Numbered from the stretch's first letter, positions 1 through 64,000 are shown. The stretch: 64,000 nt of DNA from Nitrosopumilus sp. (GCA_964225545.1 CAXQPB010000034.1:23853-87852), one strand, 5' to 3'. Notes: generated by a model from the sequence alone, not told the origin. Translations and numbers: made by a program.

Positions 1-1601
1 CCTACGAGTTGCTGCTCGATCGTGCGCTGTCACGACGCGGGCTGATGATCGGCGGCCTCGCAGCGGCAGTGCTTGCCAGCGTCGCGTTGTTCAACAGCGC
101 CGGCAAGGAGTTCATCCCGCAGGACGACCGCGGCTACTTCAATGTCAGAATCCGGACGCCGGAGGGTTCGACGCTCGCATACCAGGAAAAGTATCAGCGC
201 GCCGTCGAGGGACTGCTTGCAGAGACTCCGGATATCAAGTCGTTCTTCTCGGTCGTGGCGTTTCCCCGCGGCGGGCCGGGAAAGGTCAACGAGGGCGTCA
301 TGTTCGTGCGACTCCAGCCGCGTGGAGTCCGCGACCGCCACGTCTCGGAGATCCTCGCCGAGCTGCGCGGCAAGGCGGCGAGCCTGGCGGGTGCCGACGT
401 CTTCTTCTACCAGTTCAATCCACTCGACCGCACCGGCCGCTCAAAGCCGGTCGGCTATGTGATCCAGTATCCCGAGCTCGAAGACCTCGTCAAGCACAGC
501 CAGCGGCTGCGCGATGCGGTCGCAGCCGAAGTCGCCGGGCTGGCGGAGGTCGATATCGACCTCGAGGTCGACAAGCCCGAACTCAACGTAACGATCGACC
601 GGGCGAAGGCGGCCTCTCTGGGGATCTCGGTCGTCGATGTCGCCGATACCCTCAAGATTCTGCTGGGCGGTGATGAAGTCACCCACTACAAGCGCGGCAA
701 CGAACGGCACGACGTGATCGTTCAACTCGAGCCCGGCGACCGCTACCGCCCGCGCGATGCCGGTGACATCGGCATCCGGACATCAGACGACCGCATCGTA
801 CCGCTGTCGAATATCATATCGGTCAGCGAAGCGGTGGGTCCGAGCACCATCAATCACTTCCAGCGAAAACGCTCGATCGTGCTCGAGGCCGGGCTCGCAG
901 GGATCGACCTCGGGCATGCCCTGGCCCGCATCGACGAGGTCGCGACCGAGATCCTGCCGGAGGGCTTCACCACCTCGCTGACCGGTCAGTCGCGCGAGCA
1001 CAGCCGCAGCTCACAGGGGCTGGCTTTCACCTTCCTGCTCGCCATCACTTCGATCTATCTCGTCCTTGCCGCGCAGTTCGAGAGCTTCGTCCACCCGCTC
1101 ACGATCATGCTCGCGCTGCCGCTGGCGACACTCGGAGCGCTGGCCGGCCTTAATCTGATGGACATGAACCTCAGCGTTTATGCCTACATCGGAATCATCA
1201 TGCTGATGGGGCTGGTGACAAAGAACTCGATCCTGCTGGTCGACTACACCAACCAGCTGCGCGACAGCGGGGTGGACACCCGAACCGCGATCCTCGAGGC
1301 GGGCCGAACGCGCCTGCGACCGATTCTGATGACCGCGGTATCGACGATCTTCGGAATCCTGCCGATCGCGATCGGACTCGGACCGGGCGCGGAGGGGCGC
1401 AGACCGCTCGGCGTCGCGGTCGTCGCCGGAATGACGACTTCTACGGTCCTGACACTTTTCGTGGTGCCTGTGGTCTACACCATGGTGGACGACGTGCGTG
1501 CGCGGGTCCGCCTGCACCGTGAGCGGCGACATGCGGCGGCAGTGCCGCCCGCTGAAGCCGACGTCGACCGCACGGCGGCAGCAGACGCTTCGGATCACTG
1601 A
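1..1601 (+). CDS. RND efflux transporter permease subunit (AcrB/CzcA family), C-terminal part; 5' end outside window
   Basis: Translation shows conserved RND TM segments (AITSIYLVLAAQFESFVHPLTIMLALPLATLGALAGL...GLVTKNSILLVDY). The ORF runs from the window edge to a stop at 1601. Confidence 0.85.
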   Translation, partial: YELLLDRALSRRGLMIGGLAAAVLASVALFNSAGKEFIPQDDRGYFNVRIRTPEGSTLAYQEKYQRAVEGLLAETPDIKSFFSVVAFPRGGPGKVNEGVMFVRLQPRGVRDRHVSEILAELRGKAASLAGADVFFYQFNPLDRTGRSKPVGYVIQYPELEDLVKHSQRLRDAVAAEVAGLAEVDIDLEVDKPELNVTIDRAKAASLGISVVDVADTLKILLGGDEVTHYKRGNERHDVIVQLEPGDRYRPRDAGDIGIRTSDDRIVPLSNIISVSEAVGPSTINHFQRKRSIVLEAGLAGIDLGHALARIDEVATEILPEGFTTSLTGQSREHSRSSQGLAFTFLLAITSIYLVLAAQFESFVHPLTIMLALPLATLGALAGLNLMDMNLSVYAYIGIIMLMGLVTKNSILLVDYTNQLRDSGVDTRTAILEAGRTRLRPILMTAVSTIFGILPIAIGLGPGAEGRRPLGVAVVAGMTTSTVLTLFVVPVVYTMVDDVRARVRLHRERRHAAAVPPAEADVDRTAAADASDH

Positions 1602-1751
1602 GCCGGCGTGGTCCCGCTCCTCGGGCGGAAGAAAACGCGCAGGATCACGTGGAGAGTTCAGGTCAGTCCGACCCGCCGGAGATCACCCCGGGGACCCGGA
1701 AACCCTCGCAATTCTTGCGCAGAAATTGCGGTCGAATTGCGTGAAAGCTGT

Positions 1752-1784
1752 GGATCCCGCGGGTCTGATCGACCCGCGGGATCC
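1752..1784. terminator. Perfect 14-bp inverted repeat (GGATCCCGCGGGTC-tgatc-GACCCGCGGGATCC) between the convergent RND and hup genes; candidate bidirectional terminator
   Basis: Seen directly in the sequence. A GC-rich stem-loop lies 16 nt downstream of the hup stop and about 150 nt downstream of the RND stop. It has no strong T-tract, which is common in high-GC genomes. Confidence 0.4.
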
Positions 1785-1799
1785 CCCGAGTGCGAAAGA

Positions 1800-2075
1800 T
1801 CAGCCGAGAACGGCTTCTTTGAAGGACTTGGCCACGGTGAAGGCGGCCTTGGTCCGCGCGGGGATCTGGATCTCCTCACCGGTCTGGGGGTTGCGGCCCG
1901 TGCGCGCCTTGGTCTCGCGCTTCTTGAACGTCCCGAGCCCCGGGATTTTCACCGGGTCGCCCGCCTTGACGGACGTCACGACGATATCGACGAGCGACTC
2001 GAGAACCTGGTTTGCCTGCTGCTTGTTCAGCTCCGCCGACTCGGCGAGCTTCTCAACGAGTTGTGTCTTGGTCAT
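1800..2075 (-). CDS. hup: HU family DNA-binding protein
   Basis: The 91-aa product carries the HU/IHF signature GLGTFKKRETKARTGRNPQTGEEIQIPA. Confidence 0.9.
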   Translation of the reverse strand: MTKTQLVEKLAESAELNKQQANQVLESLVDIVVTSVKAGDPVKIPGLGTFKKRETKARTGRNPQTGEEIQIPARTKAAFTVAKSFKEAVLG

Positions 2076-2108
2076 CTTTTCCCTCCGTCGGGTGGATAAT
2101 TGCAGTTG

Positions 2109-2138
2109 GTTATAAGAGAGCCGGAATCGGTGTCAAGC
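2109..2138 (-). promoter_or_regulatory. Sigma70-like promoter for hup: TTGACA, 18 nt, TATAAC on the minus strand, followed by a GGAGGG RBS
   Basis: Reverse complement of 2109-2138 reads TTGACAccgattccggctctctTATAAC. GGAGGGaaaag lies immediately before the hup ATG. Confidence 0.4.
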
Positions 2139-2215
2139 CCGTCCGCGAACCCCGCAGGCCCCCAGGTTGTGCGTAAAATGCAGCTCCGGTTTGGCCCGAA
2201 GGCCGGTCAGAGCGG

Positions 2216-4474
2216 TCAGTGGAAGGCCTCCACGAGCTCGATCAGCCCGAATTCGCGCAGGCAGTGGAACATGTATCCCTTCACTTCCTCAACCGTGTCA
2301 TAGCGCAGCAGGTCGGCCGCAATGCGCTCAGCGTCGGACATCTTCACGGAGCGGACCAGCTTCTTGATCACGGGCAGATACAGCGGCCCCATGCTCAGCT
2401 CATCGAGACCGATACCGAGGAGGAACAGCGTATACGCGGGATTTCCGGCCATCTCGCCGCACATCGACACCGGGCGCCCGGCGTCTCGCGCCGCATCGCA
2501 GACCATCTTGATCGACTGAAGCACCGCGGGATGCAGCGGCTCGTACATCGAGGCCACCTTGCGGTTGTCCCGATCGACAGCCAGCGTGTACTGGATCAGA
2601 TCGTTTGTTCCGATCGAGACGAAATCGACCTCGCGTACGAGCTGCGGGGCGCGCAGGACAGCGGCGGGAACCTCGATCATCACGCCGATCTCCACACCCG
2701 GCGGTGTCGAGATCCCGTCAGCGGCCAGGTCAGCCACGCAGTCAGCGTAGATCTCCCGGATACGCCGGATCTCCTCGAGGCTCGTCACCATGGGGAACAT
2801 GATCCGAAGCGCCGAGCTTCCGCCCGCTCTGAGGATGGCCCTGAGCTGCTCCTGGAAAATGGTCTCGATCTCCAGGGAGATCCGGATCGAGCGCCAGCCG
2901 AGGAACGGGTTCTGTTCCCGCTCGCCACGCACATAGGACGGGTATTTATCGGCGCCGATGTCGAGCGTCCGGATCGTCACAGGACGATCCCCCATCCGCT
3001 CGATGATGTTGCGGTACAGGGCGACCTGCTCGTCCTCGCTGGGAAAGTCCCGGTAAGACATGAACGGCAACTCGGTGCGGAACAGCCCCACACCTTCGGC
3101 CCCGTGCAGGTCAGCGAACTGGAGCTCTCCAAGCAGGCCGACGTTGGCGTTGAGCGCGACCCGGTAACCGTCGATGGTCTCGGCGGGAAGCTTGCGCAGG
3201 TCGGCGAGGTCGCGCTGGAGATCCTTGAACTGCCCTTCGAGTCGGCGGTACTCGGTGAGGACATCCTCGGTCGGCTGGATATACACCGCACCGGTATTGC
3301 CGTCGACGACGACGTCGTCGCCGTCTTCGCAGGCGTCGAGCAGACCGGCGACGCCGACAACAGTCGGAATCTCCAATGATTTCGCCAGGATGGCTGCGTG
3401 CGACGTCACGCCGCCGGAAGCCGTCACAATGCCGCAGAGTCGCGAGTGATCCACAGAGGCGAGATCCGACAGGGTCAGCTCGTCGGCAATGAGGATCGTG
3501 TCCTCGTTGAGGTTACGAACCATCGCCTCGAGTCCGAGCAGGTGCCGAAGGATGCGCTGCCCGGCATCGCGCACGTCGACCGCGCGCTCGCGAAGATACG
3601 GGTCGGGCAGCCCCTCGAAGCGCTGCACGTATTCGTAGGTGACGTATTTCAGCGCCGACTCGGCGCTGAGGTTCTTGTCAATTTCGGCGTGGACACGTTC
3701 GCTGAATGTATGGTCCTCGATGATCATGCGAAGCGCTTCGTAGAGCGCACCGCCGACTTCCGGTACGAGCTCGCGCATGCGAACTCGTGAGACCTCTACC
3801 TCCGCGGCGCTGCGCGCGAGCGCGTCATCAAAGCGAGCCTTCTCCAGCGCGGGATCGTCGGTAGTGCGGATCTCGATATGGTCGAGATTCGCCGGTGGTA
3901 CGACGACGTGCCCGAGGCCGATCCCGAAGCCCGGCGACGCGCCCTGACCGGTGAGACGGCTGCGCCGTTCGGAACCCTCGACAGACCGCTCCCGCTTGCG
4001 CTCGGCCTCATACGCCTCGAGCCGGCGGATCGCACGGACCATGCTGCGACGGTAGGTCTCGCGTTCCTCCTCCTCGCGCTGCAAGCGCTCGGCGAGGTGA
4101 GCATTGACCAGAATCGCGCGGACATGCCCGGCAACCGCGCGCAGGAGGCTGACTTCGTCATCGCGGAAACGCCGACGCGTCCGGCCCTGGAGAACCAGCA
4201 CGCCGAGCATCCCGACGGCCTCACCGACGGGAACACCGAGGAAGGCGTGGTAGCGCTCCTCGGACAGCTCGGGGAAAAATTTGAACCGCTCGTGAGCGAG
4301 GGCGTCCTCGACGTTCACCGGCTCCTGTCGCTCGGTAACGAGGCCTACCAGCCCTTCGTCCGCGCCCATCGAGATCTTGCCGATCGAGCGGGCCGGCAGG
4401 CCGACGGTGGCTGCGAGCCTCAGCGTCTCCGATTCGGGATCGTAGCTGTAGAGTGAGCAGACCTCGCAATCCAT
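2216..4474 (-). CDS. ptsP: Phosphoenolpyruvate-protein phosphotransferase PtsP (EI-Ntr) with N-terminal GAF domain; the true start probably lies upstream of the annotated ATG
   Basis: A GAF region (AMDCEVCSLYSYD... aligns to E. coli PtsP LAMDTEVCSVYLAD) is followed by a PEP-utilising enzyme domain. In-frame GAF-like sequence continues upstream to a stop at 4664-4666 without any ATG, GTG or TTG. Confidence 0.85.
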   Translation of the reverse strand: MDCEVCSLYSYDPESETLRLAATVGLPARSIGKISMGADEGLVGLVTERQEPVNVEDALAHERFKFFPELSEERYHAFLGVPVGEAVGMLGVLVLQGRTRRRFRDDEVSLLRAVAGHVRAILVNAHLAERLQREEEERETYRRSMVRAIRRLEAYEAERKRERSVEGSERRSRLTGQGASPGFGIGLGHVVVPPANLDHIEIRTTDDPALEKARFDDALARSAAEVEVSRVRMRELVPEVGGALYEALRMIIEDHTFSERVHAEIDKNLSAESALKYVTYEYVQRFEGLPDPYLRERAVDVRDAGQRILRHLLGLEAMVRNLNEDTILIADELTLSDLASVDHSRLCGIVTASGGVTSHAAILAKSLEIPTVVGVAGLLDACEDGDDVVVDGNTGAVYIQPTEDVLTEYRRLEGQFKDLQRDLADLRKLPAETIDGYRVALNANVGLLGELQFADLHGAEGVGLFRTELPFMSYRDFPSEDEQVALYRNIIERMGDRPVTIRTLDIGADKYPSYVRGEREQNPFLGWRSIRISLEIETIFQEQLRAILRAGGSSALRIMFPMVTSLEEIRRIREIYADCVADLAADGISTPPGVEIGVMIEVPAAVLRAPQLVREVDFVSIGTNDLIQYTLAVDRDNRKVASMYEPLHPAVLQSIKMVCDAARDAGRPVSMCGEMAGNPAYTLFLLGIGLDELSMGPLYLPVIKKLVRSVKMSDAERIAADLLRYDTVEEVKGYMFHCLREFGLIELVEAFH

Positions 4475-4673
4475 GGCTCCGGCGACCAGGCGTACGACGC
4501 CCTCGAGCGCCTCCTGATAGTCGTTCGTACGCCCGACCAGAACGGTGATGTCTTCCAGCAGCTTGAGCTGGTTGCGCTCGTCGTTTTCACGAGAGCGAAG
4601 GCTTTTTTTCGCGCGCTCTATGGAACTGCCCCCTGGATGCCCGGCCGCAATACTACCAGCTTGTCAGTCGCGC

Positions 4674-5525
4674 TCAACGCGAAAGATTCGGTGAGCGGCG
4701 CAGCACCGGCGCGCCGTCGCGGCGGTCGGCGTCGGCGATCAGCGAACGCACATGGGCGCGTGCATCGCCGACCGCACATTCCACCGACCGGCCCTTCGCG
4801 AGCCCGGCGGCCACAGCGCTGGCGAAAGCGCAGCCTGTCCCATGCATTGTCGTACCGGCAATCCGCTCACCCTCGAACCGGCGACAGCCGCTTCGGTCTG
4901 CGAGGATATCGACGGGATCGCCGGTCAGATGCCCGCCCTTGACGACGACCGTGCGTGGCCCGAGCCGCTGGATCTCACGCGCAGCGGCCTCTGCATGCTC
5001 GGGGGTTTCGATCGTGCCATCGACGAGGAGGCCGGCCTCGGTCGCGTTGCAGGTCACCACCTCGGCAAGAGGAAACAGGCAGCGGGCGACCGAGTGCAAC
5101 ACCCCACCGCTCCCGAGGGCCTCTCCGCCGCCGGCCTGCGCGACGGGATCAACGACCAGAAAAGGTGAATGCCGGGTATCGTCTTGACCGACCCGCGCTG
5201 CGCGCAGGCGTTCGATGCGCGAGGCGACCGACTCCACAACCGGAGGGGTCGCGAGCATCCCGCACTTGATCGCCGTCGGCGTCGAGACGGCCAGCAGCGT
5301 ATCGAGCTGTTCGAGCACGAGCCCCGACTCAACGGGCTCGACGCGGCTGACGCGAGCGCCGTCCTGAACGGTAATCGACGTGATGACCGTAAACGGCATG
5401 ACCCCGAAAGACTCCAGGGTGCGGATGTCCGCCTGGATACCGGCTCCGCAGCTCGGGTCAGAGCCGCCGATCGCGAGAACTGAAGGGCCTGCAGCGCCCG
5501 CAGGCCCTGTTTGGCGCGGAAGCAC
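4674..5525 (-). CDS. thiD: Hydroxymethylpyrimidine/phosphomethylpyrimidine kinase (ThiD/PdxK family); GTG start proposed at 5525
   Basis: Motifs VLAIGGSDPSCGAGIQADIRT and GTGCAFASAVAAGLAKG are present. The 140-aa N-terminal extension of the track ORF overlaps the upstream gene and is low-complexity, so I trimmed it to the GTG at 5523-5525. Confidence 0.75.
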   Translation of the reverse strand: MLPRQTGPAGAAGPSVLAIGGSDPSCGAGIQADIRTLESFGVMPFTVITSITVQDGARVSRVEPVESGLVLEQLDTLLAVSTPTAIKCGMLATPPVVESVASRIERLRAARVGQDDTRHSPFLVVDPVAQAGGGEALGSGGVLHSVARCLFPLAEVVTCNATEAGLLVDGTIETPEHAEAAAREIQRLGPRTVVVKGGHLTGDPVDILADRSGCRRFEGERIAGTTMHGTGCAFASAVAAGLAKGRSVECAVGDARAHVRSLIADADRRDGAPVLRRSPNLSR

Positions 5526-5551
5526 TGGACCGCCTGGCCGAGTCGGCGCGC

Positions 5552-6865
5552 TCACCGGCCGCCCGCAGCCGCGACGTCTTCGGCCGCCGCCGTGCATACC
5601 GCTGTCAGGGCCTCGATCACCTGCTCGACCTGTTCCGCCGTGAGCGCCGGATGGATCGGCAGCGAGAGCACATCGTCGGCAGCGCGGTCGGCCTCCAGCC
5701 GGGGATGCTCCGCCGACCCGATCCCCGGCGCACCCGCATCGCCCCGCTTGCCCGCTTCTTCCGATGCTCCAGAACAGCCTGCGACGAAAGCGAACTCCGA
5801 GAAGCAGGGCTGGCGGTGAAGCGCGAGGGGATAGAACACCCGCGTCTCGACGCCGCGCACGGCCAGAGCCTTCACCGCCGCGTCGCGCCCGGTCGCGAAC
5901 CGGATCGTGTACTGATGCCAGACACTGGCCGGCGGCGCGCAATACAGGGGGCGGCGGACAGATCCGCTCAGCTCCAGTCCGGCCAGACCCTCGTCATAGC
6001 GGCGTGCGATCCGGCCGCGGGCCTCGGTCCATGCGTCAATACGCTCGAGCTTCGCGTTGACCATCGCGGCTGAAAGCTCGGCGATGCGCGCGTTGATCCC
6101 ACACTGCTCGTGCCGATATGCGACCGAGCCTGCTCCGTGATTTCGCAGACTCCGCAACCTGAGCGCGAGCTGCTCGTCGCGTGTCGTCACGGCGCCGCCG
6201 TCGCCGGCTCCGCCGACGTTCTTGGTCGGATAAAACGAGAAGCACACCGCCTGCCCGTCGCCGATTCGTCGTGTCCCCGAGGCCGTCCGCGCGCCGATCG
6301 CCTGCGCGGCGTCCTCGAGCAGCATCGGCGAGCCGTACTCTTCGAGCAGCGCTTCGAAGTCATGCACCGGCGCCGCGCGCCCGTACAGATGAACCGCGAT
6401 CACGGCGGCAAGCCGCGCGCCCGTTCGGCGCCCGACCCGGCGCCCGTCCGCGCCGACCGCCGCGAACTCCTCGTCGAGAACACCACACAGCTCACGCTCA
6501 CCCATCATCAGGGTGATCGGGTCGATGTCGACAAACACCGGGGTCGCGCCCGCGCGAACGACCGAGCCCGCCGTGGAGAAAAACGTGAACGCGGGGACAA
6601 TAACGGCATCGCCGGGACCGATCCCTGCGGCGAGCAGCGCGAGGTAGATCGCATCGCTGCCCGACGAGCATGCCACCGCGTGTGCACCTGTAAGCGCGCT
6701 GAGGCGGGCCTCGAGCTCCTCGGTCTGCGCGCCCGATACGAAGTTCTGCGACGCGAGCACCGCATCGAAGCGCGAGCGGACATCCGGCTCGACATCGGCG
6801 AAGGACGCGCCGAGATCATTGAAGGGCACTCGCAAAGGCACCTGGACGGGCGTCGGGTTCGGCAC
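5552..6865 (-). CDS. DegT/DnrJ/EryC1/StrS family PLP-dependent aminotransferase
   Basis: The protein shows the conserved fold-type I sugar aminotransferase pattern (SSGSDAIYLAL...VDID...FSFYPTKNVGGAGDGGAV). Confidence 0.75.
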   Translation of the reverse strand: MPNPTPVQVPLRVPFNDLGASFADVEPDVRSRFDAVLASQNFVSGAQTEELEARLSALTGAHAVACSSGSDAIYLALLAAGIGPGDAVIVPAFTFFSTAGSVVRAGATPVFVDIDPITLMMGERELCGVLDEEFAAVGADGRRVGRRTGARLAAVIAVHLYGRAAPVHDFEALLEEYGSPMLLEDAAQAIGARTASGTRRIGDGQAVCFSFYPTKNVGGAGDGGAVTTRDEQLALRLRSLRNHGAGSVAYRHEQCGINARIAELSAAMVNAKLERIDAWTEARGRIARRYDEGLAGLELSGSVRRPLYCAPPASVWHQYTIRFATGRDAAVKALAVRGVETRVFYPLALHRQPCFSEFAFVAGCSGASEEAGKRGDAGAPGIGSAEHPRLEADRAADDVLSLPIHPALTAEQVEQVIEALTAVCTAAAEDVAAAGGR

Positions 6866-6873
6866 CGCAGTCC

Positions 6874-7695
6874 CTAATGAAGCCGGTCCGGCCGCGACGA
6901 CTCTGTTGCGTCGTCGGCATCGAGCGCGAGGCCCGCCGCCGCGAGGATGCGCGCCATCGACTCCCCGGCCGCCCCGCCTGCCGTGATGTGGGCGATACGG
7001 TCGTGGCCGGTCGGCTCACGGTTGACAATAACGAGCGGCGCCCCGGCCTGCACAGCAACCTCGGGAACAGCCGCTGCCGGATAGACGACGAGCGATGAAC
7101 CGATTACCAGCATCAGGTCACAGTCGGCTGCCGCGGCGAAGGCCTCCGCCGTTTCGCGCTCGGGCATCGCCTGGCCGAAAGAGACCGTGGCCGGTTTGAC
7201 CGGCCCCCCGCAGCTCTCACACATCGGGACATCCTTCCGCCCGGCCGTCAGCTCACGGTGAATTGCCTCGCGGTCGTGAGCCCGGCCGCACGCCGTGCAG
7301 CGGGCCTTGAGAGCCGAACCGTGGATCTCGATCGTGCAGTCTTCGCTGCTGCCGGCTCGCTGGTGCAGCCCGTCGACATTCTGCGTGACCAGCTTGCTGA
7401 GTTTTCCCTCCCGCTCGATGGCCGCCACCGCACGGTGAGCGGTGTTCGGCTCCGCATCGCGCATGATCGGGTAGGATTCTGTGGCGATTTCCCAGTAAAG
7501 CCGCCGAGTGTCGGGTTCGGCGAGGAAACGGTCGTAGGTCAGGCTGGCGGGATCGTAGCGGCTCCAGAGTCCGCCCGGCGATCGAAAATCAGGAATTCCC
7601 GATTCGGTCGAAATCCCGGCACCGGTGAGCACGACAACCCGGGAGGCATCTGCCAGCAGTCGGCCGGCGCTCTGGCAGGGATCGGTTTCGGACAC
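6874..7695 (-). CDS. cobB: NAD-dependent protein deacylase, Sir2/CobB family
   Basis: Motifs GAGISTESGIPDFRSPGGLW and TQNVDGLHQ are present, with a zinc ribbon CTACG...CESCGG. Confidence 0.8.
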   Translation of the reverse strand: MSETDPCQSAGRLLADASRVVVLTGAGISTESGIPDFRSPGGLWSRYDPASLTYDRFLAEPDTRRLYWEIATESYPIMRDAEPNTAHRAVAAIEREGKLSKLVTQNVDGLHQRAGSSEDCTIEIHGSALKARCTACGRAHDREAIHRELTAGRKDVPMCESCGGPVKPATVSFGQAMPERETAEAFAAAADCDLMLVIGSSLVVYPAAAVPEVAVQAGAPLVIVNREPTGHDRIAHITAGGAAGESMARILAAAGLALDADDATESSRPDRLH

Positions 7696-7765
7696 GGCGG
7701 GAGCCTACAAGAGCAGGCCGGGCCATCCAACCCCGAGCCCGCCGCGCGGCCTCCGCGGCGCTTTC

Positions 7766-10186
7766 ATGTTGAAGTGCGCCACGGCGCTGGCTACGGTGTC
7801 GGACTCTGGGGCCTGGATGAGGCGGCTGCGCTGGACTTTCTTTATCGGTTTCCTCGCGTTCGTGGCGTGCGCGGGTGCCGTTTCTTTCACGCTCTACGAC
7901 CAGTACTGGACGCAGTTGCCGCCGCTGAGCCGTCTGCTGCGCTACGACCCGCCGGTTGCCACCACCGTCTACGCCGACGACGGCCGCATGGTCGGCGAAT
8001 TCTTTTTCGAAAAGCGTTACCTGACCCCGATCGACGAGATCCCCGAGGTCGCACGGCACGCGTTCGTCGCTGCCGAGGACTCGGAATTCTTCCGCCACAA
8101 GGGCGTCGACATCCAGGGCATTCTTCGCGCGTTCATTGCCAATGTTCGCGCGGGCGGGGTCGTCCAGGGCGGCAGCACCATCACCCAACAGGTCGTGAAG
8201 GCGCTTCTGCTCACACCCGAGAGGAGCTATCGCCGCAAGCTGCGCGAGGTGATGCTGTCGGTAAAGCTCGAGCGCGAGGCGACCAAAGACGAGATCCTGT
8301 TTCTCTATCTCAATCAGATCTACCTCGGCGACGGCAACTACGGCATCGGCGCGGCTTCGCGTTCCTACTTCGGGAAGGAGGTCGATGAACTCGGCGTCGC
8401 CGAAGCAGCGCTGCTCGCGGGCTTGCCGAAGGCTCCGAGTCGCTACAGCCCGACCCGCAACCCCGAAGGCGCGATCAAACGACAGCGCTACGTCCTGCAA
8501 CGGATGCTCGACGAGAACTTCATCACCGCCGAGGAGTATCGCGTCGCGATGCGCAAGGGGTTGTCCATCCTCAAGAAGAAGCAGCGGGCCGAGCCGGGCA
8601 GCTACTACGTCGAGTACATCCGCAGACACCTCGTCAACCGCTTCGGTTCGCGCGCCCCCTACTACAAGGGCTTCCGCGTCCACACCGCGATGAACCTCGA
8701 CCTCCAGAAGCAGGCGGAAGCGGCCGTGCAACGCGGCATCGAGAGCCTCGACGTCGAGCTCGGCTACTGGGGTCCCATCGAGAGCATCACACCGGAGGCC
8801 ATCGACAAACGGGTAGCCGACGATCGCGATCGCGACGACCTCGCCGATCTCGAAGAGGGCGCGACCTACCCTGCCGTGGTGACCGAATCCGTCCCCGGCC
8901 TGGTGACGGTCGCGCTCGGCGATAACGTCTCGGAGATCGACGTTTCGGGGCTGCGCTGGCATCCGAACATCGACAAAGCCGATCGTCGCTTCGATGTCGG
9001 CGATATCGTCGAGGTCACACCCGTTTTCGTCGAAGAGGGCGTAACGCTCGGGCTGACCCAGACTCCGCAGATCGCCGCAGCGCTCGTCACGGTCCAACCG
9101 TTCACCGGGCACGTCAAAGCCATGGTCGGCGGTTACGACTTCGCCCAGAGCGAGTTCAACCGCGCAATGCAGGCCTATCGCCAGCCGGGCTCATCCTTCA
9201 AGCCGCTCGTCTATGCAGCCGCTCTGGACAACGGTTACACACCGGCCAGCGTCGTGATGGACGCACCGATCCAGTTCGTCGACCACGAAACGATCTGGCG
9301 CCCGCAGAACTACAGCAAGAAGTTTTACGGCCCGACGACGCTGCGCAAGGCGATCGAGAAGTCCCGCAACGTGGTCACGATCCGCGTCGTTCAGGATCTC
9401 GGTATCACCACGGTCGTCGATTATCTGCGACGCTTCGGCTTCCGTCGCTCGATCGGGCGTAACCTGTCGGTCGGTCTGGGAACATCGGAAGTGACACCGC
9501 TGGAGCTCGCATCGGCCTACACCGCGTTCGCCAACGGCGGCCGCATGGTCGAGCCGATCTTCATCACGCGGATCGAGGATGCGGCCGGGAACCTCATCGA
9601 GGCGACCGAACTCATCGCCACCGACGTGATGTCGCCGCAGACGGCATACCTGATCACCAGCATGCTCGAGGGAGTGGTCCAGAACGGAACCGGCAAACGT
9701 GTGAAGGTTCTCAACCGACCGGTCGCCGGTAAGACCGGAACCACCGACGACCAGCACGACGCATGGTTCGTCGGCTATACGCCCGATCTACTGACAACAG
9801 TCTGGGTCGGCTACGACGATCACACCCGGACGATGGGCCTGATGGGAACCGGCGGACGCGTGGCCGCACCGTTGTGGCTCAGCTTCATGGAAGAAGCTCT
9901 CGACGGAAAACCCGTCGCTCACTTCCAGATGCCGGAGGGGATCGACTGCATGAACGTCGACCCCGAGAGCGGGCTTCGCGCGCGCGCCGACAACCTCGAG
10001 GCCTACCTCGAGTGCTTCAAGAGCGGGACCGCGCCGAAAGAGTTCACACCGGTATGGCGTTACGATCCGGAGCTCGGCACGGAGACGCTGGTCACCGACG
10101 AACATGTGGCGCCCGCGGTCGTGCCCGCCGGCGACCCCGCCGGCGCTCGGCCTCGCGGCGCCTGGGGACCTCAGAACTTCCAATAA
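7766..10186 (+). CDS. mrcA: Penicillin-binding protein 1A (bifunctional glycosyltransferase/transpeptidase)
   Basis: A GT51 region (EDSEFFRHKGVD, GGSTITQQ) and a transpeptidase region (SSFKP, KTGTT) are present. The track ORF starts at 7625 and would overlap the divergent cobB by 70 nt. The internal ATG at 7766 (or 7817) precedes the TM helix. Confidence 0.85.
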   Translation: MLKCATALATVSDSGAWMRRLRWTFFIGFLAFVACAGAVSFTLYDQYWTQLPPLSRLLRYDPPVATTVYADDGRMVGEFFFEKRYLTPIDEIPEVARHAFVAAEDSEFFRHKGVDIQGILRAFIANVRAGGVVQGGSTITQQVVKALLLTPERSYRRKLREVMLSVKLEREATKDEILFLYLNQIYLGDGNYGIGAASRSYFGKEVDELGVAEAALLAGLPKAPSRYSPTRNPEGAIKRQRYVLQRMLDENFITAEEYRVAMRKGLSILKKKQRAEPGSYYVEYIRRHLVNRFGSRAPYYKGFRVHTAMNLDLQKQAEAAVQRGIESLDVELGYWGPIESITPEAIDKRVADDRDRDDLADLEEGATYPAVVTESVPGLVTVALGDNVSEIDVSGLRWHPNIDKADRRFDVGDIVEVTPVFVEEGVTLGLTQTPQIAAALVTVQPFTGHVKAMVGGYDFAQSEFNRAMQAYRQPGSSFKPLVYAAALDNGYTPASVVMDAPIQFVDHETIWRPQNYSKKFYGPTTLRKAIEKSRNVVTIRVVQDLGITTVVDYLRRFGFRRSIGRNLSVGLGTSEVTPLELASAYTAFANGGRMVEPIFITRIEDAAGNLIEATELIATDVMSPQTAYLITSMLEGVVQNGTGKRVKVLNRPVAGKTGTTDDQHDAWFVGYTPDLLTTVWVGYDDHTRTMGLMGTGGRVAAPLWLSFMEEALDGKPVAHFQMPEGIDCMNVDPESGLRARADNLEAYLECFKSGTAPKEFTPVWRYDPELGTETLVTDEHVAPAVVPAGDPAGARPRGAWGPQNFQ

Positions 10187-11193
10187 GGCCGCAGCGCGTC
10201 CTGCGTGGCGCGACCCCACGAAGTAAGCTCCGCGCCGGCGCACTCGTCGAACGCGGGTGGTTCGCGCAAGCTGTCGAGAACGATCTGCACCGAGGAGCGC
10301 AGCGCATCGAGGTCGTAGCCGCCTTCGAGCAGCATGGCGATGCGGCCGTCGCAGCACTCGTCCGCCAGCGAGATCATCGCCGCAGCCATTTGCGCGTAAT
10401 CGCCGTCCTGCAACCGCATCATGGCGAGCGGATCGTCACGGTGCGCATCGAAGCCTGCCGAAATGAGCACGAACCCCGGGTCGAACCGGCGCGCGACCGG
10501 AAGCACCACTTCCCGGTACGCCGCAGCGTACTCCTCACCGCCCCACCCAGCCTGCATCGGCAGGTTCACGGTGCAGCCGGCCGCCTCGCCGCCTCCGACC
10601 TCGTCCGGTGCGCCGGTTCCCGGGTAAAACGGATACTGGTGAAGCGAGCAGTACATCACCGAGGGGTCGGCCCAGAAGCTGTGCTGGGTTCCGTTGCCGT
10701 GATGAACATCCCAGTCGAGGACCAGCACGCGTTCGATGCCGCGGGTCTCGCGCAGGTGTCGCGCGACCACCGCAACGTTGTTGAAAAGGCAAAAGCCCAT
10801 GGCGCGGTCCCGCTCCGCGTGATGGCCCGGCGGGCGCAGCGCCGCGAAGCCGTTGTCGAGGTCGCCGCTCAGGATCGCATCGACAAGCTCGATTGCCCCC
10901 CCGGCGGCAAGGCTCGCAGCATCGAACGAACCGGCCGAGGCCGATGTATCGGCGTCGAATCGTGTCGACGGCCGGTCGGCGCTGGCGGCAACTTCGCTCA
11001 TCATCGAAGGCTCGTGGACGCGAGCGATCTCTTCTTCGCTCGCCGCCCGCGCCGCGATCCGCGGCAGATCACGATACGGAGCGGTCGACAGGAGCTCCTC
11101 GAGGACCTCCAGCCGCTCCGGTCGCTCGGGGTGCCCGGCTCCGGTCAGGTGCTGGCGAAAGCGCGGGTCGGTGACGATGCCGGTCGTTCTCAT
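10171..11193 (-). CDS. Histone deacetylase family protein (AcuC/HDAC class II-like amidohydrolase)
   Basis: The HDAC signature HHGNGTQ..FW....[14 protein letters not shown] is present. I placed the start at MRTTG, which is preceded by GGGGG. Confidence 0.8.
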
Positions 11194-11261
11194 TGCGCCC
11201 CCATCTGAGCAGAACGGCATCCGGGTTGAAAGCCGGACGCGCGGTCCTTAGCATGGGCCGC

Positions 11262-11750
11262 GTCACGACCATGTTCGGCATCGGACCCACGGAACTGATC
11301 GTTATCCTCGGCATCGCGCTTCTGGTGCTCGGCCCCAAGAGGCTGCCTGAGCTCGCGCGCTCCCTCGGCCGGGGCCTCGCCGAGTTTCGCCGGGCGACCT
11401 CCGAAGTGACCGAAGAGTTTCGCAACGCCGGCGTGATGATGGAGGAAGAGTCGCGCAGGGCGGCCAACAAAAAGCACAACCGGCCGCAAAAGCTCGCGCA
11501 GGCACCCCACGACGAGAGCGAGACCATCGCGCGCGGTTCGCAGAGCACGCCGTCGGACGACAATGACTCTGCGCGCTCCGCCGACGCCGCTGAACAGGAC
11601 AGCGACGGCGAAGACGAGGGAAGCGAAAGCGGAGCCGGCCGGAACCGGACGTCAGAGAACCGGACGGCCGAGCCGACAGACGCGGACACAGCTGTCGAAA
11701 ACGACGCCGACAGCCGGAAGCACTCAAAGAAAGGCGACGACTCGAAATGA
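11262..11750 (+). CDS. Twin-arginine translocase TatA/TatB family protein with long acidic C-terminal tail
   Basis: [42 protein letters not shown] is the canonical TatA/B N-terminus. The gene overlaps the tatC start by 4 nt. Confidence 0.8.
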
Positions 11751-12475
11751 CCGATGTCGAGATGTCGCTGCCCGCGCATCTCGAAGAGCTGCGCTCGCGA
11801 CTCATCCGCATGGTGCTCGCGCTCGGGCTCGCGTTCGCCGTCTGCTACCCCAACTCCCAGGCGCTGTTCGTGTTTCTCCTCGAGCCCCTCGAGCGCGCGG
11901 CTGCGCCGGACACCGAGGGGTTCGGTCTGATCGGCACCGGTGTCGCGGAGGCTTTCTTCACCCGGCTCAAAGTCAGCTTCGTCGCGGCGCTGTTCCTCTC
12001 GCTTCCGGTCATTCTGTATCAGGCGTGGATGTTCGTTCTCCCCGGGCTGAAAGATTACGAGGTTCGATACGGCAGCGGATTCGTCATCGTGGGGACGGTC
12101 TTTTTTCTGACCGGTGCTGCGTTCTGCTACGAAATCGTCTTCGCGTTCGGATTCCCGTTCTTCCTCGCTGAGTACCGGAGCATCGGTGTCGACCCGACGA
12201 TTCGCATCAGCGAATACCTTTCGTTCACATCCAGGCTGCTGCTGGCTTTCGGAATCACCTTCGAAATGCCCGTGGCGGCTTTCTTTCTCGCCCGGGTCGG
12301 GGTGATCACCCACTTGACGCTGATCGAGTACGGGCGTTATGCGTTTCTGGCGACCTTCGTTCTTGCCGCGATCCTCACGCCGCCCGACGTCGTCTCCCAG
12401 CTTCTGATGGCCGGCCCACTGCTCCTGCTCTACGGACTCTCGATCGGAGTCGCCTACGTCTTCCGGCGACGCTGA
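11747..12475 (+). CDS. tatC: Sec-independent protein translocase TatC
   Basis: This is a polytopic membrane protein with the TatC N-terminus [14 protein letters not shown]. It is translationally coupled to the preceding tatA/B gene. Confidence 0.9.
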
Positions 12476-12714
12476 TCGATCTCCGCGGCACCGACATCCT
12501 CACCCGCGAGCACCACCTCGAGATCCGCGATCCGCTCTTCGGTCGCCGGCTCGAAGATCAGCCCTGCAGTCTCCTCGAGCTCGAGCAGAACCGCGCGCGC
12601 GACATCGGCGAAATCCGGTACGACCATGGCCACCATCAGCACGGTGCCGTCGGCGTATGCAGGGTCATGGGATCGGCAGATCCCCACACTCTCGTAAGAC
12701 TCCATGACCGACAT
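12454..12714 (-). CDS. Small hypothetical protein (about 86 aa), last gene of the AsmA-family operon
   Basis: An ORF continues after the zinc-ribbon gene and no family is recognised. I chose the start at M57 of the track ORF, which leaves a roughly 100-nt spacer that includes a locally lower-GC patch. Confidence 0.3.
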   Translation of the reverse strand: MSVMESYESVGICRSHDPAYADGTVLMVAMVVPDFADVARAVLLELEETAGLIFEPATEERIADLEVVLAGEDVGAAEIDQRRRKT

Positions 12715-12812
12715 CACGTAGGCCACGCTCACCGTCGGGACCGTGAAGAAAATCAAATGAACGCCGAGCTTCGAATGCACGACTGCAAGCGCCTCGAGAA
12801 GTCGATCGTGAC

Positions 12813-13133
12813 TCAATGGAACATCCCCGCGATGTCGAAATGCAGACGCATCCTCTGCTCGCAGAAGCCGCACTCGATGCCGAGAACGCGCAGCCGTCGC
12901 CCCTTCTGCTCGCTCGAACTCTCACCGCGTACGGAATAGCGGCCGCCGCACGGACAGCGTCTGCGCCGGACCTCCCGGTCGATCTCCTCGAAGTCGGAAA
13001 CCACGATCGCATTTTCCGGCCGCGCACCCGGCAAGGCGAGCATCGCGCGCCGCAGCCGCACTCGTCGCCACGCACGCCGCCCGCTGAAGCCGAGCGCGAC
13101 CAGCAACGCGAATGTGAGCAGTGCCCCGATCAT
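12813..13133 (-). CDS. Membrane-anchored zinc-ribbon protein (hypothetical)
   Basis: An N-terminal TM helix (MIGALLTFALLVALGF) is followed by CPCGG..(26)..CGFC. The gene sits 20 nt downstream of the AsmA-family gene. Confidence 0.4.
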   Translation of the reverse strand: MIGALLTFALLVALGFSGRRAWRRVRLRRAMLALPGARPENAIVVSDFEEIDREVRRRRCPCGGRYSVRGESSSEQKGRRLRVLGIECGFCEQRMRLHFDIAGMFH

Positions 13134-13152
13134 CTCGGGTGATCTCCGCCGA

Positions 13153-15249
13153 TCAGCGGAAGAAATAGTCCTTGAGCTTCGGCAGCTCGGAGTCAATCTG
13201 CGCCCCCGGGGCGTGCGGCATGAACGGCCCCGGGCCGACACCCGCACGCGACGCGGCGAGCGCGTAGCCGAGGCCGTCGCCGACATCGACGATGAGTCTG
13301 TCGGTTTTGCCGAGGATCTGCAGGGGAACGCGGAGCTGGCTCTCAGAGTCGACCAGCTCCCGCAACGCGGGATCGAGATCCGTCAGAGCCGTCGTGAGTT
13401 CGGGGCCGACGATCAGATTCCCCGACAGCGCCACCGTGCGATCGAACCCGACGAACCCTTCGGCCTCGAGGCGCGCACGCGACAGATTCGCTGCGAGTGA
13501 ACGGACAGCGAGCCCGTCCTCACGGGTCTCGAAATCGAAGGCGAAGCGGCGAAACGCAGTCGTCTTCTCGGCCATCGCGCTCGGATACGCAGCCGCGAGA
13601 TCCTTGACTGCCTCCGGTTTTCCGAGCGTCTCCAGCACGGATGTGAGCACGGCACGGATCAATCCGGTCCCGCTGATTTCACCGCGGTGCAGACCGATCC
13701 GGCCGATCACCCACGGCCCGCGGCTTTCGTTGTAGCCAAGCTCGTAGATCGAATCCATGCGGCCTTTCACATGAAGCCCCGCACCCGGCACAACATTGGC
13801 AGCGAACTGCGCGGCATCGAGATCGTCGAGGTAGCCGCCTCCGTCACCGGTCTCGGTCTCGAGCCTGTAAAGCACGTACAGATCGCCGCTGCCGTCCCAT
13901 ACCTGCTGCTTCCGCTCCACGAAGCGCACTTCATCTTTCCAGTACGTGACCGCGAACGCAGGGTCGGGAATTTTCGCGTTTCCCGCGATCAGCTCCTTGC
14001 CCAGGCACGACACGGAAAGCTCCGCGTTGATCGCAAGCACGCTGCCCTGACAGCTCAGCCCCGAGGCGCGCAAGGACACCAGCGGCAGCAGGCCGTCGAA
14101 GCTGAACTCCGGGATAACCGTTTTGTGTCTTTGAAGCACCTTGGCCATGGAGCCGGTAATGCGCAGCGTGCTGTCGATCGTGGCCTCCGCTCGCCAGCGT
14201 TCGGGGACTCCGAGGTACGACAGTGTCGAGTCGACATCGGCGCCTTCGGTCGTTAGACGCAGGTTCATCTTCCTGTCGCCGGTCGGGTCCATGTATCCGG
14301 TCAACTCGAACGGCACGGGCCCCCATTTCAGCCCGCCCCGGTTGATGCGCAGCTGTCTGGGGTAGAGGCGGGTCTCGGCATTGAAAGAAAGAAGTTCCTT
14401 GCGACTCGCGAATTCGAAACCGACCGTTCCGGTCGCATCGATCTCCAGCGGTTCCGCAGGCGCGCTCTCGTTGCCGAGATCCCCGACCGGTCCGCGAATC
14501 GAGCCTTCCATATCGATCCGGTCCGCGAGCGGGACACCCTCGAAAACTCGAAAGACGTGCGCGAACGCTGCGGGCAGGGTGTTCTCCACCCGGAAGGTAA
14601 GAGCGATTTCAGGAGCGCCGTCCGCGTCGCCCGCCGGGGTTATCGAACCGCTTGCTGCAGCGCTCGAGCCCGAACCGAAGCCTCGCGACGTCAGCTCGAA
14701 TGCAATCGGATCTCCTGCGGCCCGCGCGGGCGCCGTCAGATCGAACTCGACCGCCGTTTCTTCGTCACCGGGAGCGAGCCGACTCATGAACACGGTCGCG
14801 TCGTGGAGCACGATCGGGAACCCCTGTTCGCCGGCGACGAGGCCGGCGACGGGCCCGGAGGCGGCGCGCAGGCTCGCCGAGTCGAGCGGCCGACCGGCCC
14901 GCAGCTTCGGGTTGAAAACATCGACACGCTGAACGGCGAGTCGGCCGGCAAGCAACGGCCCGATCTTCGGAGTGATTCGCAGGTTCGGAACCTCGACGAG
15001 GACCTCACGCTCCGTCTCGCTCTGCTCGCGATTGCCACCCTTGCTCTTGTAGATCTCGATGCCTCTGACATCGAAACCCGGAGGGAACACCGAGACTCCG
15101 ATCGAGCCGCTGTCGAAACTCGCGCCAACCGATTCAGCGAGCTCCGCTCCACGCTCGCTCGCGGATCGGCTTACTGCCGAGCGAGCCTGCCAAAGGCTGA
15201 AGCCCGCCCACGCCACCACCACAGCCAGCCCGATGAGCACCTTACGCAT
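13153..15249 (-). CDS. AsmA-family / TamB-like outer-membrane biogenesis protein (N-terminal signal anchor, long beta-rich body)
   Basis: The signal anchor MRKVLIGLAVVVAWAGFSLWQA is present, and the size and composition fit AsmA-like proteins. Family assignment is by overall pattern only. Confidence 0.5.
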   Translation of the reverse strand: MRKVLIGLAVVVAWAGFSLWQARSAVSRSASERGAELAESVGASFDSGSIGVSVFPPGFDVRGIEIYKSKGGNREQSETEREVLVEVPNLRITPKIGPLLAGRLAVQRVDVFNPKLRAGRPLDSASLRAASGPVAGLVAGEQGFPIVLHDATVFMSRLAPGDEETAVEFDLTAPARAAGDPIAFELTSRGFGSGSSAAASGSITPAGDADGAPEIALTFRVENTLPAAFAHVFRVFEGVPLADRIDMEGSIRGPVGDLGNESAPAEPLEIDATGTVGFEFASRKELLSFNAETRLYPRQLRINRGGLKWGPVPFELTGYMDPTGDRKMNLRLTTEGADVDSTLSYLGVPERWRAEATIDSTLRITGSMAKVLQRHKTVIPEFSFDGLLPLVSLRASGLSCQGSVLAINAELSVSCLGKELIAGNAKIPDPAFAVTYWKDEVRFVERKQQVWDGSGDLYVLYRLETETGDGGGYLDDLDAAQFAANVVPGAGLHVKGRMDSIYELGYNESRGPWVIGRIGLHRGEISGTGLIRAVLTSVLETLGKPEAVKDLAAAYPSAMAEKTTAFRRFAFDFETREDGLAVRSLAANLSRARLEAEGFVGFDRTVALSGNLIVGPELTTALTDLDPALRELVDSESQLRVPLQILGKTDRLIVDVGDGLGYALAASRAGVGPGPFMPHAPGAQIDSELPKLKDYFFR

Positions 15250-15389
15250 GAGGTTAAAGCCTGCCGCCCCGATCCTGATTCCGCGCCCACGAGCCACCTG
15301 ACAACTGTCGCCCTTCGTCGTTCGACGTTGACTGGCTCTCGCCGCCGCGGTAGCCGGATAGTAATCGGCGCTGGATCGCCGGGCAACCA

Positions 15390-16181
15390 ATGAACTCGTA
15401 CGAAAGCATTACGGTGAAAATCGATTCCGGAATCGCGCGGCTGACGCTGAACGACCCGGACCGGCGCAACGCGATGACCCTCTCGATGGGGCGGGAGATC
15501 GAGTCCGCGGTCGAATCTCTCAACGCGGAGCAGGACGTCCGCGTGGTCATCGTCAGCGGTGCGGGCAAGTCCTTCAGCGCCGGCGGCTCACTCGCGACGC
15601 TGGCACGACAGGCCGGCATGGAGGTCGATGGCGAGGACATGGGCGGCGGCCGGGTGTTCTACAACGCGTTCCTTTCACTGCGCGCGCTGCAGATGCCGAC
15701 CATCGCGGCGATCAACGGTCACGCCATCGGAGCCGGGCTTTGCTTCGCGCTCGGTTGCGACATGCGCATTGCCCACGAGCGCGCGAAGATGGGGATGACG
15801 TTCGTGAAGCTGGGCATTCACCCCGGCATGGCGGCGACCTGGAACCTGCCCCGCCTCATCGGTCCGTCCGCCGCTGCGGAGCTGCTGTACACGGGCCGGA
15901 TCATCGACGCCACCGAGGCGCTGCGTATCGGCCTGGTCGGCCGCGTTGCCGGTGATGACTTCGCTGAAATTGTCGATTCGACGGCGCGGGAGATCAGCGA
16001 GAACGGGCCGGTCGCCCTTCGACTGCTCAAAGAGACGCTCGCCGGCACCGCGGGTCGCACCATCGAGGAAGCAGTCGGTCGTGAGGCCGACGCCCAGCAG
16101 CAGACCTTTGAAACCGAGGACGCCCGCGAGGGCATCACGGCAATGATGCAGAAACGCTCTCCGCGCTTCAGCGGACGCTAG
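15390..16181 (+). CDS. Enoyl-CoA hydratase/isomerase (crotonase family)
   Basis: The crotonase fold signature (VVIVSGAGKSFSAGGSL...INGHAIGAGLCFALGCDMRIA) is present. Confidence 0.85.
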   Translation: MNSYESITVKIDSGIARLTLNDPDRRNAMTLSMGREIESAVESLNAEQDVRVVIVSGAGKSFSAGGSLATLARQAGMEVDGEDMGGGRVFYNAFLSLRALQMPTIAAINGHAIGAGLCFALGCDMRIAHERAKMGMTFVKLGIHPGMAATWNLPRLIGPSAAAELLYTGRIIDATEALRIGLVGRVAGDDFAEIVDSTAREISENGPVALRLLKETLAGTAGRTIEEAVGREADAQQQTFETEDAREGITAMMQKRSPRFSGR

Positions 16182-16554
16182 GCGGCTCGCCGTCGGAATA
16201 GTTACTCACGGACCACACGCCGTCCTGCTGTCGAAGCGTCAACGTCACCAGACGCTCGAACGGCTCGATCCCCGGCGGCCGGATCGTCAGAACGTAAACC
16301 ATCTGAGCCTTGTCAGCGGTGGCGCGCTCGGTCTCGAGCGCGTAGTTGACGCGCGGCTTGAGCGTGTCCGCCTCGATCTCGACCTCCGAGGTCAGCTCGC
16401 GCTCCCGGTCGAGTTTACTCAGCGCCAGCCCGCTGCAGACCTCGCTCGCCGCATCCAGATCGATGTAGACATAGTGTGTGTCCATGAAACGACGGGCGAC
16501 TCGCTGTGCTTCGCTGCCGCCGCCGCAGCCGGCAAGAAAAAGCGTCGCGAGCAT
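16168..16554 (-). CDS. Hypothetical lipoprotein
   Basis: A signal peptide with lipobox LAGC is present (MLATLFLAGCGGG). No family is recognised. Confidence 0.45.
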   Translation of the reverse strand: MLATLFLAGCGGGSEAQRVARRFMDTHYVYIDLDAASEVCSGLALSKLDRERELTSEVEIEADTLKPRVNYALETERATADKAQMVYVLTIRPPGIEPFERLVTLTLRQQDGVWSVSNYSDGEPPSVR

Positions 16555-16625
16555 GACACCCACAACCGGAATCCGACCGGCACGAAGACGGGCGAGAACG
16601 CCGCCGAGACAGTGTCGTTGAATCG

Positions 16626-16931
16626 TCATTTCTTGCCGAAGAGCCTCTCGAGTTCAGATCGGGCGCCGTCACCGGCCCCATCGTTTTGCGATCCGGCAGC
16701 CCCCTGCTCGCGCGGGGAATGATAGTCACAGAAGTTGGAACGGTCCTTGTCGAGGACGCGCTCGGCCGACGGCTCGCTGCATTCGTTGTACGCGCTCGGA
16801 TCGTGAAAGCGACAGGTCAGACAGCACTTCAGCGCCGAGGCGCATGCGTCACATACGGCCTCGCGCGGAATCGGGCCATCGAACGTGTGTCGTCGTCCGC
16901 ACGCATGACAGTGCATGTTTCGCTCGCTCAT
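16626..16931 (-). CDS. Small cysteine-rich zinc-finger protein (about 100 aa, 12 Cys)
   Basis: MSERNMHCHACGRRHTFDGPIPREAVCDACASALKCCLTCRF... has CxxC-x15-CxxC followed by CCxxC. The gene lies between the hydrolase and lipoprotein genes on the same strand. Confidence 0.5.
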   Translation of the reverse strand: MSERNMHCHACGRRHTFDGPIPREAVCDACASALKCCLTCRFHDPSAYNECSEPSAERVLDKDRSNFCDYHSPREQGAAGSQNDGAGDGARSELERLFGKK

Positions 16932-16986
16932 CGTCTCGCCGACTGCTCCCGGCAGTGTCTTTTCACAAGCCCCTGCCCGATCACCG

Positions 16987-17820
16987 TCACCGCCCCGCCG
17001 GCGCGAACTCGGCCAGCCACTTCCACAGTACGTCGAGCAGCGAATCGAGCGCGCCGGGTTCGTCGAAGCGGTGTCCGACACCGTCGAACAGAGCCAGGCG
17101 TGCCCGCTCGCCCGCACAGCGGGCGATGCTGCGGGCGTGTGTCACCGGGACTACTTCATCGGCGGTTCCGTGTGCAACCAGCAGCGGACCTGAGGCCGAA
17201 TTGACCGCCTCGAGGATATCGATCCGCTCGATGTCCTCGAGGAAGGTTGACCGGATCTCGCCGTCGCGCCACCGCCGCCGGCCGGTCTCACGCCAGCGAG
17301 CGAGCGCTGCGTTATCAAGGCCCTCGGTAAAGAGCGAAGCGTCGGCCACCGCCGCGATCGTCGCCACCGCGTCGACGCTGTCCTGCGCCGCCGAGGCTGC
17401 CAGCAGAGCCACCGCGCCGCCGAGACTCGAGCCGACCAGGACACGTCGGTCCGGCTCGAACGCGTCGAGAAAGTCGAGAGCGCCAAGGCAGTCGTCGACC
17501 TCGCCCGTGATCGTCAGGTCGGCGAAATCACCCTCGGACTCGCCGACATAGGAAAAATCGAACCGCAGCACCGAGTAGCCGTCCGGGAGCGCTCGCTCGA
17601 CGATCGCGAGCTGCTTGTTGCCCTCGCGCGTCGACTCCATGCCGTGGCAGAGCACCAATACAGTGCCCGGCCGATCGCCGGCGCGGTGAAGGTCGCCTAC
17701 CAGACGGTTGCCGCGGCGACCGGCGAATTCGACCCGCTCCGCGGCAGGGAAATCCCGGCCCGCTGCGCTGTGATGCGCCGCCACGCGGCATAGTTGATAT
17801 GATGGGTCCGGCGTGAGCAA
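16987..17820 (-). CDS. Alpha/beta hydrolase fold protein
   Basis: A nucleophile elbow GSSLGG is present with the HGM...HG pattern. The start is uncertain because the track ORF overlaps the xerC start. Confidence 0.65.
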   Translation of the reverse strand: MLTPDPSYQLCRVAAHHSAAGRDFPAAERVEFAGRRGNRLVGDLHRAGDRPGTVLVLCHGMESTREGNKQLAIVERALPDGYSVLRFDFSYVGESEGDFADLTITGEVDDCLGALDFLDAFEPDRRVLVGSSLGGAVALLAASAAQDSVDAVATIAAVADASLFTEGLDNAALARWRETGRRRWRDGEIRSTFLEDIERIDILEAVNSASGPLLVAHGTADEVVPVTHARSIARCAGERARLALFDGVGHRFDEPGALDSLLDVLWKWLAEFAPAGR

Positions 17821-18793
17821 GGAGATCGCAAAGGAGCCGGCCGCGCGACTGCTCGAGTCGGTCCCGCCTGAGCAGCGCCGGGAGGTCGGCGCCCTGTTCG
17901 AGCGTTATGCGCGGCACCTCGACGCCGAGCTTGGACTGGCGCCGCGAACTCAGCGCGCGTACCTGAGCGACCTCATCCAGTATCTCGTCTTCGTCTTCGA
18001 GCGCCCTGCGATCGGCTCCGCGTCCGGCCGCGACGTTCTCGACGCCCATCACATCCGGGCGTTTGTCGCGGACCGGCTTGGCCACTGCAGCCGATCCACG
18101 GTCGCCCGCAAGCTGGCATCGCTGCGCTCGTTCAGCGCGTTCGCCACGCGAGAGGGTCCACAGGCGAGCCCGGCCGAGACCGTCAACGCCCCGCGCGTCC
18201 CGCAGCAGCTGCCGGTCCACTTCGCTGCCGACGATATCCGCCGCATTCTCACTGCCGTCGACAACGCCGCGCGAACGGCCGAGGGCAAAGGTCGCGGGCT
18301 GTGGCTGCGCAACCTTGCGATGCTCGAGCTGCTCTACTCGAGCGGGCTGCGCGCCTCAGAGCTCGTCTCGCTGAACTGGGCCGACCTGATCGGCGACGGC
18401 TCCGTCCGTGTCGTCCAAGGCAAAGGCGGCAAACAGCGAATCGTCCCGATTGGAGCCGAGGCGCTCAGTGCGCTGGAGGCCTGTCGCAGCGACTGGACCG
18501 GACCGCGCATTGACGAAGAGGCGATGTTCCTCAACCACCGCGGGCGCAGACTGAGCGTTCGCAGCGTCGGCCGCATACTCGACCGCTCGCTGCGCGAGGC
18601 CGCCGTGCAGCTGAAAGCCGGACCTCACGCGCTTCGACATTCCTTCGCGACCCATCTGCTGGAGAACGGTGCCGATCTGCGGGCCATCCAGGAGATGCTC
18701 GGCCACGCCTCGATCTCGACGACCCAGCGCTACACGCATCTGGATCTGAAGCACCTCGCGTCCGTCTACGACCGCGCCCACCCTCGCTCCTGA
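17813..18793 (+). CDS. xerC: Tyrosine recombinase XerC
   Basis: The C-terminal catalytic motif [37 protein letters not shown] is present. The gene sits immediately upstream of hslVU, which is the conserved xerC context. Confidence 0.85.
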
Positions 18794-18903
18794 CGCCGAG
18801 CCGCCTGCCGAGGCTCGAACGGGCCTCGACGCCCCGAAAAGATCGCGCCGCGCCGATTCTCCGACTGGCAATGCACTGTCGAATGATCATTATGACAACC
18901 GTG

Positions 18904-19431
18904 ATGCATGCGACGACCATCGTCGCCGTGCGCGGACAGGGTCGCGTCGCCATGGCAGGCGACGGCCAGGTAAGCGCCGGTGACACAATCATCAAGGGCA
19001 GGGCCCGCAAGGTCCGGCGGCTCTACGGCGGCAAGGTGCTCGGCGGATTCGCCGGCGCCACGGCGGACGCGTTCCGGCTGTTCGAGATGTTCGAAGGAAA
19101 GCTGGAGAAACACGGCGGGAACCTGATGCGCTCGGCTGTCGAGCTTGCCAAGGACTGGCGCGGAGACCGGGTGTTGCGCCGGCTCGAGGCCATGATGATC
19201 GTTGCCGACCTCGAGACCTCCCTGCTGCTCTCCGGGGTCGGAGACGTGATCGAGCCGGACGACGGCATCCTCGCGATCGGCTCGGGCGGCAACTACGCCC
19301 TCGCCGCCGCCCGAACGCTGTCGCGCCACACCGACATGGACCCGGCCACGATCGCGGCCGAAGCGATGCGGATTGCCGGCGAAATCTGCGTCTACACGAA
19401 CGACAGCGTCACACTCGAGGAGCTGAAATGA
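18904..19431 (+). CDS. hslV: ATP-dependent protease subunit HslV
   Basis: TTIVAVRG...GDGQVS...[10 protein letters not shown] is the HslV N-terminal Thr protease. I placed the start at the ATG at 18904, just before TTIV. Confidence 0.9.
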
Positions 19432-20813
19432 GCACGCCGGATAAAGGCTATCCGATGACCCCGCGCGAGATCGTGTCGGAGCTCGATCGCTACATCGTCG
19501 GGCAGGCCGACGCCAAACGAGCGGTCGCGATCGCGCTGCGCAATCGCTGGCGCCGCCTGCAGGTCAGCCCTGAGCTGCGCGACGAGATCGCGCCGAAGAA
19601 TATCATCATGATCGGCCCGACGGGCGTCGGGAAAACCGAAATCTCGCGCCGCCTCGCGCGACTCGCGCAGGCGCCTTTCATCAAAGTCGAGGCGTCACGG
19701 TTCACCGAGGTCGGCTACGTCGGCCGAGACGTCGAATCGATCATCCGCGATCTGTCCGAGCTCGCCGTGGACATGGTACGCGAGGAGGAACAGTCCAAGG
19801 TTCGCGTTCAGGCCCGCGAGCGCGCCGAGGAGCGCCTCCTCGATCTGCTCTATCAGTCCCCGACGTCGGCGGCGGATGCGGGTATCGGAGAGGATGGACC
19901 GGCGACGCCGCCGGAGAACGACGACACGCGCGAAAAGCTGCGCAAGCTGCTGCGTGCGGGAAAGCTCGATGAGCGCGCCGTCGAGCTCGAACCGGCACAG
20001 ACAGCACCCGGCGGAATGTCGCTCGAGGTCATCACCCCGCAGAATATCGAGGACGCCGGCTTCAACCTCCGCGACGCCCTCAGCAACGTGTTCGGCGGCC
20101 GCGACCAGCAGACGCGATCGCGCACGGTCACGGTCGCCGAAGCCATGGAGTTGCTCACCGAGCAGGAGGCCCAGGGCCTGGTCGACCAGGCGAAGGTCAC
20201 CGAAGAGGCCGTACGCAGGGTCGAGCAGAACGGGATCGTATTCATCGACGAGATCGACAAGATCTGCGGTCGCGAGGCGGCGCAGGGAGCGGACGTGTCG
20301 CGCGAGGGCGTGCAGCGAGACCTGCTGCCCATCGTCGAAGGCTCCTCGGTAAAGACACGGCACGGAATGATCCGCACGGACCATATCCTGTTCATCGCCT
20401 CGGGCGCCTTCAGCCTGTCGAAACCTTCGGATCTGATCCCCGAGTTCCAGGGGCGCTTCCCGATCCGCGTCGAACTCTCGGCGCTGGAGGTCGGCGACTT
20501 CGTCCGTATCCTCACCGAGCCGCAGAACTCGCTCACGCGTCAATACGAGGCGCTTCTGGCGACCGAACGGATCGCGCTCCAGCTCGAGCCCTCGGCAATC
20601 GAGGAGATCGCCGCGATCGCCGCCCAGGTGAATTCGACCCTGGAGAACGTCGGGGCCCGCCGTCTGCATACCATCATGGAGCGACTGCTCGACGAGATCT
20701 CGTTCCATGCCCCGGAGCGCGCCGGAGAGTCGATCTCGATCGACGCGGCCTACGTTCGCGAAAAGCTCGGGGCGATCTTGGAAGATCAGGACCTGTCGCG
20801 CTATATACTCTGA
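19428..20813 (+). CDS. hslU: ATP-dependent protease ATPase subunit HslU
   Basis: [34 protein letters not shown], a Walker A motif [10 protein letters not shown] and an AAA+ body are present. The gene overlaps the hslV stop. Confidence 0.95.
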
Positions 20814-20918
20814 CCGCACGTTTACAATTTCGACGGCGGCTGCGAAACCGGTGCCGGGCCACGCCCCTGCGGGGAGCCTGTCGGCGCCGGCTGGAGAGAA
20901 TCGGTTGAGCGCAAGAAT

Positions 20919-21818
20919 ATGGACGAGCTGATCGCCAAAGCCGAGGTGCTGCTCGAGGCGCTTCCTTATATCCGCCGCTTTGCGGGACGCACCGTTGTCA
21001 TCAAATACGGCGGCAGCGCGATGATCGATGAAGAACTCAAGCTCGGGTTCGCCCACGACATCGTCCTGCTCAACTCACTCGGGCTGCATCCGGTTATCGT
21101 CCACGGCGGCGGCCCGCAGATCGGCAAAGCCCTGGCCCGTCTCGGCATCGAGACCCGCTTCATCGACGGCCAGCGTGTCACGGATGACGCGACCATGGAG
21201 GTCGTCGAGATGGTTCTCGGCGGACCCGTCAACAAGGGCATCGTCACCAACATCGAACAGCACGGCGGCACCGCTGTCGGGATCAGCGGCAAAGACGGCA
21301 ACCTGCTTCGTGCGACCAGGCTCGAGGTCGAGGGCGGCGATCTCGGCCGCGTGGGAAAAGTCGACCGCGTCAACCCGCAGGTGATCGAGCGGCTGCGCGA
21401 GAGCGGCTTCATCCCCGTGATCGCACCGATCGGCGTAGACGCCAAGGGAAACGGCTACAACATCAACGCGGACATCGCGGCGTCGAAGATCGCGCAGGCC
21501 CTCGGCGCCGACAAGTTGATGCTGTTGACCGACGTCGAGGGCATCCTCGACACCTCCGGCACATTGCGAACGAGCGTGACTGTGCGGCAGGCGCGAACCG
21601 AGATCAGCAAGGGCGTCGTCAAGGGCGGCATGGTTCCGAAAGTCGAGTGCGCCATCGACGCGCTGGCCGGCGGCGTCGGGCAGGTCCACATCATCGATGG
21701 ACGCGTCAGTCACGCCGTGCTGCTCGAGATCTTCACGCGCACCGGCGTCGGCACGGAGGTCATTCACAAGACCCGGCCCGAACCGGACGCGCCCGAAGCC
21801 GGAGAGTCCGATGTCTGA
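20919..21818 (+). CDS. argB: Acetylglutamate kinase
   Basis: The amino-acid kinase fold with VVIKYGGSAM and the ArgB pattern is present. Confidence 0.9.
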   Translation: MDELIAKAEVLLEALPYIRRFAGRTVVIKYGGSAMIDEELKLGFAHDIVLLNSLGLHPVIVHGGGPQIGKALARLGIETRFIDGQRVTDDATMEVVEMVLGGPVNKGIVTNIEQHGGTAVGISGKDGNLLRATRLEVEGGDLGRVGKVDRVNPQVIERLRESGFIPVIAPIGVDAKGNGYNINADIAASKIAQALGADKLMLLTDVEGILDTSGTLRTSVTVRQARTEISKGVVKGGMVPKVECAIDALAGGVGQVHIIDGRVSHAVLLEIFTRTGVGTEVIHKTRPEPDAPEAGESDV

Positions 21819-23025
21819 GGCGACCTCAGACAAAGAAAAGTCCCCGATCGTCTCGGCGACCGAGCGGTACACGGTCGGTAACTACGCGCGTATCCCCATG
21901 GCCTTCGTGAGCGGCTGCGGGAGGCGGCTGTACGACGACGCAGGGCGGGCCTATCTCGATATGTTCAGCGGCCTCGCGGTCAGCAGTCTCGGGCACGGCC
22001 ACGCCGGTCTGGCCAATGCGATCGCCGCGCAGGCGGGCAAGCTGATCCATACATCGAACGTATTCTCGAACGAGCCGTCGGCGCGCCTGGCACGCGAGAT
22101 GGTCGAGCGAACCTTCGCCGACCGCGTGTTCTTCTGCAACAGCGGAACGGAGGCCAACGAAGCCGCGATCAAGATGGCGCGCAGGCACGGAGGGGAACGC
22201 TACGAGATCGTCACCGTCTCGGGCTCTTTCCACGGCCGCACCCTCGGGTCGCTGGCGGCGACCGGACAACCGAGCCTGCGAGAGGGCTTCGGTCCGATGC
22301 CGGAAGGGTTCATTCACGTCGAGCGCTGCAATGTCGAAGCGATCGAGGCTGCGGTCGGACCGAAGACGGCCGCCGTGCTCGTCGAGCCGGTGATCGGCGA
22401 GGGCGGCATCATCGTTCCTCCCGAAGGCTACCTCGAGAAATTGCGCGAGATCTGCGACCGCGGCGGCTCGCTGCTGATCTTCGACGAAGTCCAGTGCGGC
22501 TGGGGACGCAGCGGACAGCTCTATGCGTACATGGAGTTCGGCGTGACGCCGGACGTGCTCTGTTCGGCGAAGGGGCTGGCGGGCGGAATGCCGATCGGTG
22601 CCGTGCTCGCCACCGACAGCGCCGCGGCCGAGCTGGTGCCGGGCACACACGGCACGACGTTCGGCGCCAACCCGGTCGCCTGTGCGGCAGCGCTCGCGGT
22701 GCTGGAGGCGTTCGATACAGAAGGAGTGCTCGAGAACTGTCGGCGCGCGGGCCAACACCTGGCGGCCGGCCTCGCCGCGCTCGCGCAACGTCGTGAGGAC
22801 ATCGTCGAAGCGCGAGGGGTCGGGCTGATGAGGGGGATGGAGCTCACGCGACCCGGACGGCCCGTGGTCGACGCGGCCCTGTCGATGGGGCTGGTCATGA
22901 ATGCGACCGCAGGGAACGTTCTGCGATTCCTGCCGCCGCTGACCATCACGACAGAAGAGATCGACGAGGGTCTGGCGATCCTCGAGCGTGCCCTGGAACA
23001 GACAGCGACGGAGGAAGGCGGCTGA
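21811..23025 (+). CDS. argD: Acetylornithine aminotransferase
   Basis: This is a class III aminotransferase. I placed the start at the ATG at 21811, which overlaps the argB stop by 8 nt. Confidence 0.9.
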   Translation: MSEATSDKEKSPIVSATERYTVGNYARIPMAFVSGCGRRLYDDAGRAYLDMFSGLAVSSLGHGHAGLANAIAAQAGKLIHTSNVFSNEPSARLAREMVERTFADRVFFCNSGTEANEAAIKMARRHGGERYEIVTVSGSFHGRTLGSLAATGQPSLREGFGPMPEGFIHVERCNVEAIEAAVGPKTAAVLVEPVIGEGGIIVPPEGYLEKLREICDRGGSLLIFDEVQCGWGRSGQLYAYMEFGVTPDVLCSAKGLAGGMPIGAVLATDSAAAELVPGTHGTTFGANPVACAAALAVLEAFDTEGVLENCRRAGQHLAAGLAALAQRREDIVEARGVGLMRGMELTRPGRPVVDAALSMGLVMNATAGNVLRFLPPLTITTEEIDEGLAILERALEQTATEEGG

Positions 23026-23052
23026 AGCGGCCGAGCCGGAGACAGGCAAACA

Positions 23053-23994
23053 ATGGACGTCGATACGAAGCGCGATCTGATTACGATCTGGGATCTCACC
23101 ACCGAGGAGATCCACCACCTTCTGGGGCTGGCAGGCCGGCTGAAGGCGGATATGAAGGCAGGCAGGCCGCATCGCTGGCTGGCGGGCAAGACGATGGCCA
23201 TGATCTTCGAGAAGCCCAGCCTGCGCACGCGGGTGACCTTCGAGACAGGGATGAATCAGCTCGGCGGCCAGGCCATCTATCTCGGTCCGTCGGACATCCT
23301 GCTCGGACGCCGCGAATCCGTCGCCGATATCGGCAAGAACCTCTCGCTGTGGGTCGACATGATTCTGGCGCGCACCTTCCTTCACGACTCGGTGGTCAAG
23401 CTGGCCGGCAGCGCCCAGGTGCCCGTGATCAACGGCCTGAGCGATCTGTACCACCCCTGCCAGGTTCTGGCCGATTGCTTCACGCTGACCGAGCTGCGCG
23501 ATGACCTGCAACCGCTGTCGATCTGCTTTGTCGGCGACGGCAACAACATGGTTCACTCCTGGCTGATCGCGGCGGCGAAGCTCGGGTTCCGGTTTACGCT
23601 GGTCTGCCCGGAAGGCTACGAGCCGGATCCGAAGATACTCGCGCAGGCCCAGGAGGCTGCATACTCCGAACTACGCGTAACCAACGACCTGATGGAGGGA
23701 ACCCGCGACGCCGACGTTCTGTACACGGACGTGTGGACGAGCATGGGCCAGGAGCAGGAAGCCGAGGAGCGCAGGAAGATCTTCGCGCCCTACCAGGTCA
23801 ACCAGAGCGTCGTCGAGAACGCCGCTGACGACGTTATCGTGATGCACTGCCTCCCTGCTCACCGCGGCGAGGAGATCACGGCCGAGGTCATCGACGGACC
23901 GCACTCACACATCCTGCCGCAGGCAGAGAACCGACTGCATATCCAGAAGGCGCTCATCGCGTGGCTGCTCAAGGCCCCGCACGCGCTCATCTAG
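23053..23994 (+). CDS. argF: Ornithine carbamoyltransferase
   Basis: The carbamoyl-phosphate motif SLRTRVTFE and the ornithine motif [10 protein letters not shown] are present. Confidence 0.9.
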
Positions 23995-24022
23995 GACGCA
24001 CGGGCAACGGGAACAGCTGAAG

Positions 24023-25240
24023 ATGAACAAGATCGTCCTCGCCTACAGCGGCGGCCTCGATACCTCGGTGATCCTCAAATGGCTCGTCGAGCAGTACGAT
24101 TGTGAAGTCGTCGCATATGCGGCCGACGTCGGCCAGGGGGATCTCGAGCTCGACGGCCTTGAAAAGCGCGCGATCGCGACCGGAGCGTGCGACGTGCATA
24201 TCCGGGATCTGCGCGAAGAGTTCGTCAGAGATTTCGTGTTTCCGATGCTTCGCGCAAGCGCGATCTACGAGGGAACCTACCTGCTCGGTACGTCGATCGC
24301 GCGTCCGGTGATCGCCAAGGCCCAGGTGGAGGTCGCTCGCGAGACGGGCGCGGACGGCGTCGCGCACGGCGCCACCGGCAAGGGCAACGATCAGGTGCGC
24401 TTCGAGCTCGCGTTCGCGGCGCTCGCCCCCGACCTCGAGATCGTCGCTCCGTGGCGAACCTGGGATCTGACCTCCCGGACCCGGCTCTACGCGTTCGCCG
24501 AAAAGCACGGCATCCAGGTACCGGGGACTGCCAAGCGCGGGTACAGCATGGACGCGAACGTCCTGCACACCAGCTACGAGGGCTATGACCTCGAAGACCC
24601 GTGGACCGAGCCGTCCGATGACATGTACCTGCGGTCGGTGGCGCCGGAGCAGGCACCCGACACGCCCGAGTACGTCGAGATCGACTACGAGAACGGCGAC
24701 CCGGTCGCCGGCGCCGGCGACCGACTTTGCGCGTTCGAGCTGCTGTCGAAGCTCAACGAGATCGCCGGACGCAACGGCATCGGGCGCGACGATATCGTCG
24801 AGAACCGCTTCGTCGGCATGAAGTCACGCGGCGTTTACGAGACCCCGGGCGGGACCGTCCTCACGATCGCCCACCGGGCGCTCGAGACGCTGTGTCTCGA
24901 TCGCGAGGTCATGCACCTGCGCGACGGGCTGATTCCGCGCTACGCGGAGATGGTCTACTACGGCTACTGGTTCGCGCCGGAGCGCGAGATGCTTCAGGCC
25001 GCGATCGACGAATCGCAGCGCACCGTCTGCGGCACCGTGCGCATGAAGCTCTACAAGGGGCGCGCATCGGTTGCCGGCCGCAAGTCCGAGCTGTCGCTGT
25101 ACGACCCGGAGCTGGCGACCTTCGAAGATGACTCGGTATACGCGCAAGGCGACGCGACCGGATTCATTCGCCTGAACTCGTTGAGACTGAAAGTACGGAC
25201 GCTGCTTTCGCAGCGGACGTCAGCAAAGAAGGGAGCCTGA
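24023..25240 (+). CDS. argG: Argininosuccinate synthase
   Basis: The N-type ATP pyrophosphatase motif AYSGGLDTS is present. Confidence 0.95.
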
Positions 25241-25249
25241 GCACAAACC

Positions 25250-26725
25250 GTGGCGACCCGAAAAAAGTCAGCCGACACCGGGGCGGGAAACGGCACTCGA
25301 AACGACGCCGAGTCGACCAATCGCAGCTGGGGCGGCCGCTTCCAGGAAGCGACCGCCTCCGACGCGCTGGGCTTCACCGCCTCGATCGGCTTCGACATCC
25401 GCCTGTATCCGTACGACATCCGTACGAGCATCGCGCATGCGAGGATGCTCGCGTCGACAGGAATCATCAGCGCGAAGGACCGCGACCAGATCGTGCGCGG
25501 GCTGCGTGATGTCGAGAAAGAACTCGACGAGGGGGCGTTCGTCCCGACGATCAGCGACGAAGACATCCATATGGCGATCGAGCGGCGCCTGACCGAGAAG
25601 ATCGGCGCAGTCGGCGCACGCCTGCATGCCGCACGCAGCCGCAACGATCAGGTCGTCACCGACGTGCGGCTTTTCCTCAAGGACGCGATCGCGGCGACGC
25701 TGTCGGCGATCGACGATCTGCAATCCGCGCTGGTCTCGCAGGCACAGGCTTATGTCGGAGCGATCATGCCGGGCTACACGCATCTTCAGCGCGCCCAGCC
25801 GATTCTGCTCGGACACCATCTCCTCGCCTACCACGACATGCTCGAGCGCGACCGCGGCCGCTTCGAAGATTGCCTCGATCGTGCGGACGTTCTGCCGCTC
25901 GGTTCGGGTGCGCTGGCCGGGACAACGCTCGAAATCGACCGTGCGATCGTGGCAGAGGAGCTGGGCTTCGCGCGCGTGGCACAGAACAGCATGGACGCGA
26001 TCTCGGACCGCGATTTTGTTGCGGAGTATCTGTCCGCCGCTGCGATCCTGATGGCGCACGGCAGCCGGCTTGCCGGCGATATCACCCTGTGGGCGACCAG
26101 CGAGTTCGGATTCGTGCGACTTCACGACGCGTATTCGACCGGCAGCTCGATGATGCCGCAGAAGAAAAACCCCGACATCGCCGAACTGGCTCGCGGCAAG
26201 ACCGGACGCGCGTTCGGAAACCTGATGGGTGTGCTCACCGTGATGAAGGGGCTGCCGCTGGCCTACAACAGCGACCTGCAGGAAGACAAAGAAGCGCTCT
26301 TCGACGGCGTCGACACGGCGGTCCGCACGACGACGACGCTCGCGGCACTGCTGCGTTCGCTGACCTTCGATGAGAAGGCGATGCGGGCGGCGGCCGACGA
26401 CGGCTTCCTGCTCGCGACGGACCTGGCGGAATACCTTGTCGCCCGAGGTGTGCCGTTCCGCGAAGCGCATGAGATCACCGGTGGCATCGTCCTGCACTGC
26501 ACCGAGCACGGCATCACGCCGGCGGACCTGAGCGCGACGGATCTGGCCCGTTTCTGTGACCGCTTCGAAGAAGATGTCGCAGAGATTCTCACTCCCGAAG
26601 CAGCGGTGGACCGGCGCACCTCGCCGGGCGGGACCTCGGGACGAAACCTCAAAGCGCGACTGAAACAGCTCTCGACATCGCCGGGACCCCGACCGTCCGG
26701 GGGCGCGAAGAGGCGCAAACGGTGA
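25250..26725 (+). CDS. argH: Argininosuccinate lyase
   Basis: WGGRF and the fumarate lyase signature GSSMMPQKKNPD are present. Confidence 0.9.
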   Translation: MATRKKSADTGAGNGTRNDAESTNRSWGGRFQEATASDALGFTASIGFDIRLYPYDIRTSIAHARMLASTGIISAKDRDQIVRGLRDVEKELDEGAFVPTISDEDIHMAIERRLTEKIGAVGARLHAARSRNDQVVTDVRLFLKDAIAATLSAIDDLQSALVSQAQAYVGAIMPGYTHLQRAQPILLGHHLLAYHDMLERDRGRFEDCLDRADVLPLGSGALAGTTLEIDRAIVAEELGFARVAQNSMDAISDRDFVAEYLSAAAILMAHGSRLAGDITLWATSEFGFVRLHDAYSTGSSMMPQKKNPDIAELARGKTGRAFGNLMGVLTVMKGLPLAYNSDLQEDKEALFDGVDTAVRTTTTLAALLRSLTFDEKAMRAAADDGFLLATDLAEYLVARGVPFREAHEITGGIVLHCTEHGITPADLSATDLARFCDRFEEDVAEILTPEAAVDRRTSPGGTSGRNLKARLKQLSTSPGPRPSGGAKRRKR

Positions 26726-27243
26726 GGACGCCGGCCGACCCGCCCGCGGACAGCAGCCGGAGCGGACGTCTCCGCCATCGCCTCCGCCATCTGCTCCGTC
26801 ATCTTCTTTATCTCGTGATCGTCGTGGCGTCGGCGACGCTGACAGCCGCCTGCGGCGTCAAAGGCGCACCACGTCCGGTCGAGGACACGGCAGCCCTCGC
26901 CCCGTCCTACCTCAAAGCGCAACGGACGGGCACCGGCGTCGAGCTGCAGTGGTCGCGGCCGAAGGAGTCGGTCGACGGCACGGAGCTGTTCGACCTCATC
27001 GGTTTCGATATCGAACGACGCCGGACGGGTACCGGACGCTTCGAGGCGATTCATCGCTTCGCGACCGGCGACACCGACCGGTTGCGACCCAGGCAGTCGT
27101 TCCGTTACGACGACGTCAGCGCCGCGGATCTGGCATGGGAATACCGCGTCCGCGCAGTGCTCAGTGACGGCCAGCGCGGGCTCCCCTCACCGATCGCTTC
27201 GGTCGCGAGAGTGCCCGCGGCGGCCAAGGACGAGGCACGCTGA
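26722..27243 (+). CDS. Lipoprotein with fibronectin-III-like beta domain (hypothetical)
   Basis: The signal peptide ends in LTAAC (lipobox). The gene overlaps the argH stop by 4 nt and occupies the position upstream of lysA that lptM/yifL takes in other proteobacteria. Confidence 0.5.
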   Translation: MRTPADPPADSSRSGRLRHRLRHLLRHLLYLVIVVASATLTAACGVKGAPRPVEDTAALAPSYLKAQRTGTGVELQWSRPKESVDGTELFDLIGFDIERRRTGTGRFEAIHRFATGDTDRLRPRQSFRYDDVSAADLAWEYRVRAVLSDGQRGLPSPIASVARVPAAAKDEAR

Positions 27244-28247
27244 TGCAGGAAAAAGCGGCCGTTTTTCCAGGTCAGGGGTGCCAGCGCCCGGGTATGGGAC
27301 GCGATGTCCATCAACTCGAGCCCACCGCGAAAGCGGCTTTCGATGAAGCCTCCGACGCTCTGTCGATCGATGTGGCCGCCCTGTGCTTCGGCCCGGCCGG
27401 CGGCGATGAAGCCGCTGCTTGCGGCGACGCGGAGCGGCTCGCGCTGACCGAGTTCGCCCAGCCCGCGATCCTGACCGCGGAGATCGCGCTCTTGCGTTTT
27501 CTCCAGTCGCGTGGGTTCGAGTTCGGACCCGTCGGCGGCCACAGCCTCGGCGAATACACAGCCCTTGTCGCCGCCGGCGTGATCCCGCTGGCAGAGGCGG
27601 CATCCCTGGTCCGTGCACGCGGACGCCTGATGCAGGAAGCGGTTCCGGTCGGAGAGGGCGGAATGACCGCGCTTGTCGGTCGCAACCTCGACGCCGCGGC
27701 AGTCGGGCGATGCGCGCAGGATGCGGATGTGGACATCGCGAACCACAACAGCCCCGACCAGATCGTGCTGAGCGGCCAGCTCGAAGAGCTTGCAGCCGCG
27801 TGCGAGGCCGTCCGCGCGCTGCCGGGACACGAGCGTGTTCGTGCGATGCCGCTTCGGGTCTCCGCGCCTTTCCATTCCCGCCACATGAGGCAGGTCGCGG
27901 ATTCATTGCGGCCGCTGCTCGAGGTTTCCGCGAAGACGTGGGACATGGGCGGCGCCCCGCGTGTACTGTCGAACGCCGATGGCGGCTTCCACGACGGTAG
28001 CGCCGAATCGCTGGTCGATGCGCTGTGCCGCCAGGTCGCAGCCCCGGTCCGGTGGCTCGACAACATGCGGGCCCTGTCGGAAGCCGCGAGCGATATCGTG
28101 GAGATCGGACCGAGCGCGCCGCTCGGAGCCTTCTTCAAGCGTGAGGGGATTCTCACCTCAGCGGTGACCACCGCCGAGACTGCCGCAGAGGCCGCCGAGG
28201 CTGCAAAGGCTGCGAAGGATTCGTCGACGCTCGCGAGCCCGGCCTGA
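27243..28247 (+). CDS. ACP S-malonyltransferase family protein (FabD-like)
   Basis: FPGQGCQ and the active-site GHSLGEYTAL are present. Its context within amino-acid biosynthesis is unusual. Confidence 0.8.
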   Translation: MQEKAAVFPGQGCQRPGMGRDVHQLEPTAKAAFDEASDALSIDVAALCFGPAGGDEAAACGDAERLALTEFAQPAILTAEIALLRFLQSRGFEFGPVGGHSLGEYTALVAAGVIPLAEAASLVRARGRLMQEAVPVGEGGMTALVGRNLDAAAVGRCAQDADVDIANHNSPDQIVLSGQLEELAAACEAVRALPGHERVRAMPLRVSAPFHSRHMRQVADSLRPLLEVSAKTWDMGGAPRVLSNADGGFHDGSAESLVDALCRQVAAPVRWLDNMRALSEAASDIVEIGPSAPLGAFFKREGILTSAVTTAETAAEAAEAAKAAKDSSTLASPA

Positions 28248-28387
28248 GCCGATCCGACCGATCCCGAAACCTCCCTGCTCTGCGCCACGCGCACGCGGCT
28301 AGCTCGCATTGCCGCGTCGACGGAAGTATGTTTCCGCGCTTGTCACGAGGCTCGAAGCTGCCTCCCACGATCGGGAAGACAAAGAAC

Positions 28388-29647
28388 ATGACACGTTTCG
28401 AACATCGTAACGGAGAACTCCACGCAGAGGACGTACCGGTCTCTCGCATCGCCGAAGAGGTCGGGACGCCATGCTACGTATACAGCCTCGCGGCGCTGCG
28501 CGACCACTATCGCGCCTACAAAAAGGGATTCGCGGGAACGCGCCACCTGATCTGTTACTCGGTCAAGGCAAACTCGAACCTCGCCGTCCTGCGCGCGCTC
28601 GCCAACGAGGGGAGCGGCTTCGATGTCGTCTCGGGCGGCGAGCTCGCGCGTGTCATCCGCGCCGGCGGCGACCCGGGACAGACCGTGTTCTCCGGCGTGG
28701 GGAAGAGACCGGACGAGATTCGCGCCGCGATCGAGGCGGGGATCCTGATGTTCAACGTCGAGTCTCCGGCTGAACTTGATCGAATCAACGCGGTCGCGCT
28801 CGAGCTCGGCAAGCGCGCACCGGTCGCATTGCGGATCAATCCCGATGTGGATCCGAAAACGCATCCGTATATTTCCACAGGCCTGAAGACGGCCAAGTTC
28901 GGCATCCCCATCGAGCGCGCGCTCGAGGACTACCTGCGCGCACGAGGGATGGAGGGGATCGAGATTGTCGGCGCCGACTGTCATATCGGATCGCAGCTGA
29001 CATCTTCCGATCCGTTCGTCGAGGCGGTCGGGCGGATGACCCGCCTGATCGACCGGCTCGACGAGGCCGGAATTCCGATTCGTTTCCTCGATATGGGTGG
29101 AGGCCTCGGCATCGTCTACGACGACGAGAAGCCGCCGAGTCATACCGAGTACGCCCGCGCGCTCGCAGGCGCCCTCGAAGGCCGTGAGAACCTGACGCTG
29201 CTGATCGAGCCGGGACGTTCGATCGCCGGCAACGCCGGGATCCTTCTGACTGAGGTGCTCTACCACAAAGGCAACGACGAGAAGAACTTCGTCGTGGTCG
29301 ATGCAGCGATGAACGACCTCGCCAGGCCCTCGCTGTACGGCTCGTTCCACGGCGTTGTCCCGGTCCGGCAAGGCTGCGATGAGATACAGGCCGATGTCGT
29401 CGGGCCGATCTGCGAGACCGGTGACTTCATCGCACGAGATCGTCCCGTGCCCGCGGCGGCGTCCGGCGATCTGATCGCGGTACTCAGCGCGGGCGCGTAC
29501 GGCTTTACGATGGCCTCGAACTACAATACGCGGCCGCGCGGCGCCGAGGTTCTCGTTGACGGCGTCCGCTACGACGTGGTGCGGCGGCGGGAGACCGTGG
29601 ATCAGCTGCTCGAGCTCGAGTCGGTGCCCGCAGGGCTCGAGCGCTGA
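28388..29647 (+). CDS. lysA: Diaminopimelate decarboxylase
   Basis: This is a fold-type III PLP decarboxylase with the LysA pattern. I placed the start at the ATG at 28388. Confidence 0.9.
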   Translation: MTRFEHRNGELHAEDVPVSRIAEEVGTPCYVYSLAALRDHYRAYKKGFAGTRHLICYSVKANSNLAVLRALANEGSGFDVVSGGELARVIRAGGDPGQTVFSGVGKRPDEIRAAIEAGILMFNVESPAELDRINAVALELGKRAPVALRINPDVDPKTHPYISTGLKTAKFGIPIERALEDYLRARGMEGIEIVGADCHIGSQLTSSDPFVEAVGRMTRLIDRLDEAGIPIRFLDMGGGLGIVYDDEKPPSHTEYARALAGALEGRENLTLLIEPGRSIAGNAGILLTEVLYHKGNDEKNFVVVDAAMNDLARPSLYGSFHGVVPVRQGCDEIQADVVGPICETGDFIARDRPVPAAASGDLIAVLSAGAYGFTMASNYNTRPRGAEVLVDGVRYDVVRRRETVDQLLELESVPAGLER

Positions 29648-29687
29648 GAATCGACGCGAGGAATGACGGGTTCGGAACGGGAATGAG

Positions 29688-30551
29688 ATGTCCAGCCTCA
29701 CACTGACCAAGATTCACGGTTGCGCGAACGACTACCTGTTCGTCGACTGCACGCACAACGCACTGCCTGACGCGGCGAACATCTCGCGAATCGTCTCCGA
29801 CCGCCGCACCGGAATCGGAAGCGACGGACTGATTCTCGTCTGCCCGTCGGATACAGCCGATTTTCGTATGGAGATGTACAACGCCGACGGCAGCCGCGGG
29901 GCGATGTGCGGCAACGGTATCCGCGGACTGGCGAAGTACGTCGCCGATCGCGCGATGGTCAGCGGTGACAGTCTGAGTGTAGAGACCGACTCAGGCACGA
30001 AGACGATGGACCTGCTGCGGGCGGCGGGCTCGGTCGAGAAGGTACGGGTCGACATGGGGCCGCCTGTTCTCGACGGACCGGAGATTCCGGTCGACGCCAG
30101 GGGGCGTGTCGTCGATTCCCCGCTTCAGGTTGACGGACGCAGTTGGCAGGTCACCTGCGTTTCGATGGGCAACCCGCACTGCGTGACCTTCGATGTCGAC
30201 CCCGAGGACCTGGATCTGGAAAAGCTCGGACCGCCGTTCGAAACACACCCGTTCTTTCCGGCCGGGGTCAACACGGAATTCGTGCGCGTCGACTCTGCGG
30301 ATCACCTTACCATGCGGGTCTGGGAACGCGGATCAGGGGAAACGCATGCATGCGGGACCGGCGCATGCGCCGTCGTGGTCGCAGGCGTTCTGACCGGGCG
30401 CTGCGAACGCAAAGCAACCGTCGCTCTGCGCGGCGGCGACCTGGAGATCGAATACCGGGCACAGGATGACACCGTCTTGATGACCGGCCCGGCCGTAGAA
30501 GTCTTTACGGTGACGATCGACGTCGAGCCGGCCGCGGCCGGCAGGAGCTGA
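29688..30551 (+). CDS. dapF: Diaminopimelate epimerase
   Basis: Two catalytic-Cys repeats are present (GNGIRG..., HACGTGACA). Confidence 0.9.
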   Translation: MSSLTLTKIHGCANDYLFVDCTHNALPDAANISRIVSDRRTGIGSDGLILVCPSDTADFRMEMYNADGSRGAMCGNGIRGLAKYVADRAMVSGDSLSVETDSGTKTMDLLRAAGSVEKVRVDMGPPVLDGPEIPVDARGRVVDSPLQVDGRSWQVTCVSMGNPHCVTFDVDPEDLDLEKLGPPFETHPFFPAGVNTEFVRVDSADHLTMRVWERGSGETHACGTGACAVVVAGVLTGRCERKATVALRGGDLEIEYRAQDDTVLMTGPAVEVFTVTIDVEPAAAGRS

Positions 30552-30555
30552 TCTG

Positions 30556-31440
30556 ATGTTCGAGGGAACCTACACCGCCCTGGTAACACCGTTTCGCGAC
30601 GGCGAGATCGATGAGCCCGCGCTGAAGGCGCTGATCGCGGATCAGCTCGCCGCCGGGGTCGACGGCCTCGTCCCGTGCGGCAGCACCGGCGAGTCGGCGA
30701 CAATGGACCACGCTGAGCACGAACGCGTCATCGAGATGACGGTCGCGGCCGTCGACGGCCGCTGCAAAGTGATCGCCGGGACCGGATCGAACAATACGCG
30801 CGAGGCCTGCAAGCTGACCGCGTTCGCAGCACGCGCCGGCGCCGACGCTGCCTTGCTCATCAGCCCCTACTACAACAAGCCCACGCAGCAGGGCCACATT
30901 GACCACTACCGTGCGGTGGCCGACGCCGCGGATCTGCCCCTGATCGTCTACAACATCCCGGGGCGCACCGGCGTCAACATGCTGCCCGATACGATTGCAG
31001 CGATGGCCGAGTCGCCGAACATCGCAGGAGTGAAAGAAGCCTCGGGCGATCTCGACCAGGTCTCGCGAAACATCGCGGCCACCGACGACGACTTCGAGGT
31101 TCTTTCCGGCGACGACAGCCTCCCCCCCCCGATGATGGCTGTCGGAGCGAGCGGCGTGATCTCGGTGACCTCCAACCTGGTGCCCGTGCGCTTTGCCGAG
31201 ATGGTCTCAGCAGCAGCGGCAGGAGATTTCGCCACAGCGCGCGTGATCCACCACGAGCTGCTTGCGCTGATGGGAGCGCTGTTCTGCGAAACCAACCCGA
31301 TCCCGATCAAGGCGGCGATGTCGATTGCCGGGCTCGCAGGAGGCATGACCGATGAAGTCCGCCTGCCGCTGACAACGGTCACGCCGGCTTCGCGGACCCT
31401 CCTCGAAACCGCGCTGCGCAACGCGGGGGTGATTGACTGA
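30556..31440 (+). CDS. dapA: 4-hydroxy-tetrahydrodipicolinate synthase
   Basis: TALVTPF...GLVPCGSTGE is present. The gene is the DapA family size. Confidence 0.9.
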   Translation: MFEGTYTALVTPFRDGEIDEPALKALIADQLAAGVDGLVPCGSTGESATMDHAEHERVIEMTVAAVDGRCKVIAGTGSNNTREACKLTAFAARAGADAALLISPYYNKPTQQGHIDHYRAVADAADLPLIVYNIPGRTGVNMLPDTIAAMAESPNIAGVKEASGDLDQVSRNIAATDDDFEVLSGDDSLPPPMMAVGASGVISVTSNLVPVRFAEMVSAAAAGDFATARVIHHELLALMGALFCETNPIPIKAAMSIAGLAGGMTDEVRLPLTTVTPASRTLLETALRNAGVID

Positions 31441-32279
31441 TGGCCGACTCTTCATCCGAGAAGGTGGGAATTGTCGTCTGCGGAGCCGCGGGTCGTATGG
31501 GCCGGCGGATCATCGCGCTCGCGACCGAGGGCGCAACCGCGACCGTCACCGGCGCCGTCGAGGCAGAGGGTCACCCCGACCTCGGTGCCGACGCGGGCGA
31601 GCTCGCCGGGGTCGGCAGGCTCGGCGTCGAGCTCTGCGCGGGCAGCGCGGCAACCGCGCTGGTCCGACCGCCTCACGTCACGATCGACTTCAGCACACCC
31701 GAGGGCTCGCTCGCGCGAATGCGCCAGGCTGCGGCCGCCGGCGCGCCGATCGTTATCGGGGCGACCGGATTCAGCCCCGAGCAACGCGAAGAGGCGTTGA
31801 GCCTTTCCGAATCGATGCCCACGCTGCTCGCGCCGAATATGAGCCTGGGTGTCAATGTCCTGCTCGACCTGGTCTCGGATGCGATCCGCAGACTCGGGCC
31901 CGACTTCGACTGCGAGATCGTCGAACTCCACCACGGACGAAAAAAGGACGCGCCGAGCGGGACCGCCCTGGCGCTGGCGGACTCCGCTGCGCGGGCCGCC
32001 GGTCTGGACCCCGACAGCGACCTGGTCCTGGCACGCGAGGGCCTGGTTGGCGAGCGCTCGGATCGGGAGATCGGCGTCGTCGCGCTGCGAGGCGGAGATG
32101 CTGCCGGCGAGCATACGGTCATGCTGCTCGGGACCGGAGAGCGCATCGAGCTCACCCACCGGGCCTCGAGTCGCGACTGCTTTGCTGCCGGCGCGGTGCG
32201 GGCGGCGGTCTGGCTTTCCGGCCGTCCGGCCGGGATGTACGGAATGCGCGATGTGCTCGGCCTGGGCAGCCGATCCTGA
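31440..32279 (+). CDS. dapB: 4-hydroxy-tetrahydrodipicolinate reductase
   Basis: The N-terminal Rossmann motif GAAGRMG and the ELHHGRKKDAPSGTA motif are present. Confidence 0.9.
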   Translation: MADSSSEKVGIVVCGAAGRMGRRIIALATEGATATVTGAVEAEGHPDLGADAGELAGVGRLGVELCAGSAATALVRPPHVTIDFSTPEGSLARMRQAAAAGAPIVIGATGFSPEQREEALSLSESMPTLLAPNMSLGVNVLLDLVSDAIRRLGPDFDCEIVELHHGRKKDAPSGTALALADSAARAAGLDPDSDLVLAREGLVGERSDREIGVVALRGGDAAGEHTVMLLGTGERIELTHRASSRDCFAAGAVRAAVWLSGRPAGMYGMRDVLGLGSRS

Positions 32280-32539
32280 GCCCGACGGCGCGGCGCCCGC
32301 AGCCTGAAAGTTCGAGCCGCCGGCGCGGTCTGTGCAGAGCCACACGCGGCCGATTTGCGAGCCGGATCGGCTCTGGCTAATTTTCCCCCGGCTTTACGGA
32401 CACGACACAGCTCTGCGCGCCGGCGTAGCCGAAGAATCCGGGGGGATTCGAGGCGACCATTTACCTGCCGCAGGCGTGCAAAAGAGCGTACGAGTCCCGA
32501 CAGGCCCGGTCAGGGGATGCTGAATCAGGGGAAGGTCTC

Positions 32540-33034
32540 GTGAGCCACACTGCGTATATCGGTGTGGGAACCAATCTGGGCGACCGGATCGCGAATTTCC
32601 GTACGGCGGTCGAACGCGTCGGTGAAATCGAGGAGACGCGCGTGACGCGGCAGTCGTCGCTTTACGAGAGCGAGCCCATCGGAAAAGCACGAAACTGGTT
32701 TCTGAACGGCGTTCTGGAGATCACGACCGCGCTGGACGCCAAGGCGCTGCTCAAGCAACTTCAGACGATCGAGACCGGCATGGGCCGGAAGAAGACCAAG
32801 GCAAAAGCCTCGGTTTCGCGGATCATCGACCTGGACATCCTGCTGTTCGACGGGCAGGTGATCGAGAGCCGCACGCTCAAGGTCCCCCACCCTGAGTTAC
32901 CGAACCGTCGATTCGTGCTGCTGCCGCTGAGCGAACTCGCGCCGGCGCTGAAGCACCCCGTGTCGGCGGAAACCATATCCACGCTGAGCGTGACCACGTC
33001 CGACAAGACACGGGTCATGCTCTTCAAGACCTGA
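32540..33034 (+). CDS. folK: 2-amino-4-hydroxy-6-hydroxymethyldihydropteridine diphosphokinase (HPPK)
   Basis: [10 protein letters not shown]...YESEPIG...IIDLDILLF is the HPPK signature. Confidence 0.85.
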
Positions 33035-33050
33035 CACCGGAGCCCGCAAA

Positions 33051-33695
33051 ATGAAGCTGTTCATCGATACCGCCGAGGTCGAGGAGATCCGGCAGGCCGC
33101 CGCATGGGGAATCCTCGACGGCTGCACGACCAACCCGTCCCTCATCGCGAAGAGCGGAAGACGTTTCGAAGACGTGATTGTTGAGATCTGTGAGATCGTC
33201 GGCGGACCGGTCAGCGCCGAGGTCGTGAGCACGGACGCCGCAGGAATGGTCGCCGAGGGCCGGCGACTGGCCGAGCTGCATGAGCATGTGGTGGTCAAGT
33301 GCCCGATGCTGCCCGAGGGGCTGGCCGCCACACGTGAGCTCGCTGATGACGGGATCCGCGTGAACGTGACACTCGTGTTCCAGCCCGGCCAGGCACTGCT
33401 GGCGGCGAAAGCCGGAGCCGCCTACATCAGCCCGTTCGTCGGGCGGCTGGACGACATCGGCGAAAACGGCATGGACACGGTCGCGACGATCGTCGAGATG
33501 CTCGAGAGCTACGACTATGGGGCCGAAGTGCTGGTCGCCAGCGTGCGCGGGCCGGGGCATGTAATCGAGGCCGCCCGGATGGGCGCCGATGTAGCGACCT
33601 GCCCGTTCAAGGTGCTCCAGCAGCTGCTCAAACATCCACTGACCGACAGCGGCCTGGAGGCCTTCCTCGCCGACTGGGGAAAGGCACGCAAGTAG
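33051..33695 (+). CDS. Fructose-6-phosphate aldolase / short transaldolase (Fsa/TalC family)
   Basis: [13 protein letters not shown]...GCTTNPSLI and the Schiff-base Lys region are present. The product is 214 aa. Confidence 0.85.
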
Positions 33696-33701
33696 TCGGA
33701 T

Positions 33702-34157
33702 TTACTGGGTTTCCAGGTCGCAGGCCGAGCGAACAGACGCGGCCTGCGACTCGATGCCGTCGAGCCTGATTCTGAACGACTCGACCATACGCTCATCGAC
33801 TTCCTCAACGCGCGCGCGGTCGAGTTCATCGACAAAGACTTGATACCGGTCCGCGAGGCCCTCGAGGCCGCGGAACGAGTCCGACCCCTCACGCGAGCTG
33901 CGGGAGACATCCATGAAGTGGCGGGCACGCTCGAGCGGATAGCGGAGGCGTTCGATGTCGGACGGCGTCAGCGGCCGGGTCCCCTGCGCGAGCTGCGCCT
34001 GCGCGTCACTGGCCATGCGGGCCATCAGTGACGCGTGCGTGCGCACCAGATCGTGATAGCGCAGCCAGTAACAGGCCGCGGTACCGGCCAGACCGATGCA
34101 CAGAATCAGCCCCGCCAGATGAGCCGGCCGCCCTCTCGAAGTCTCGAACAATGTCAC
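33702..34157 (-). CDS. Hypothetical membrane protein
   Basis: An N-terminal TM helix (LAGLILCIGLAGTAACYWL) is present. No family is recognised. Confidence 0.35.
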   Translation of the reverse strand: MTLFETSRGRPAHLAGLILCIGLAGTAACYWLRYHDLVRTHASLMARMASDAQAQLAQGTRPLTPSDIERLRYPLERARHFMDVSRSSREGSDSFRGLEGLADRYQVFVDELDRARVEEVDERMVESFRIRLDGIESQAASVRSACDLETQ

Positions 34158-34236
34158 TGCGTGATTATAGGCGAACCGCCGACCTTGACCACCGTCGAGC
34201 CCCTGCCTACGATGGCAGGCTAACGGTAACCGAAGC

Positions 34237-35334
34237 TTGAAAGAGCTCCCAAAAGTTTACTTCGAACGCCTGCTCGAAAGCTCGCCCGATATCGTTGTCG
34301 CGGCCGACAGCAAAGGGACGATCATTTTCTACAACGACGGCGCAAGAACCGCGCTCGGATTTCAGGCCGGGGACGTTCTCGGCGCTAACGTGGCGTCGTT
34401 CTATCCGACACAGGAAGAGGCCCGCAGGGTCATGGCGGCCATGCGATCTCCCGAGCACGGAGGCGAAGGCCAGCTGAAGAACTTCGAGACGGAGTTTCTG
34501 AACGCCAAAGGAGAACCGGTGCCGGTCGCCGTCTCGGGCAGCGTCATCCACGACGAGAAAGGACGCGTTCGCGGTTCGATCGGGTTCGCGAAAGATCTCG
34601 CCGAGCTGCGTATGCACGATCAGATCGAAACACTCGGGCAGCTCGCGGTCGGACTCGCACATGAGGTCAACAACCCCCTCGAAGCGCTCGTCAACCATGT
34701 CGAGCTGCTCGAGCGCTACATCCGCGACAAGGCGAGCGATGAGGACTATCGCGTCGAGCACGAGCGCATCGATGCGATGAAGCGCGAACTTCGCCGCATC
34801 CAATCAATTGTAGAACGCGTCGGCGAGATGGCTGCATCCGGAGACTACGGAACGATCGAATATCTGCCCGGCCGGCTGATGACCGACCTCGGCCTCGACG
34901 ACCCGGCAGCCATCGGCGAAGCCGCTCCCACCGAGCACCGCGGCGCAGCCTCAGGACACCTCCGCGGGAAGACCGTGCTCGTCGTCGACGACGACCCCGA
35001 CATCTGCTCCTCGATGGCCGCCATCCTTGCAGCCGAGGGCTGCGACATACTGACCTCTCCGTCCGGGGTCGAGGCGCTCAGGCTCATTGCCGGCCGCGAC
35101 GTCGATATCGTGCTGACCGATGTCTGCATGCCCGACATGGACGGCTATGAACTTTTCGCGGAGATCCGCGACCGCCATCCAGAGCTTCCCGTGGTTCTGA
35201 TGACCGCCTACTACTACGACAAGGATCACGTCATCAAACGCTCCAAAGCCAGTGGGCTGAGCGACGTCATCTTCAAGAAACCGATCGATCCGACACGCCT
35301 GGTCGAGCTCATCGACGCCCGCGTTGGCGGTTGA
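34237..35334 (+). CDS. PAS-HisKA-receiver protein lacking a catalytic HATPase domain (atypical two-component protein)
   Basis: The N-terminal PAS domain is followed by the H-box LAHEVNNPLEAL (HisKA). The C-terminal REC domain has VLVVDDDPD, LTDVCMPDMDG and the conserved Lys in FKKP. Only about 90 aa separate HisKA from REC, which is too few for an ATP-binding domain. Confidence 0.7.
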   Translation: MKELPKVYFERLLESSPDIVVAADSKGTIIFYNDGARTALGFQAGDVLGANVASFYPTQEEARRVMAAMRSPEHGGEGQLKNFETEFLNAKGEPVPVAVSGSVIHDEKGRVRGSIGFAKDLAELRMHDQIETLGQLAVGLAHEVNNPLEALVNHVELLERYIRDKASDEDYRVEHERIDAMKRELRRIQSIVERVGEMAASGDYGTIEYLPGRLMTDLGLDDPAAIGEAAPTEHRGAASGHLRGKTVLVVDDDPDICSSMAAILAAEGCDILTSPSGVEALRLIAGRDVDIVLTDVCMPDMDGYELFAEIRDRHPELPVVLMTAYYYDKDHVIKRSKASGLSDVIFKKPIDPTRLVELIDARVGG

Positions 35335-35380
35335 GCAGCGCGCCGGATAAGGGTTCGGGTTCAGTCACGAGGCACGAACT

Positions 35381-36031
35381 TTGGCGATCCGAATCAACAA
35401 GGTCTACACGCGAACCGGCGACGACGGACTCACCGGAGTGGTCGGTGGCGAGCGCGTCCCCAAAACCAGTCCACGCATCGCCGCCTACGGCGATGTCGAC
35501 GAACTGAACAGCGTAATCGGTATCGTCAGAGCGGAGCTCGCAGATGTACAGGATGCGGCGGGCGGGCAATCTGCACGCGAGCTCGATACCACGCTCGGGT
35601 TCATCCAGCAGGAACTCTTCGATCTCGGCAGTGAACTGGCGACGCCGCCGGAGGCGGAGTACGAGGGTATGATCCGTATGGGCGAAGACCAGGTGACGCG
35701 CCTGGAGTCGTTCATCGATGATCTCCAGTCAGAGCTCGAGCCGCTCGAGTCGTTTGTACTCCCCGGCGGCGGAAAAGCAGGAGCGATGCTCCACCTTGCG
35801 CGTACGGTCTGCCGCCGAACCGAACGCCTGGTCACCGGACTGGTCCAGGGCGAAGACGCGTCGGTCTGGACGGCCCGTTATCTGAACCGGCTCAGCGACC
35901 TTCTGTTCGTACAGGCACGATGGATCGCCGCTCGCACGGGGCATGCGGAGACCCTCTGGCAACACGGGCTGGAGGTGCCCGAGAGGCGCAAAGACGCTCG
36001 CGAAAGCGCGAACGGAAAGAACGATGAGTGA
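35381..36031 (+). CDS. ATP:cob(I)alamin adenosyltransferase, PduO type
   Basis: MAIRINKVYTRTGDDGLTG...SPRIAAYGDVDELNS is the MMAB/PduO family N-terminus. Confidence 0.8.
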   Translation: MAIRINKVYTRTGDDGLTGVVGGERVPKTSPRIAAYGDVDELNSVIGIVRAELADVQDAAGGQSARELDTTLGFIQQELFDLGSELATPPEAEYEGMIRMGEDQVTRLESFIDDLQSELEPLESFVLPGGGKAGAMLHLARTVCRRTERLVTGLVQGEDASVWTARYLNRLSDLLFVQARWIAARTGHAETLWQHGLEVPERRKDARESANGKNDE

Positions 36032-36704
36032 GGGGATCTACCTCAAGCAGCTCGAGATCGGCCCCATGGCCAACTACGTTTACCTGATCGGAGATCTGGA
36101 AACGCGTGAGGCGATGATCGTCGATCCGGCATGGGACATTCCAGCGATCCTCGACGAACTCGACCGCGACGACATGAAACTGGTCGGCGCGCTCGCCACT
36201 CATTTTCACCCCGATCACATCGGCGGCTCAATGATGGGTCATGAGATCCCGGGCGTCCCGGATCTGCTCGCCCAGCGCCCCACAAAGATCTTCATTCACA
36301 AGGAAGAGGCCCCGTATGTGAAACAGGTCCTCGGGATGGAGACCAGCGACTTCGTCAAGGTCGATGGTGAGACCACGGTGAATGTGGGACGAATTCCGAT
36401 TCGTATTCTGCACACGCCTGGCCACACACCGGGTTCGATCTGCTTCCTCGTCGATGGGAACCTGGTCTCGGGCGACACGCTGTTCATCGGTGCCTGCGGC
36501 CGCGTGGATCTGCCGGGATCAAGCGCCGAGCAGCTGTACTACAGCCTGACGCAGAAGCTCAAGAAGCTGCCGGACGAAACGGTGTTGTATCCTGGGCACA
36601 ACTACTCATCGGCGAAGACCAGCACCATCGAGAACGAGAAGCGGACCAACCCGTATATGCGCTTTGAGAGCGTGAACGACTTCCTGCGAACGATGGGGTA
36701 CTGA
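36024..36704 (+). CDS. MBL-fold metallo-hydrolase (glyoxalase II-like)
   Basis: The metal-binding motif THFHPDHIGG is present. The start overlaps the pduO stop by 8 nt. Confidence 0.8.
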   Translation: MSEGIYLKQLEIGPMANYVYLIGDLETREAMIVDPAWDIPAILDELDRDDMKLVGALATHFHPDHIGGSMMGHEIPGVPDLLAQRPTKIFIHKEEAPYVKQVLGMETSDFVKVDGETTVNVGRIPIRILHTPGHTPGSICFLVDGNLVSGDTLFIGACGRVDLPGSSAEQLYYSLTQKLKKLPDETVLYPGHNYSSAKTSTIENEKRTNPYMRFESVNDFLRTMGY

Positions 36705-36920
36705 GCCGCGCCCGGCAGGCTTTCAAGCCACCCGTTTTGCGCAGGGCCGCTTGCGGTTCCGGACACCTTTCACTCCTTGCCCCCCCTACAGGGTAGCCCG
36801 CTGCCGCGGGTGCTTAGCGCACCGCGGCATTGACGACAGCGCTCAAACCCCCCGAAAACGCGAACCCGAGGTCACTACTTATTGACCGCACAAACCGCGA
36901 CGCTCAATCGGCTTCCTCAC

Positions 36921-36950
36921 TTGACAGAAATCGAGCGGCGCCAGTATTTT
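36921..36950 (+). promoter_or_regulatory. Sigma70-like promoter (TTGACA, 18 nt, TATTTT) heading a roughly 170-nt leader upstream of the Cys-rich protein gene
   Basis: Seen directly: TTGACAgaaatcgagcggcgccagTATTTT. An AAGGAG RBS lies 9 nt before the ATG at 37124. Confidence 0.35.
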
Positions 36951-37123
36951 CCCCGGGCGTTCGCGCGGCGGCCCGTCTGGACTGCCGACGGACCGGGTCA
37001 GAGGCGGAAGCGACTCACGTCGTTGTCCATCCTGCGCTGAAAAGAGATTTTCACAGTTTCGGAACGCCGGTCGGGGCGGAAGCCTCGGGGGATCCCATAC
37101 TTACCATTAAGGAGAATACAGGT

Positions 37124-39178
37124 ATGAAGGGCAGATCGATTTCTAAGGTCATCGCCATCTGCGGCGCTGTCGCATTCAGCTTCGCAAGCGCCGCCCAGGC
37201 GCAGGTGACGGGCGACGACGCCAAGTGCCGCGCCACGATGAACAAGGGCGCAGGCAAGTACGCATCAACGGCGAACAAGGCCGTCATTGGCTGTTTCAAG
37301 GACGCCACGAAGGGCAAGAACGCGCTGACAAGCTGTACGGACCCGACGACTGCCGACACCAAGGGCAAGGTTCCCGGTGCGCGACAGAAGCTCGTCGACT
37401 CGGCCGCCAAGTGCGCGGCGCTCCCTCCAAGCTATGTGACGTGTCCCTCTCCGGGAACGGTCGGAGCCATCGGCACCACGAGCGACCTCGGAAACTGTCT
37501 GGGGGAGGTAGTGGAACCAGCCGCCGGAATCGGCACTGTCGAGACCTTCTGGAACTACATCCTTCGGGCCAACCCGCAGGATGCGATCTGGCAGGACAAG
37601 AACGCCAACAAGTGCATCAACTCGATCACCAAGAACGCGGGCAAGCTGTTTGACACCGTCATCAAGACCTGCGGCAAGCTGCAGGCCGGCAGTGACAAAG
37701 GCGGCGGCCCTTACGCCTACCAGTACGACGCGACCTGCGACGACAAAGGAAAGATCGGAAAGTCTGTCGTCAAGCTGAACGATGCAATCGCCAAGGCATG
37801 CACCCCGGCACCGGCCGGAACCATGACCGCGCTCCAATCGTGCACGACCGACATCTCCGAGCTCGGCAGCTGCATCGCAGCCTCGGCGCGGAAGACGGCG
37901 TCGGGCGTCAGCGGTGTTTCTTTCTCGATGCCGGGCGTCTGCCCGGCGTCGGTAACCGTCATCGGCCTCGGAACGGTTCAGGTCCCGGGCGAGAACACAG
38001 CCACCAGCCTGAGCGTCGGCCAGAGTGGCCTCGGACACAATGCGGAGCTGCCTGAGGGCTTCAGAGGCGCCGTCAGCCTCAACTGCGCAGCATCAAGCGG
38101 CACCTGCGACACCTGCGCAGTCACGGCGTCCTGTGCAGAAGGCAACTGCCGCTGCGAAAACGACCCGACAGTCACGTGCGACGAGCCGTTCGGCCCGGAT
38201 GCTGACAATTGCGCAGGCAACAACTGCAAACTGTTCTTCGCGGCGCCTCTTCCGCTCTCCGCCGGCGGTGCCTTCACCTGCGTCGTCAACGAAATCCCGA
38301 GTGATCTCGTAGGCACGGCCAATATCGGCACCGGTCAGTCGAACACCGCGGTCGCCAACTCGTCGTCGATCTGGATCAACGGCACGCAGAGCCGGCCGTG
38401 CCCGGTCTGCGAGGGCGATCCCACGCCGAACGACGGAGTCACGGGCGGAACCTGCAGCGGCGGCCAGCAGAACGGCGGCGCATGCGACGCCAACTTCATC
38501 AACCCGGTATTCGGAAACACCAGCTACGACTGCCAGCCGACCAATGGTCAGTCGGTAGCAACGCTGAGCCTGCAGATCGACTTCAGCGATACGGACAAGT
38601 CCAAGGCATCCGACGTAGTCTGCACGTCGGGCGATCCCGCAGGCTGCCCGTGTAACGTCTGCAGCAGCGACCCGACGATCCCCTGCGATTCGGACGTTGT
38701 CTGTGCAAACGCGGGCGCCGGCACCTGCACCTCGGCCGGACCGGGCGCACCCACGGTGTCGAATGGCTGCGACACGCTTGACTGCGGCGCCGACGGCTTC
38801 TGCGCTGATGGAACAAGCACCCTTTCGTGTGACGGATTCACAAAGCAGGGCGGCGGCGGCATTATCGGCTGCACAACGAACGCTGACTGCACGGCCCTCG
38901 ACGCCGAGTGCCCCGGCGGAAGCTGCGGAAACTGCACACTGCTCGAGCCGCGGGCGTGCTTCCCGAACCCGATCGTCAACGACTCGGGCGTTCCCGCCAC
39001 CGACGGCGCGATCCTCACAGCGCAGTTCTGCGTGCCACCGAGTGGCACCGGAGTGGATCAGGCAGCTGGAACCCCCGGCGCGGGTGACCTGACCATTCAG
39101 TGGGACTTCGTCGGCCTCTGCGACGATGGCTCCACGGTCTACGAGCTCGGAGGCAACAACTGCCCTCCTGCCCCATGA
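37124..39178 (+). CDS. Secreted, extremely cysteine-rich protein (684 aa), unknown family
   Basis: A strong RBS and a signal peptide MKGRSISKVIAICGAVAFSFASAAQAQ are present. The mature protein has more than 60 Cys in irregular CxC/CxxC/CxxxC spacings and Gly/Thr/Asp/Asn-rich low-complexity stretches. The N-terminal third is Lys-rich and carries two related K-C-x5-K-x-AGK-x10-C segments. Codon usage is native. The track ORF is trimmed to the internal ATG. Confidence 0.6.
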   Translation: MKGRSISKVIAICGAVAFSFASAAQAQVTGDDAKCRATMNKGAGKYASTANKAVIGCFKDATKGKNALTSCTDPTTADTKGKVPGARQKLVDSAAKCAALPPSYVTCPSPGTVGAIGTTSDLGNCLGEVVEPAAGIGTVETFWNYILRANPQDAIWQDKNANKCINSITKNAGKLFDTVIKTCGKLQAGSDKGGGPYAYQYDATCDDKGKIGKSVVKLNDAIAKACTPAPAGTMTALQSCTTDISELGSCIAASARKTASGVSGVSFSMPGVCPASVTVIGLGTVQVPGENTATSLSVGQSGLGHNAELPEGFRGAVSLNCAASSGTCDTCAVTASCAEGNCRCENDPTVTCDEPFGPDADNCAGNNCKLFFAAPLPLSAGGAFTCVVNEIPSDLVGTANIGTGQSNTAVANSSSIWINGTQSRPCPVCEGDPTPNDGVTGGTCSGGQQNGGACDANFINPVFGNTSYDCQPTNGQSVATLSLQIDFSDTDKSKASDVVCTSGDPAGCPCNVCSSDPTIPCDSDVVCANAGAGTCTSAGPGAPTVSNGCDTLDCGADGFCADGTSTLSCDGFTKQGGGGIIGCTTNADCTALDAECPGGSCGNCTLLEPRACFPNPIVNDSGVPATDGAILTAQFCVPPSGTGVDQAAGTPGAGDLTIQWDFVGLCDDGSTVYELGGNNCPPAP

Positions 39179-39223
39179 TCCCGTAGGACCTGCGGCGAGC
39201 CAGAGCGAATCAACACCGATGGT

Positions 39224-39317
39224 GGGCAGCCTTGTTCTCGAAGGCTGCCCGCCTGAGGTCGATTTGCCTGTCCGAGAGCCCCCATACCCGCCAGCGGGTT
39301 TGGGGGCTTTCTTTATC
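39224..39317 (+). terminator. Tandem hairpins ending in a T-tract: rho-independent terminator of the Cys-rich gene
   Basis: The first hairpin is GGGCAGCCTT-gttctcg-AAGGCTGCCC at 39224-39250. The second is AGCCCCCAtACCCGccagCGGGTtTGGGGGCT followed by TTCTTTAT at 39277-39317. Confidence 0.6.
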
Positions 39318-39414
39318 CGCCCGGCTCGCCTAGGTTTCTCCCACCTCGTTTCGCCGTAGGGTGTCTTTTCTGCGCTTTCCGGCAACGACACCACAACAAG
39401 GAGTTGTTCCGAAG

Positions 39415-40569
39415 ATGTCGATCCAGACCGACGCCTGGGTGCTGCATGCAGGCGAAAAGGGCGCAAAGCCCGTCCGTACAGAACTCGTCCGCGAGACCTT
39501 CGAGATGCCGGCCGCCGGCCCCGACGAGGCGGTATGCTCGCCTCTTTTCGGCTGCCTCGAGGGCAACATGGCCCACGCCGTCCAGCGCAAGCCGATCGAC
39601 ATCTGCGTCGCACGCGGAGAAGAGAAAATCGTGATCGGCAACGCGGGCGTTCTGCGCGTCGAGGAATGCGGCTCGGAGGTAACGACCGTGAAGCCGGGGG
39701 AGCTCGCGATCCTGTTCTGCGTCGGCAACCCCGACGAGTACGGCTACCCGCGGCAGATCTTCGGTTACGATACCCCGGGCACGAGCGGTGTCCTCGCCAA
39801 AACGACCAAGTTCAACCAGCACTCGTTGATCCCGATTCCCGAGAATTCGAAGTACTCTCCGGAGGAGTGGGCCGCGTTCTCCCTTCGATACGTCACCGCG
39901 TGGTCCAACTGGGAGCTGGCATACGGAACGCTTAGACTGCTTCTCGATGAAGAGGAACTCCCGCATCCCGAGGTCTGGGGCTGGGGCGGCGGTGTGACGC
40001 TCGGTGAGCTCGCGCTCGCCAAGCACTACGGATGCAATACGGCGCAGATCGCATCGACGGATGACCGCCTCGCGACCATCGAGAAGCTCGGGATCCGGCC
40101 TGTCGACCGGCGCGAGTTCATGGACCTGTACTACGACAAGGGCCGCTTCAAGAAGGACGAAGATTACACCGCGCGCTACGGAACGGCGGAGAAGCTCTTC
40201 CTTTCGAAGGTCAAGGAGATGACCGACGGCAAGCTCGTCAACATCTTCCTCGATTATGTCGGCGTCCCCGTACTGCGCGCGACGCTCAAGGCTCTGGCTC
40301 GTCAGGGCATCCTCGCGACGGCAGGCTGGAAAGCCGGAATGATGATCGAGCTGGTCCGAGCCAGTGAGTGCATCGCACGCCATCAGCACATCAACACGCA
40401 CTACGCGCGCTACCGCCAGGGTCTCGACGCCGTCGCGTTCGCCGAGAAGAACGGCTGGCTGCCGCCGCTCGACGGCAAGGTCTACGGCTTCGACGAGGTT
40501 CCGCAGATGATGAAGGATTACGAGGACGACAAGGTCGGCTGGTTCCCGATCTTCGCGGTCAACGACTAG
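39415..40569 (+). CDS. MDR-superfamily (zinc-type alcohol dehydrogenase-like) oxidoreductase
   Basis: A GroES-like N-terminal domain is followed by the Rossmann motif GWGGGVTLG. An AAGGAG RBS is present. The specific subfamily is not resolved. Confidence 0.55.
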   Translation: MSIQTDAWVLHAGEKGAKPVRTELVRETFEMPAAGPDEAVCSPLFGCLEGNMAHAVQRKPIDICVARGEEKIVIGNAGVLRVEECGSEVTTVKPGELAILFCVGNPDEYGYPRQIFGYDTPGTSGVLAKTTKFNQHSLIPIPENSKYSPEEWAAFSLRYVTAWSNWELAYGTLRLLLDEEELPHPEVWGWGGGVTLGELALAKHYGCNTAQIASTDDRLATIEKLGIRPVDRREFMDLYYDKGRFKKDEDYTARYGTAEKLFLSKVKEMTDGKLVNIFLDYVGVPVLRATLKALARQGILATAGWKAGMMIELVRASECIARHQHINTHYARYRQGLDAVAFAEKNGWLPPLDGKVYGFDEVPQMMKDYEDDKVGWFPIFAVND

Positions 40570-40590
40570 ACCGCAGCGAGGTTTCAGAAC

Positions 40591-41475
40591 ATGACTATCA
40601 ACAAGATCGCCATTCTCGGCGGGGGACAGATGGGCGCCGGAATCACCGAGGCGGCTGCATCACGCGGCGTCGAGGTCGCGCTGATCAAAGCCACCCCCGG
40701 ATCCTCGGATGCCGCTCGCGCGGGAATCGAGAAGAGCCTCGAGCGCCTGGTCAGCAAGGAGAAGATCAGCTCCGATGACGCCCAGGCGACCATGTCGCGC
40801 ATCACCTTCACCGATGACCTCAACGCCGCGTCCGGCGCGCAGCTGTTCGTCGAGTCGATCATCGAGGATCTCGAGACGAAACGGAGCAAGTTTGCCGCGG
40901 TCGACAAGATCGTCGGCCCGGAGTGCATCCTTGCGAGCAACACGTCAACCCTCGGCATCGCAGACATGCAATCGGCGACCGAGCGCAGCGATCGTTTCGT
41001 AGGACTGCATTTCTTCAATCCGGCTACCGTCATGAAGCTCGTCGAGGTCGTGCCGACCGACACGACGAACGCATCGGTGACAGCAGAACTCGTCGAGTTC
41101 GTCGAGCGTATCGGCAAGACGCCCGTACTGGTCAAGGATCGTACCGGCTTCATCGTCAATCGGCTTCTGACCCCGTACATGTGCGACGCTATTCGCGCGC
41201 TGGAGTCCGGACTGGCCGACATCGCGGGCATCGATACCGCCATGCAGCTCGGTGCCAATCACCCCATGGGGCCGCTGTCGCTGGCCGACTACATCGGCCT
41301 CGACATCGTGTGCGCGATGGCTGAGAACCTGCACTCCAGTTTCGGCCACGACTACATGGCTCCGCCTGAGATGCTCAAGAAGCTGGTCGCGGCCGGGAAT
41401 CTGGGACGCAAGACGAAGCTCGGCTTCTACGACTATTCACAGAGGCCCCAGGTTCCGAACGGCGAACTCGGCTAG
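40591..41475 (+). CDS. 3-hydroxyacyl-CoA (3-hydroxybutyryl-CoA) dehydrogenase
   Basis: IAILGGGQMGAGI is present with a C-terminal 3HCDH domain. Confidence 0.85.
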   Translation: MTINKIAILGGGQMGAGITEAAASRGVEVALIKATPGSSDAARAGIEKSLERLVSKEKISSDDAQATMSRITFTDDLNAASGAQLFVESIIEDLETKRSKFAAVDKIVGPECILASNTSTLGIADMQSATERSDRFVGLHFFNPATVMKLVEVVPTDTTNASVTAELVEFVERIGKTPVLVKDRTGFIVNRLLTPYMCDAIRALESGLADIAGIDTAMQLGANHPMGPLSLADYIGLDIVCAMAENLHSSFGHDYMAPPEMLKKLVAAGNLGRKTKLGFYDYSQRPQVPNGELG

Positions 41476-41487
41476 GCGGCGGCCCGG

Positions 41488-43014
41488 ATGGAGGCCGCGA
41501 CTCAGGCATCCGCAGGCGAGACCGAGCGGCCGGTCACCAACCCCGCCGACGGCACCACCGCGGGCGCGGTGCACGTCCATACTCGCGACGAGGTGGCCGC
41601 GGCCGTCGTGCGTTGCCGCGAGGCGCAGGCCAGCTGGGCTACTCTGAGCTACAGCCAGCGCGGCCGGCTGCTCAAGCGCTATCGGGATGCATTGCTCGAT
41701 GCGCGCGACGAGATCACCGACGTCCTGTGCCTGGAGACGGGCAAGCCGCGCGCCGACGCGCTCGGGGTAGAGCTGCTCTACGTCTGCGACGCGATCGGAT
41801 TCTGGGCGAAACAGGCAGGTCGCTACCTGTCCGACCGCGTGGAGCGACCGCACCTGCTGAGAACCAAACGCGCCTACTCGACCTACAAGCCGCGCGGAGT
41901 GATCGGAATGATCACGCCGTGGAACTTTCCGCTGGTCCTGAGTGTCGGCGAGGCGATCCCCGCGCTGATGGCGGGCAACGGTGTCGTCATCAAACCATCG
42001 AGCGAGACACCGCTGATCGCCGAGCTCTGCACGCGCATTGCGGACCAATCGGGATTGCCAGCCGGTCTGCTCAGCTGCGTGACCGGAAGCGGCAGAACCG
42101 GCGATGATCTGATCGACTTCGTCGACATGATCTCGTTCACGGGAAGCGTCGAGACCGGCCGCAAGATCCAGATCCGCTGCGCCGAGCAGCTCAAGCCCTC
42201 GACAATGGAGCTGGGCGGTAAGGACCCGGCGATCGTCTGTCGCGACGCCGACCTCGAACGCGCGGCCAACGGCTGCGTCTGGGGCGGGCTGACCAACGCC
42301 GGGCAGGTCTGCATCTCGATCGAACGGATTTATGTCGACGAGCGCGTCTACGATCCGTTTGTCGAGAAGCTTGTCGAGAAGGTCTCGGCCCTGCGTCAGG
42401 GACCGCCCGATGCGGACGCGGACATCGGCTGCATGACTTCAGAGTCGCAGCTGCGCGAAGTCGAGGAGCAGGTCGAGGATGCCCGCGAACAGGGCGCGCA
42501 GGTTCGCTGCGGTGGGCGCCGCGTCGAGGGTCGCAGCGGGTTCTGGTACGAGCCGACTCTGATCACCGGTGTTACCAGTGAGATGAGGATCATGCGCGAG
42601 GAGACCTTCGGACCGGTTCTGTGTGTGCAGAGCGTGAGCGACGAGGCCGAGGCGATCCGCCTGGCCAACGACTCCCCGTTCGGCCTCTCAGCGTCGGTAT
42701 GGTCGCGTGACAAACAGGGTGCGACCAACATCGCCCGGCGCATCGAGGCCGGCGCAGTCTGCGTGAACGATCATATGGTCCATATGTTGATCCCCGAAGT
42801 GCCGATGGGCGGGGTCAAAGAATCCGGCATCGGGCGCCGACACGGGGCGGAGGGAATCCGCAAGTACTGCGATCAGCAGACGCTGGTCGTCGACCGTTTC
42901 GGCCTGCGCAGCGAACCGATCTGGTATCCGGCGCCGCGCGGACGCGAGCGGATTTTCCGGCGCATGCTCAACGTGCTCTATCGTTCCGGCTGGCGGAACA
43001 AGCTGTTCGGCTGA
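41488..43014 (+). CDS. NAD(P)-dependent aldehyde dehydrogenase family protein
   Basis: The ALDH catalytic region MELGGKDP...NAGQVCISIERIYV is present. Confidence 0.85.
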   Translation: MEAATQASAGETERPVTNPADGTTAGAVHVHTRDEVAAAVVRCREAQASWATLSYSQRGRLLKRYRDALLDARDEITDVLCLETGKPRADALGVELLYVCDAIGFWAKQAGRYLSDRVERPHLLRTKRAYSTYKPRGVIGMITPWNFPLVLSVGEAIPALMAGNGVVIKPSSETPLIAELCTRIADQSGLPAGLLSCVTGSGRTGDDLIDFVDMISFTGSVETGRKIQIRCAEQLKPSTMELGGKDPAIVCRDADLERAANGCVWGGLTNAGQVCISIERIYVDERVYDPFVEKLVEKVSALRQGPPDADADIGCMTSESQLREVEEQVEDAREQGAQVRCGGRRVEGRSGFWYEPTLITGVTSEMRIMREETFGPVLCVQSVSDEAEAIRLANDSPFGLSASVWSRDKQGATNIARRIEAGAVCVNDHMVHMLIPEVPMGGVKESGIGRRHGAEGIRKYCDQQTLVVDRFGLRSEPIWYPAPRGRERIFRRMLNVLYRSGWRNKLFG

Positions 43015-43046
43015 ACAACCGGCGCTGCTTTTCGCAGCGGCGGACA

Positions 43047-43991
43047 CTACTCCAGGCGTCGGGCAGCCTCGCCGAGCCCCGACGCCGCAGCCCGAAGTCG
43101 CGTCACCATTTCGCGGACATCATCGGGCCCATCGAGCCAGCGCTCGGGGACAGCCCTCGACCCGAGGTGAGCCCCGCACAACGCGCCCGTCATCGATGCG
43201 AGCGACCGGGCACTGCCGCCCAGAGCAGCCGCCGCGGCAACTGCGGAAGGCAGGTCGTCACTGAAGCGAGCGAAGCAGTACGCAGCAGTCACGACCGAAC
43301 CCAGCGCGGTCTCGCCGTTGCCGAGCTTGTCGATCACACGCCGCGCATCGGGCTCACGTTCGGTCATGCGCGCAGCTTCTTCGTAGCGAACGCGGTACTC
43401 CCGCAAAGAGGCCTCGCGCCCGACCGAAATCAGGAACCCTGCCGGTGAGATCTGAAGTCCGTGACTGCCCGCAGCGATCGCAACCGCAAAGGCCTGCATC
43501 GCGGCCCCCTCGGCACCGAGCGAATGCTGATGGGTGATCGCTGCGATCTCCTCGGCGGTCCATCGCAGGACATCGACGTCCGCCCCGAAGAGCAGCCCCA
43601 CCGGTGCGGTTCGCGTCGCGGCTCCGTTGCCGTACGACGAACGCCCGCCACCGCCCGCACCGGCCTCCTGCCAGTCGACACCGCGCCGCAACCTCTCGAT
43701 CGCCGTCCATGTCGCCTGGCCGTAGCCGCGACCGCGCTGGGCGCCTTCTGAAAGCCGCCGCGCCATATCCGCACCGTCGAACTCGGGCGCGGCGACAAGC
43801 CCTTCGGCAACCGCCGCGGACATCTCGGTGGAGGAGCCGTAGGTACCGGGCCTCGCCTCGATAAGGTTCTCCGCAGCCCCGTGACGAGCCACAACGACGG
43901 CCGGGGTCAGCCCCTCGCAGAGCGCACCGATGCGGTCCCCGGCGAGCACGCCAAGCAAACAACCCTCGATCTGTTCAGGCTCTTCAAGCAA
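43047..43991 (-). CDS. ADP-ribosylglycohydrolase family protein (DraG-like)
   Basis: The N-terminal GCLLGVLAGDRIGA pattern and the size fit the family. The fold call rests on pattern match only. Confidence 0.65.
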   Translation of the reverse strand: MLEEPEQIEGCLLGVLAGDRIGALCEGLTPAVVVARHGAAENLIEARPGTYGSSTEMSAAVAEGLVAAPEFDGADMARRLSEGAQRGRGYGQATWTAIERLRRGVDWQEAGAGGGGRSSYGNGAATRTAPVGLLFGADVDVLRWTAEEIAAITHQHSLGAEGAAMQAFAVAIAAGSHGLQISPAGFLISVGREASLREYRVRYEEAARMTEREPDARRVIDKLGNGETALGSVVTAAYCFARFSDDLPSAVAAAAALGGSARSLASMTGALCGAHLGSRAVPERWLDGPDDVREMVTRLRAAASGLGEAARRLE

Positions 43992-44047
43992 GGGCGGCGA
44001 TTATGGCAGAGCCGCAGCCCATGCGATAGAGTGCGGCGCGCCTCGCG

Positions 44048-44965
44048 ATGAAGAAGTTATTGATAACAGGCATCTCCGGCGGCCAGGGTCGCCTTGTCTC
44101 GCGCCGTGTGGCCGGCAAGTGGAGCGTCACAGGCGTCGATCGCATCCCCTGGGAGGGCGCACCGGAAGACCTCAGCGTCCACGTCGTCGATCTGCGCAAA
44201 AGTAGATTCGATAACGTTTTCCGAGTGGAGAAACCGGACGCGGTCGTACACCTGGCGTTTGTCCGACATTTCCGTGGGGACCCCGAGGTTCGCCACGAGG
44301 TCAATGTCGCCGGAACCCAGCGGCTGCTCGAAAACTGCGCAGAGCATGGGGTAAAGCAGCTCGTCGTCCTGTCCAGCTCGTACGTCTACGGAGCCATGCC
44401 GGAGAACCCGCGATACATTCGGGAGGGTCACCCGCTCAACGTCTCCAGAACCTTCCCGGAGATTCGCGATCTCGCCGAGGTCGAGGGGCTCGTCGGAACA
44501 TTCATGTGGCGCTATCCGGAGATTGCGACAGCGATCCTGCGGCCCGTGAACACGCTCGGGTACTACGGACACAGTGCGGTGGGTCGCTACATGAGACTCG
44601 AAACGGTGCCGACGGTGATCGGCTTCGACCCCATGATGCAGTTCATTCACGAGGAGGACGTCGCCGAGGCGATCGTAACGACGCTCGACCACAATCTGCG
44701 GGGTGTTTATAACGTCGAGGGCCCGGGCGCGGTCCCTCTGACCACGGCGCTCGAGGCGGTAGGGGCCCATACTCTGGCGCTGCCGGATCCGGTCGTGCAT
44801 TTCACGATCTCCTCACTGTTTCGCCTCGGGCTTTACCAGTTTCCGCCATCCGCGATCGACTTCATCAAGTACGCGTGTACGGTCAGCGGAGAGCGTTTCC
44901 GCGAGGCAACGGGGTTCAAACCGCTGTTTTCCCTCGAAGATATTTTCTCGAGCGTGCAACGCTGA
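44048..44965 (+). CDS. NAD-dependent epimerase/dehydratase (extended SDR)
   Basis: LLITGISGGQG is the Rossmann motif, with YxxxK downstream. Confidence 0.75.
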   Translation: MKKLLITGISGGQGRLVSRRVAGKWSVTGVDRIPWEGAPEDLSVHVVDLRKSRFDNVFRVEKPDAVVHLAFVRHFRGDPEVRHEVNVAGTQRLLENCAEHGVKQLVVLSSSYVYGAMPENPRYIREGHPLNVSRTFPEIRDLAEVEGLVGTFMWRYPEIATAILRPVNTLGYYGHSAVGRYMRLETVPTVIGFDPMMQFIHEEDVAEAIVTTLDHNLRGVYNVEGPGAVPLTTALEAVGAHTLALPDPVVHFTISSLFRLGLYQFPPSAIDFIKYACTVSGERFREATGFKPLFSLEDIFSSVQR

Positions 44966-45009
44966 GCGGCCGGACCCGTGGTAAGAGCAACGGTCAACGG
45001 ACGAACGAA

Positions 45010-45894
45010 ATGAGAATCGGCGATCTGATACCCAACCTGCCCGGTCTCGCCGCGCTGCCCGGCGGTGACACGATCGAACGACTTCTGATCGAGGTTGACG
45101 AGCGGGTCGACGCCATCCCCTGCTCGCTGAACGAGTACGGTTTCGACCCCTGGGGCTACAGCCCCGACTTCTTCAAGCAGTTCATTCTGCCGAGCGTGGT
45201 CATGTACCGGTACTACTTCCGCTGCATCACCAAGGGCGCCCATAACATTCCGGAGGGTCGCTGCCTGCTGATCGGCAATCACGCCGGCCAGGTCGCCTTC
45301 GATGGCGCGATGGTCAGCGCGGCGACGATCCTGGAGGCCGAGCCCCCGCGCCTCGCCCGCGCGATGGGTGAGTACTGGCTCGGTACACTCCCCTGGTTCA
45401 GCGTTCTTCTCGACCGGATCGGCAGCGCGGTGGGGACCCGACAGACCTGCGCCGATATGCTCCGCGGCGGCGAATGTGTCCTCGCCTTCCCCGAGGGCGT
45501 CCGGGGAATGAACAAGGTCTACGCCGACGCCTATCAGCTTCAGGAGTTCGGCCTCGGCTTCATGAGGCTCGCGCTCGAGACCGATACTCCGATTATCCCG
45601 TTCTCCGTAGTGGGGTCAGAAGAGCAGGCACCGAGCATCGCCAACCTCGAGCGCATCGGTCGTCTGTTCGGGGCACCCGCTTTCCCGGTCACCCTCACGT
45701 GGCCGTGGCTGGGCCCGCTCGGAATGATCCCGCTGCCGACCCGTTATCACATCGAGTTCGGTGAACCGCTCCACTTCGAGGGCGCGGCAAACGACGAAGA
45801 CGATGTCATCAGTGAGAAAGTACAGCAGGTGAAGGACGTCATTCAGGAGATGCTGCGCACGGGGCTGGCCGAGCGCGAGAGCATCTTTTTCTGA
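45010..45894 (+). CDS. Lysophospholipid (1-acyl-glycerol-3-phosphate) acyltransferase, PlsC family
   Basis: HxxxxD block LIGNHAGQVAFD and the FPEG motif are present. I placed the start at the ATG at 45010. Confidence 0.7.
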   Translation: MRIGDLIPNLPGLAALPGGDTIERLLIEVDERVDAIPCSLNEYGFDPWGYSPDFFKQFILPSVVMYRYYFRCITKGAHNIPEGRCLLIGNHAGQVAFDGAMVSAATILEAEPPRLARAMGEYWLGTLPWFSVLLDRIGSAVGTRQTCADMLRGGECVLAFPEGVRGMNKVYADAYQLQEFGLGFMRLALETDTPIIPFSVVGSEEQAPSIANLERIGRLFGAPAFPVTLTWPWLGPLGMIPLPTRYHIEFGEPLHFEGAANDEDDVISEKVQQVKDVIQEMLRTGLAERESIFF

Positions 45895-45895
45895 C

Positions 45896-46789
45896 ATGGA
45901 AACCGGCGGCCGGACTGGACGAAGAATCTTCATCCTCGGTGGCGGCGCCGGGCTCGGCGCCCACCAGGTCGGCGCGCTGAAGTACCTCGAAGAGCAGGGC
46001 ATCAAACCCGACGTCCTGGTCTGCAGCTCGATCGGCGCCATCAACGGCTGTGTATACGCCAGCGGAGGCGTCATCGGACTGGAAGCCGCGTGGAAAAGCT
46101 TCCGCTCGCTGCCGCGCTTTCGACCGTCGCTGCGCGACAATCCGCTCAGCGGCCGCTCGCTGTTCTCGCTGGAAGCGCTCGCTTCCGGCCTTGAAGAACA
46201 CATGGATTTTCCCAAATTGCTCGAGAGCCGGCTCGACATCGAGATCGTGCTTCTGAACCTCTCGCGCGGGCACGCGCAGATGTGGTCGAACCGGGACTGC
46301 CGCGACTGGAAGGAACTGCGCAGCGTCGCGCGCGCCGGTTACTCGATCCCACCTCTGTTCGGTCCGGTCGAGATCCGGCGCGAGCAGTACGTCGACGGCG
46401 GGCTGGCATGGAACGTCCCGCTCGATCACGCGATCGTCCGTGACGCCTCGGAGATCTATATCCTCGCCCCGATCGCGAGCCGCCTTCCGTACCGCTCGCG
46501 GCTCGGCGGTTTCGTCGATTATGCAGGCAGGCTGATCGATGTGCTTTGGAGAACGATCGGCAACACCGGGCACCTGTACGCGCGCATGCAGGACGGCTGT
46601 TACGAGGGGGTGCCGGTCACGATCATCGAGCCGGGCGAGGAGCTGAGCGGCTTCAGTATGCTCGATCTTTTCCACGCGCACCCGGAGAAGTCGTCGCGGA
46701 TGATCGCCGCAGGATACCGCGATGCGAAACGCGCGTTGGCGCGCCCGTTGCCCGCCGAAAGGCCGTCGCGCGTCAGCCGGGCGTCCTGA
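45896..46789 (+). CDS. Patatin-like phospholipase
   Basis: The oxyanion hole GGGAGLGAHQ is present with a GxSxG-type nucleophile region CSSIGAING. Confidence 0.7.
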   Translation: METGGRTGRRIFILGGGAGLGAHQVGALKYLEEQGIKPDVLVCSSIGAINGCVYASGGVIGLEAAWKSFRSLPRFRPSLRDNPLSGRSLFSLEALASGLEEHMDFPKLLESRLDIEIVLLNLSRGHAQMWSNRDCRDWKELRSVARAGYSIPPLFGPVEIRREQYVDGGLAWNVPLDHAIVRDASEIYILAPIASRLPYRSRLGGFVDYAGRLIDVLWRTIGNTGHLYARMQDGCYEGVPVTIIEPGEELSGFSMLDLFHAHPEKSSRMIAAGYRDAKRALARPLPAERPSRVSRAS

Positions 46790-46870
46790 GGTCAGGCCCG
46801 GGAGCAGCGCCGACAGCAGGCCGGCCCACGGGCTGGCAAGCGGTCATGATTTCTGGGAAGATCCGCCGCC

Positions 46871-47545
46871 GTGTCCTCTACGAACAGCTTCTCCATCCAG
46901 CCCGAAAAAGTCCGCGCCGTGGTCTTCGACCTCGGTGGAGTCCTGATCGAGGGCGGCCCGTCCGAAGTGGTCGCTTTCGGCAGTAGAATCGGACTCGACC
47001 CCGAAAAATGGGAGGTCCTGCGACGGGAGATCTTCGGAAACGACAGTCCGTGGGCCCGACTCGAGCGCGGTGAACTCGACTTCGAGCACTTCATCGCAAC
47101 TTTGAAGGCCCGGCTCGCCGACAACGGCGTAGAGGTGAGCGACGAGGTCGCGCGAACGTTTCTCGGCGATCCGCGACCGCTCGGCGACACCGAAAAGCTG
47201 CGACCCGAGATGATCGATGCCGTGCGAAGGTTGAAGTCGGCGGTATCAACGGCGCTGCTTACCAACAACGTTCGGGAGTGGCGAAGCGGCTGGCGTGAGG
47301 CGATCGATCTGGACAGCCTGTTCGACGTCGTCATTGACTCCAGTGAAGTCGGCGCCCGCAAGCCGGAGCCGAAGATCTACGAAATCACCCGCGAAAAGCT
47401 CGACGTCGAAGCGGGCGAGATCCTCTTCGTCGACGATATAGGCCAGAACCTCAAGGCCGCTCACCGGCTCGGTTGGCAGACCCTGCTGTTCAAGGAGATC
47501 GCGCCGACGATCGAGGTCCTCGAAGCGGTGCTCGCCGGCCGATGA
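46871..47545 (+). CDS. HAD-superfamily hydrolase (subfamily IA)
   Basis: Motif [10 protein letters not shown] and the C-terminal motif FVDDIGQN are present. Confidence 0.7.
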
Positions 47546-49149
47546 GAAGGCTCGCCAGCCAGGTTCGACCGGGTTCGGAAGAGTTCCGCGCGAATGATGC
47601 GGCGATGCGAGCGCTGTCCGCCGAGTTGAAACAGCGATTGAAGGCAGCGTCGCGTGGCGGACCGGACCGCGCACGTGAGCTCCACGAGAGCCGGGGCAAG
47701 CTGCTTCCTCGCACGCGCGTCGAACGGCTGCTCGACCCCGGCTCCCCGTTCCTCGAGCTGTCGCCGCTGGCGGCGGGCGGCATGTACGACGATCAGGCCC
47801 CCGGCGCGTCGATCCTCACCGGGATCGGCACGATCCACGGACGCAAGACGGTGATCGTCGCCAATGACGCGACCGTCAAAGGCGGCACCTACTTCCCGAT
47901 GACGGTTAAGAAACACCTGCGCGCGCAGGAGATCGCTCTCGAGAATCGGCTGCCGACAATTTACCTCGTCGATTCCGGCGGCGCCTTCCTGCCGATGCAG
48001 GACGAGGTGTTCCCGGACCGGGATCACTTCGGTCGCATCTTCTACAACCAGGCCACGATGAGCGCTGCGGGCATCCCACAGATCGCGGTCGTCATGGGCT
48101 CGTGTACGGCCGGCGGCGCCTATGTCCCTGCGATGTGCGACGAATCGATTATCGTCCGCGAGCAGGGGACGATCTTCCTCGGCGGCCCGCCTCTGGTCAA
48201 AGCGGCCACCGGAGAGGAGGTCAGCGCGGAGGACCTCGGCGGTGGGGACGTCCATACGAGTCGATCCGGTGTGGTCGATCATCTCGCCGAAGACGATATC
48301 GATGCCATCCGCATCGCCCGTGAGATCTTCGAGAACCTCCCCGCCGAGAGGACGCCCGCGATCGAACTGACGGAGCCGGAGGCGCCGGCCTATGATGCGG
48401 CAGAGCTTTACGGCATCGTGCCGCCCGACAACCGTCGACCGTACGATGTTCGAGAGGTCATCGCGCGGATCGTCGACGGCAGCCGCGTTTCGGAATTCAA
48501 AGCGCGCTACGGAACGACGATCGTCACGGCGTTCGCACGTATTCACGGCATTCCGGTCGGAATCGTCGCCAACAACGGCGTGCTGTTCTCCGACTCCGCG
48601 TTGAAAGCGACGCACTTCATCGAGATGTGCTCGCAGCGCCACATCCCGCTGGTCTTCCTCCAGAACATCACCGGCTTCATGGTCGGACGCGACTACGAGG
48701 CGGGCGGAATCGCCAAGGACGGCGCCAAGATGGTCATGGCCGTGAGTAACGCCCGCGTCCCGAAGGTCACCGTGGTAATCGGCGCGTCCAACGGCGCGGG
48801 CAACTACGGGATGTGCGGCCGCGCCTACAGCCCCAGATTCCTGTTCATGTGGCCCAACGCCCGTATCTCGGTCATGGGCGGCGAACAGGCCGCGTCGGTC
48901 CTGCTCAGCGTCAAGCAGGCGCAGCTCGAAGCCGCCGGAAAGGCCATGAGCGAAAAAGAGCAGCAGGCCTTTCAGCAGCCGATCCTCGACAAGTACGACC
49001 GGGAGGGGAGTCCGTACTACAGCACGGCGCGCGTGTGGGACGACGGTGTGATCGATCCGGTGGATACCCGCGATGTGATCGGACTGTCGCTGGCGTCGAC
49101 CCTTGCGACCGCGGACGAGCCTTCGCGCTTCGGCGTCTTCCGCATGTAA
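47542..49149 (+). CDS. mccB: 3-methylcrotonyl-CoA carboxylase beta subunit (carboxyltransferase)
   Basis: Extended identity to MCCase beta: [66 protein letters not shown] and [16 protein letters not shown]. The ATG at 47542 overlaps the stop of the HAD gene. Confidence 0.8.
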
Positions 49150-49167
49150 CGGGGAGCGGGGCGCAAC

Positions 49168-50748
49168 GTGTCGGGACAACGTCGAAAGAGCCATGACGGC
49201 AAGCCTGCGCGCAAGCCGATTCAGCGGCTGCTGATCGCAAACCGGTCGGAGATCGCGTGCCGGATCATCCGTACGGCGCGCGACATGGGCATCGAGACCG
49301 TCGCCGTTTACTCCGAGCCCGACAGGCCAGCGGCGCATGTATCGCTGGCCGATCAGGCGGTCGCGCTCGGCGGCGATTCGCCCGCGACGAGCTATCTGAG
49401 CATCGAGAGAGTGATCGACGCAGCCCGGAAGTCGGGTGCCGACGCGGTCCATCCCGGCTACGGCTTCCTCGCCGAAAACTCCGGGTTCGCCGCCGCCTGT
49501 TCGGCCGCCGGCCTGACGTTCGTCGGACCCGCCCCGGGGGCGATCGACGCCATGGGCGACAAGATCCGCGCGCGGGAGCTGGCACGCGACTGCAAGCTCC
49601 CGCTGGTCCCGGCTGCCGAGCTGACAGGAGATGCGAAGCCCGACGCGAAGGCGGCCTCCGCGCTCGGCTACCCCGTGCTGGTCAAAGCAGCGGCGGGCGG
49701 CGGCGGACGCGGCATGCGCATTGTCGAGACAGCAGATGCGCTCGAAGACGCCGTCGCGGCGGCCAGGCGGGAAGCCGCGAGCGCGTTCGGCGACGACCGC
49801 GTTTTTCTCGAGAAGTATCTCTCCGAGCCGCATCACATCGAGATTCAGATCTTCGGCGACGGCAACGGCGGCGTCGTTCACCTTGGCGAGCGCGAATGCT
49901 CCGTGCAGCGTCGTCACCAGACGATCATCGAAGAGGCCCCCTCACCGATGGTCGGACCGGCGCTGCGCGATCGTATGGGCGAAGCGGCCATACGACTGGC
50001 CGGCTCGATGGACTACGCGGGCGCAGGGACCGTCGAGTTCATCGTCGACGGCAGCGGCGATTTCTACTTCCTGGAGATGAACACCCGACTCCAGGTCGAA
50101 CACGCCGTGACGGAGATGATCACCTCTACGGACCTTGTCCGCTGGCAACTCGAAGTCGCCTCCGGCTCGGGGCTGCCGATTGGAGTCGGCCACACCCCTG
50201 CCGGCTCCGGACATGCGATCGAGTGTCGTATCTACGCGGAAGATCCGTCAGCCGGGTTTTTGCCGACTGCGGGGCGGGTCGAGCGCGTCGAACATCCGGC
50301 CGGGCCCGGGATACGGGTCGACTCCGCGCTCTACGACGGCTTCGACGTCCCTCTCGAGTACGACCCGATGCTCGCGAAGATCGTCGCGTGGGCGCCCGAT
50401 CGCGCGCAGGCGATCGAGCGGATGCGCGGAGCGCTGCGCGAGACAGCGATCCTCGGCGTAGGAACCAATGTCGCGTTTCTTCTCGACATCCTGGCTGACC
50501 CCTCCTTCCGCGACGGCACCTTCACGACCACCACGGTCGGCGAGCGCTACGCAGACTGGAGGCCCGACCCGAGCGGCCTGTCGATCGCTGCAGCAGCGGC
50601 AGCGATCCTCTGCGCCGCAGCCGTGCCACCCGGCGGCGACCGCGCCGCGCGCGGGACGGCCGCCAGCATCACCGATCCGTGGCAAACGCTGGCCGGATGG
50701 CGACACGGACGGAGGGCGGAGCCGGCAGAACGAGGCGACGAGGAATAA
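49168..50748 (+). CDS. Biotin carboxylase (alpha subunit of MCC, biotin carboxylase domain only; no BCCP domain)
   Basis: The ATP-grasp biotin carboxylase region IQRLLIANRSEIACRII...GGGGRGMRIV is present. A GTG start is preceded by GGGGAG. The ORF ends at TAA 50746-50748 before any biotinyl domain. Confidence 0.8.
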   Translation: MSGQRRKSHDGKPARKPIQRLLIANRSEIACRIIRTARDMGIETVAVYSEPDRPAAHVSLADQAVALGGDSPATSYLSIERVIDAARKSGADAVHPGYGFLAENSGFAAACSAAGLTFVGPAPGAIDAMGDKIRARELARDCKLPLVPAAELTGDAKPDAKAASALGYPVLVKAAAGGGGRGMRIVETADALEDAVAAARREAASAFGDDRVFLEKYLSEPHHIEIQIFGDGNGGVVHLGERECSVQRRHQTIIEEAPSPMVGPALRDRMGEAAIRLAGSMDYAGAGTVEFIVDGSGDFYFLEMNTRLQVEHAVTEMITSTDLVRWQLEVASGSGLPIGVGHTPAGSGHAIECRIYAEDPSAGFLPTAGRVERVEHPAGPGIRVDSALYDGFDVPLEYDPMLAKIVAWAPDRAQAIERMRGALRETAILGVGTNVAFLLDILADPSFRDGTFTTTTVGERYADWRPDPSGLSIAAAAAAILCAAAVPPGGDRAARGTAASITDPWQTLAGWRHGRRAEPAERGDEE

Positions 50749-50755
50749 CCCCGGA

Positions 50756-51301
50756 ATGAGCTCGCAATACGAGATCGAGGGCAGGAGGCTGCGGTTGGAG
50801 TTGCGATCCGTCGATTCGGGATCGGTTGTGACCGTTGCCAACGACACCGCCGACGAGCGTTCCGACAAGCCTTCCGACGACAGCCTCACACCCGAGATCC
50901 GGCTCGAGGGCTTCAGCGTGGATGCGCGCTTCGTAACGCTCCGTATCGGCGGCCGCTCTCACCGCCTGGCCTACCATCGAGACGGGAAGACGCTCAGCAT
51001 CGCGGTAGACGGCCGTGTCTTCGAGTTCCGGCCGTACGACGAGGACGACGCCCCGGAGGCGGTCGCAGGCGCATTCCAGCGAGAGATCATCTCGCCGATG
51101 CCCGGAAAGGTTCTCGAAGTCCTGGTCAGCAGCGGCGACACCGTGGCCGTGGACGCGCCGCTGTTCCTCGTCGAGGCCATGAAGATGGAGCAGACCGTGC
51201 GCGCGGCATCGCCGGCGCTTGTCGAGCGAGTCTTCGTCGAGCCGGGGTCCCGCGTCGGCCCCGGGGACACGCTGTGTACGCTCGCTCCTGTCGAAGACTG
51301 A
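50756..51301 (+). CDS. Stand-alone biotin carboxyl carrier protein (biotinyl/lipoyl domain, EAMKM)
   Basis: The C-terminal PMPGKVLEVLVSSGDTVAVDAPLFLVEAMKMEQTV motif is present. The ATG lies 8 nt after the carboxylase stop, in a different frame. Confidence 0.7.
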   Translation: MSSQYEIEGRRLRLELRSVDSGSVVTVANDTADERSDKPSDDSLTPEIRLEGFSVDARFVTLRIGGRSHRLAYHRDGKTLSIAVDGRVFEFRPYDEDDAPEAVAGAFQREIISPMPGKVLEVLVSSGDTVAVDAPLFLVEAMKMEQTVRAASPALVERVFVEPGSRVGPGDTLCTLAPVED

Positions 51302-51321
51302 AGCCGCCGACAACGCGTCGG

Positions 51322-52263
51322 TCAGTCGCCGCCGAAGACGGTCCCCACCTCGAGCCCTGCAGCCGCCGCCACCTCGGCTGCCGGCCCTTTTTTGATCGGC
51401 GTGTCGCCGCCGACCGCGAGTTTTGTCACGGTCACGAGGCCGTCGGCTGCGGCAACACGCAGGCCGTGGGTATCGATTGAAACCACGGTTCCGGGTGCCG
51501 CCGCGACGTCGGTCGCTTCGCCTCCACTGCGCGAACCGTAAAGACGGACAGGCACTGCCTGCCAGCGCGTGAAGGCACCGGGTGCCGGGTCGCAGCCGCG
51601 AATCAGGTTGTGAAGCTCTTGGCACGACCGAGTCCAGTCGACACCGGCGTGCTCGTCCTTGCAGAGAGGATCGTGTGTGGCCTTGCTCTCATCCTGTACA
51701 ACGCCTTCGAGGCTTCCGGCCAGCAAGCCCTCGACGACTTCGAGCGTGGCTGCGATCCCCGGCTCGAACACACGCGAGTAGTAGTAGGACCCGGCCGAAT
51801 CGTCCGGACCGATCTCGAGCTCACGACACAGATAAATCGGACCGCTGTCGATACCGTCATCCGGCCGGAACAGCGTGACTCCCCCCCGCGTCTCGCCATG
51901 GATCAGCTGCCACGCGATGGCCGATCCCCCGCGATAGGCGGGCAGGAGCGATGGATGAAAACACACCGAGGCAAGTCGGGGCGCGTCGAGGATCTCGCGC
52001 GGAATGATCTGGGTCACGAACGCCAGCACCCCCAGGTCGGCACCTGCCGCGTCGACCTCGCTTGCGGCCTCGGCGTTGCGGTAGGATTTCCGCTGCACGA
52101 CACGAAGACCGGACTCGAGAGCCTTCTCCTTGAGAGGGTCGAGCGGACGGCCCCGGGAATCGGGCGGCACGCAGACCGCCGTCACCTCGTGACCCGCCGC
52201 GAGGATCCCCTCGAGCACACGTGAACCGAAAGCCGCCTGACCGAACAGTAAAATTTTCGCCAT
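51322..52263 (-). CDS. Formyltransferase family protein (Fmt-like, N- and C-terminal formyl transferase domains)
   Basis: HPSLLPAYRGGSAIAWQLIHGE is the catalytic motif. I placed the start at MAKILLFGQ. Confidence 0.7.
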   Translation of the reverse strand: MAKILLFGQAAFGSRVLEGILAAGHEVTAVCVPPDSRGRPLDPLKEKALESGLRVVQRKSYRNAEAASEVDAAGADLGVLAFVTQIIPREILDAPRLASVCFHPSLLPAYRGGSAIAWQLIHGETRGGVTLFRPDDGIDSGPIYLCRELEIGPDDSAGSYYYSRVFEPGIAATLEVVEGLLAGSLEGVVQDESKATHDPLCKDEHAGVDWTRSCQELHNLIRGCDPAPGAFTRWQAVPVRLYGSRSGGEATDVAAAPGTVVSIDTHGLRVAAADGLVTVTKLAVGGDTPIKKGPAAEVAAAAGLEVGTVFGGD

Positions 52264-52502
52264 GACCCCACACCACTGGCGAGAGCGGGGAGCCGTCGCA
52301 AGCCGTGGGCGCGGGGCAAGCGCGCCCCGGCGACTGCCCCGCTCTGGTTGCGTGCCCGGGCGGCCCGTGGTACCCGGTAAGGGTTCCGGTTGTTCCAACT
52401 ACGCGCCTTGGGCACACCAAAGCGCCGCCAGCGCAGCAGCGAACCGGCAAATCAGCAGAAAAGCGGGTGACCTGAAGTCACCGGCATCAGGAGGAATCGA
52501 GC

Positions 52503-53249
52503 GTGAAGATTCTCGTACCCGTCAAACGGGTCCCGGATTACGAGACGAAAATCAAGATCAACCCCGAGGGCAACGGCATCATCGAAGCCGGCGTCAAATG
52601 GGTGGTCAACCCGTTCTGCGAGCTCGCCATCGAAGAAGCTCTGCGGATCAAGGAAGCGAAGGGCGACGTCGAAGTCGTGCTCGTATCCGTCGGCACTGCG
52701 GACAGCCAGGAGCAACTCCGCACGGGTCTCGCCATGGGCGCCGACCGCGCGATCCTCGTGACCGCGGACGCCGCCGACACGTGGGCCGTCGCCCGCATCC
52801 TCGTCAAGATGGTCGAGAAAGAGAGCCCGGATATTCTTCTCATGGGCAAGCAGGCCATCGACGACGACTCGAACGTGGTCGGACAGATCGTCGCGGAGCT
52901 GCTCGGCTGGCCGCAGGCCACTTTCATCTCGGAGCTCGAGATGACCGACGGCGGCGCACAGTGCGTGCGTGAGATCGACGGCGGCCTGCAGACCGTGAAG
53001 ATGGGGCTGCCGGCGGTCATCACCGCGGACCTGCGACTCAACGAGCCGCGCTACGCCTCGCTCCCCGGGATCATGAAGGCCCGCAAGAAGCCCCTCGAAG
53101 AGATCGAAGCCTCATCGCTGGGCGTCGACCTCACACCGCGCCTTACGGTCAAGAGCATGTCCCCGCCTTCGGAGCGTCAAGCCGGCCGCACGGTGGAGTC
53201 GGTGGATGAGCTGATCACGGCACTGCAGTCCGAGGCCAAGGTCCTGTAA
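52503..53249 (+). CDS. etfB: Electron transfer flavoprotein beta subunit
   Basis: MKILVPVKRVPDYETKIKIN... is the canonical EtfB. Confidence 0.9.
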   Translation: MKILVPVKRVPDYETKIKINPEGNGIIEAGVKWVVNPFCELAIEEALRIKEAKGDVEVVLVSVGTADSQEQLRTGLAMGADRAILVTADAADTWAVARILVKMVEKESPDILLMGKQAIDDDSNVVGQIVAELLGWPQATFISELEMTDGGAQCVREIDGGLQTVKMGLPAVITADLRLNEPRYASLPGIMKARKKPLEEIEASSLGVDLTPRLTVKSMSPPSERQAGRTVESVDELITALQSEAKVL

Positions 53250-53284
53250 GGGCCGTTTCCTCGAGAGGACAAGGAGAGAGATTC

Positions 53285-54247
53285 GTGAGTAACGTACTGA
53301 TTTACGCTGAGCACGCACACGGCGACCTGCCGAAGGCGACGGCGATTGCGGTCGCAGCCGGCAAGAAGGCTGCTTCGATCACCGGCGGGGAGACCGTCCT
53401 CGCCGTTCTGGCGGACGACCTCTCGGGCCTGGCCGAGAAGGCCGCTGCGCTGGGCACGACCAAGGTCGTGACCATCGAGAACCCGCTGCTGGCGCATGCC
53501 AACGCGGACGTCACCGCCGCGGCCCTGAAGGCGGTCGCCGACAGCACCGGCTGCACATTCGTGGTGTTCGCATCGACGACGACCGGAAAGGACGTCGCGC
53601 CTCGCCTCGCGGGCGCGATGGACGCGGCGATCGCGACCGATGTGACAGGCATCAACGACGACGGCACCCTGGTACGGCCGATGTACGCGGGCAACGCTTT
53701 CGCCACTGTCGAGTTGCACGGCGAGAAGAAGATCATCACCGTCCGAACCACCGCCTTCGACGCGGACGCCGGCGGCGGCAGCTCAGCAGTCGAGGCGGGG
53801 TCGGCCGATGTCGCGGCACCGGCGAACCCGATCGAGTTCGTGAGCGCCGAAGAGACCAAATCCGACCGGCCTGTCCTCACGGAGGCCGAGCGTGTTGTCT
53901 CGGGCGGTCGCGGTCTGAAGTCCGGCGAGAACTTCACGACGGTTCTCGAGCCCCTCGTCGATGCGAGGGGTGCCGCGATGGGCGCGAGCCGTGCGGCAGT
54001 CGATGCCGGTTACGTGCCCAACGACCTGCAGGTCGGTCAGACCGGAAAGGTCGTCGCGCCGACGCTGTACATCGCGGTCGGCATCTCGGGCGCCATCCAG
54101 CACCTCGCGGGGATGAAGGACTCGAAGGTCATCGTATCCATCAACAAAGACGCGGAGGCGCCGATCTTCTCGATCTCCGACTACGGGCTCGTCGCCGATC
54201 TGTTCGAGGCGGTCCCGGAGATGACGGAAAAGGTCAAGAGCCTCTGA
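53285..54247 (+). CDS. etfA: Electron transfer flavoprotein alpha subunit
   Basis: A GTG start is present, and the C-terminal FAD-binding region is [32 protein letters not shown]. Confidence 0.9.
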
Positions 54248-54274
54248 GATTCGACCCTCGACGGACGATACGGT

Positions 54275-56230
54275 TCACGCGCTGATCGGCTCGTGGGCCG
54301 TATCGTCGTCGGCCGGGTCGCTCGCACTCACAGCGAGCACCGGCTTCAGCACCTCGCGAATCATCGCCAGCACATCCCGGTCTCTTTCCTCGATCAGCTC
54401 GAATTTTCTGAAGGTCTTCAGGACCCCCATCTCGGCGAGCCGCACGTCCAGCGACGTATCATCGAGCGCTGTCAGAACGACCGTAGGAATCTCCACACCG
54501 CTCTCTTCGAGACGAGCGAGGATGCGGTAGCCGTCGAGGCCCGGCGCTGCGAGGTCGAGGATCATCGCGTCCGGTCGATCGTGCAGGGCCATTTCAATGC
54601 CATCGACACCGTTGAACGATCTCGTGACCGAGTACCCTGCCTCGCCGAGCTCGAATTCCATGACCGCGCTATACTCCTCGTCCGCCTCGATCACAAGAAT
54701 GTTACCGGAGCCGCCGATCGCAGCCTCGAGGGCCTTTCGAACCGGCTCGGTATCGGTCCGGGGAGACACTTCGATCAGACCCTCGCGAATCGAATGCAGC
54801 AGGAGGTGACGAACTCCGGCAAAGCGCAGGCGCTGCTCGAACGCTTCGGTCACGTTCCAGGCGAAGGCTGAAGACAGAACGACGATCTCGGGAGCCTCGA
54901 GTTCACAGAGGTCATCGAGTTCCCGAACACTCGTACAGACCATTGACTCCACATCCTGCAAGCGCAGAGCCCTGACCGCGCATTCAGCGAGCAGCGCATT
55001 CTGCATCACGAGCGCGACGCGAGGCGCCGAGTGCTCCTCCTCCCGGCTGCCGGGTCCTATCTGTGGCTCATCCACCAGACCCGCGACGGGGAGCACGAGC
55101 GAGAATTCCGAGCCCGACCCGGAAACACTGGAGACCTCCAGTCTCCCATCGTGGCGCGTCGCAATACGCTGGACCAGCGCCAGCCCGAGCCCCGGTCCCA
55201 CGCCATGGCCGCCACGCTCGCCGCCGACTTCGAGGTTGCCGTGCCCCGGATCCGCATGGCAGCCGAGAATCTTTACCAGCTCCGCCGGACATATCCCGAC
55301 CCCGGTGTCTTTGACGCCGATGCGGAGCTCACCGCCCCCCGTCACACGCGCATCGAGGGTGACGCGGCCGCCGCTCGGTGTGAACTTGACCGCATTCGAC
55401 AGCAGCTTCTCGAGCGCCTGCCCGATGCGCTGACCGTCGGCGCGCACGGTCGGCAGGCCCTCCGGAACGTGAACCGACCATTCCAGTCCACGTTGATGAG
55501 CCTCGACCTCGCAACGTCTGGCCGCCTCGTGAATCACGCCGGCGATGTGAAGTTCGCCCGGGTTCCAGTCCAGGGTGTCGGATTCGATCTTGAGCAGGTC
55601 GAGCAGGTCTCCGATGGACCGCACGAGACGATTCCCTTCGTTCACGATGCTGTCACCGAATCGCGCTACCACCTCGGGCTGACTGGCGTGATGCCGCTGG
55701 ATGATTCGCGCAGCCGAGACCATCGCACTCACAGGCGTGCGCAGCTCGTGTGAAACGGTGGAGAAAAATCGCAGCCGCTCACGTGCAGACCTCTCCAGCG
55801 TCGAGAGATCCGATTCGAGATCGTGGATGCGCTCGCGAGAAGCCGAGCGCTCGGCAGCGACAACGGCTTCGATCCGGGAGAACCTGTCTTCGAGGGCGGC
55901 AAATTCGCCCGCGACCTCGCCGTCGCTCCTGAAAGACTCGCCGGCCGAAGCGCTTCCCTTTCCGGCGTTCGCGGCAATCTCATCGAGCTGGGTCAGCAGG
56001 CGGTCCGTCAGCAAACGAGCGAGCAGGAAAGACAGCCCGAGCGCGCCGATAACGACCAGAAACGTCCAGTGCCGGAAAGAGAACCCTCCGATCCGGTTCT
56101 CGTAGAAGAACGCGCCACCGACCGCGATCAGGAGCAGCATCGGACCTGCGGCCGCCGTAAAGACCGCCAGCAGGAGTTGCCCGCCGAGCGGTATCGGTTT
56201 TTTCAGTCCCTGAATCAGCCTTGATTGCAT
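54275..56230 (-). CDS. Hybrid sensor histidine kinase with two C-terminal receiver domains
   Basis: N-terminal TM helices, the H-box STVSHELRTP, an HATPase region (GVGLGLALVQRI) and two REC domains are present. The gene converges on etfA. Confidence 0.75.
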   Translation of the reverse strand: MQSRLIQGLKKPIPLGGQLLLAVFTAAAGPMLLLIAVGGAFFYENRIGGFSFRHWTFLVVIGALGLSFLLARLLTDRLLTQLDEIAANAGKGSASAGESFRSDGEVAGEFAALEDRFSRIEAVVAAERSASRERIHDLESDLSTLERSARERLRFFSTVSHELRTPVSAMVSAARIIQRHHASQPEVVARFGDSIVNEGNRLVRSIGDLLDLLKIESDTLDWNPGELHIAGVIHEAARRCEVEAHQRGLEWSVHVPEGLPTVRADGQRIGQALEKLLSNAVKFTPSGGRVTLDARVTGGGELRIGVKDTGVGICPAELVKILGCHADPGHGNLEVGGERGGHGVGPGLGLALVQRIATRHDGRLEVSSVSGSGSEFSLVLPVAGLVDEPQIGPGSREEEHSAPRVALVMQNALLAECAVRALRLQDVESMVCTSVRELDDLCELEAPEIVVLSSAFAWNVTEAFEQRLRFAGVRHLLLHSIREGLIEVSPRTDTEPVRKALEAAIGGSGNILVIEADEEYSAVMEFELGEAGYSVTRSFNGVDGIEMALHDRPDAMILDLAAPGLDGYRILARLEESGVEIPTVVLTALDDTSLDVRLAEMGVLKTFRKFELIEERDRDVLAMIREVLKPVLAVSASDPADDDTAHEPISA

Positions 56231-56561
56231 CTGCGTATGCCCTGTCAGAGCGCATACAGCGCGCGACCTGCGAGTGAGAATCGTCAATTTTCGGACGGAT
56301 CCACGGGCGGTAAAGACGCCATTCGGCTGTCAGTTCGCGAGGGGATCAGGGGGCAAGTCAGCAGAAAACGTGCCAGCAGAGACACGCAATACGCTCGAAT
56401 GTCATGTTGTCGGGACAGGGCAGAGACAGGAAAAGACAGGCACTGCCGGCCAGGAACGGATCCGGCGATGCGACACGGAGGTGGCTCGAGCAGAGGCCAG
56501 TCAAAGGCACCGGGGGGTCGCGCTGCCGCCCCCCGGTGCTCTCGTCTTCAGAGGAACGCGC

Positions 56562-58583
56562 TCAGGCCAGCGCGTCCGCGACCAGTTCGAGAATATCGCG
56601 GGTCTGAACGGTCGCGTCCGCCTGTTTCTCTTTCACGCCGTCGCTGAGCATCGTCATGCAGTACGGACACGCTGATGCGATCACGTCGGGTTCGGTTCCG
56701 AGCAGTTGCTCGACGCGTAACGTGTTCACGCGCTGGGTCGGCTCTTCGTCGATCCACATTCGCCCGCCGCCGGCGCCGCAGCACATTCCTTTGTTCTTGC
56801 TGCGACCGGCTTCCTTGCGGATCACTCCAGGCAGCGCTTCGAGAATCTGCCGGGGTGCGTCGTAGACGTCGTTGTAACGGCCGAGGTAGCACGAATCGTG
56901 GTAGACGATCGATGCCGCCTTTCCGTTGGAGAGCTGCACCTTGCCCTCCTTGATGAGGTCCGCGACCAGCTCGGAGGCGTGTACACACTCGTAGTTACCG
57001 CCGAACTGCGAGAACTCGTTCGCGATGGTGTTGAAGCAGTGCGGGCAGTTCGTGATGACCTTCTTGACGTTGTAGCCATTGAACGTCTCGACGGCCACGG
57101 ACGCCATGCTCTGGTACAGGTACTCGTTGCCGAGCCGGCGAGCCGTATCGCCGTTGCAGGGCTCTTCTTTTCCGAGGATCGCGTAGCTCACCCCGGCTGC
57201 GTCGAGGATCTTCGCCACCGACTTTGTGATCTTCTTGGCGCGGTCGTCGAACGACCCGGCGCAGCCGACGAAGAACAGATACTCGGCGTCGGGTTTCTCC
57301 GAGATGTGCGGGATATTGAGTCCTTCCGCCCACTCATCACGCTTGTCGGAACCGACGCCCCACGGGTTGCTCTGCCGCTCCATGCCGTTGAAGGTGCGCG
57401 TCAGCTCGGGCGGGAAGTCGGCCATCTCCTGGACGAGGTAGCGGCGCATGTCGACGATCTTGTCGACGTACTCGATGTGCACAGGACACGCCTCTTCGCA
57501 CGCACGACACGTGTTGCAGGCCCAGATGACCTCCGCAGTCACGCCCGTATGTTCACCGATGACGACCTCCTCGTTTTCGGGATCCATCACCGACTCGGGG
57601 TGCTCGTACAGGTAATTGCGCAGATCGAGAAGCATCTGGCGCGGAGCCAGCGGTTTGGTCGTCGCGGTTGCCGGGCACTCGGCTGAGCAGCGACCGCACT
57701 CGGTGCAGGTGTACATGTCGAGCACCTGCTTCCAGTCGAAGTGCTTCATCTGCGAGGTGCCGTAGATCGCGTCTTCGCTCTCGAGGTCCTGCTTCGACAG
57801 CCGGCCGTACGGCTCGAGTTTGGTGAAGAAGACGTTCGGGATCGATGTGATCACGTGGAAGTGCTTCGACAGCGGGAGCAGGTTCAGGAAGGTCAGAACG
57901 ACCAGGTTGTGGATCCACCACGATGCGTTGCTGACGTTGAGGGCGGTGTCCTTGCCGAACCCGGCGAGGAAGTTCGCCGCCAGGGTCGAGATCGGCGCCC
58001 ACTTGCGTTCCAGGTCGGTGTGATGCTCGCCGTCGAGGAAGACCATCCGCCCGCCGTCGTACAGGATGCCGGTCATGCAGATCGTCGAGATGAAGCACAG
58101 GATAAGGATCGCCTCCCAGTGCGACTCTCCGGCAAGCTTGGTCTCGGCCGGCTGGAAACCGTACAGACGCTTCGGGTGCGTAATCAGCCAGCGCACCAGA
58201 AGCGCAATCGCGCAGCAGATGACGACCGCCTCCATGATGTCGCGGACGAACATATAGGGGCCGCCCAGCATGTCGGGGCTCAGCAGAGGCAGATAAGCAT
58301 CCGGCAGCCATCCACGCAGGAACATCGTCGTGACCTGCGCGCCGAGGACCAGGAAACCCCAGAAAACGAGCGCGTGAATAATCCCCGCCGGTTGATCCTG
58401 GCCGGGATTGAAGAACTTCATCTGCGCGATCGCGCCGACGAGCATCTGTTTGATGCGCTCGGGCATGCGATCGAAGCGCGGTGCAGAGCGGAGCTTGCCC
58501 AGCACCCGCAACCTACGCCACATCTGCCACGAGAACAGGCTCAGGAAGCCAAGCAGACATACAGTCCAGATCAATGCGCTCAC
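56562..58583 (-). CDS. Membrane-bound (Fe-S)-binding oxidoreductase, HdrD/GlcF-like (two 4Fe-4S ferredoxin motifs plus CCG domains, N-terminal polytopic membrane domain); EtfAB-associated type
   Basis: The N-terminal 5-6 TM region is followed by CTECGRCSAECP, CNTCRACEEACP and Cys-rich CCG-type repeats (CNGD, CCGAGGG, CPYC). Confidence 0.8.
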   Translation of the reverse strand: MSALIWTVCLLGFLSLFSWQMWRRLRVLGKLRSAPRFDRMPERIKQMLVGAIAQMKFFNPGQDQPAGIIHALVFWGFLVLGAQVTTMFLRGWLPDAYLPLLSPDMLGGPYMFVRDIMEAVVICCAIALLVRWLITHPKRLYGFQPAETKLAGESHWEAILILCFISTICMTGILYDGGRMVFLDGEHHTDLERKWAPISTLAANFLAGFGKDTALNVSNASWWIHNLVVLTFLNLLPLSKHFHVITSIPNVFFTKLEPYGRLSKQDLESEDAIYGTSQMKHFDWKQVLDMYTCTECGRCSAECPATATTKPLAPRQMLLDLRNYLYEHPESVMDPENEEVVIGEHTGVTAEVIWACNTCRACEEACPVHIEYVDKIVDMRRYLVQEMADFPPELTRTFNGMERQSNPWGVGSDKRDEWAEGLNIPHISEKPDAEYLFFVGCAGSFDDRAKKITKSVAKILDAAGVSYAILGKEEPCNGDTARRLGNEYLYQSMASVAVETFNGYNVKKVITNCPHCFNTIANEFSQFGGNYECVHASELVADLIKEGKVQLSNGKAASIVYHDSCYLGRYNDVYDAPRQILEALPGVIRKEAGRSKNKGMCCGAGGGRMWIDEEPTQRVNTLRVEQLLGTEPDVIASACPYCMTMLSDGVKEKQADATVQTRDILELVADALA

Positions 58584-58655
58584 GAATTTCCTCCAGTCAC
58601 GTCACGAGGCCCGTGCGGGCGCTGATTTAACCCCACCAGAGCATCGCTTGCAATC

Positions 58656-59186
58656 TTGAGCGCCGACGTGAAAGTGTTCGCAGCAGTGCGAGAAAGACCA
58701 CGAAAAAACTGTTTTTTCCTGTCAGTCCGCGCGCTTTTCCTGTTCGGAGTCGTCTTCAGCGGTGGATCGTGCAGCGACGCATCGGATTCACGCGTGATCC
58801 TGCAAGGTGACGGACGAGAGGTGCCTGTCACGGTCGAGTTCGCTCTGACTCCGGCGAGTCAGGCCCGCGGACTCATGTGGCGCGACGAGCTCGCTGCCGA
58901 CCGCGGTATGCTCTTCGTCTTCGGCGACTCACGCCCACGCTCGTTCTGGATGAAGAACACCCCATTGCCGCTCGACATCATCTACATCAGCGAGGACGCG
59001 CGGATCGTCTCGATCGCGGAACGAACCACGCCATACTCGACGAAGTCCATCCCCTCTGGCCTGCCCGCGCGGTACGTCCTCGAGGTGAACGGCGGATTCT
59101 GCGAAGAGCACGGTGTCACAGCCGGCTCACAGGTGGTGTTGCCGAAGATTCCGCCGAAACCGGCAGCCGCACGAACGGCACCCTAA
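58656..59186 (+). CDS. DUF192 domain protein with signal peptide
   Basis: The DUF192 core MLFVF...[15 protein letters not shown]...YVLEV is present. The start is uncertain (TTG at 58656 or GTG at 58686). Confidence 0.6.
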
Positions 59187-59488
59187 GTACCCGTCCGGGC
59201 ACGCGGATTTCCTTGTCTTGGTGCCGCTTTGGCGTTATCCAAGCGGTTGCGCGGTCGGGGGTGCACCGACCGGGCGAATGCCTCATGACCGCTCCGGGAG
59301 TCCGGCCGACGCGGTCGGCGGGACGGGATAACTTTCAGCGGGATCCACCGGGATTCAGCAGGATTCGACGAGACGCGGCATCGAGCGGCACGACCCGGCC
59401 TGAACCGGCCTGCACCCGTCAACCGCACTGCCGATCTGTTTCGGGCAGCAGCGAGCCGGATCAACGGCAACGAGGACTTTGGAACGAT

Positions 59489-61039
59489 ATGGCGAGGAGT
59501 GAGGTTCTGGAAGAACTGGGCCGGCGCGAGGCGGAAGCGGAAGGCGGCGGCGGTCCCGAGCGGATAGCGAAACGGCACGAGCGCGGGCTGATGACAGCCA
59601 GGGAGCGCGTCGAGGCGCTCTTCGATCCGGGCAGCTTCGTCGAGATCGACAAGCTGAGGGTGCACCGCTGCAACGACTTCGGCATGGAGAATTCGCGGGT
59701 TGCCGGTGACGGCATCGTAACCGGCCACGGAACCGTCGAGGGTCGAACCGTTTTCGCGTTCGCGCAGGACTTCACCGTGCTCGGCGGCAGCCTCAGCCAC
59801 ACCGTTGCCGAGAAGATCTGCAAGGTACTCGAGCTCGCGATGAAAGCCGGCGCTCCGGTCGTCGGATTGAACGACTCGGGAGGCGCGCGCATCCAGGAAG
59901 GCGTCGAGAGCCTCGGCGGCTACGCGGATATTTTCTGCGCGAACACGCTCGCGTCCGGTGTCATCCCGCAGATCTCCGGGATTCTCGGACCCTGCGCCGG
60001 CGGCGCGACCTACTCCCCTGCCCTGACCGACTTCATCTTCATGGTCGACAAGACCAGCTTCATGTTCATCACCGGGCCGGAGGTCATCAAATCGGTCACG
60101 CGTGAAGAGGTGACGCAGGAAGACCTCGGCGGAGGCGCGACCCACAACTCGCGCAGTGGCGTCGCACACTTCCTGGCCGGCAACGATGCCGAGTGCATCG
60201 CGATGATCCGCAGGCTGCTCGGCTACCTTCCCCTGAACAATATGGAAGACCCGCCGGTCGTCGAATGTGACGATCCGCTTGATCGACTCACGACCGAGCT
60301 CGAGGGTGTGGTGCCGGACAACCCGAATCAGCCCTACGACGTCCATACGATCATCGACGCGACGGCCGACCGCGACAGCTTTTTCGAGGTCCACGCGAGC
60401 TTCGCACGCAACGCCGTTGTCGGGTTCGCGCGTATCGGCGGGCGCAGCATCGGCATCGTCGCGAACAACCCGATGGTCCTCGCAGGCTGCCTCGATGTCG
60501 ACGCGTCGAACAAGATCGCCCGCTTCATCCGTTTCTGCGACTGCTTCAACATTCCGATCGTGACGTTCGAGGATGTCCCCGGCTACCTGCCCGGCACCTC
60601 GCAGGAGTGGGGCGGCATCATCCGGCATGGCGCGAAGATCGTGTACGCCTATGCGGAGGCCACGGTGCCGAAGATCACGCTGATCACGCGCAAGGCCTAC
60701 GGCGGCGCCTACTGCGTGATGGGCTCGAAGCACATCCGCGCCGACGTGAACATGGCCTACCCCAACGCCGAGATCGCGGTCATGGGGGCCGACGGCGCGG
60801 TCAACATCATCTTCCGCGGTGAGCTCAAGAAAGCCGAAGACGCGCAGGCGCGTCGAACCGAGCTGGTTGACGATTACCGCCGCCGCTTCGCGACGCCGTT
60901 CCGGGCGGCCGAGCTGGGTTATATCGACGAGGTCGTCACCCCTTCGCAGACCCGGGTTCGTATCGCGCAGTCGCTGGCAATGCTCGCCAACAAACGCGAC
61001 ACGAATCCGCCCAAGAAGCACGGCAACATTCCGCTCTGA
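59489..61039 (+). CDS. mmdA: Methylmalonyl-CoA decarboxylase alpha subunit (carboxyltransferase, PccB/12S family)
   Basis: This is a 516-aa acyl-CoA carboxyltransferase ([25 protein letters not shown]...[18 protein letters not shown]). It heads an operon with OadG-like, biotin-carrier and OadB-like genes. The track ORF is trimmed to the ATG at 59489. Confidence 0.8.
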
Positions 61040-61084
61040 TTGCGGATTCGAGACGTGGACCCAGCGATCACGAGCGGGCTCAAC

Positions 61085-61384
61085 ATGACCGTCGTCGGAC
61101 TGGCGACGGTCTTCGCCGCGCTTGCGCTGCTCCTCGCTGTCGTAACGGTCACGAGCCGGATTCTCGATCGGTTCGAATTGTCTTCCGCCGAACCGGTCTC
61201 ACGGACCGGCGACGACCCTGCAGACCGGCCGCAAACCGGTCGAGCGAACGACGAAACGCTCGCCCGCGTCGCGGTGGCTGCGTACGCGCTTCATTGCGCG
61301 CACCGGGTTCACGTCCGGTGGCCCTCCGCGGCCTCGCCCTGGCTGCGGGCGGGCAGGCAGGACCAGGTCGATCACAACAGGTAG
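61085..61384 (+). CDS. OadG-like small membrane subunit (decarboxylase delta/gamma), His-rich C-terminus
   Basis: A single TM helix (MTVVGLATVFAALALLLAVVTV) and a C-terminal AAYALHCAHRVH, reminiscent of the OadG His-rich tail, are present. The gene sits between the carboxyltransferase and biotin-carrier genes. Confidence 0.5.
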   Translation: MTVVGLATVFAALALLLAVVTVTSRILDRFELSSAEPVSRTGDDPADRPQTGRANDETLARVAVAAYALHCAHRVHVRWPSAASPWLRAGRQDQVDHNR

Positions 61385-61390
61385 GGCACG

Positions 61391-61861
61391 GTGACGGTCT
61401 ATCGCGTAAAGACAGGAGGAAAGGAATACGAGGTCACCGTCCGTGACACACCCGGAGGCGGGGCGGAAGTCACTGTCGAAGGGCAGACTTTCCACGTCGA
61501 CGCGGCGGGCGATGGATCCGGGGCCTCGGCCACAAACCGACCTCCAACCCCGGCACCGGTACCTGCGCCGGCGACCACGCCGATCAGGCTTGCCGCCACT
61601 GCCGTATCCACCGCCGAACCCGCTGCGCATGCACGTGTCCGATCGGGAGCGGGCGCGGTTGTTGCTCCGCTTCCGGGCGTTGTGACACGGATTCTCGTGG
61701 CTGTCGGTGATCGCGTCGAGGCCGGACAGGTGGTCCTCAAGCTCGAGGCGATGAAGATGGAGAACGATATCTCGACCGCGGTGGCAGGAACCGTCAGGCA
61801 CGTCGAGGTCGCAGACGGGGCGGAAGTCAGCGACGGCCAGCTGCTCATGGTCGTCGAGTAA
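61391..61861 (+). CDS. mmdC: Biotin carboxyl carrier subunit of Na+-translocating decarboxylase (Ala/Pro-rich linker plus biotinyl domain)
   Basis: A GTG start is present. A Pro/Ala linker precedes PGVVTRILVAVGDRVEAGQVVLKLEAMKMENDI. Confidence 0.75.
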   Translation: MTVYRVKTGGKEYEVTVRDTPGGGAEVTVEGQTFHVDAAGDGSGASATNRPPTPAPVPAPATTPIRLAATAVSTAEPAAHARVRSGAGAVVAPLPGVVTRILVAVGDRVEAGQVVLKLEAMKMENDISTAVAGTVRHVEVADGAEVSDGQLLMVVE

Positions 61862-61875
61862 ACAGAGCGCGCACA

Positions 61876-62997
61876 ATGATCGACGCGCTTCTCAATTTTT
61901 TCGCGGGCACAGGCTTCGCTCTTTTTCCGCGAAACCCTCTGAACCTCATCATGGTCGGCGTCGGGCTGACCCTGATCGGTCTCGCGATACGCAAGCAATA
62001 CGAACCGCTGCTGCTGATTCCGATCGGCTTCGGCATGATCATGGGAAACATTCCGGGTGCCGGGGCATCACCGGATGAACCCGGAGTCATCCACTATCTG
62101 TACTTCGGCATCCGCCATGAGATCTATCCGGCGCTGATCTTTCTCGGCCTCGGTGCAATGACCGACTTCTCCGCGCTGCTCTCACAACCCAGGCTGATGC
62201 TGCTCGGCGCAGCAGCCCAGGTGGGAATCTTCGCGACCTACTGGGGCGCCCTTCAGCTCGGCTTCACACCGCAGGAAGCCGGCTCGATCGGGATCATCGG
62301 CGGAGCCGACGGGCCGACCACGATCTTCATTACCGCTGCGCTGGCACCCGAGCTGCTTCCGACCGTGGCGATCGCGGCCTACTCGTACATGGCGATGGTG
62401 CCGATCATCCAGCCGCCGATCGTTCGGCTGCTCACGACTCGCGAGGAACGGCGGATCCGGATGAAGGCTCCGCGAGAGGTGCGGAAGACGGAGCGGATCG
62501 TATTTCCGATCATCGGCTTCCTGACCTGCACTCTGGTCGCGCCCGCAGCGACGACCCTGCTGGGCATGTTCTTCTTCGGGAATCTGCTCAAAGAGAGCGG
62601 GGTTACCGACCGGCTGGCGGCGACCGCGAAGACCGCCTTCATCGACTCGGTGACCATCGTGCTGGGGATCTGCATCGGCGCCGGGGCATCCGCCGAGCGC
62701 TTTCTGCGACCGGAATCGTTGATGATCTTCGGGCTCGGCCTGGTGGCCTTCGCGGTGGCGACCGCCAGCGGGGTCCTCCTCGGCAAGCTGATGAACCGTT
62801 TTGCCCGCGATCCGATCAACCCGATCATCGGGGCCGCAGGAGTTTCGGCGGTCCCGATGGCCGCCCGGGTCGCCCTGACGACCGCCCAGCGCGAGGATCC
62901 GACGAATTTTCTGATCATGCACGCCATGGGGCCCAATGTCGCCGGTGTGATCGGCTCCGCTGTCGCGGCGGGTGTCTTACTATCGGTTCTGGGCTAA
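61876..62997 (+). CDS. mmdB: Sodium ion-translocating decarboxylase beta subunit (OadB/MmdB/GcdB family)
   Basis: This is a polytopic membrane protein with the conserved GGADGPT and [15 protein letters not shown] motifs of OadB. Confidence 0.85.
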
Positions 62998-63044
62998 ACA
63001 TCTGGGGCAGGCACTGGACAAACGACGGAGGACTGACGGATCGA

Positions 63045-64000
63045 TGGCCGATTACAAGAAGCAGTACGAGGACTGGCAGGAGTCGACGCTGAACCCCGCG
63101 CTCAGTAAGAACGGCGAGCGCAAGGACCTTTTTGAGACAAGCTCGGGGATCCCGGTCGAGCGAATCTACGGCCCGGGCAACGGCGGCGGCTACCCCGACG
63201 GGCTCGGGCTTCCCGGCGTCTACCCGTTCACGCGGGGCGTCCAGCCGACCATGTACCGAGGTCGCCTCTGGACCATGAGGCAGTACGCCGGTTTCGGCAC
63301 CGCCGAGGAGTCCAACAAGCGTTACCGCTACCTGCTCGAGCAGGGAACGACCGGGCTCAGCGTGGCTTTCGATCTGCCGACCCAGATGGGTCGCGACTCG
63401 ACCCATGACCTGTCGACCGGTGAGGTCGGTAAGGTCGGCGTTGCAATCGACTCTCTCGAGGACATGGAAGTCCTCCTGAAGGACATCCCTCTCGACAAGG
63501 TCACGACTTCGATGACGATCAATGCGACCGCATCGATCCTGCTCGCGTTGTATCTCGTCGTCGCCGAGAAGCAGGGTGTGCCGTGGTCAAAGGTCGGCGG
63601 CACGATTCAGAACGACGTACTCAAGGAGTACATCGCGCGCGGGACGTACATCTACCCGCCGTCGGCGTCGATGCGGATCATCACCGACATCTTCGCGTTC
63701 TGCACCGAACACGTGCCTCGGTGGAACACGATTTCGATCAGTGGCTATCACATCCGTGAAGCCGGCTCGACGGCTGTTCAGGAAGTCGCGTTCACACTCG
63801 CGGACGCGATCGCATACGTCGACGCCGCGCTGAAAGTGGGGCTCGATATCGATGCGTTCGCCGGACGGCTCTCGTTCTTCTTCAACGTCCACAACAACTT
63901 CTTCGAGGAGATCGCGAAGTTCCGAGCCGCTCGCCGGCTGTGGGCCAAGATCATGCGGGAGCGATTCGGCGCGAAGAACCCGCGATCGTGGATGCTGCGA
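63045..64000 (+). CDS. Methylmalonyl-CoA mutase large subunit, N-terminal part (3' end outside window)
   Basis: I translated this region by hand, as it is not in the ORF track. [12 protein letters not shown]...[60 protein letters not shown] is the MCM substrate-binding barrel signature. The reading frame is still open at the window end. Confidence 0.85.

Follow-up and report, generated by a model that had tools for sequence, protein, structure and literature searches.

Does this locus encode a decarboxylase that pumps sodium ions and, if it does, on which substrate and in which direction would the enzyme work? The stretch of DNA analysed, hereafter the window, is 64,000 nucleotides long, and near its end lies an unremarkable operon of four genes, which probably encodes a Na+-pumping methylmalonyl-CoA decarboxylase that is bound to the membrane and depends on biotin; a gene for a B12-dependent mutase follows directly.

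Gene content and order

A previous sequence-only reading had recognized here the subunit layout of a methylmalonyl-CoA decarboxylase that translocates Na+, in the order alpha, delta, gamma and beta with the mutase immediately 3', and both the domain matches and the gene order agree with it. All five genes lie on the + strand and have Pfam matches. The first (59489..61039) encodes alpha, a PccB/12S-type, MmdA-like acyl-CoA carboxyltransferase of 516 amino acids (PF01039, E 1.5e-195). It is followed by delta (61085..61384), an OadG-like single-pass membrane anchor of 99 amino acids (PF04277, 38 bits, over the cut-off of 27), by gamma (61391..61861), a small MmdC/1.3S-like biotin carboxyl carrier protein (BCCP) of 156 amino acids (PF00364, E 3.8e-17), and by beta (61876..62997), an OadB-family Na+-translocating carboxybiotin decarboxylase of 373 amino acids (PF03977, E 2.1e-149). 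The catalytic (substrate-binding) subunit of an AdoCbl-dependent, methylmalonyl-CoA-type mutase starts 46 nt past the beta gene and is cut by the window end (63044..64000; PF01642, E 1.7e-134). Gaps between consecutive genes of the cluster, mutase included, measure 6-46 nt.

The Veillonella/Propionigenium enzymes have the same composition, that is, a PccB-type alpha, an OadG-like delta, a small carrier and an OadB-family beta, encoded in an A-D-C-B operon that holds no biotin carboxylase. In V. parvula and P. modestum all genes are found in one operon and delta is analogous to OadG, and in Xylanibacter the mmd genes adjoin mutAB (PMC11575231). Xylanibacter (Prevotella) ruminicola thus shares with our locus the proximity of decarboxylase and mutase genes, but here a single cluster holds the genes for all four subunits and the mutase in the same orientation, and the mutase is split, represented by its catalytic subunit only. 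Unlike the Veillonella/Propionigenium operons, the cluster contains no epsilon gene: gaps of at most 46 nt leave no room for an ORF between the genes, and none was called in contigs identical to the window. Epsilon is an accessory subunit in V. parvula and P. modestum and does not define this type of decarboxylase.

According to the domain scan, the operon lacks genes for a biotin carboxylase, a 5S subunit or OadA. An OadA-type TIM barrel with a fused biotinyl domain was absent from the cluster and from the approximately 55 window ORFs scanned, as was a 5S/HMGL-like gene, with membrane subunits there instead. A search with Rfam for B12 or other riboswitches across the whole window returned zero matches, and between 58500 and 64000 no promoter-like site was found in a sigma-70 scan, while terminator-like sites did not rise above the shuffled background.

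Membrane subunits, biotin carrier and sodium site

The beta subunit scored 478.8 bits against TIGR01109, over the cut-off of 190.6, and is 57% identical to Salmonella OadB (6iva/6iww) across 303 aligned positions. It is of the short type, lacking the enterobacterial insertion of approximately 55 residues between OadB residues 62 and 118. In the structure of Salmonella OadB, the residues needed for Na+ binding were D203, S382 and N412, together with E40, R304 and S419 (PMC7274780). The alignment pairs beta residues E43, D145, Y171, R246, N315, G319, S324, R331, N354 and S361 with Salmonella E40, D203, Y229, R304, N373, G377, S382, R389, N412 and S419, all of which have equivalents that are invariant in 80 of 80 relatives. 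Beta therefore keeps every residue found essential in the structural study (PMC7274780) except N311, which is Thr here, at a position that varies among the same 80 relatives (N in 34, T in 31, S in 8 and D in 5). The sequence-only reading had made its pump call dependent on the conserved Asp and Ser of this site; Asp, Ser and Asn (D145, S324 and N354) are all kept, and the call stands. In its beta subunit and Na+-site residues the system resembles the OadABG enzymes of Salmonella, Klebsiella and Vibrio, from which it differs in having a PccB-type carboxyltransferase rather than an OadA TIM barrel with a fused biotin domain.

Delta (99-amino-acid form) contains a single hydrophobic helix, at residues 1-28, and a His-containing C-terminal region, as does the OadABG gamma subunit. 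Public gene callers start it at ATG 61085, not at TTG 61040, an alternative start that would give 114 amino acids. An extra basic tail of approximately 30 residues sets it apart from the delta of Veillonella/Propionigenium enzymes. Histidines occur at positions 70, 73, 76 and 97, all four among the last 30 residues, so that the 'His-rich tail' reported earlier is real in this sequence; it is not a conserved feature, because close relatives keep only the first His (AAYxxH) and have Arg in place of the rest. The motif conserved in the tails of delta relatives is AAYxxHxRR...SxW...AGR.

In gamma, the biotinylation motif EAMKM places the biotinyl-lysine at Lys122, and the Pro/Ala linker described from the sequence was confirmed, P and A making up 44% of residues 41-90. 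The N-terminal segment reads 'YRVKTGGKEYEVTV', and the alignment to PRK05641 covers residues 6-153. Both delta and gamma scored under their respective NCBIfam cut-offs (for delta, 30.6 bits against TIGR01195, with a cut-off of 36.05). A fusion of delta with BCCP was found in L082; among 54 loci, no such fusion was found in other lineages.

Based on our data, the most likely product of the four genes, with a probability of roughly 0.8, is a membrane-bound (S)-methylmalonyl-CoA decarboxylase that depends on biotin and translocates Na+, like the Veillonella/Propionigenium enzymes (EC 7.2.4.3). Assembly of the subunits into a complex and coupling to Na+ are likewise predicted from their sequences. 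On the model of the characterized enzymes, the soluble alpha subunit would take the carboxyl group from (S)-methylmalonyl-CoA, release propionyl-CoA and load the carboxyl onto the biotin at Lys122 of the carrier. Carboxybiotin would then swing to the membrane-embedded beta subunit and be decarboxylated there, which would drive Na+ across the membrane via the site formed by D145, S324 and N354, with the OadG-like delta anchoring the soluble parts to beta. The subunit domains, the PccB-type alpha, the Na+ residues, the synteny, the names given by IMG and the methylmalonyl-CoA mutase (MCM) signature all argue for this assignment. Against it stand the missing epsilon, the scores of alpha, delta and BCCP under NCBIfam cut-offs trained on the Veillonella/Propionigenium enzymes, the fact that sequence does not tell MmdA from a true PccB, and the lack of an epimerase, a B12-binding subunit and MeaB within 64 kb upstream and 10 kb downstream.

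Carboxyltransferase and mutase

Among solved structures, alpha matched best the beta subunit of propionyl-CoA carboxylase (PCC; 3n6r, 684 bits); the 12S subunit gave 576 bits, whereas the GcdA structures 3gf3 and 1pix gave only 104 and 89 bits. A grouping with glutaconyl-CoA decarboxylase, which would have changed the substrate first proposed, is thus not what we found. The alignment to TIGR01117 (mmdA) is full length, with 813 bits under a cut-off of 998.8, and both oxyanion motifs, CAGGA and YGGAY, occur in alpha.

Alpha is 58% identical over its full length to bona fide PCC beta subunits (Ruegeria 3n6r, Methylorubrum 6ybp), with which it shares the active-site glycine motifs, and 49-62% identical to beta-linked alphas of other phyla; in a neighbor-joining tree, PCC beta and beta-linked carboxyltransferases are intermingled. 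Cys409 aligns with D407 of Methylorubrum extorquens PccB, the equivalent of D422 in Streptomyces coelicolor, a specificity determinant. Beta-linked alphas have L, C, I, D, V or A at this position, which is not diagnostic, since the true PCC beta 3n6r also lacks Asp there (Val; Ile in T. maritima 1vrg). None of the three criteria applied, sequence identity, the tree and the residue equivalent to D407/D422, distinguished MmdA from PccB.

These similarities are what would be expected if alpha served, instead of or besides its role in the pump, as beta subunit in a propionyl-CoA carboxylase that uses ATP and has its biotin carboxylase encoded elsewhere, its place beside oadB and oadG being due to a shared subunit or a historical accident. 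The position of alpha near PCC beta in the tree agrees with that, and so does IMG, where one protein that clusters with alpha at 90% identity or more is named 'propionyl-CoA carboxylase beta chain'. A possible partner is the stand-alone biotin carboxylase at 49150-50748 with the BT-BCCP at 50756-51301, a pair located approximately 9 kb upstream of the operon, and in actinobacteria one biotin carboxylase subunit serves several carboxyltransferase subunits. Nevertheless, this biotin carboxylase, the only one in the window, directly adjoins a carboxyltransferase of its own, of the AccD1/MCC type (821 bits to 4q0g). The operon, moreover, has no PccA partner; alpha's neighbors there are membrane subunits of the pump and a separate small carrier of the 1.3S/MmdC type, in an alpha/delta/BCCP/beta order with minimal gaps that is kept across many phyla. 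We regard a carboxylase subunit as an improbable identity for alpha. As for the upstream pair itself, a frameshift in a carboxylase alpha subunit (ORFs 49150-50748 and 50462-51301) was considered and rejected in favor of a split subunit, as the second ORF can start at an ATG of its own (50756), which follows the first stop by 8 nt and is preceded by AGGA.

The residue at the D407 position also bears on the substrate. With Cys409 in alpha and such varied residues in beta-linked alphas, the pump might decarboxylate another carboxy-acyl-CoA, for example malonyl-CoA, instead of or besides methylmalonyl-CoA, and the Veillonella enzyme does accept malonyl-CoA. Given that a genuine PCC beta does without Asp at the same place and that the adjoining mutase has the signature residues for methylmalonyl-CoA, we consider a different substrate doubtful at best. 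The family of alpha and its adjacency to the mutase suggest methylmalonyl-CoA.

The mutase scored 473.6 bits against TIGR00641. In contigs identical to the window it is complete, with 551 amino acids, and the full-length protein in L081-L084 consists of the catalytic domain only, with no B12-binding domain. Its Tyr81 (RQYAGF) and Arg199 (IARGTY) align with the Tyr and Arg of P. shermanii 1req and human MCM, at positions that are Tyr89 and Arg207 in P. shermanii numbering; they are Phe/Gln in ICM and Ile/Gln in HCM. The best match among solved structures was the 2-hydroxyisobutyryl-CoA mutase HcmA (4r3u). An HCM identity was rejected: at the aligned positions HcmA carries Ile and Gln, our mutase the Tyr and Arg of MCM.

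With the catalytic subunit of the mutase as the next gene, the locus links succinyl-CoA to propionyl-CoA. The mutase small subunit, an epimerase and meaB had been expected downstream; instead, the identical contigs run on into RNase R, HtrA and Hsp20, and the ORFs scanned over 64 kb upstream and 10 kb downstream include neither a B12-binding subunit nor an epimerase nor MeaB. These must be encoded elsewhere in the genome.

Lineage and direction of the reaction

The closest genomes are labelled Binatia/UBP10, and the genome looks like one of the uncultured Binatia. The order FeS oxidoreductase (on the opposite strand), DUF192, alpha, delta, BCCP, beta and mutase is kept in five species-level Binatia-like metagenome-assembled genomes, with 73-84% protein identity for alpha, beta and mutase. 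The sequence-only reading regarded high-GC lineages of this kind as not classically associated with the pump, which our results do not support. Many phyla, among them Myxococcota, Gemmatimonadota, Acidobacteriota and Chloroflexota, contribute to the >565 species-level genomes in which the alpha/BCCP/beta cluster is present. In 62 of 80 loci, again from many phyla, the alpha gene precedes the beta gene, and proteins sharing 90% identity or more with those of our operon already go under the name of Na+-decarboxylase subunits in IMG.

A syntrophic or fermentative lifestyle, also proposed at first, finds no better agreement with our results. EtfA is closest to the Paracoccus and human ETF (266 bits), compared with approximately 160 bits for bifurcating ETFs, so the neighboring ETF is of the aerobic, non-bifurcating type. 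Published analysis of the Binatota phylum predicts aerobic respiration and an H+ ATP synthase, with the methylmalonyl-CoA pathway as the route for propionyl-CoA assimilation. Thus, the high-GC, Binatia-like host is a predicted aerobe, unlike the fermenters that harbor the Veillonella/Propionigenium enzymes, and assimilation of propionyl-CoA in the closest lineage runs in the direction opposite to the classical fermentative use, a point against the decarboxylase assignment. Our literature search on Binatia with decarboxylase and propionate found nothing.

The same complex might then work in reverse, with the Na+-motive force driving propionyl-CoA to (S)-methylmalonyl-CoA and the mutase feeding succinyl-CoA, so that a respiring Binatia-like organism would assimilate propionyl-CoA without ATP. 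Dimroth and Hilpert reportedly demonstrated such a reversal in vitro in 1984. The window contains beta-oxidation genes (enoyl-CoA hydratase, 3-hydroxyacyl-CoA dehydrogenase, the aerobic-type ETF and a membrane FeS oxidoreductase), which fit this direction as does the Binatota pathway, and a decarboxylase pump running backwards has already been proposed for Cloacimonadota (PMC13082233). On the other hand, sequence carries no directional information, no organism is known to use this pump as a physiological carboxylase, and the Binatota paper lists pccA, so that these genomes may also have a route that consumes ATP. On balance, we find reversal rather unlikely. A stronger version, in which the carboxyltransferase of the pump operon would be the only PccB-type one in Binatia-like aerobes and propionyl-CoA would be carboxylated by the reversed pump, is very unlikely. 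If true, a reversed pump fed by a respiratory or marine Na+ gradient would replace the ATP-dependent carboxylase, with propionyl-CoA supplied by the ethylmalonyl-CoA pathway or by the degradation of alkanes or odd-chain substrates, and no earlier case of a physiological Na+-driven carboxylase would be known from an aerobe.

The operon type is already known and annotated by public pipelines, and it involves no new mechanism, architecture or unexpected distribution. The published reconstruction of Binatota has only an ATP-dependent route between propionyl-CoA and methylmalonyl-CoA. To these uncultured, predicted-aerobic bacteria our analysis adds a well-conserved decarboxylase Na+ pump, probably acting on methylmalonyl-CoA, which may be useful in correcting the pathway maps of the Binatota lineage and raises the question of the direction in which the pump operates.

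Operon layout and the membrane subunit

Five co-directional genes on the + strand fill the final 4.5 kb of the window. Gaps of 6 to 46 nt separate them, and their GC content of 0.63-0.64 is that of the remaining window. They encode a carboxyltransferase alpha subunit (59489-61039, +; 516 aa; Pfam Carboxyl_trans, E 1.5e-195), an OadG-like delta subunit (61085-61384, +; 99 aa, extended to 114 aa if TTG at 61040 is the start; Pfam OAD_gamma, 38 bits, cut-off 27), a biotin carrier (BCCP or gamma; 61391-61861, +; 156 aa; Pfam Biotin_lipoyl, E 3.8e-17), an OadB-family beta subunit (61876-62997, +; 373 aa; Pfam OAD_beta, E 2.1e-149) and a mutase that starts at 63044 (+) and is cut off where the window stops (318 aa visible; Pfam MM_CoA_mutase, E 1.7e-134). 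Among NCBIfam models, alpha aligned over its full length with mmdA, and beta scored 478.8, above the cut-off of 190.6, for the generic model 'sodium ion-translocating decarboxylase subunit beta'; alpha, gamma and delta scored below the equivalog-level cut-offs. Pfam and NCBIfam thus confirm, at the coordinates given, the four pump genes and the mutase of the sequence-only reading, which, judged by homology, correctly recognised a complete and conserved operon of the Na+-translocating methylmalonyl-CoA decarboxylase (Mmd) type; the genome is Binatia-like, and the operon adjoins the gene for a mutase catalytic subunit.

Over 303 aligned positions, the beta subunit and Salmonella OadB (6iva/6iww) share 57% identity. 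In the Salmonella protein, Na+ binding is lost in the D203A and S382A mutants and weakened in N412A, and E40, R304, N311, S419, Y229, N373 and G377 are essential or structurally required (PMC7274780). The first three residues correspond to D145, S324 and N354 of the window protein, and E40, Y229, R304, N373, G377, R389 and S419 to E43, Y171, R246, N315, G319, R331 and S361, with T253 at the position of N311. All mapped positions except N311 are invariant among 80 relatives from many phyla; at the N311 position, short-type beta subunits of this set have N, T, S or D. Absence of the Na+-binding residues, named beforehand as an outcome that would speak against a pump, was not seen, and on these residues the sodium-pump assignment of beta holds.

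Substrate and small subunits

Grouping of alpha with the glutaconyl-CoA decarboxylase subunit GcdA, the other outcome named as adverse, was not seen either: alpha reached 684 bits with the solved structure 3n6r of a propionyl-CoA carboxylase (PCC) beta subunit and 576 bits with the 12S subunit of transcarboxylase, compared with 104 and 89 bits for two GcdA structures. Its identity is 58% to true PCC beta subunits (3n6r, 6ybp) and 49-62% to carboxyltransferases adjoining a beta subunit in other phyla, and both kinds intermingled in a neighbour-joining tree. MmdA and genuine PccB cannot be told apart by sequence alone, and therefore three arguments carry the assignment of methylmalonyl-CoA as substrate: the family of alpha, its partners in the operon and the presence of a mutase 46 nt downstream. 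Alpha has Cys where Methylorubrum PccB has D407, the equivalent of D422, a specificity determinant, in Streptomyces PccB; since beta-linked alphas vary there (L, C, I, D, V or A), the position is not diagnostic.

Identities as glutaconyl-CoA decarboxylase, oxaloacetate decarboxylase or transcarboxylase were rejected, since the cluster lacks the carboxyltransferase or 5S subunit that defines each. The Mmd of Veillonella and Propionigenium is encoded in a single operon and has a delta analogous to OadG (PMC11575231). The window operon has the same subunit families in the same gene order, likewise within one operon, but differs in host, in the sub-equivalog scores of alpha, gamma and delta, in a basic C-terminal extension of delta and in the lack of epsilon, for which the operon gaps of 6-46 nt leave no room.

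Delta has a single hydrophobic helix (residues 1-28) and four His within its last 30 residues. Alignment with the same gene in seven related genomes revealed a conserved tail, AAYxxHxRR...SxW...AGR, in which just the first His is retained, with Arg at the other His positions. The 'His-rich tail' described earlier is therefore present in the window sequence alone and is not a feature of the family in this lineage. A basic tail of ~30 residues beyond the Pfam OAD_gamma model occurs in the window and in eight related loci (L001-L008), and may be a docking segment for soluble subunits. The BCCP comprises a short N-terminal beta segment (YRVKTGGKEYEVTV), a Pro/Ala linker and EAMKM with Lys122; its best NCBIfam alignments were with small stand-alone carriers. 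On a MAG contig nearly identical to the window (L082; GCA_041245915.1, JBESJN010000211.1), a single T-to-G change at 61382 turns the delta stop TAG into GAG, producing an in-frame delta-BCCP fusion of 258 aa (P0026). No further case turned up among 54 other species-level loci, which makes the fusion either a rare allele or a sequencing error.

The mutase and the region downstream

The best solved-structure match of the mutase was 2-hydroxyisobutyryl-CoA mutase HcmA. An HcmA-type enzyme was set aside despite this match, as HcmA has Ile and Gln where the window has Tyr81 and Arg199, the substrate-site residues of P. shermanii and human methylmalonyl-CoA mutase (Tyr89/Arg207 in P. shermanii numbering).

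The exact beta protein was found on 23 public contigs, three of which, identical to window 59000-64000 or differing by one or two bases, allowed us to read past the window end. MAGs GCA_041257185.1 and GCA_041245915.1 contain the locus itself. The full mutase has 551 aa and consists of the catalytic domain only. The B12-binding small subunit, epimerase and meaB expected downstream gave way to genes for RNase R, an HtrA-type protease, Hsp20, a HAD hydrolase, an LplA-like protein and an S49 peptidase; none of the three was found downstream in these contigs or in related genomes, nor did a scan of ~55 ORFs across the 64 kb upstream reveal one. The sole other B12-related gene seen in the window encodes a PduO-type ATP:cob(I)alamin adenosyltransferase (35351-36031), 27 kb upstream of the mutase. 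On public contigs L081-L084, RNase R begins 19 nt past the mutase stop and htrA follows with overlapping stop and start codons, so the transcription unit may extend past the metabolic genes into RNase R/htrA.

Distribution and metabolic context

When one genome per species was scanned, more than 565 encoded a beta relative. Among these, the eight nearest to the window (74-83% identity) are all MAGs, with the labels Myxococcales, Deltaproteobacteria, UBP10_UBA1149 and Candidatus Binatia; UBP10 is Binatota (PMC8262859). Five of the eight have the full order FeS oxidoreductase(-)/DUF192/alpha/delta/BCCP/beta/mutase. The 80 loci kept come from phyla including Acidobacteriota, Gemmatimonadota, Chloroflexota, Myxococcota, Zixibacteria, Krumholzibacteria, Cloacimonadota, Deferribacterota and Desulfobacterota; alpha precedes beta in 62 of them, and 11 have a mutase in the vicinity. 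Cluster mates at >=90% identity already carry the IMG names 'sodium ion-translocating decarboxylase beta subunit', 'Na+-transporting methylmalonyl-CoA/oxaloacetate decarboxylase gamma subunit' and 'propionyl-CoA carboxylase beta chain'. The pump cluster is widespread and routinely annotated.

The DUF192 (COG1430) gene (58821-59186) sits between the membrane FeS/CCG oxidoreductase (56562-58583, -) and the decarboxylase operon, a placement kept in five related species-level genomes, with no evident link to the pump. In two related loci (L006, L008; beta 74% identical), delta-BCCP-beta directly follows a thioredoxin-reductase-like gene with no carboxyltransferase or mutase nearby, and the alpha gene is evidently located elsewhere in these genomes.

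A second biotin carboxylase system occupies 47347-51301. Its carboxyltransferase is of AccD1/MCC type (821 bits to 4q0g) and its alpha subunit is split into a BC protein (49150-50748) and a BT-plus-biotinyl protein (50756-51301). A frameshift in 49150-51301 was our first impression, rejected in favour of two genes, the second with its own ATG at 50756. The usual leucine-catabolism genes do not flank this carboxylase, and its substrate is therefore uncertain. Two long ORFs with coding-like GC3, at 13153-15408 (-; ~750 aa) and 36818-39178 (+; 787 aa), gave no Pfam match.

The syntrophic or fermentative lifestyle proposed from the operon and the EtfAB/FeS locus was not borne out. EtfA (53285-54247) scored highest against the electron-transfer flavoproteins of Paracoccus and human (266 and 265 bits), with far lower scores against the bifurcating ETFs of Acetobacterium, Acidaminococcus and Clostridioides (145-162 bits), and the window also carries beta-oxidation genes and the second acyl-CoA carboxylase. 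A published analysis of Binatota, in which a Na+ decarboxylase is not mentioned, predicts an aerobic respiratory chain with an H+ F-type ATP synthase and treats the methylmalonyl-CoA pathway as a route of propionyl-CoA assimilation. If anything, this context suggests that the complex may work in the reverse direction, a mode already proposed for Cloacimonadota (PMC13082233), or that alpha may additionally serve an ATP-dependent carboxylase.
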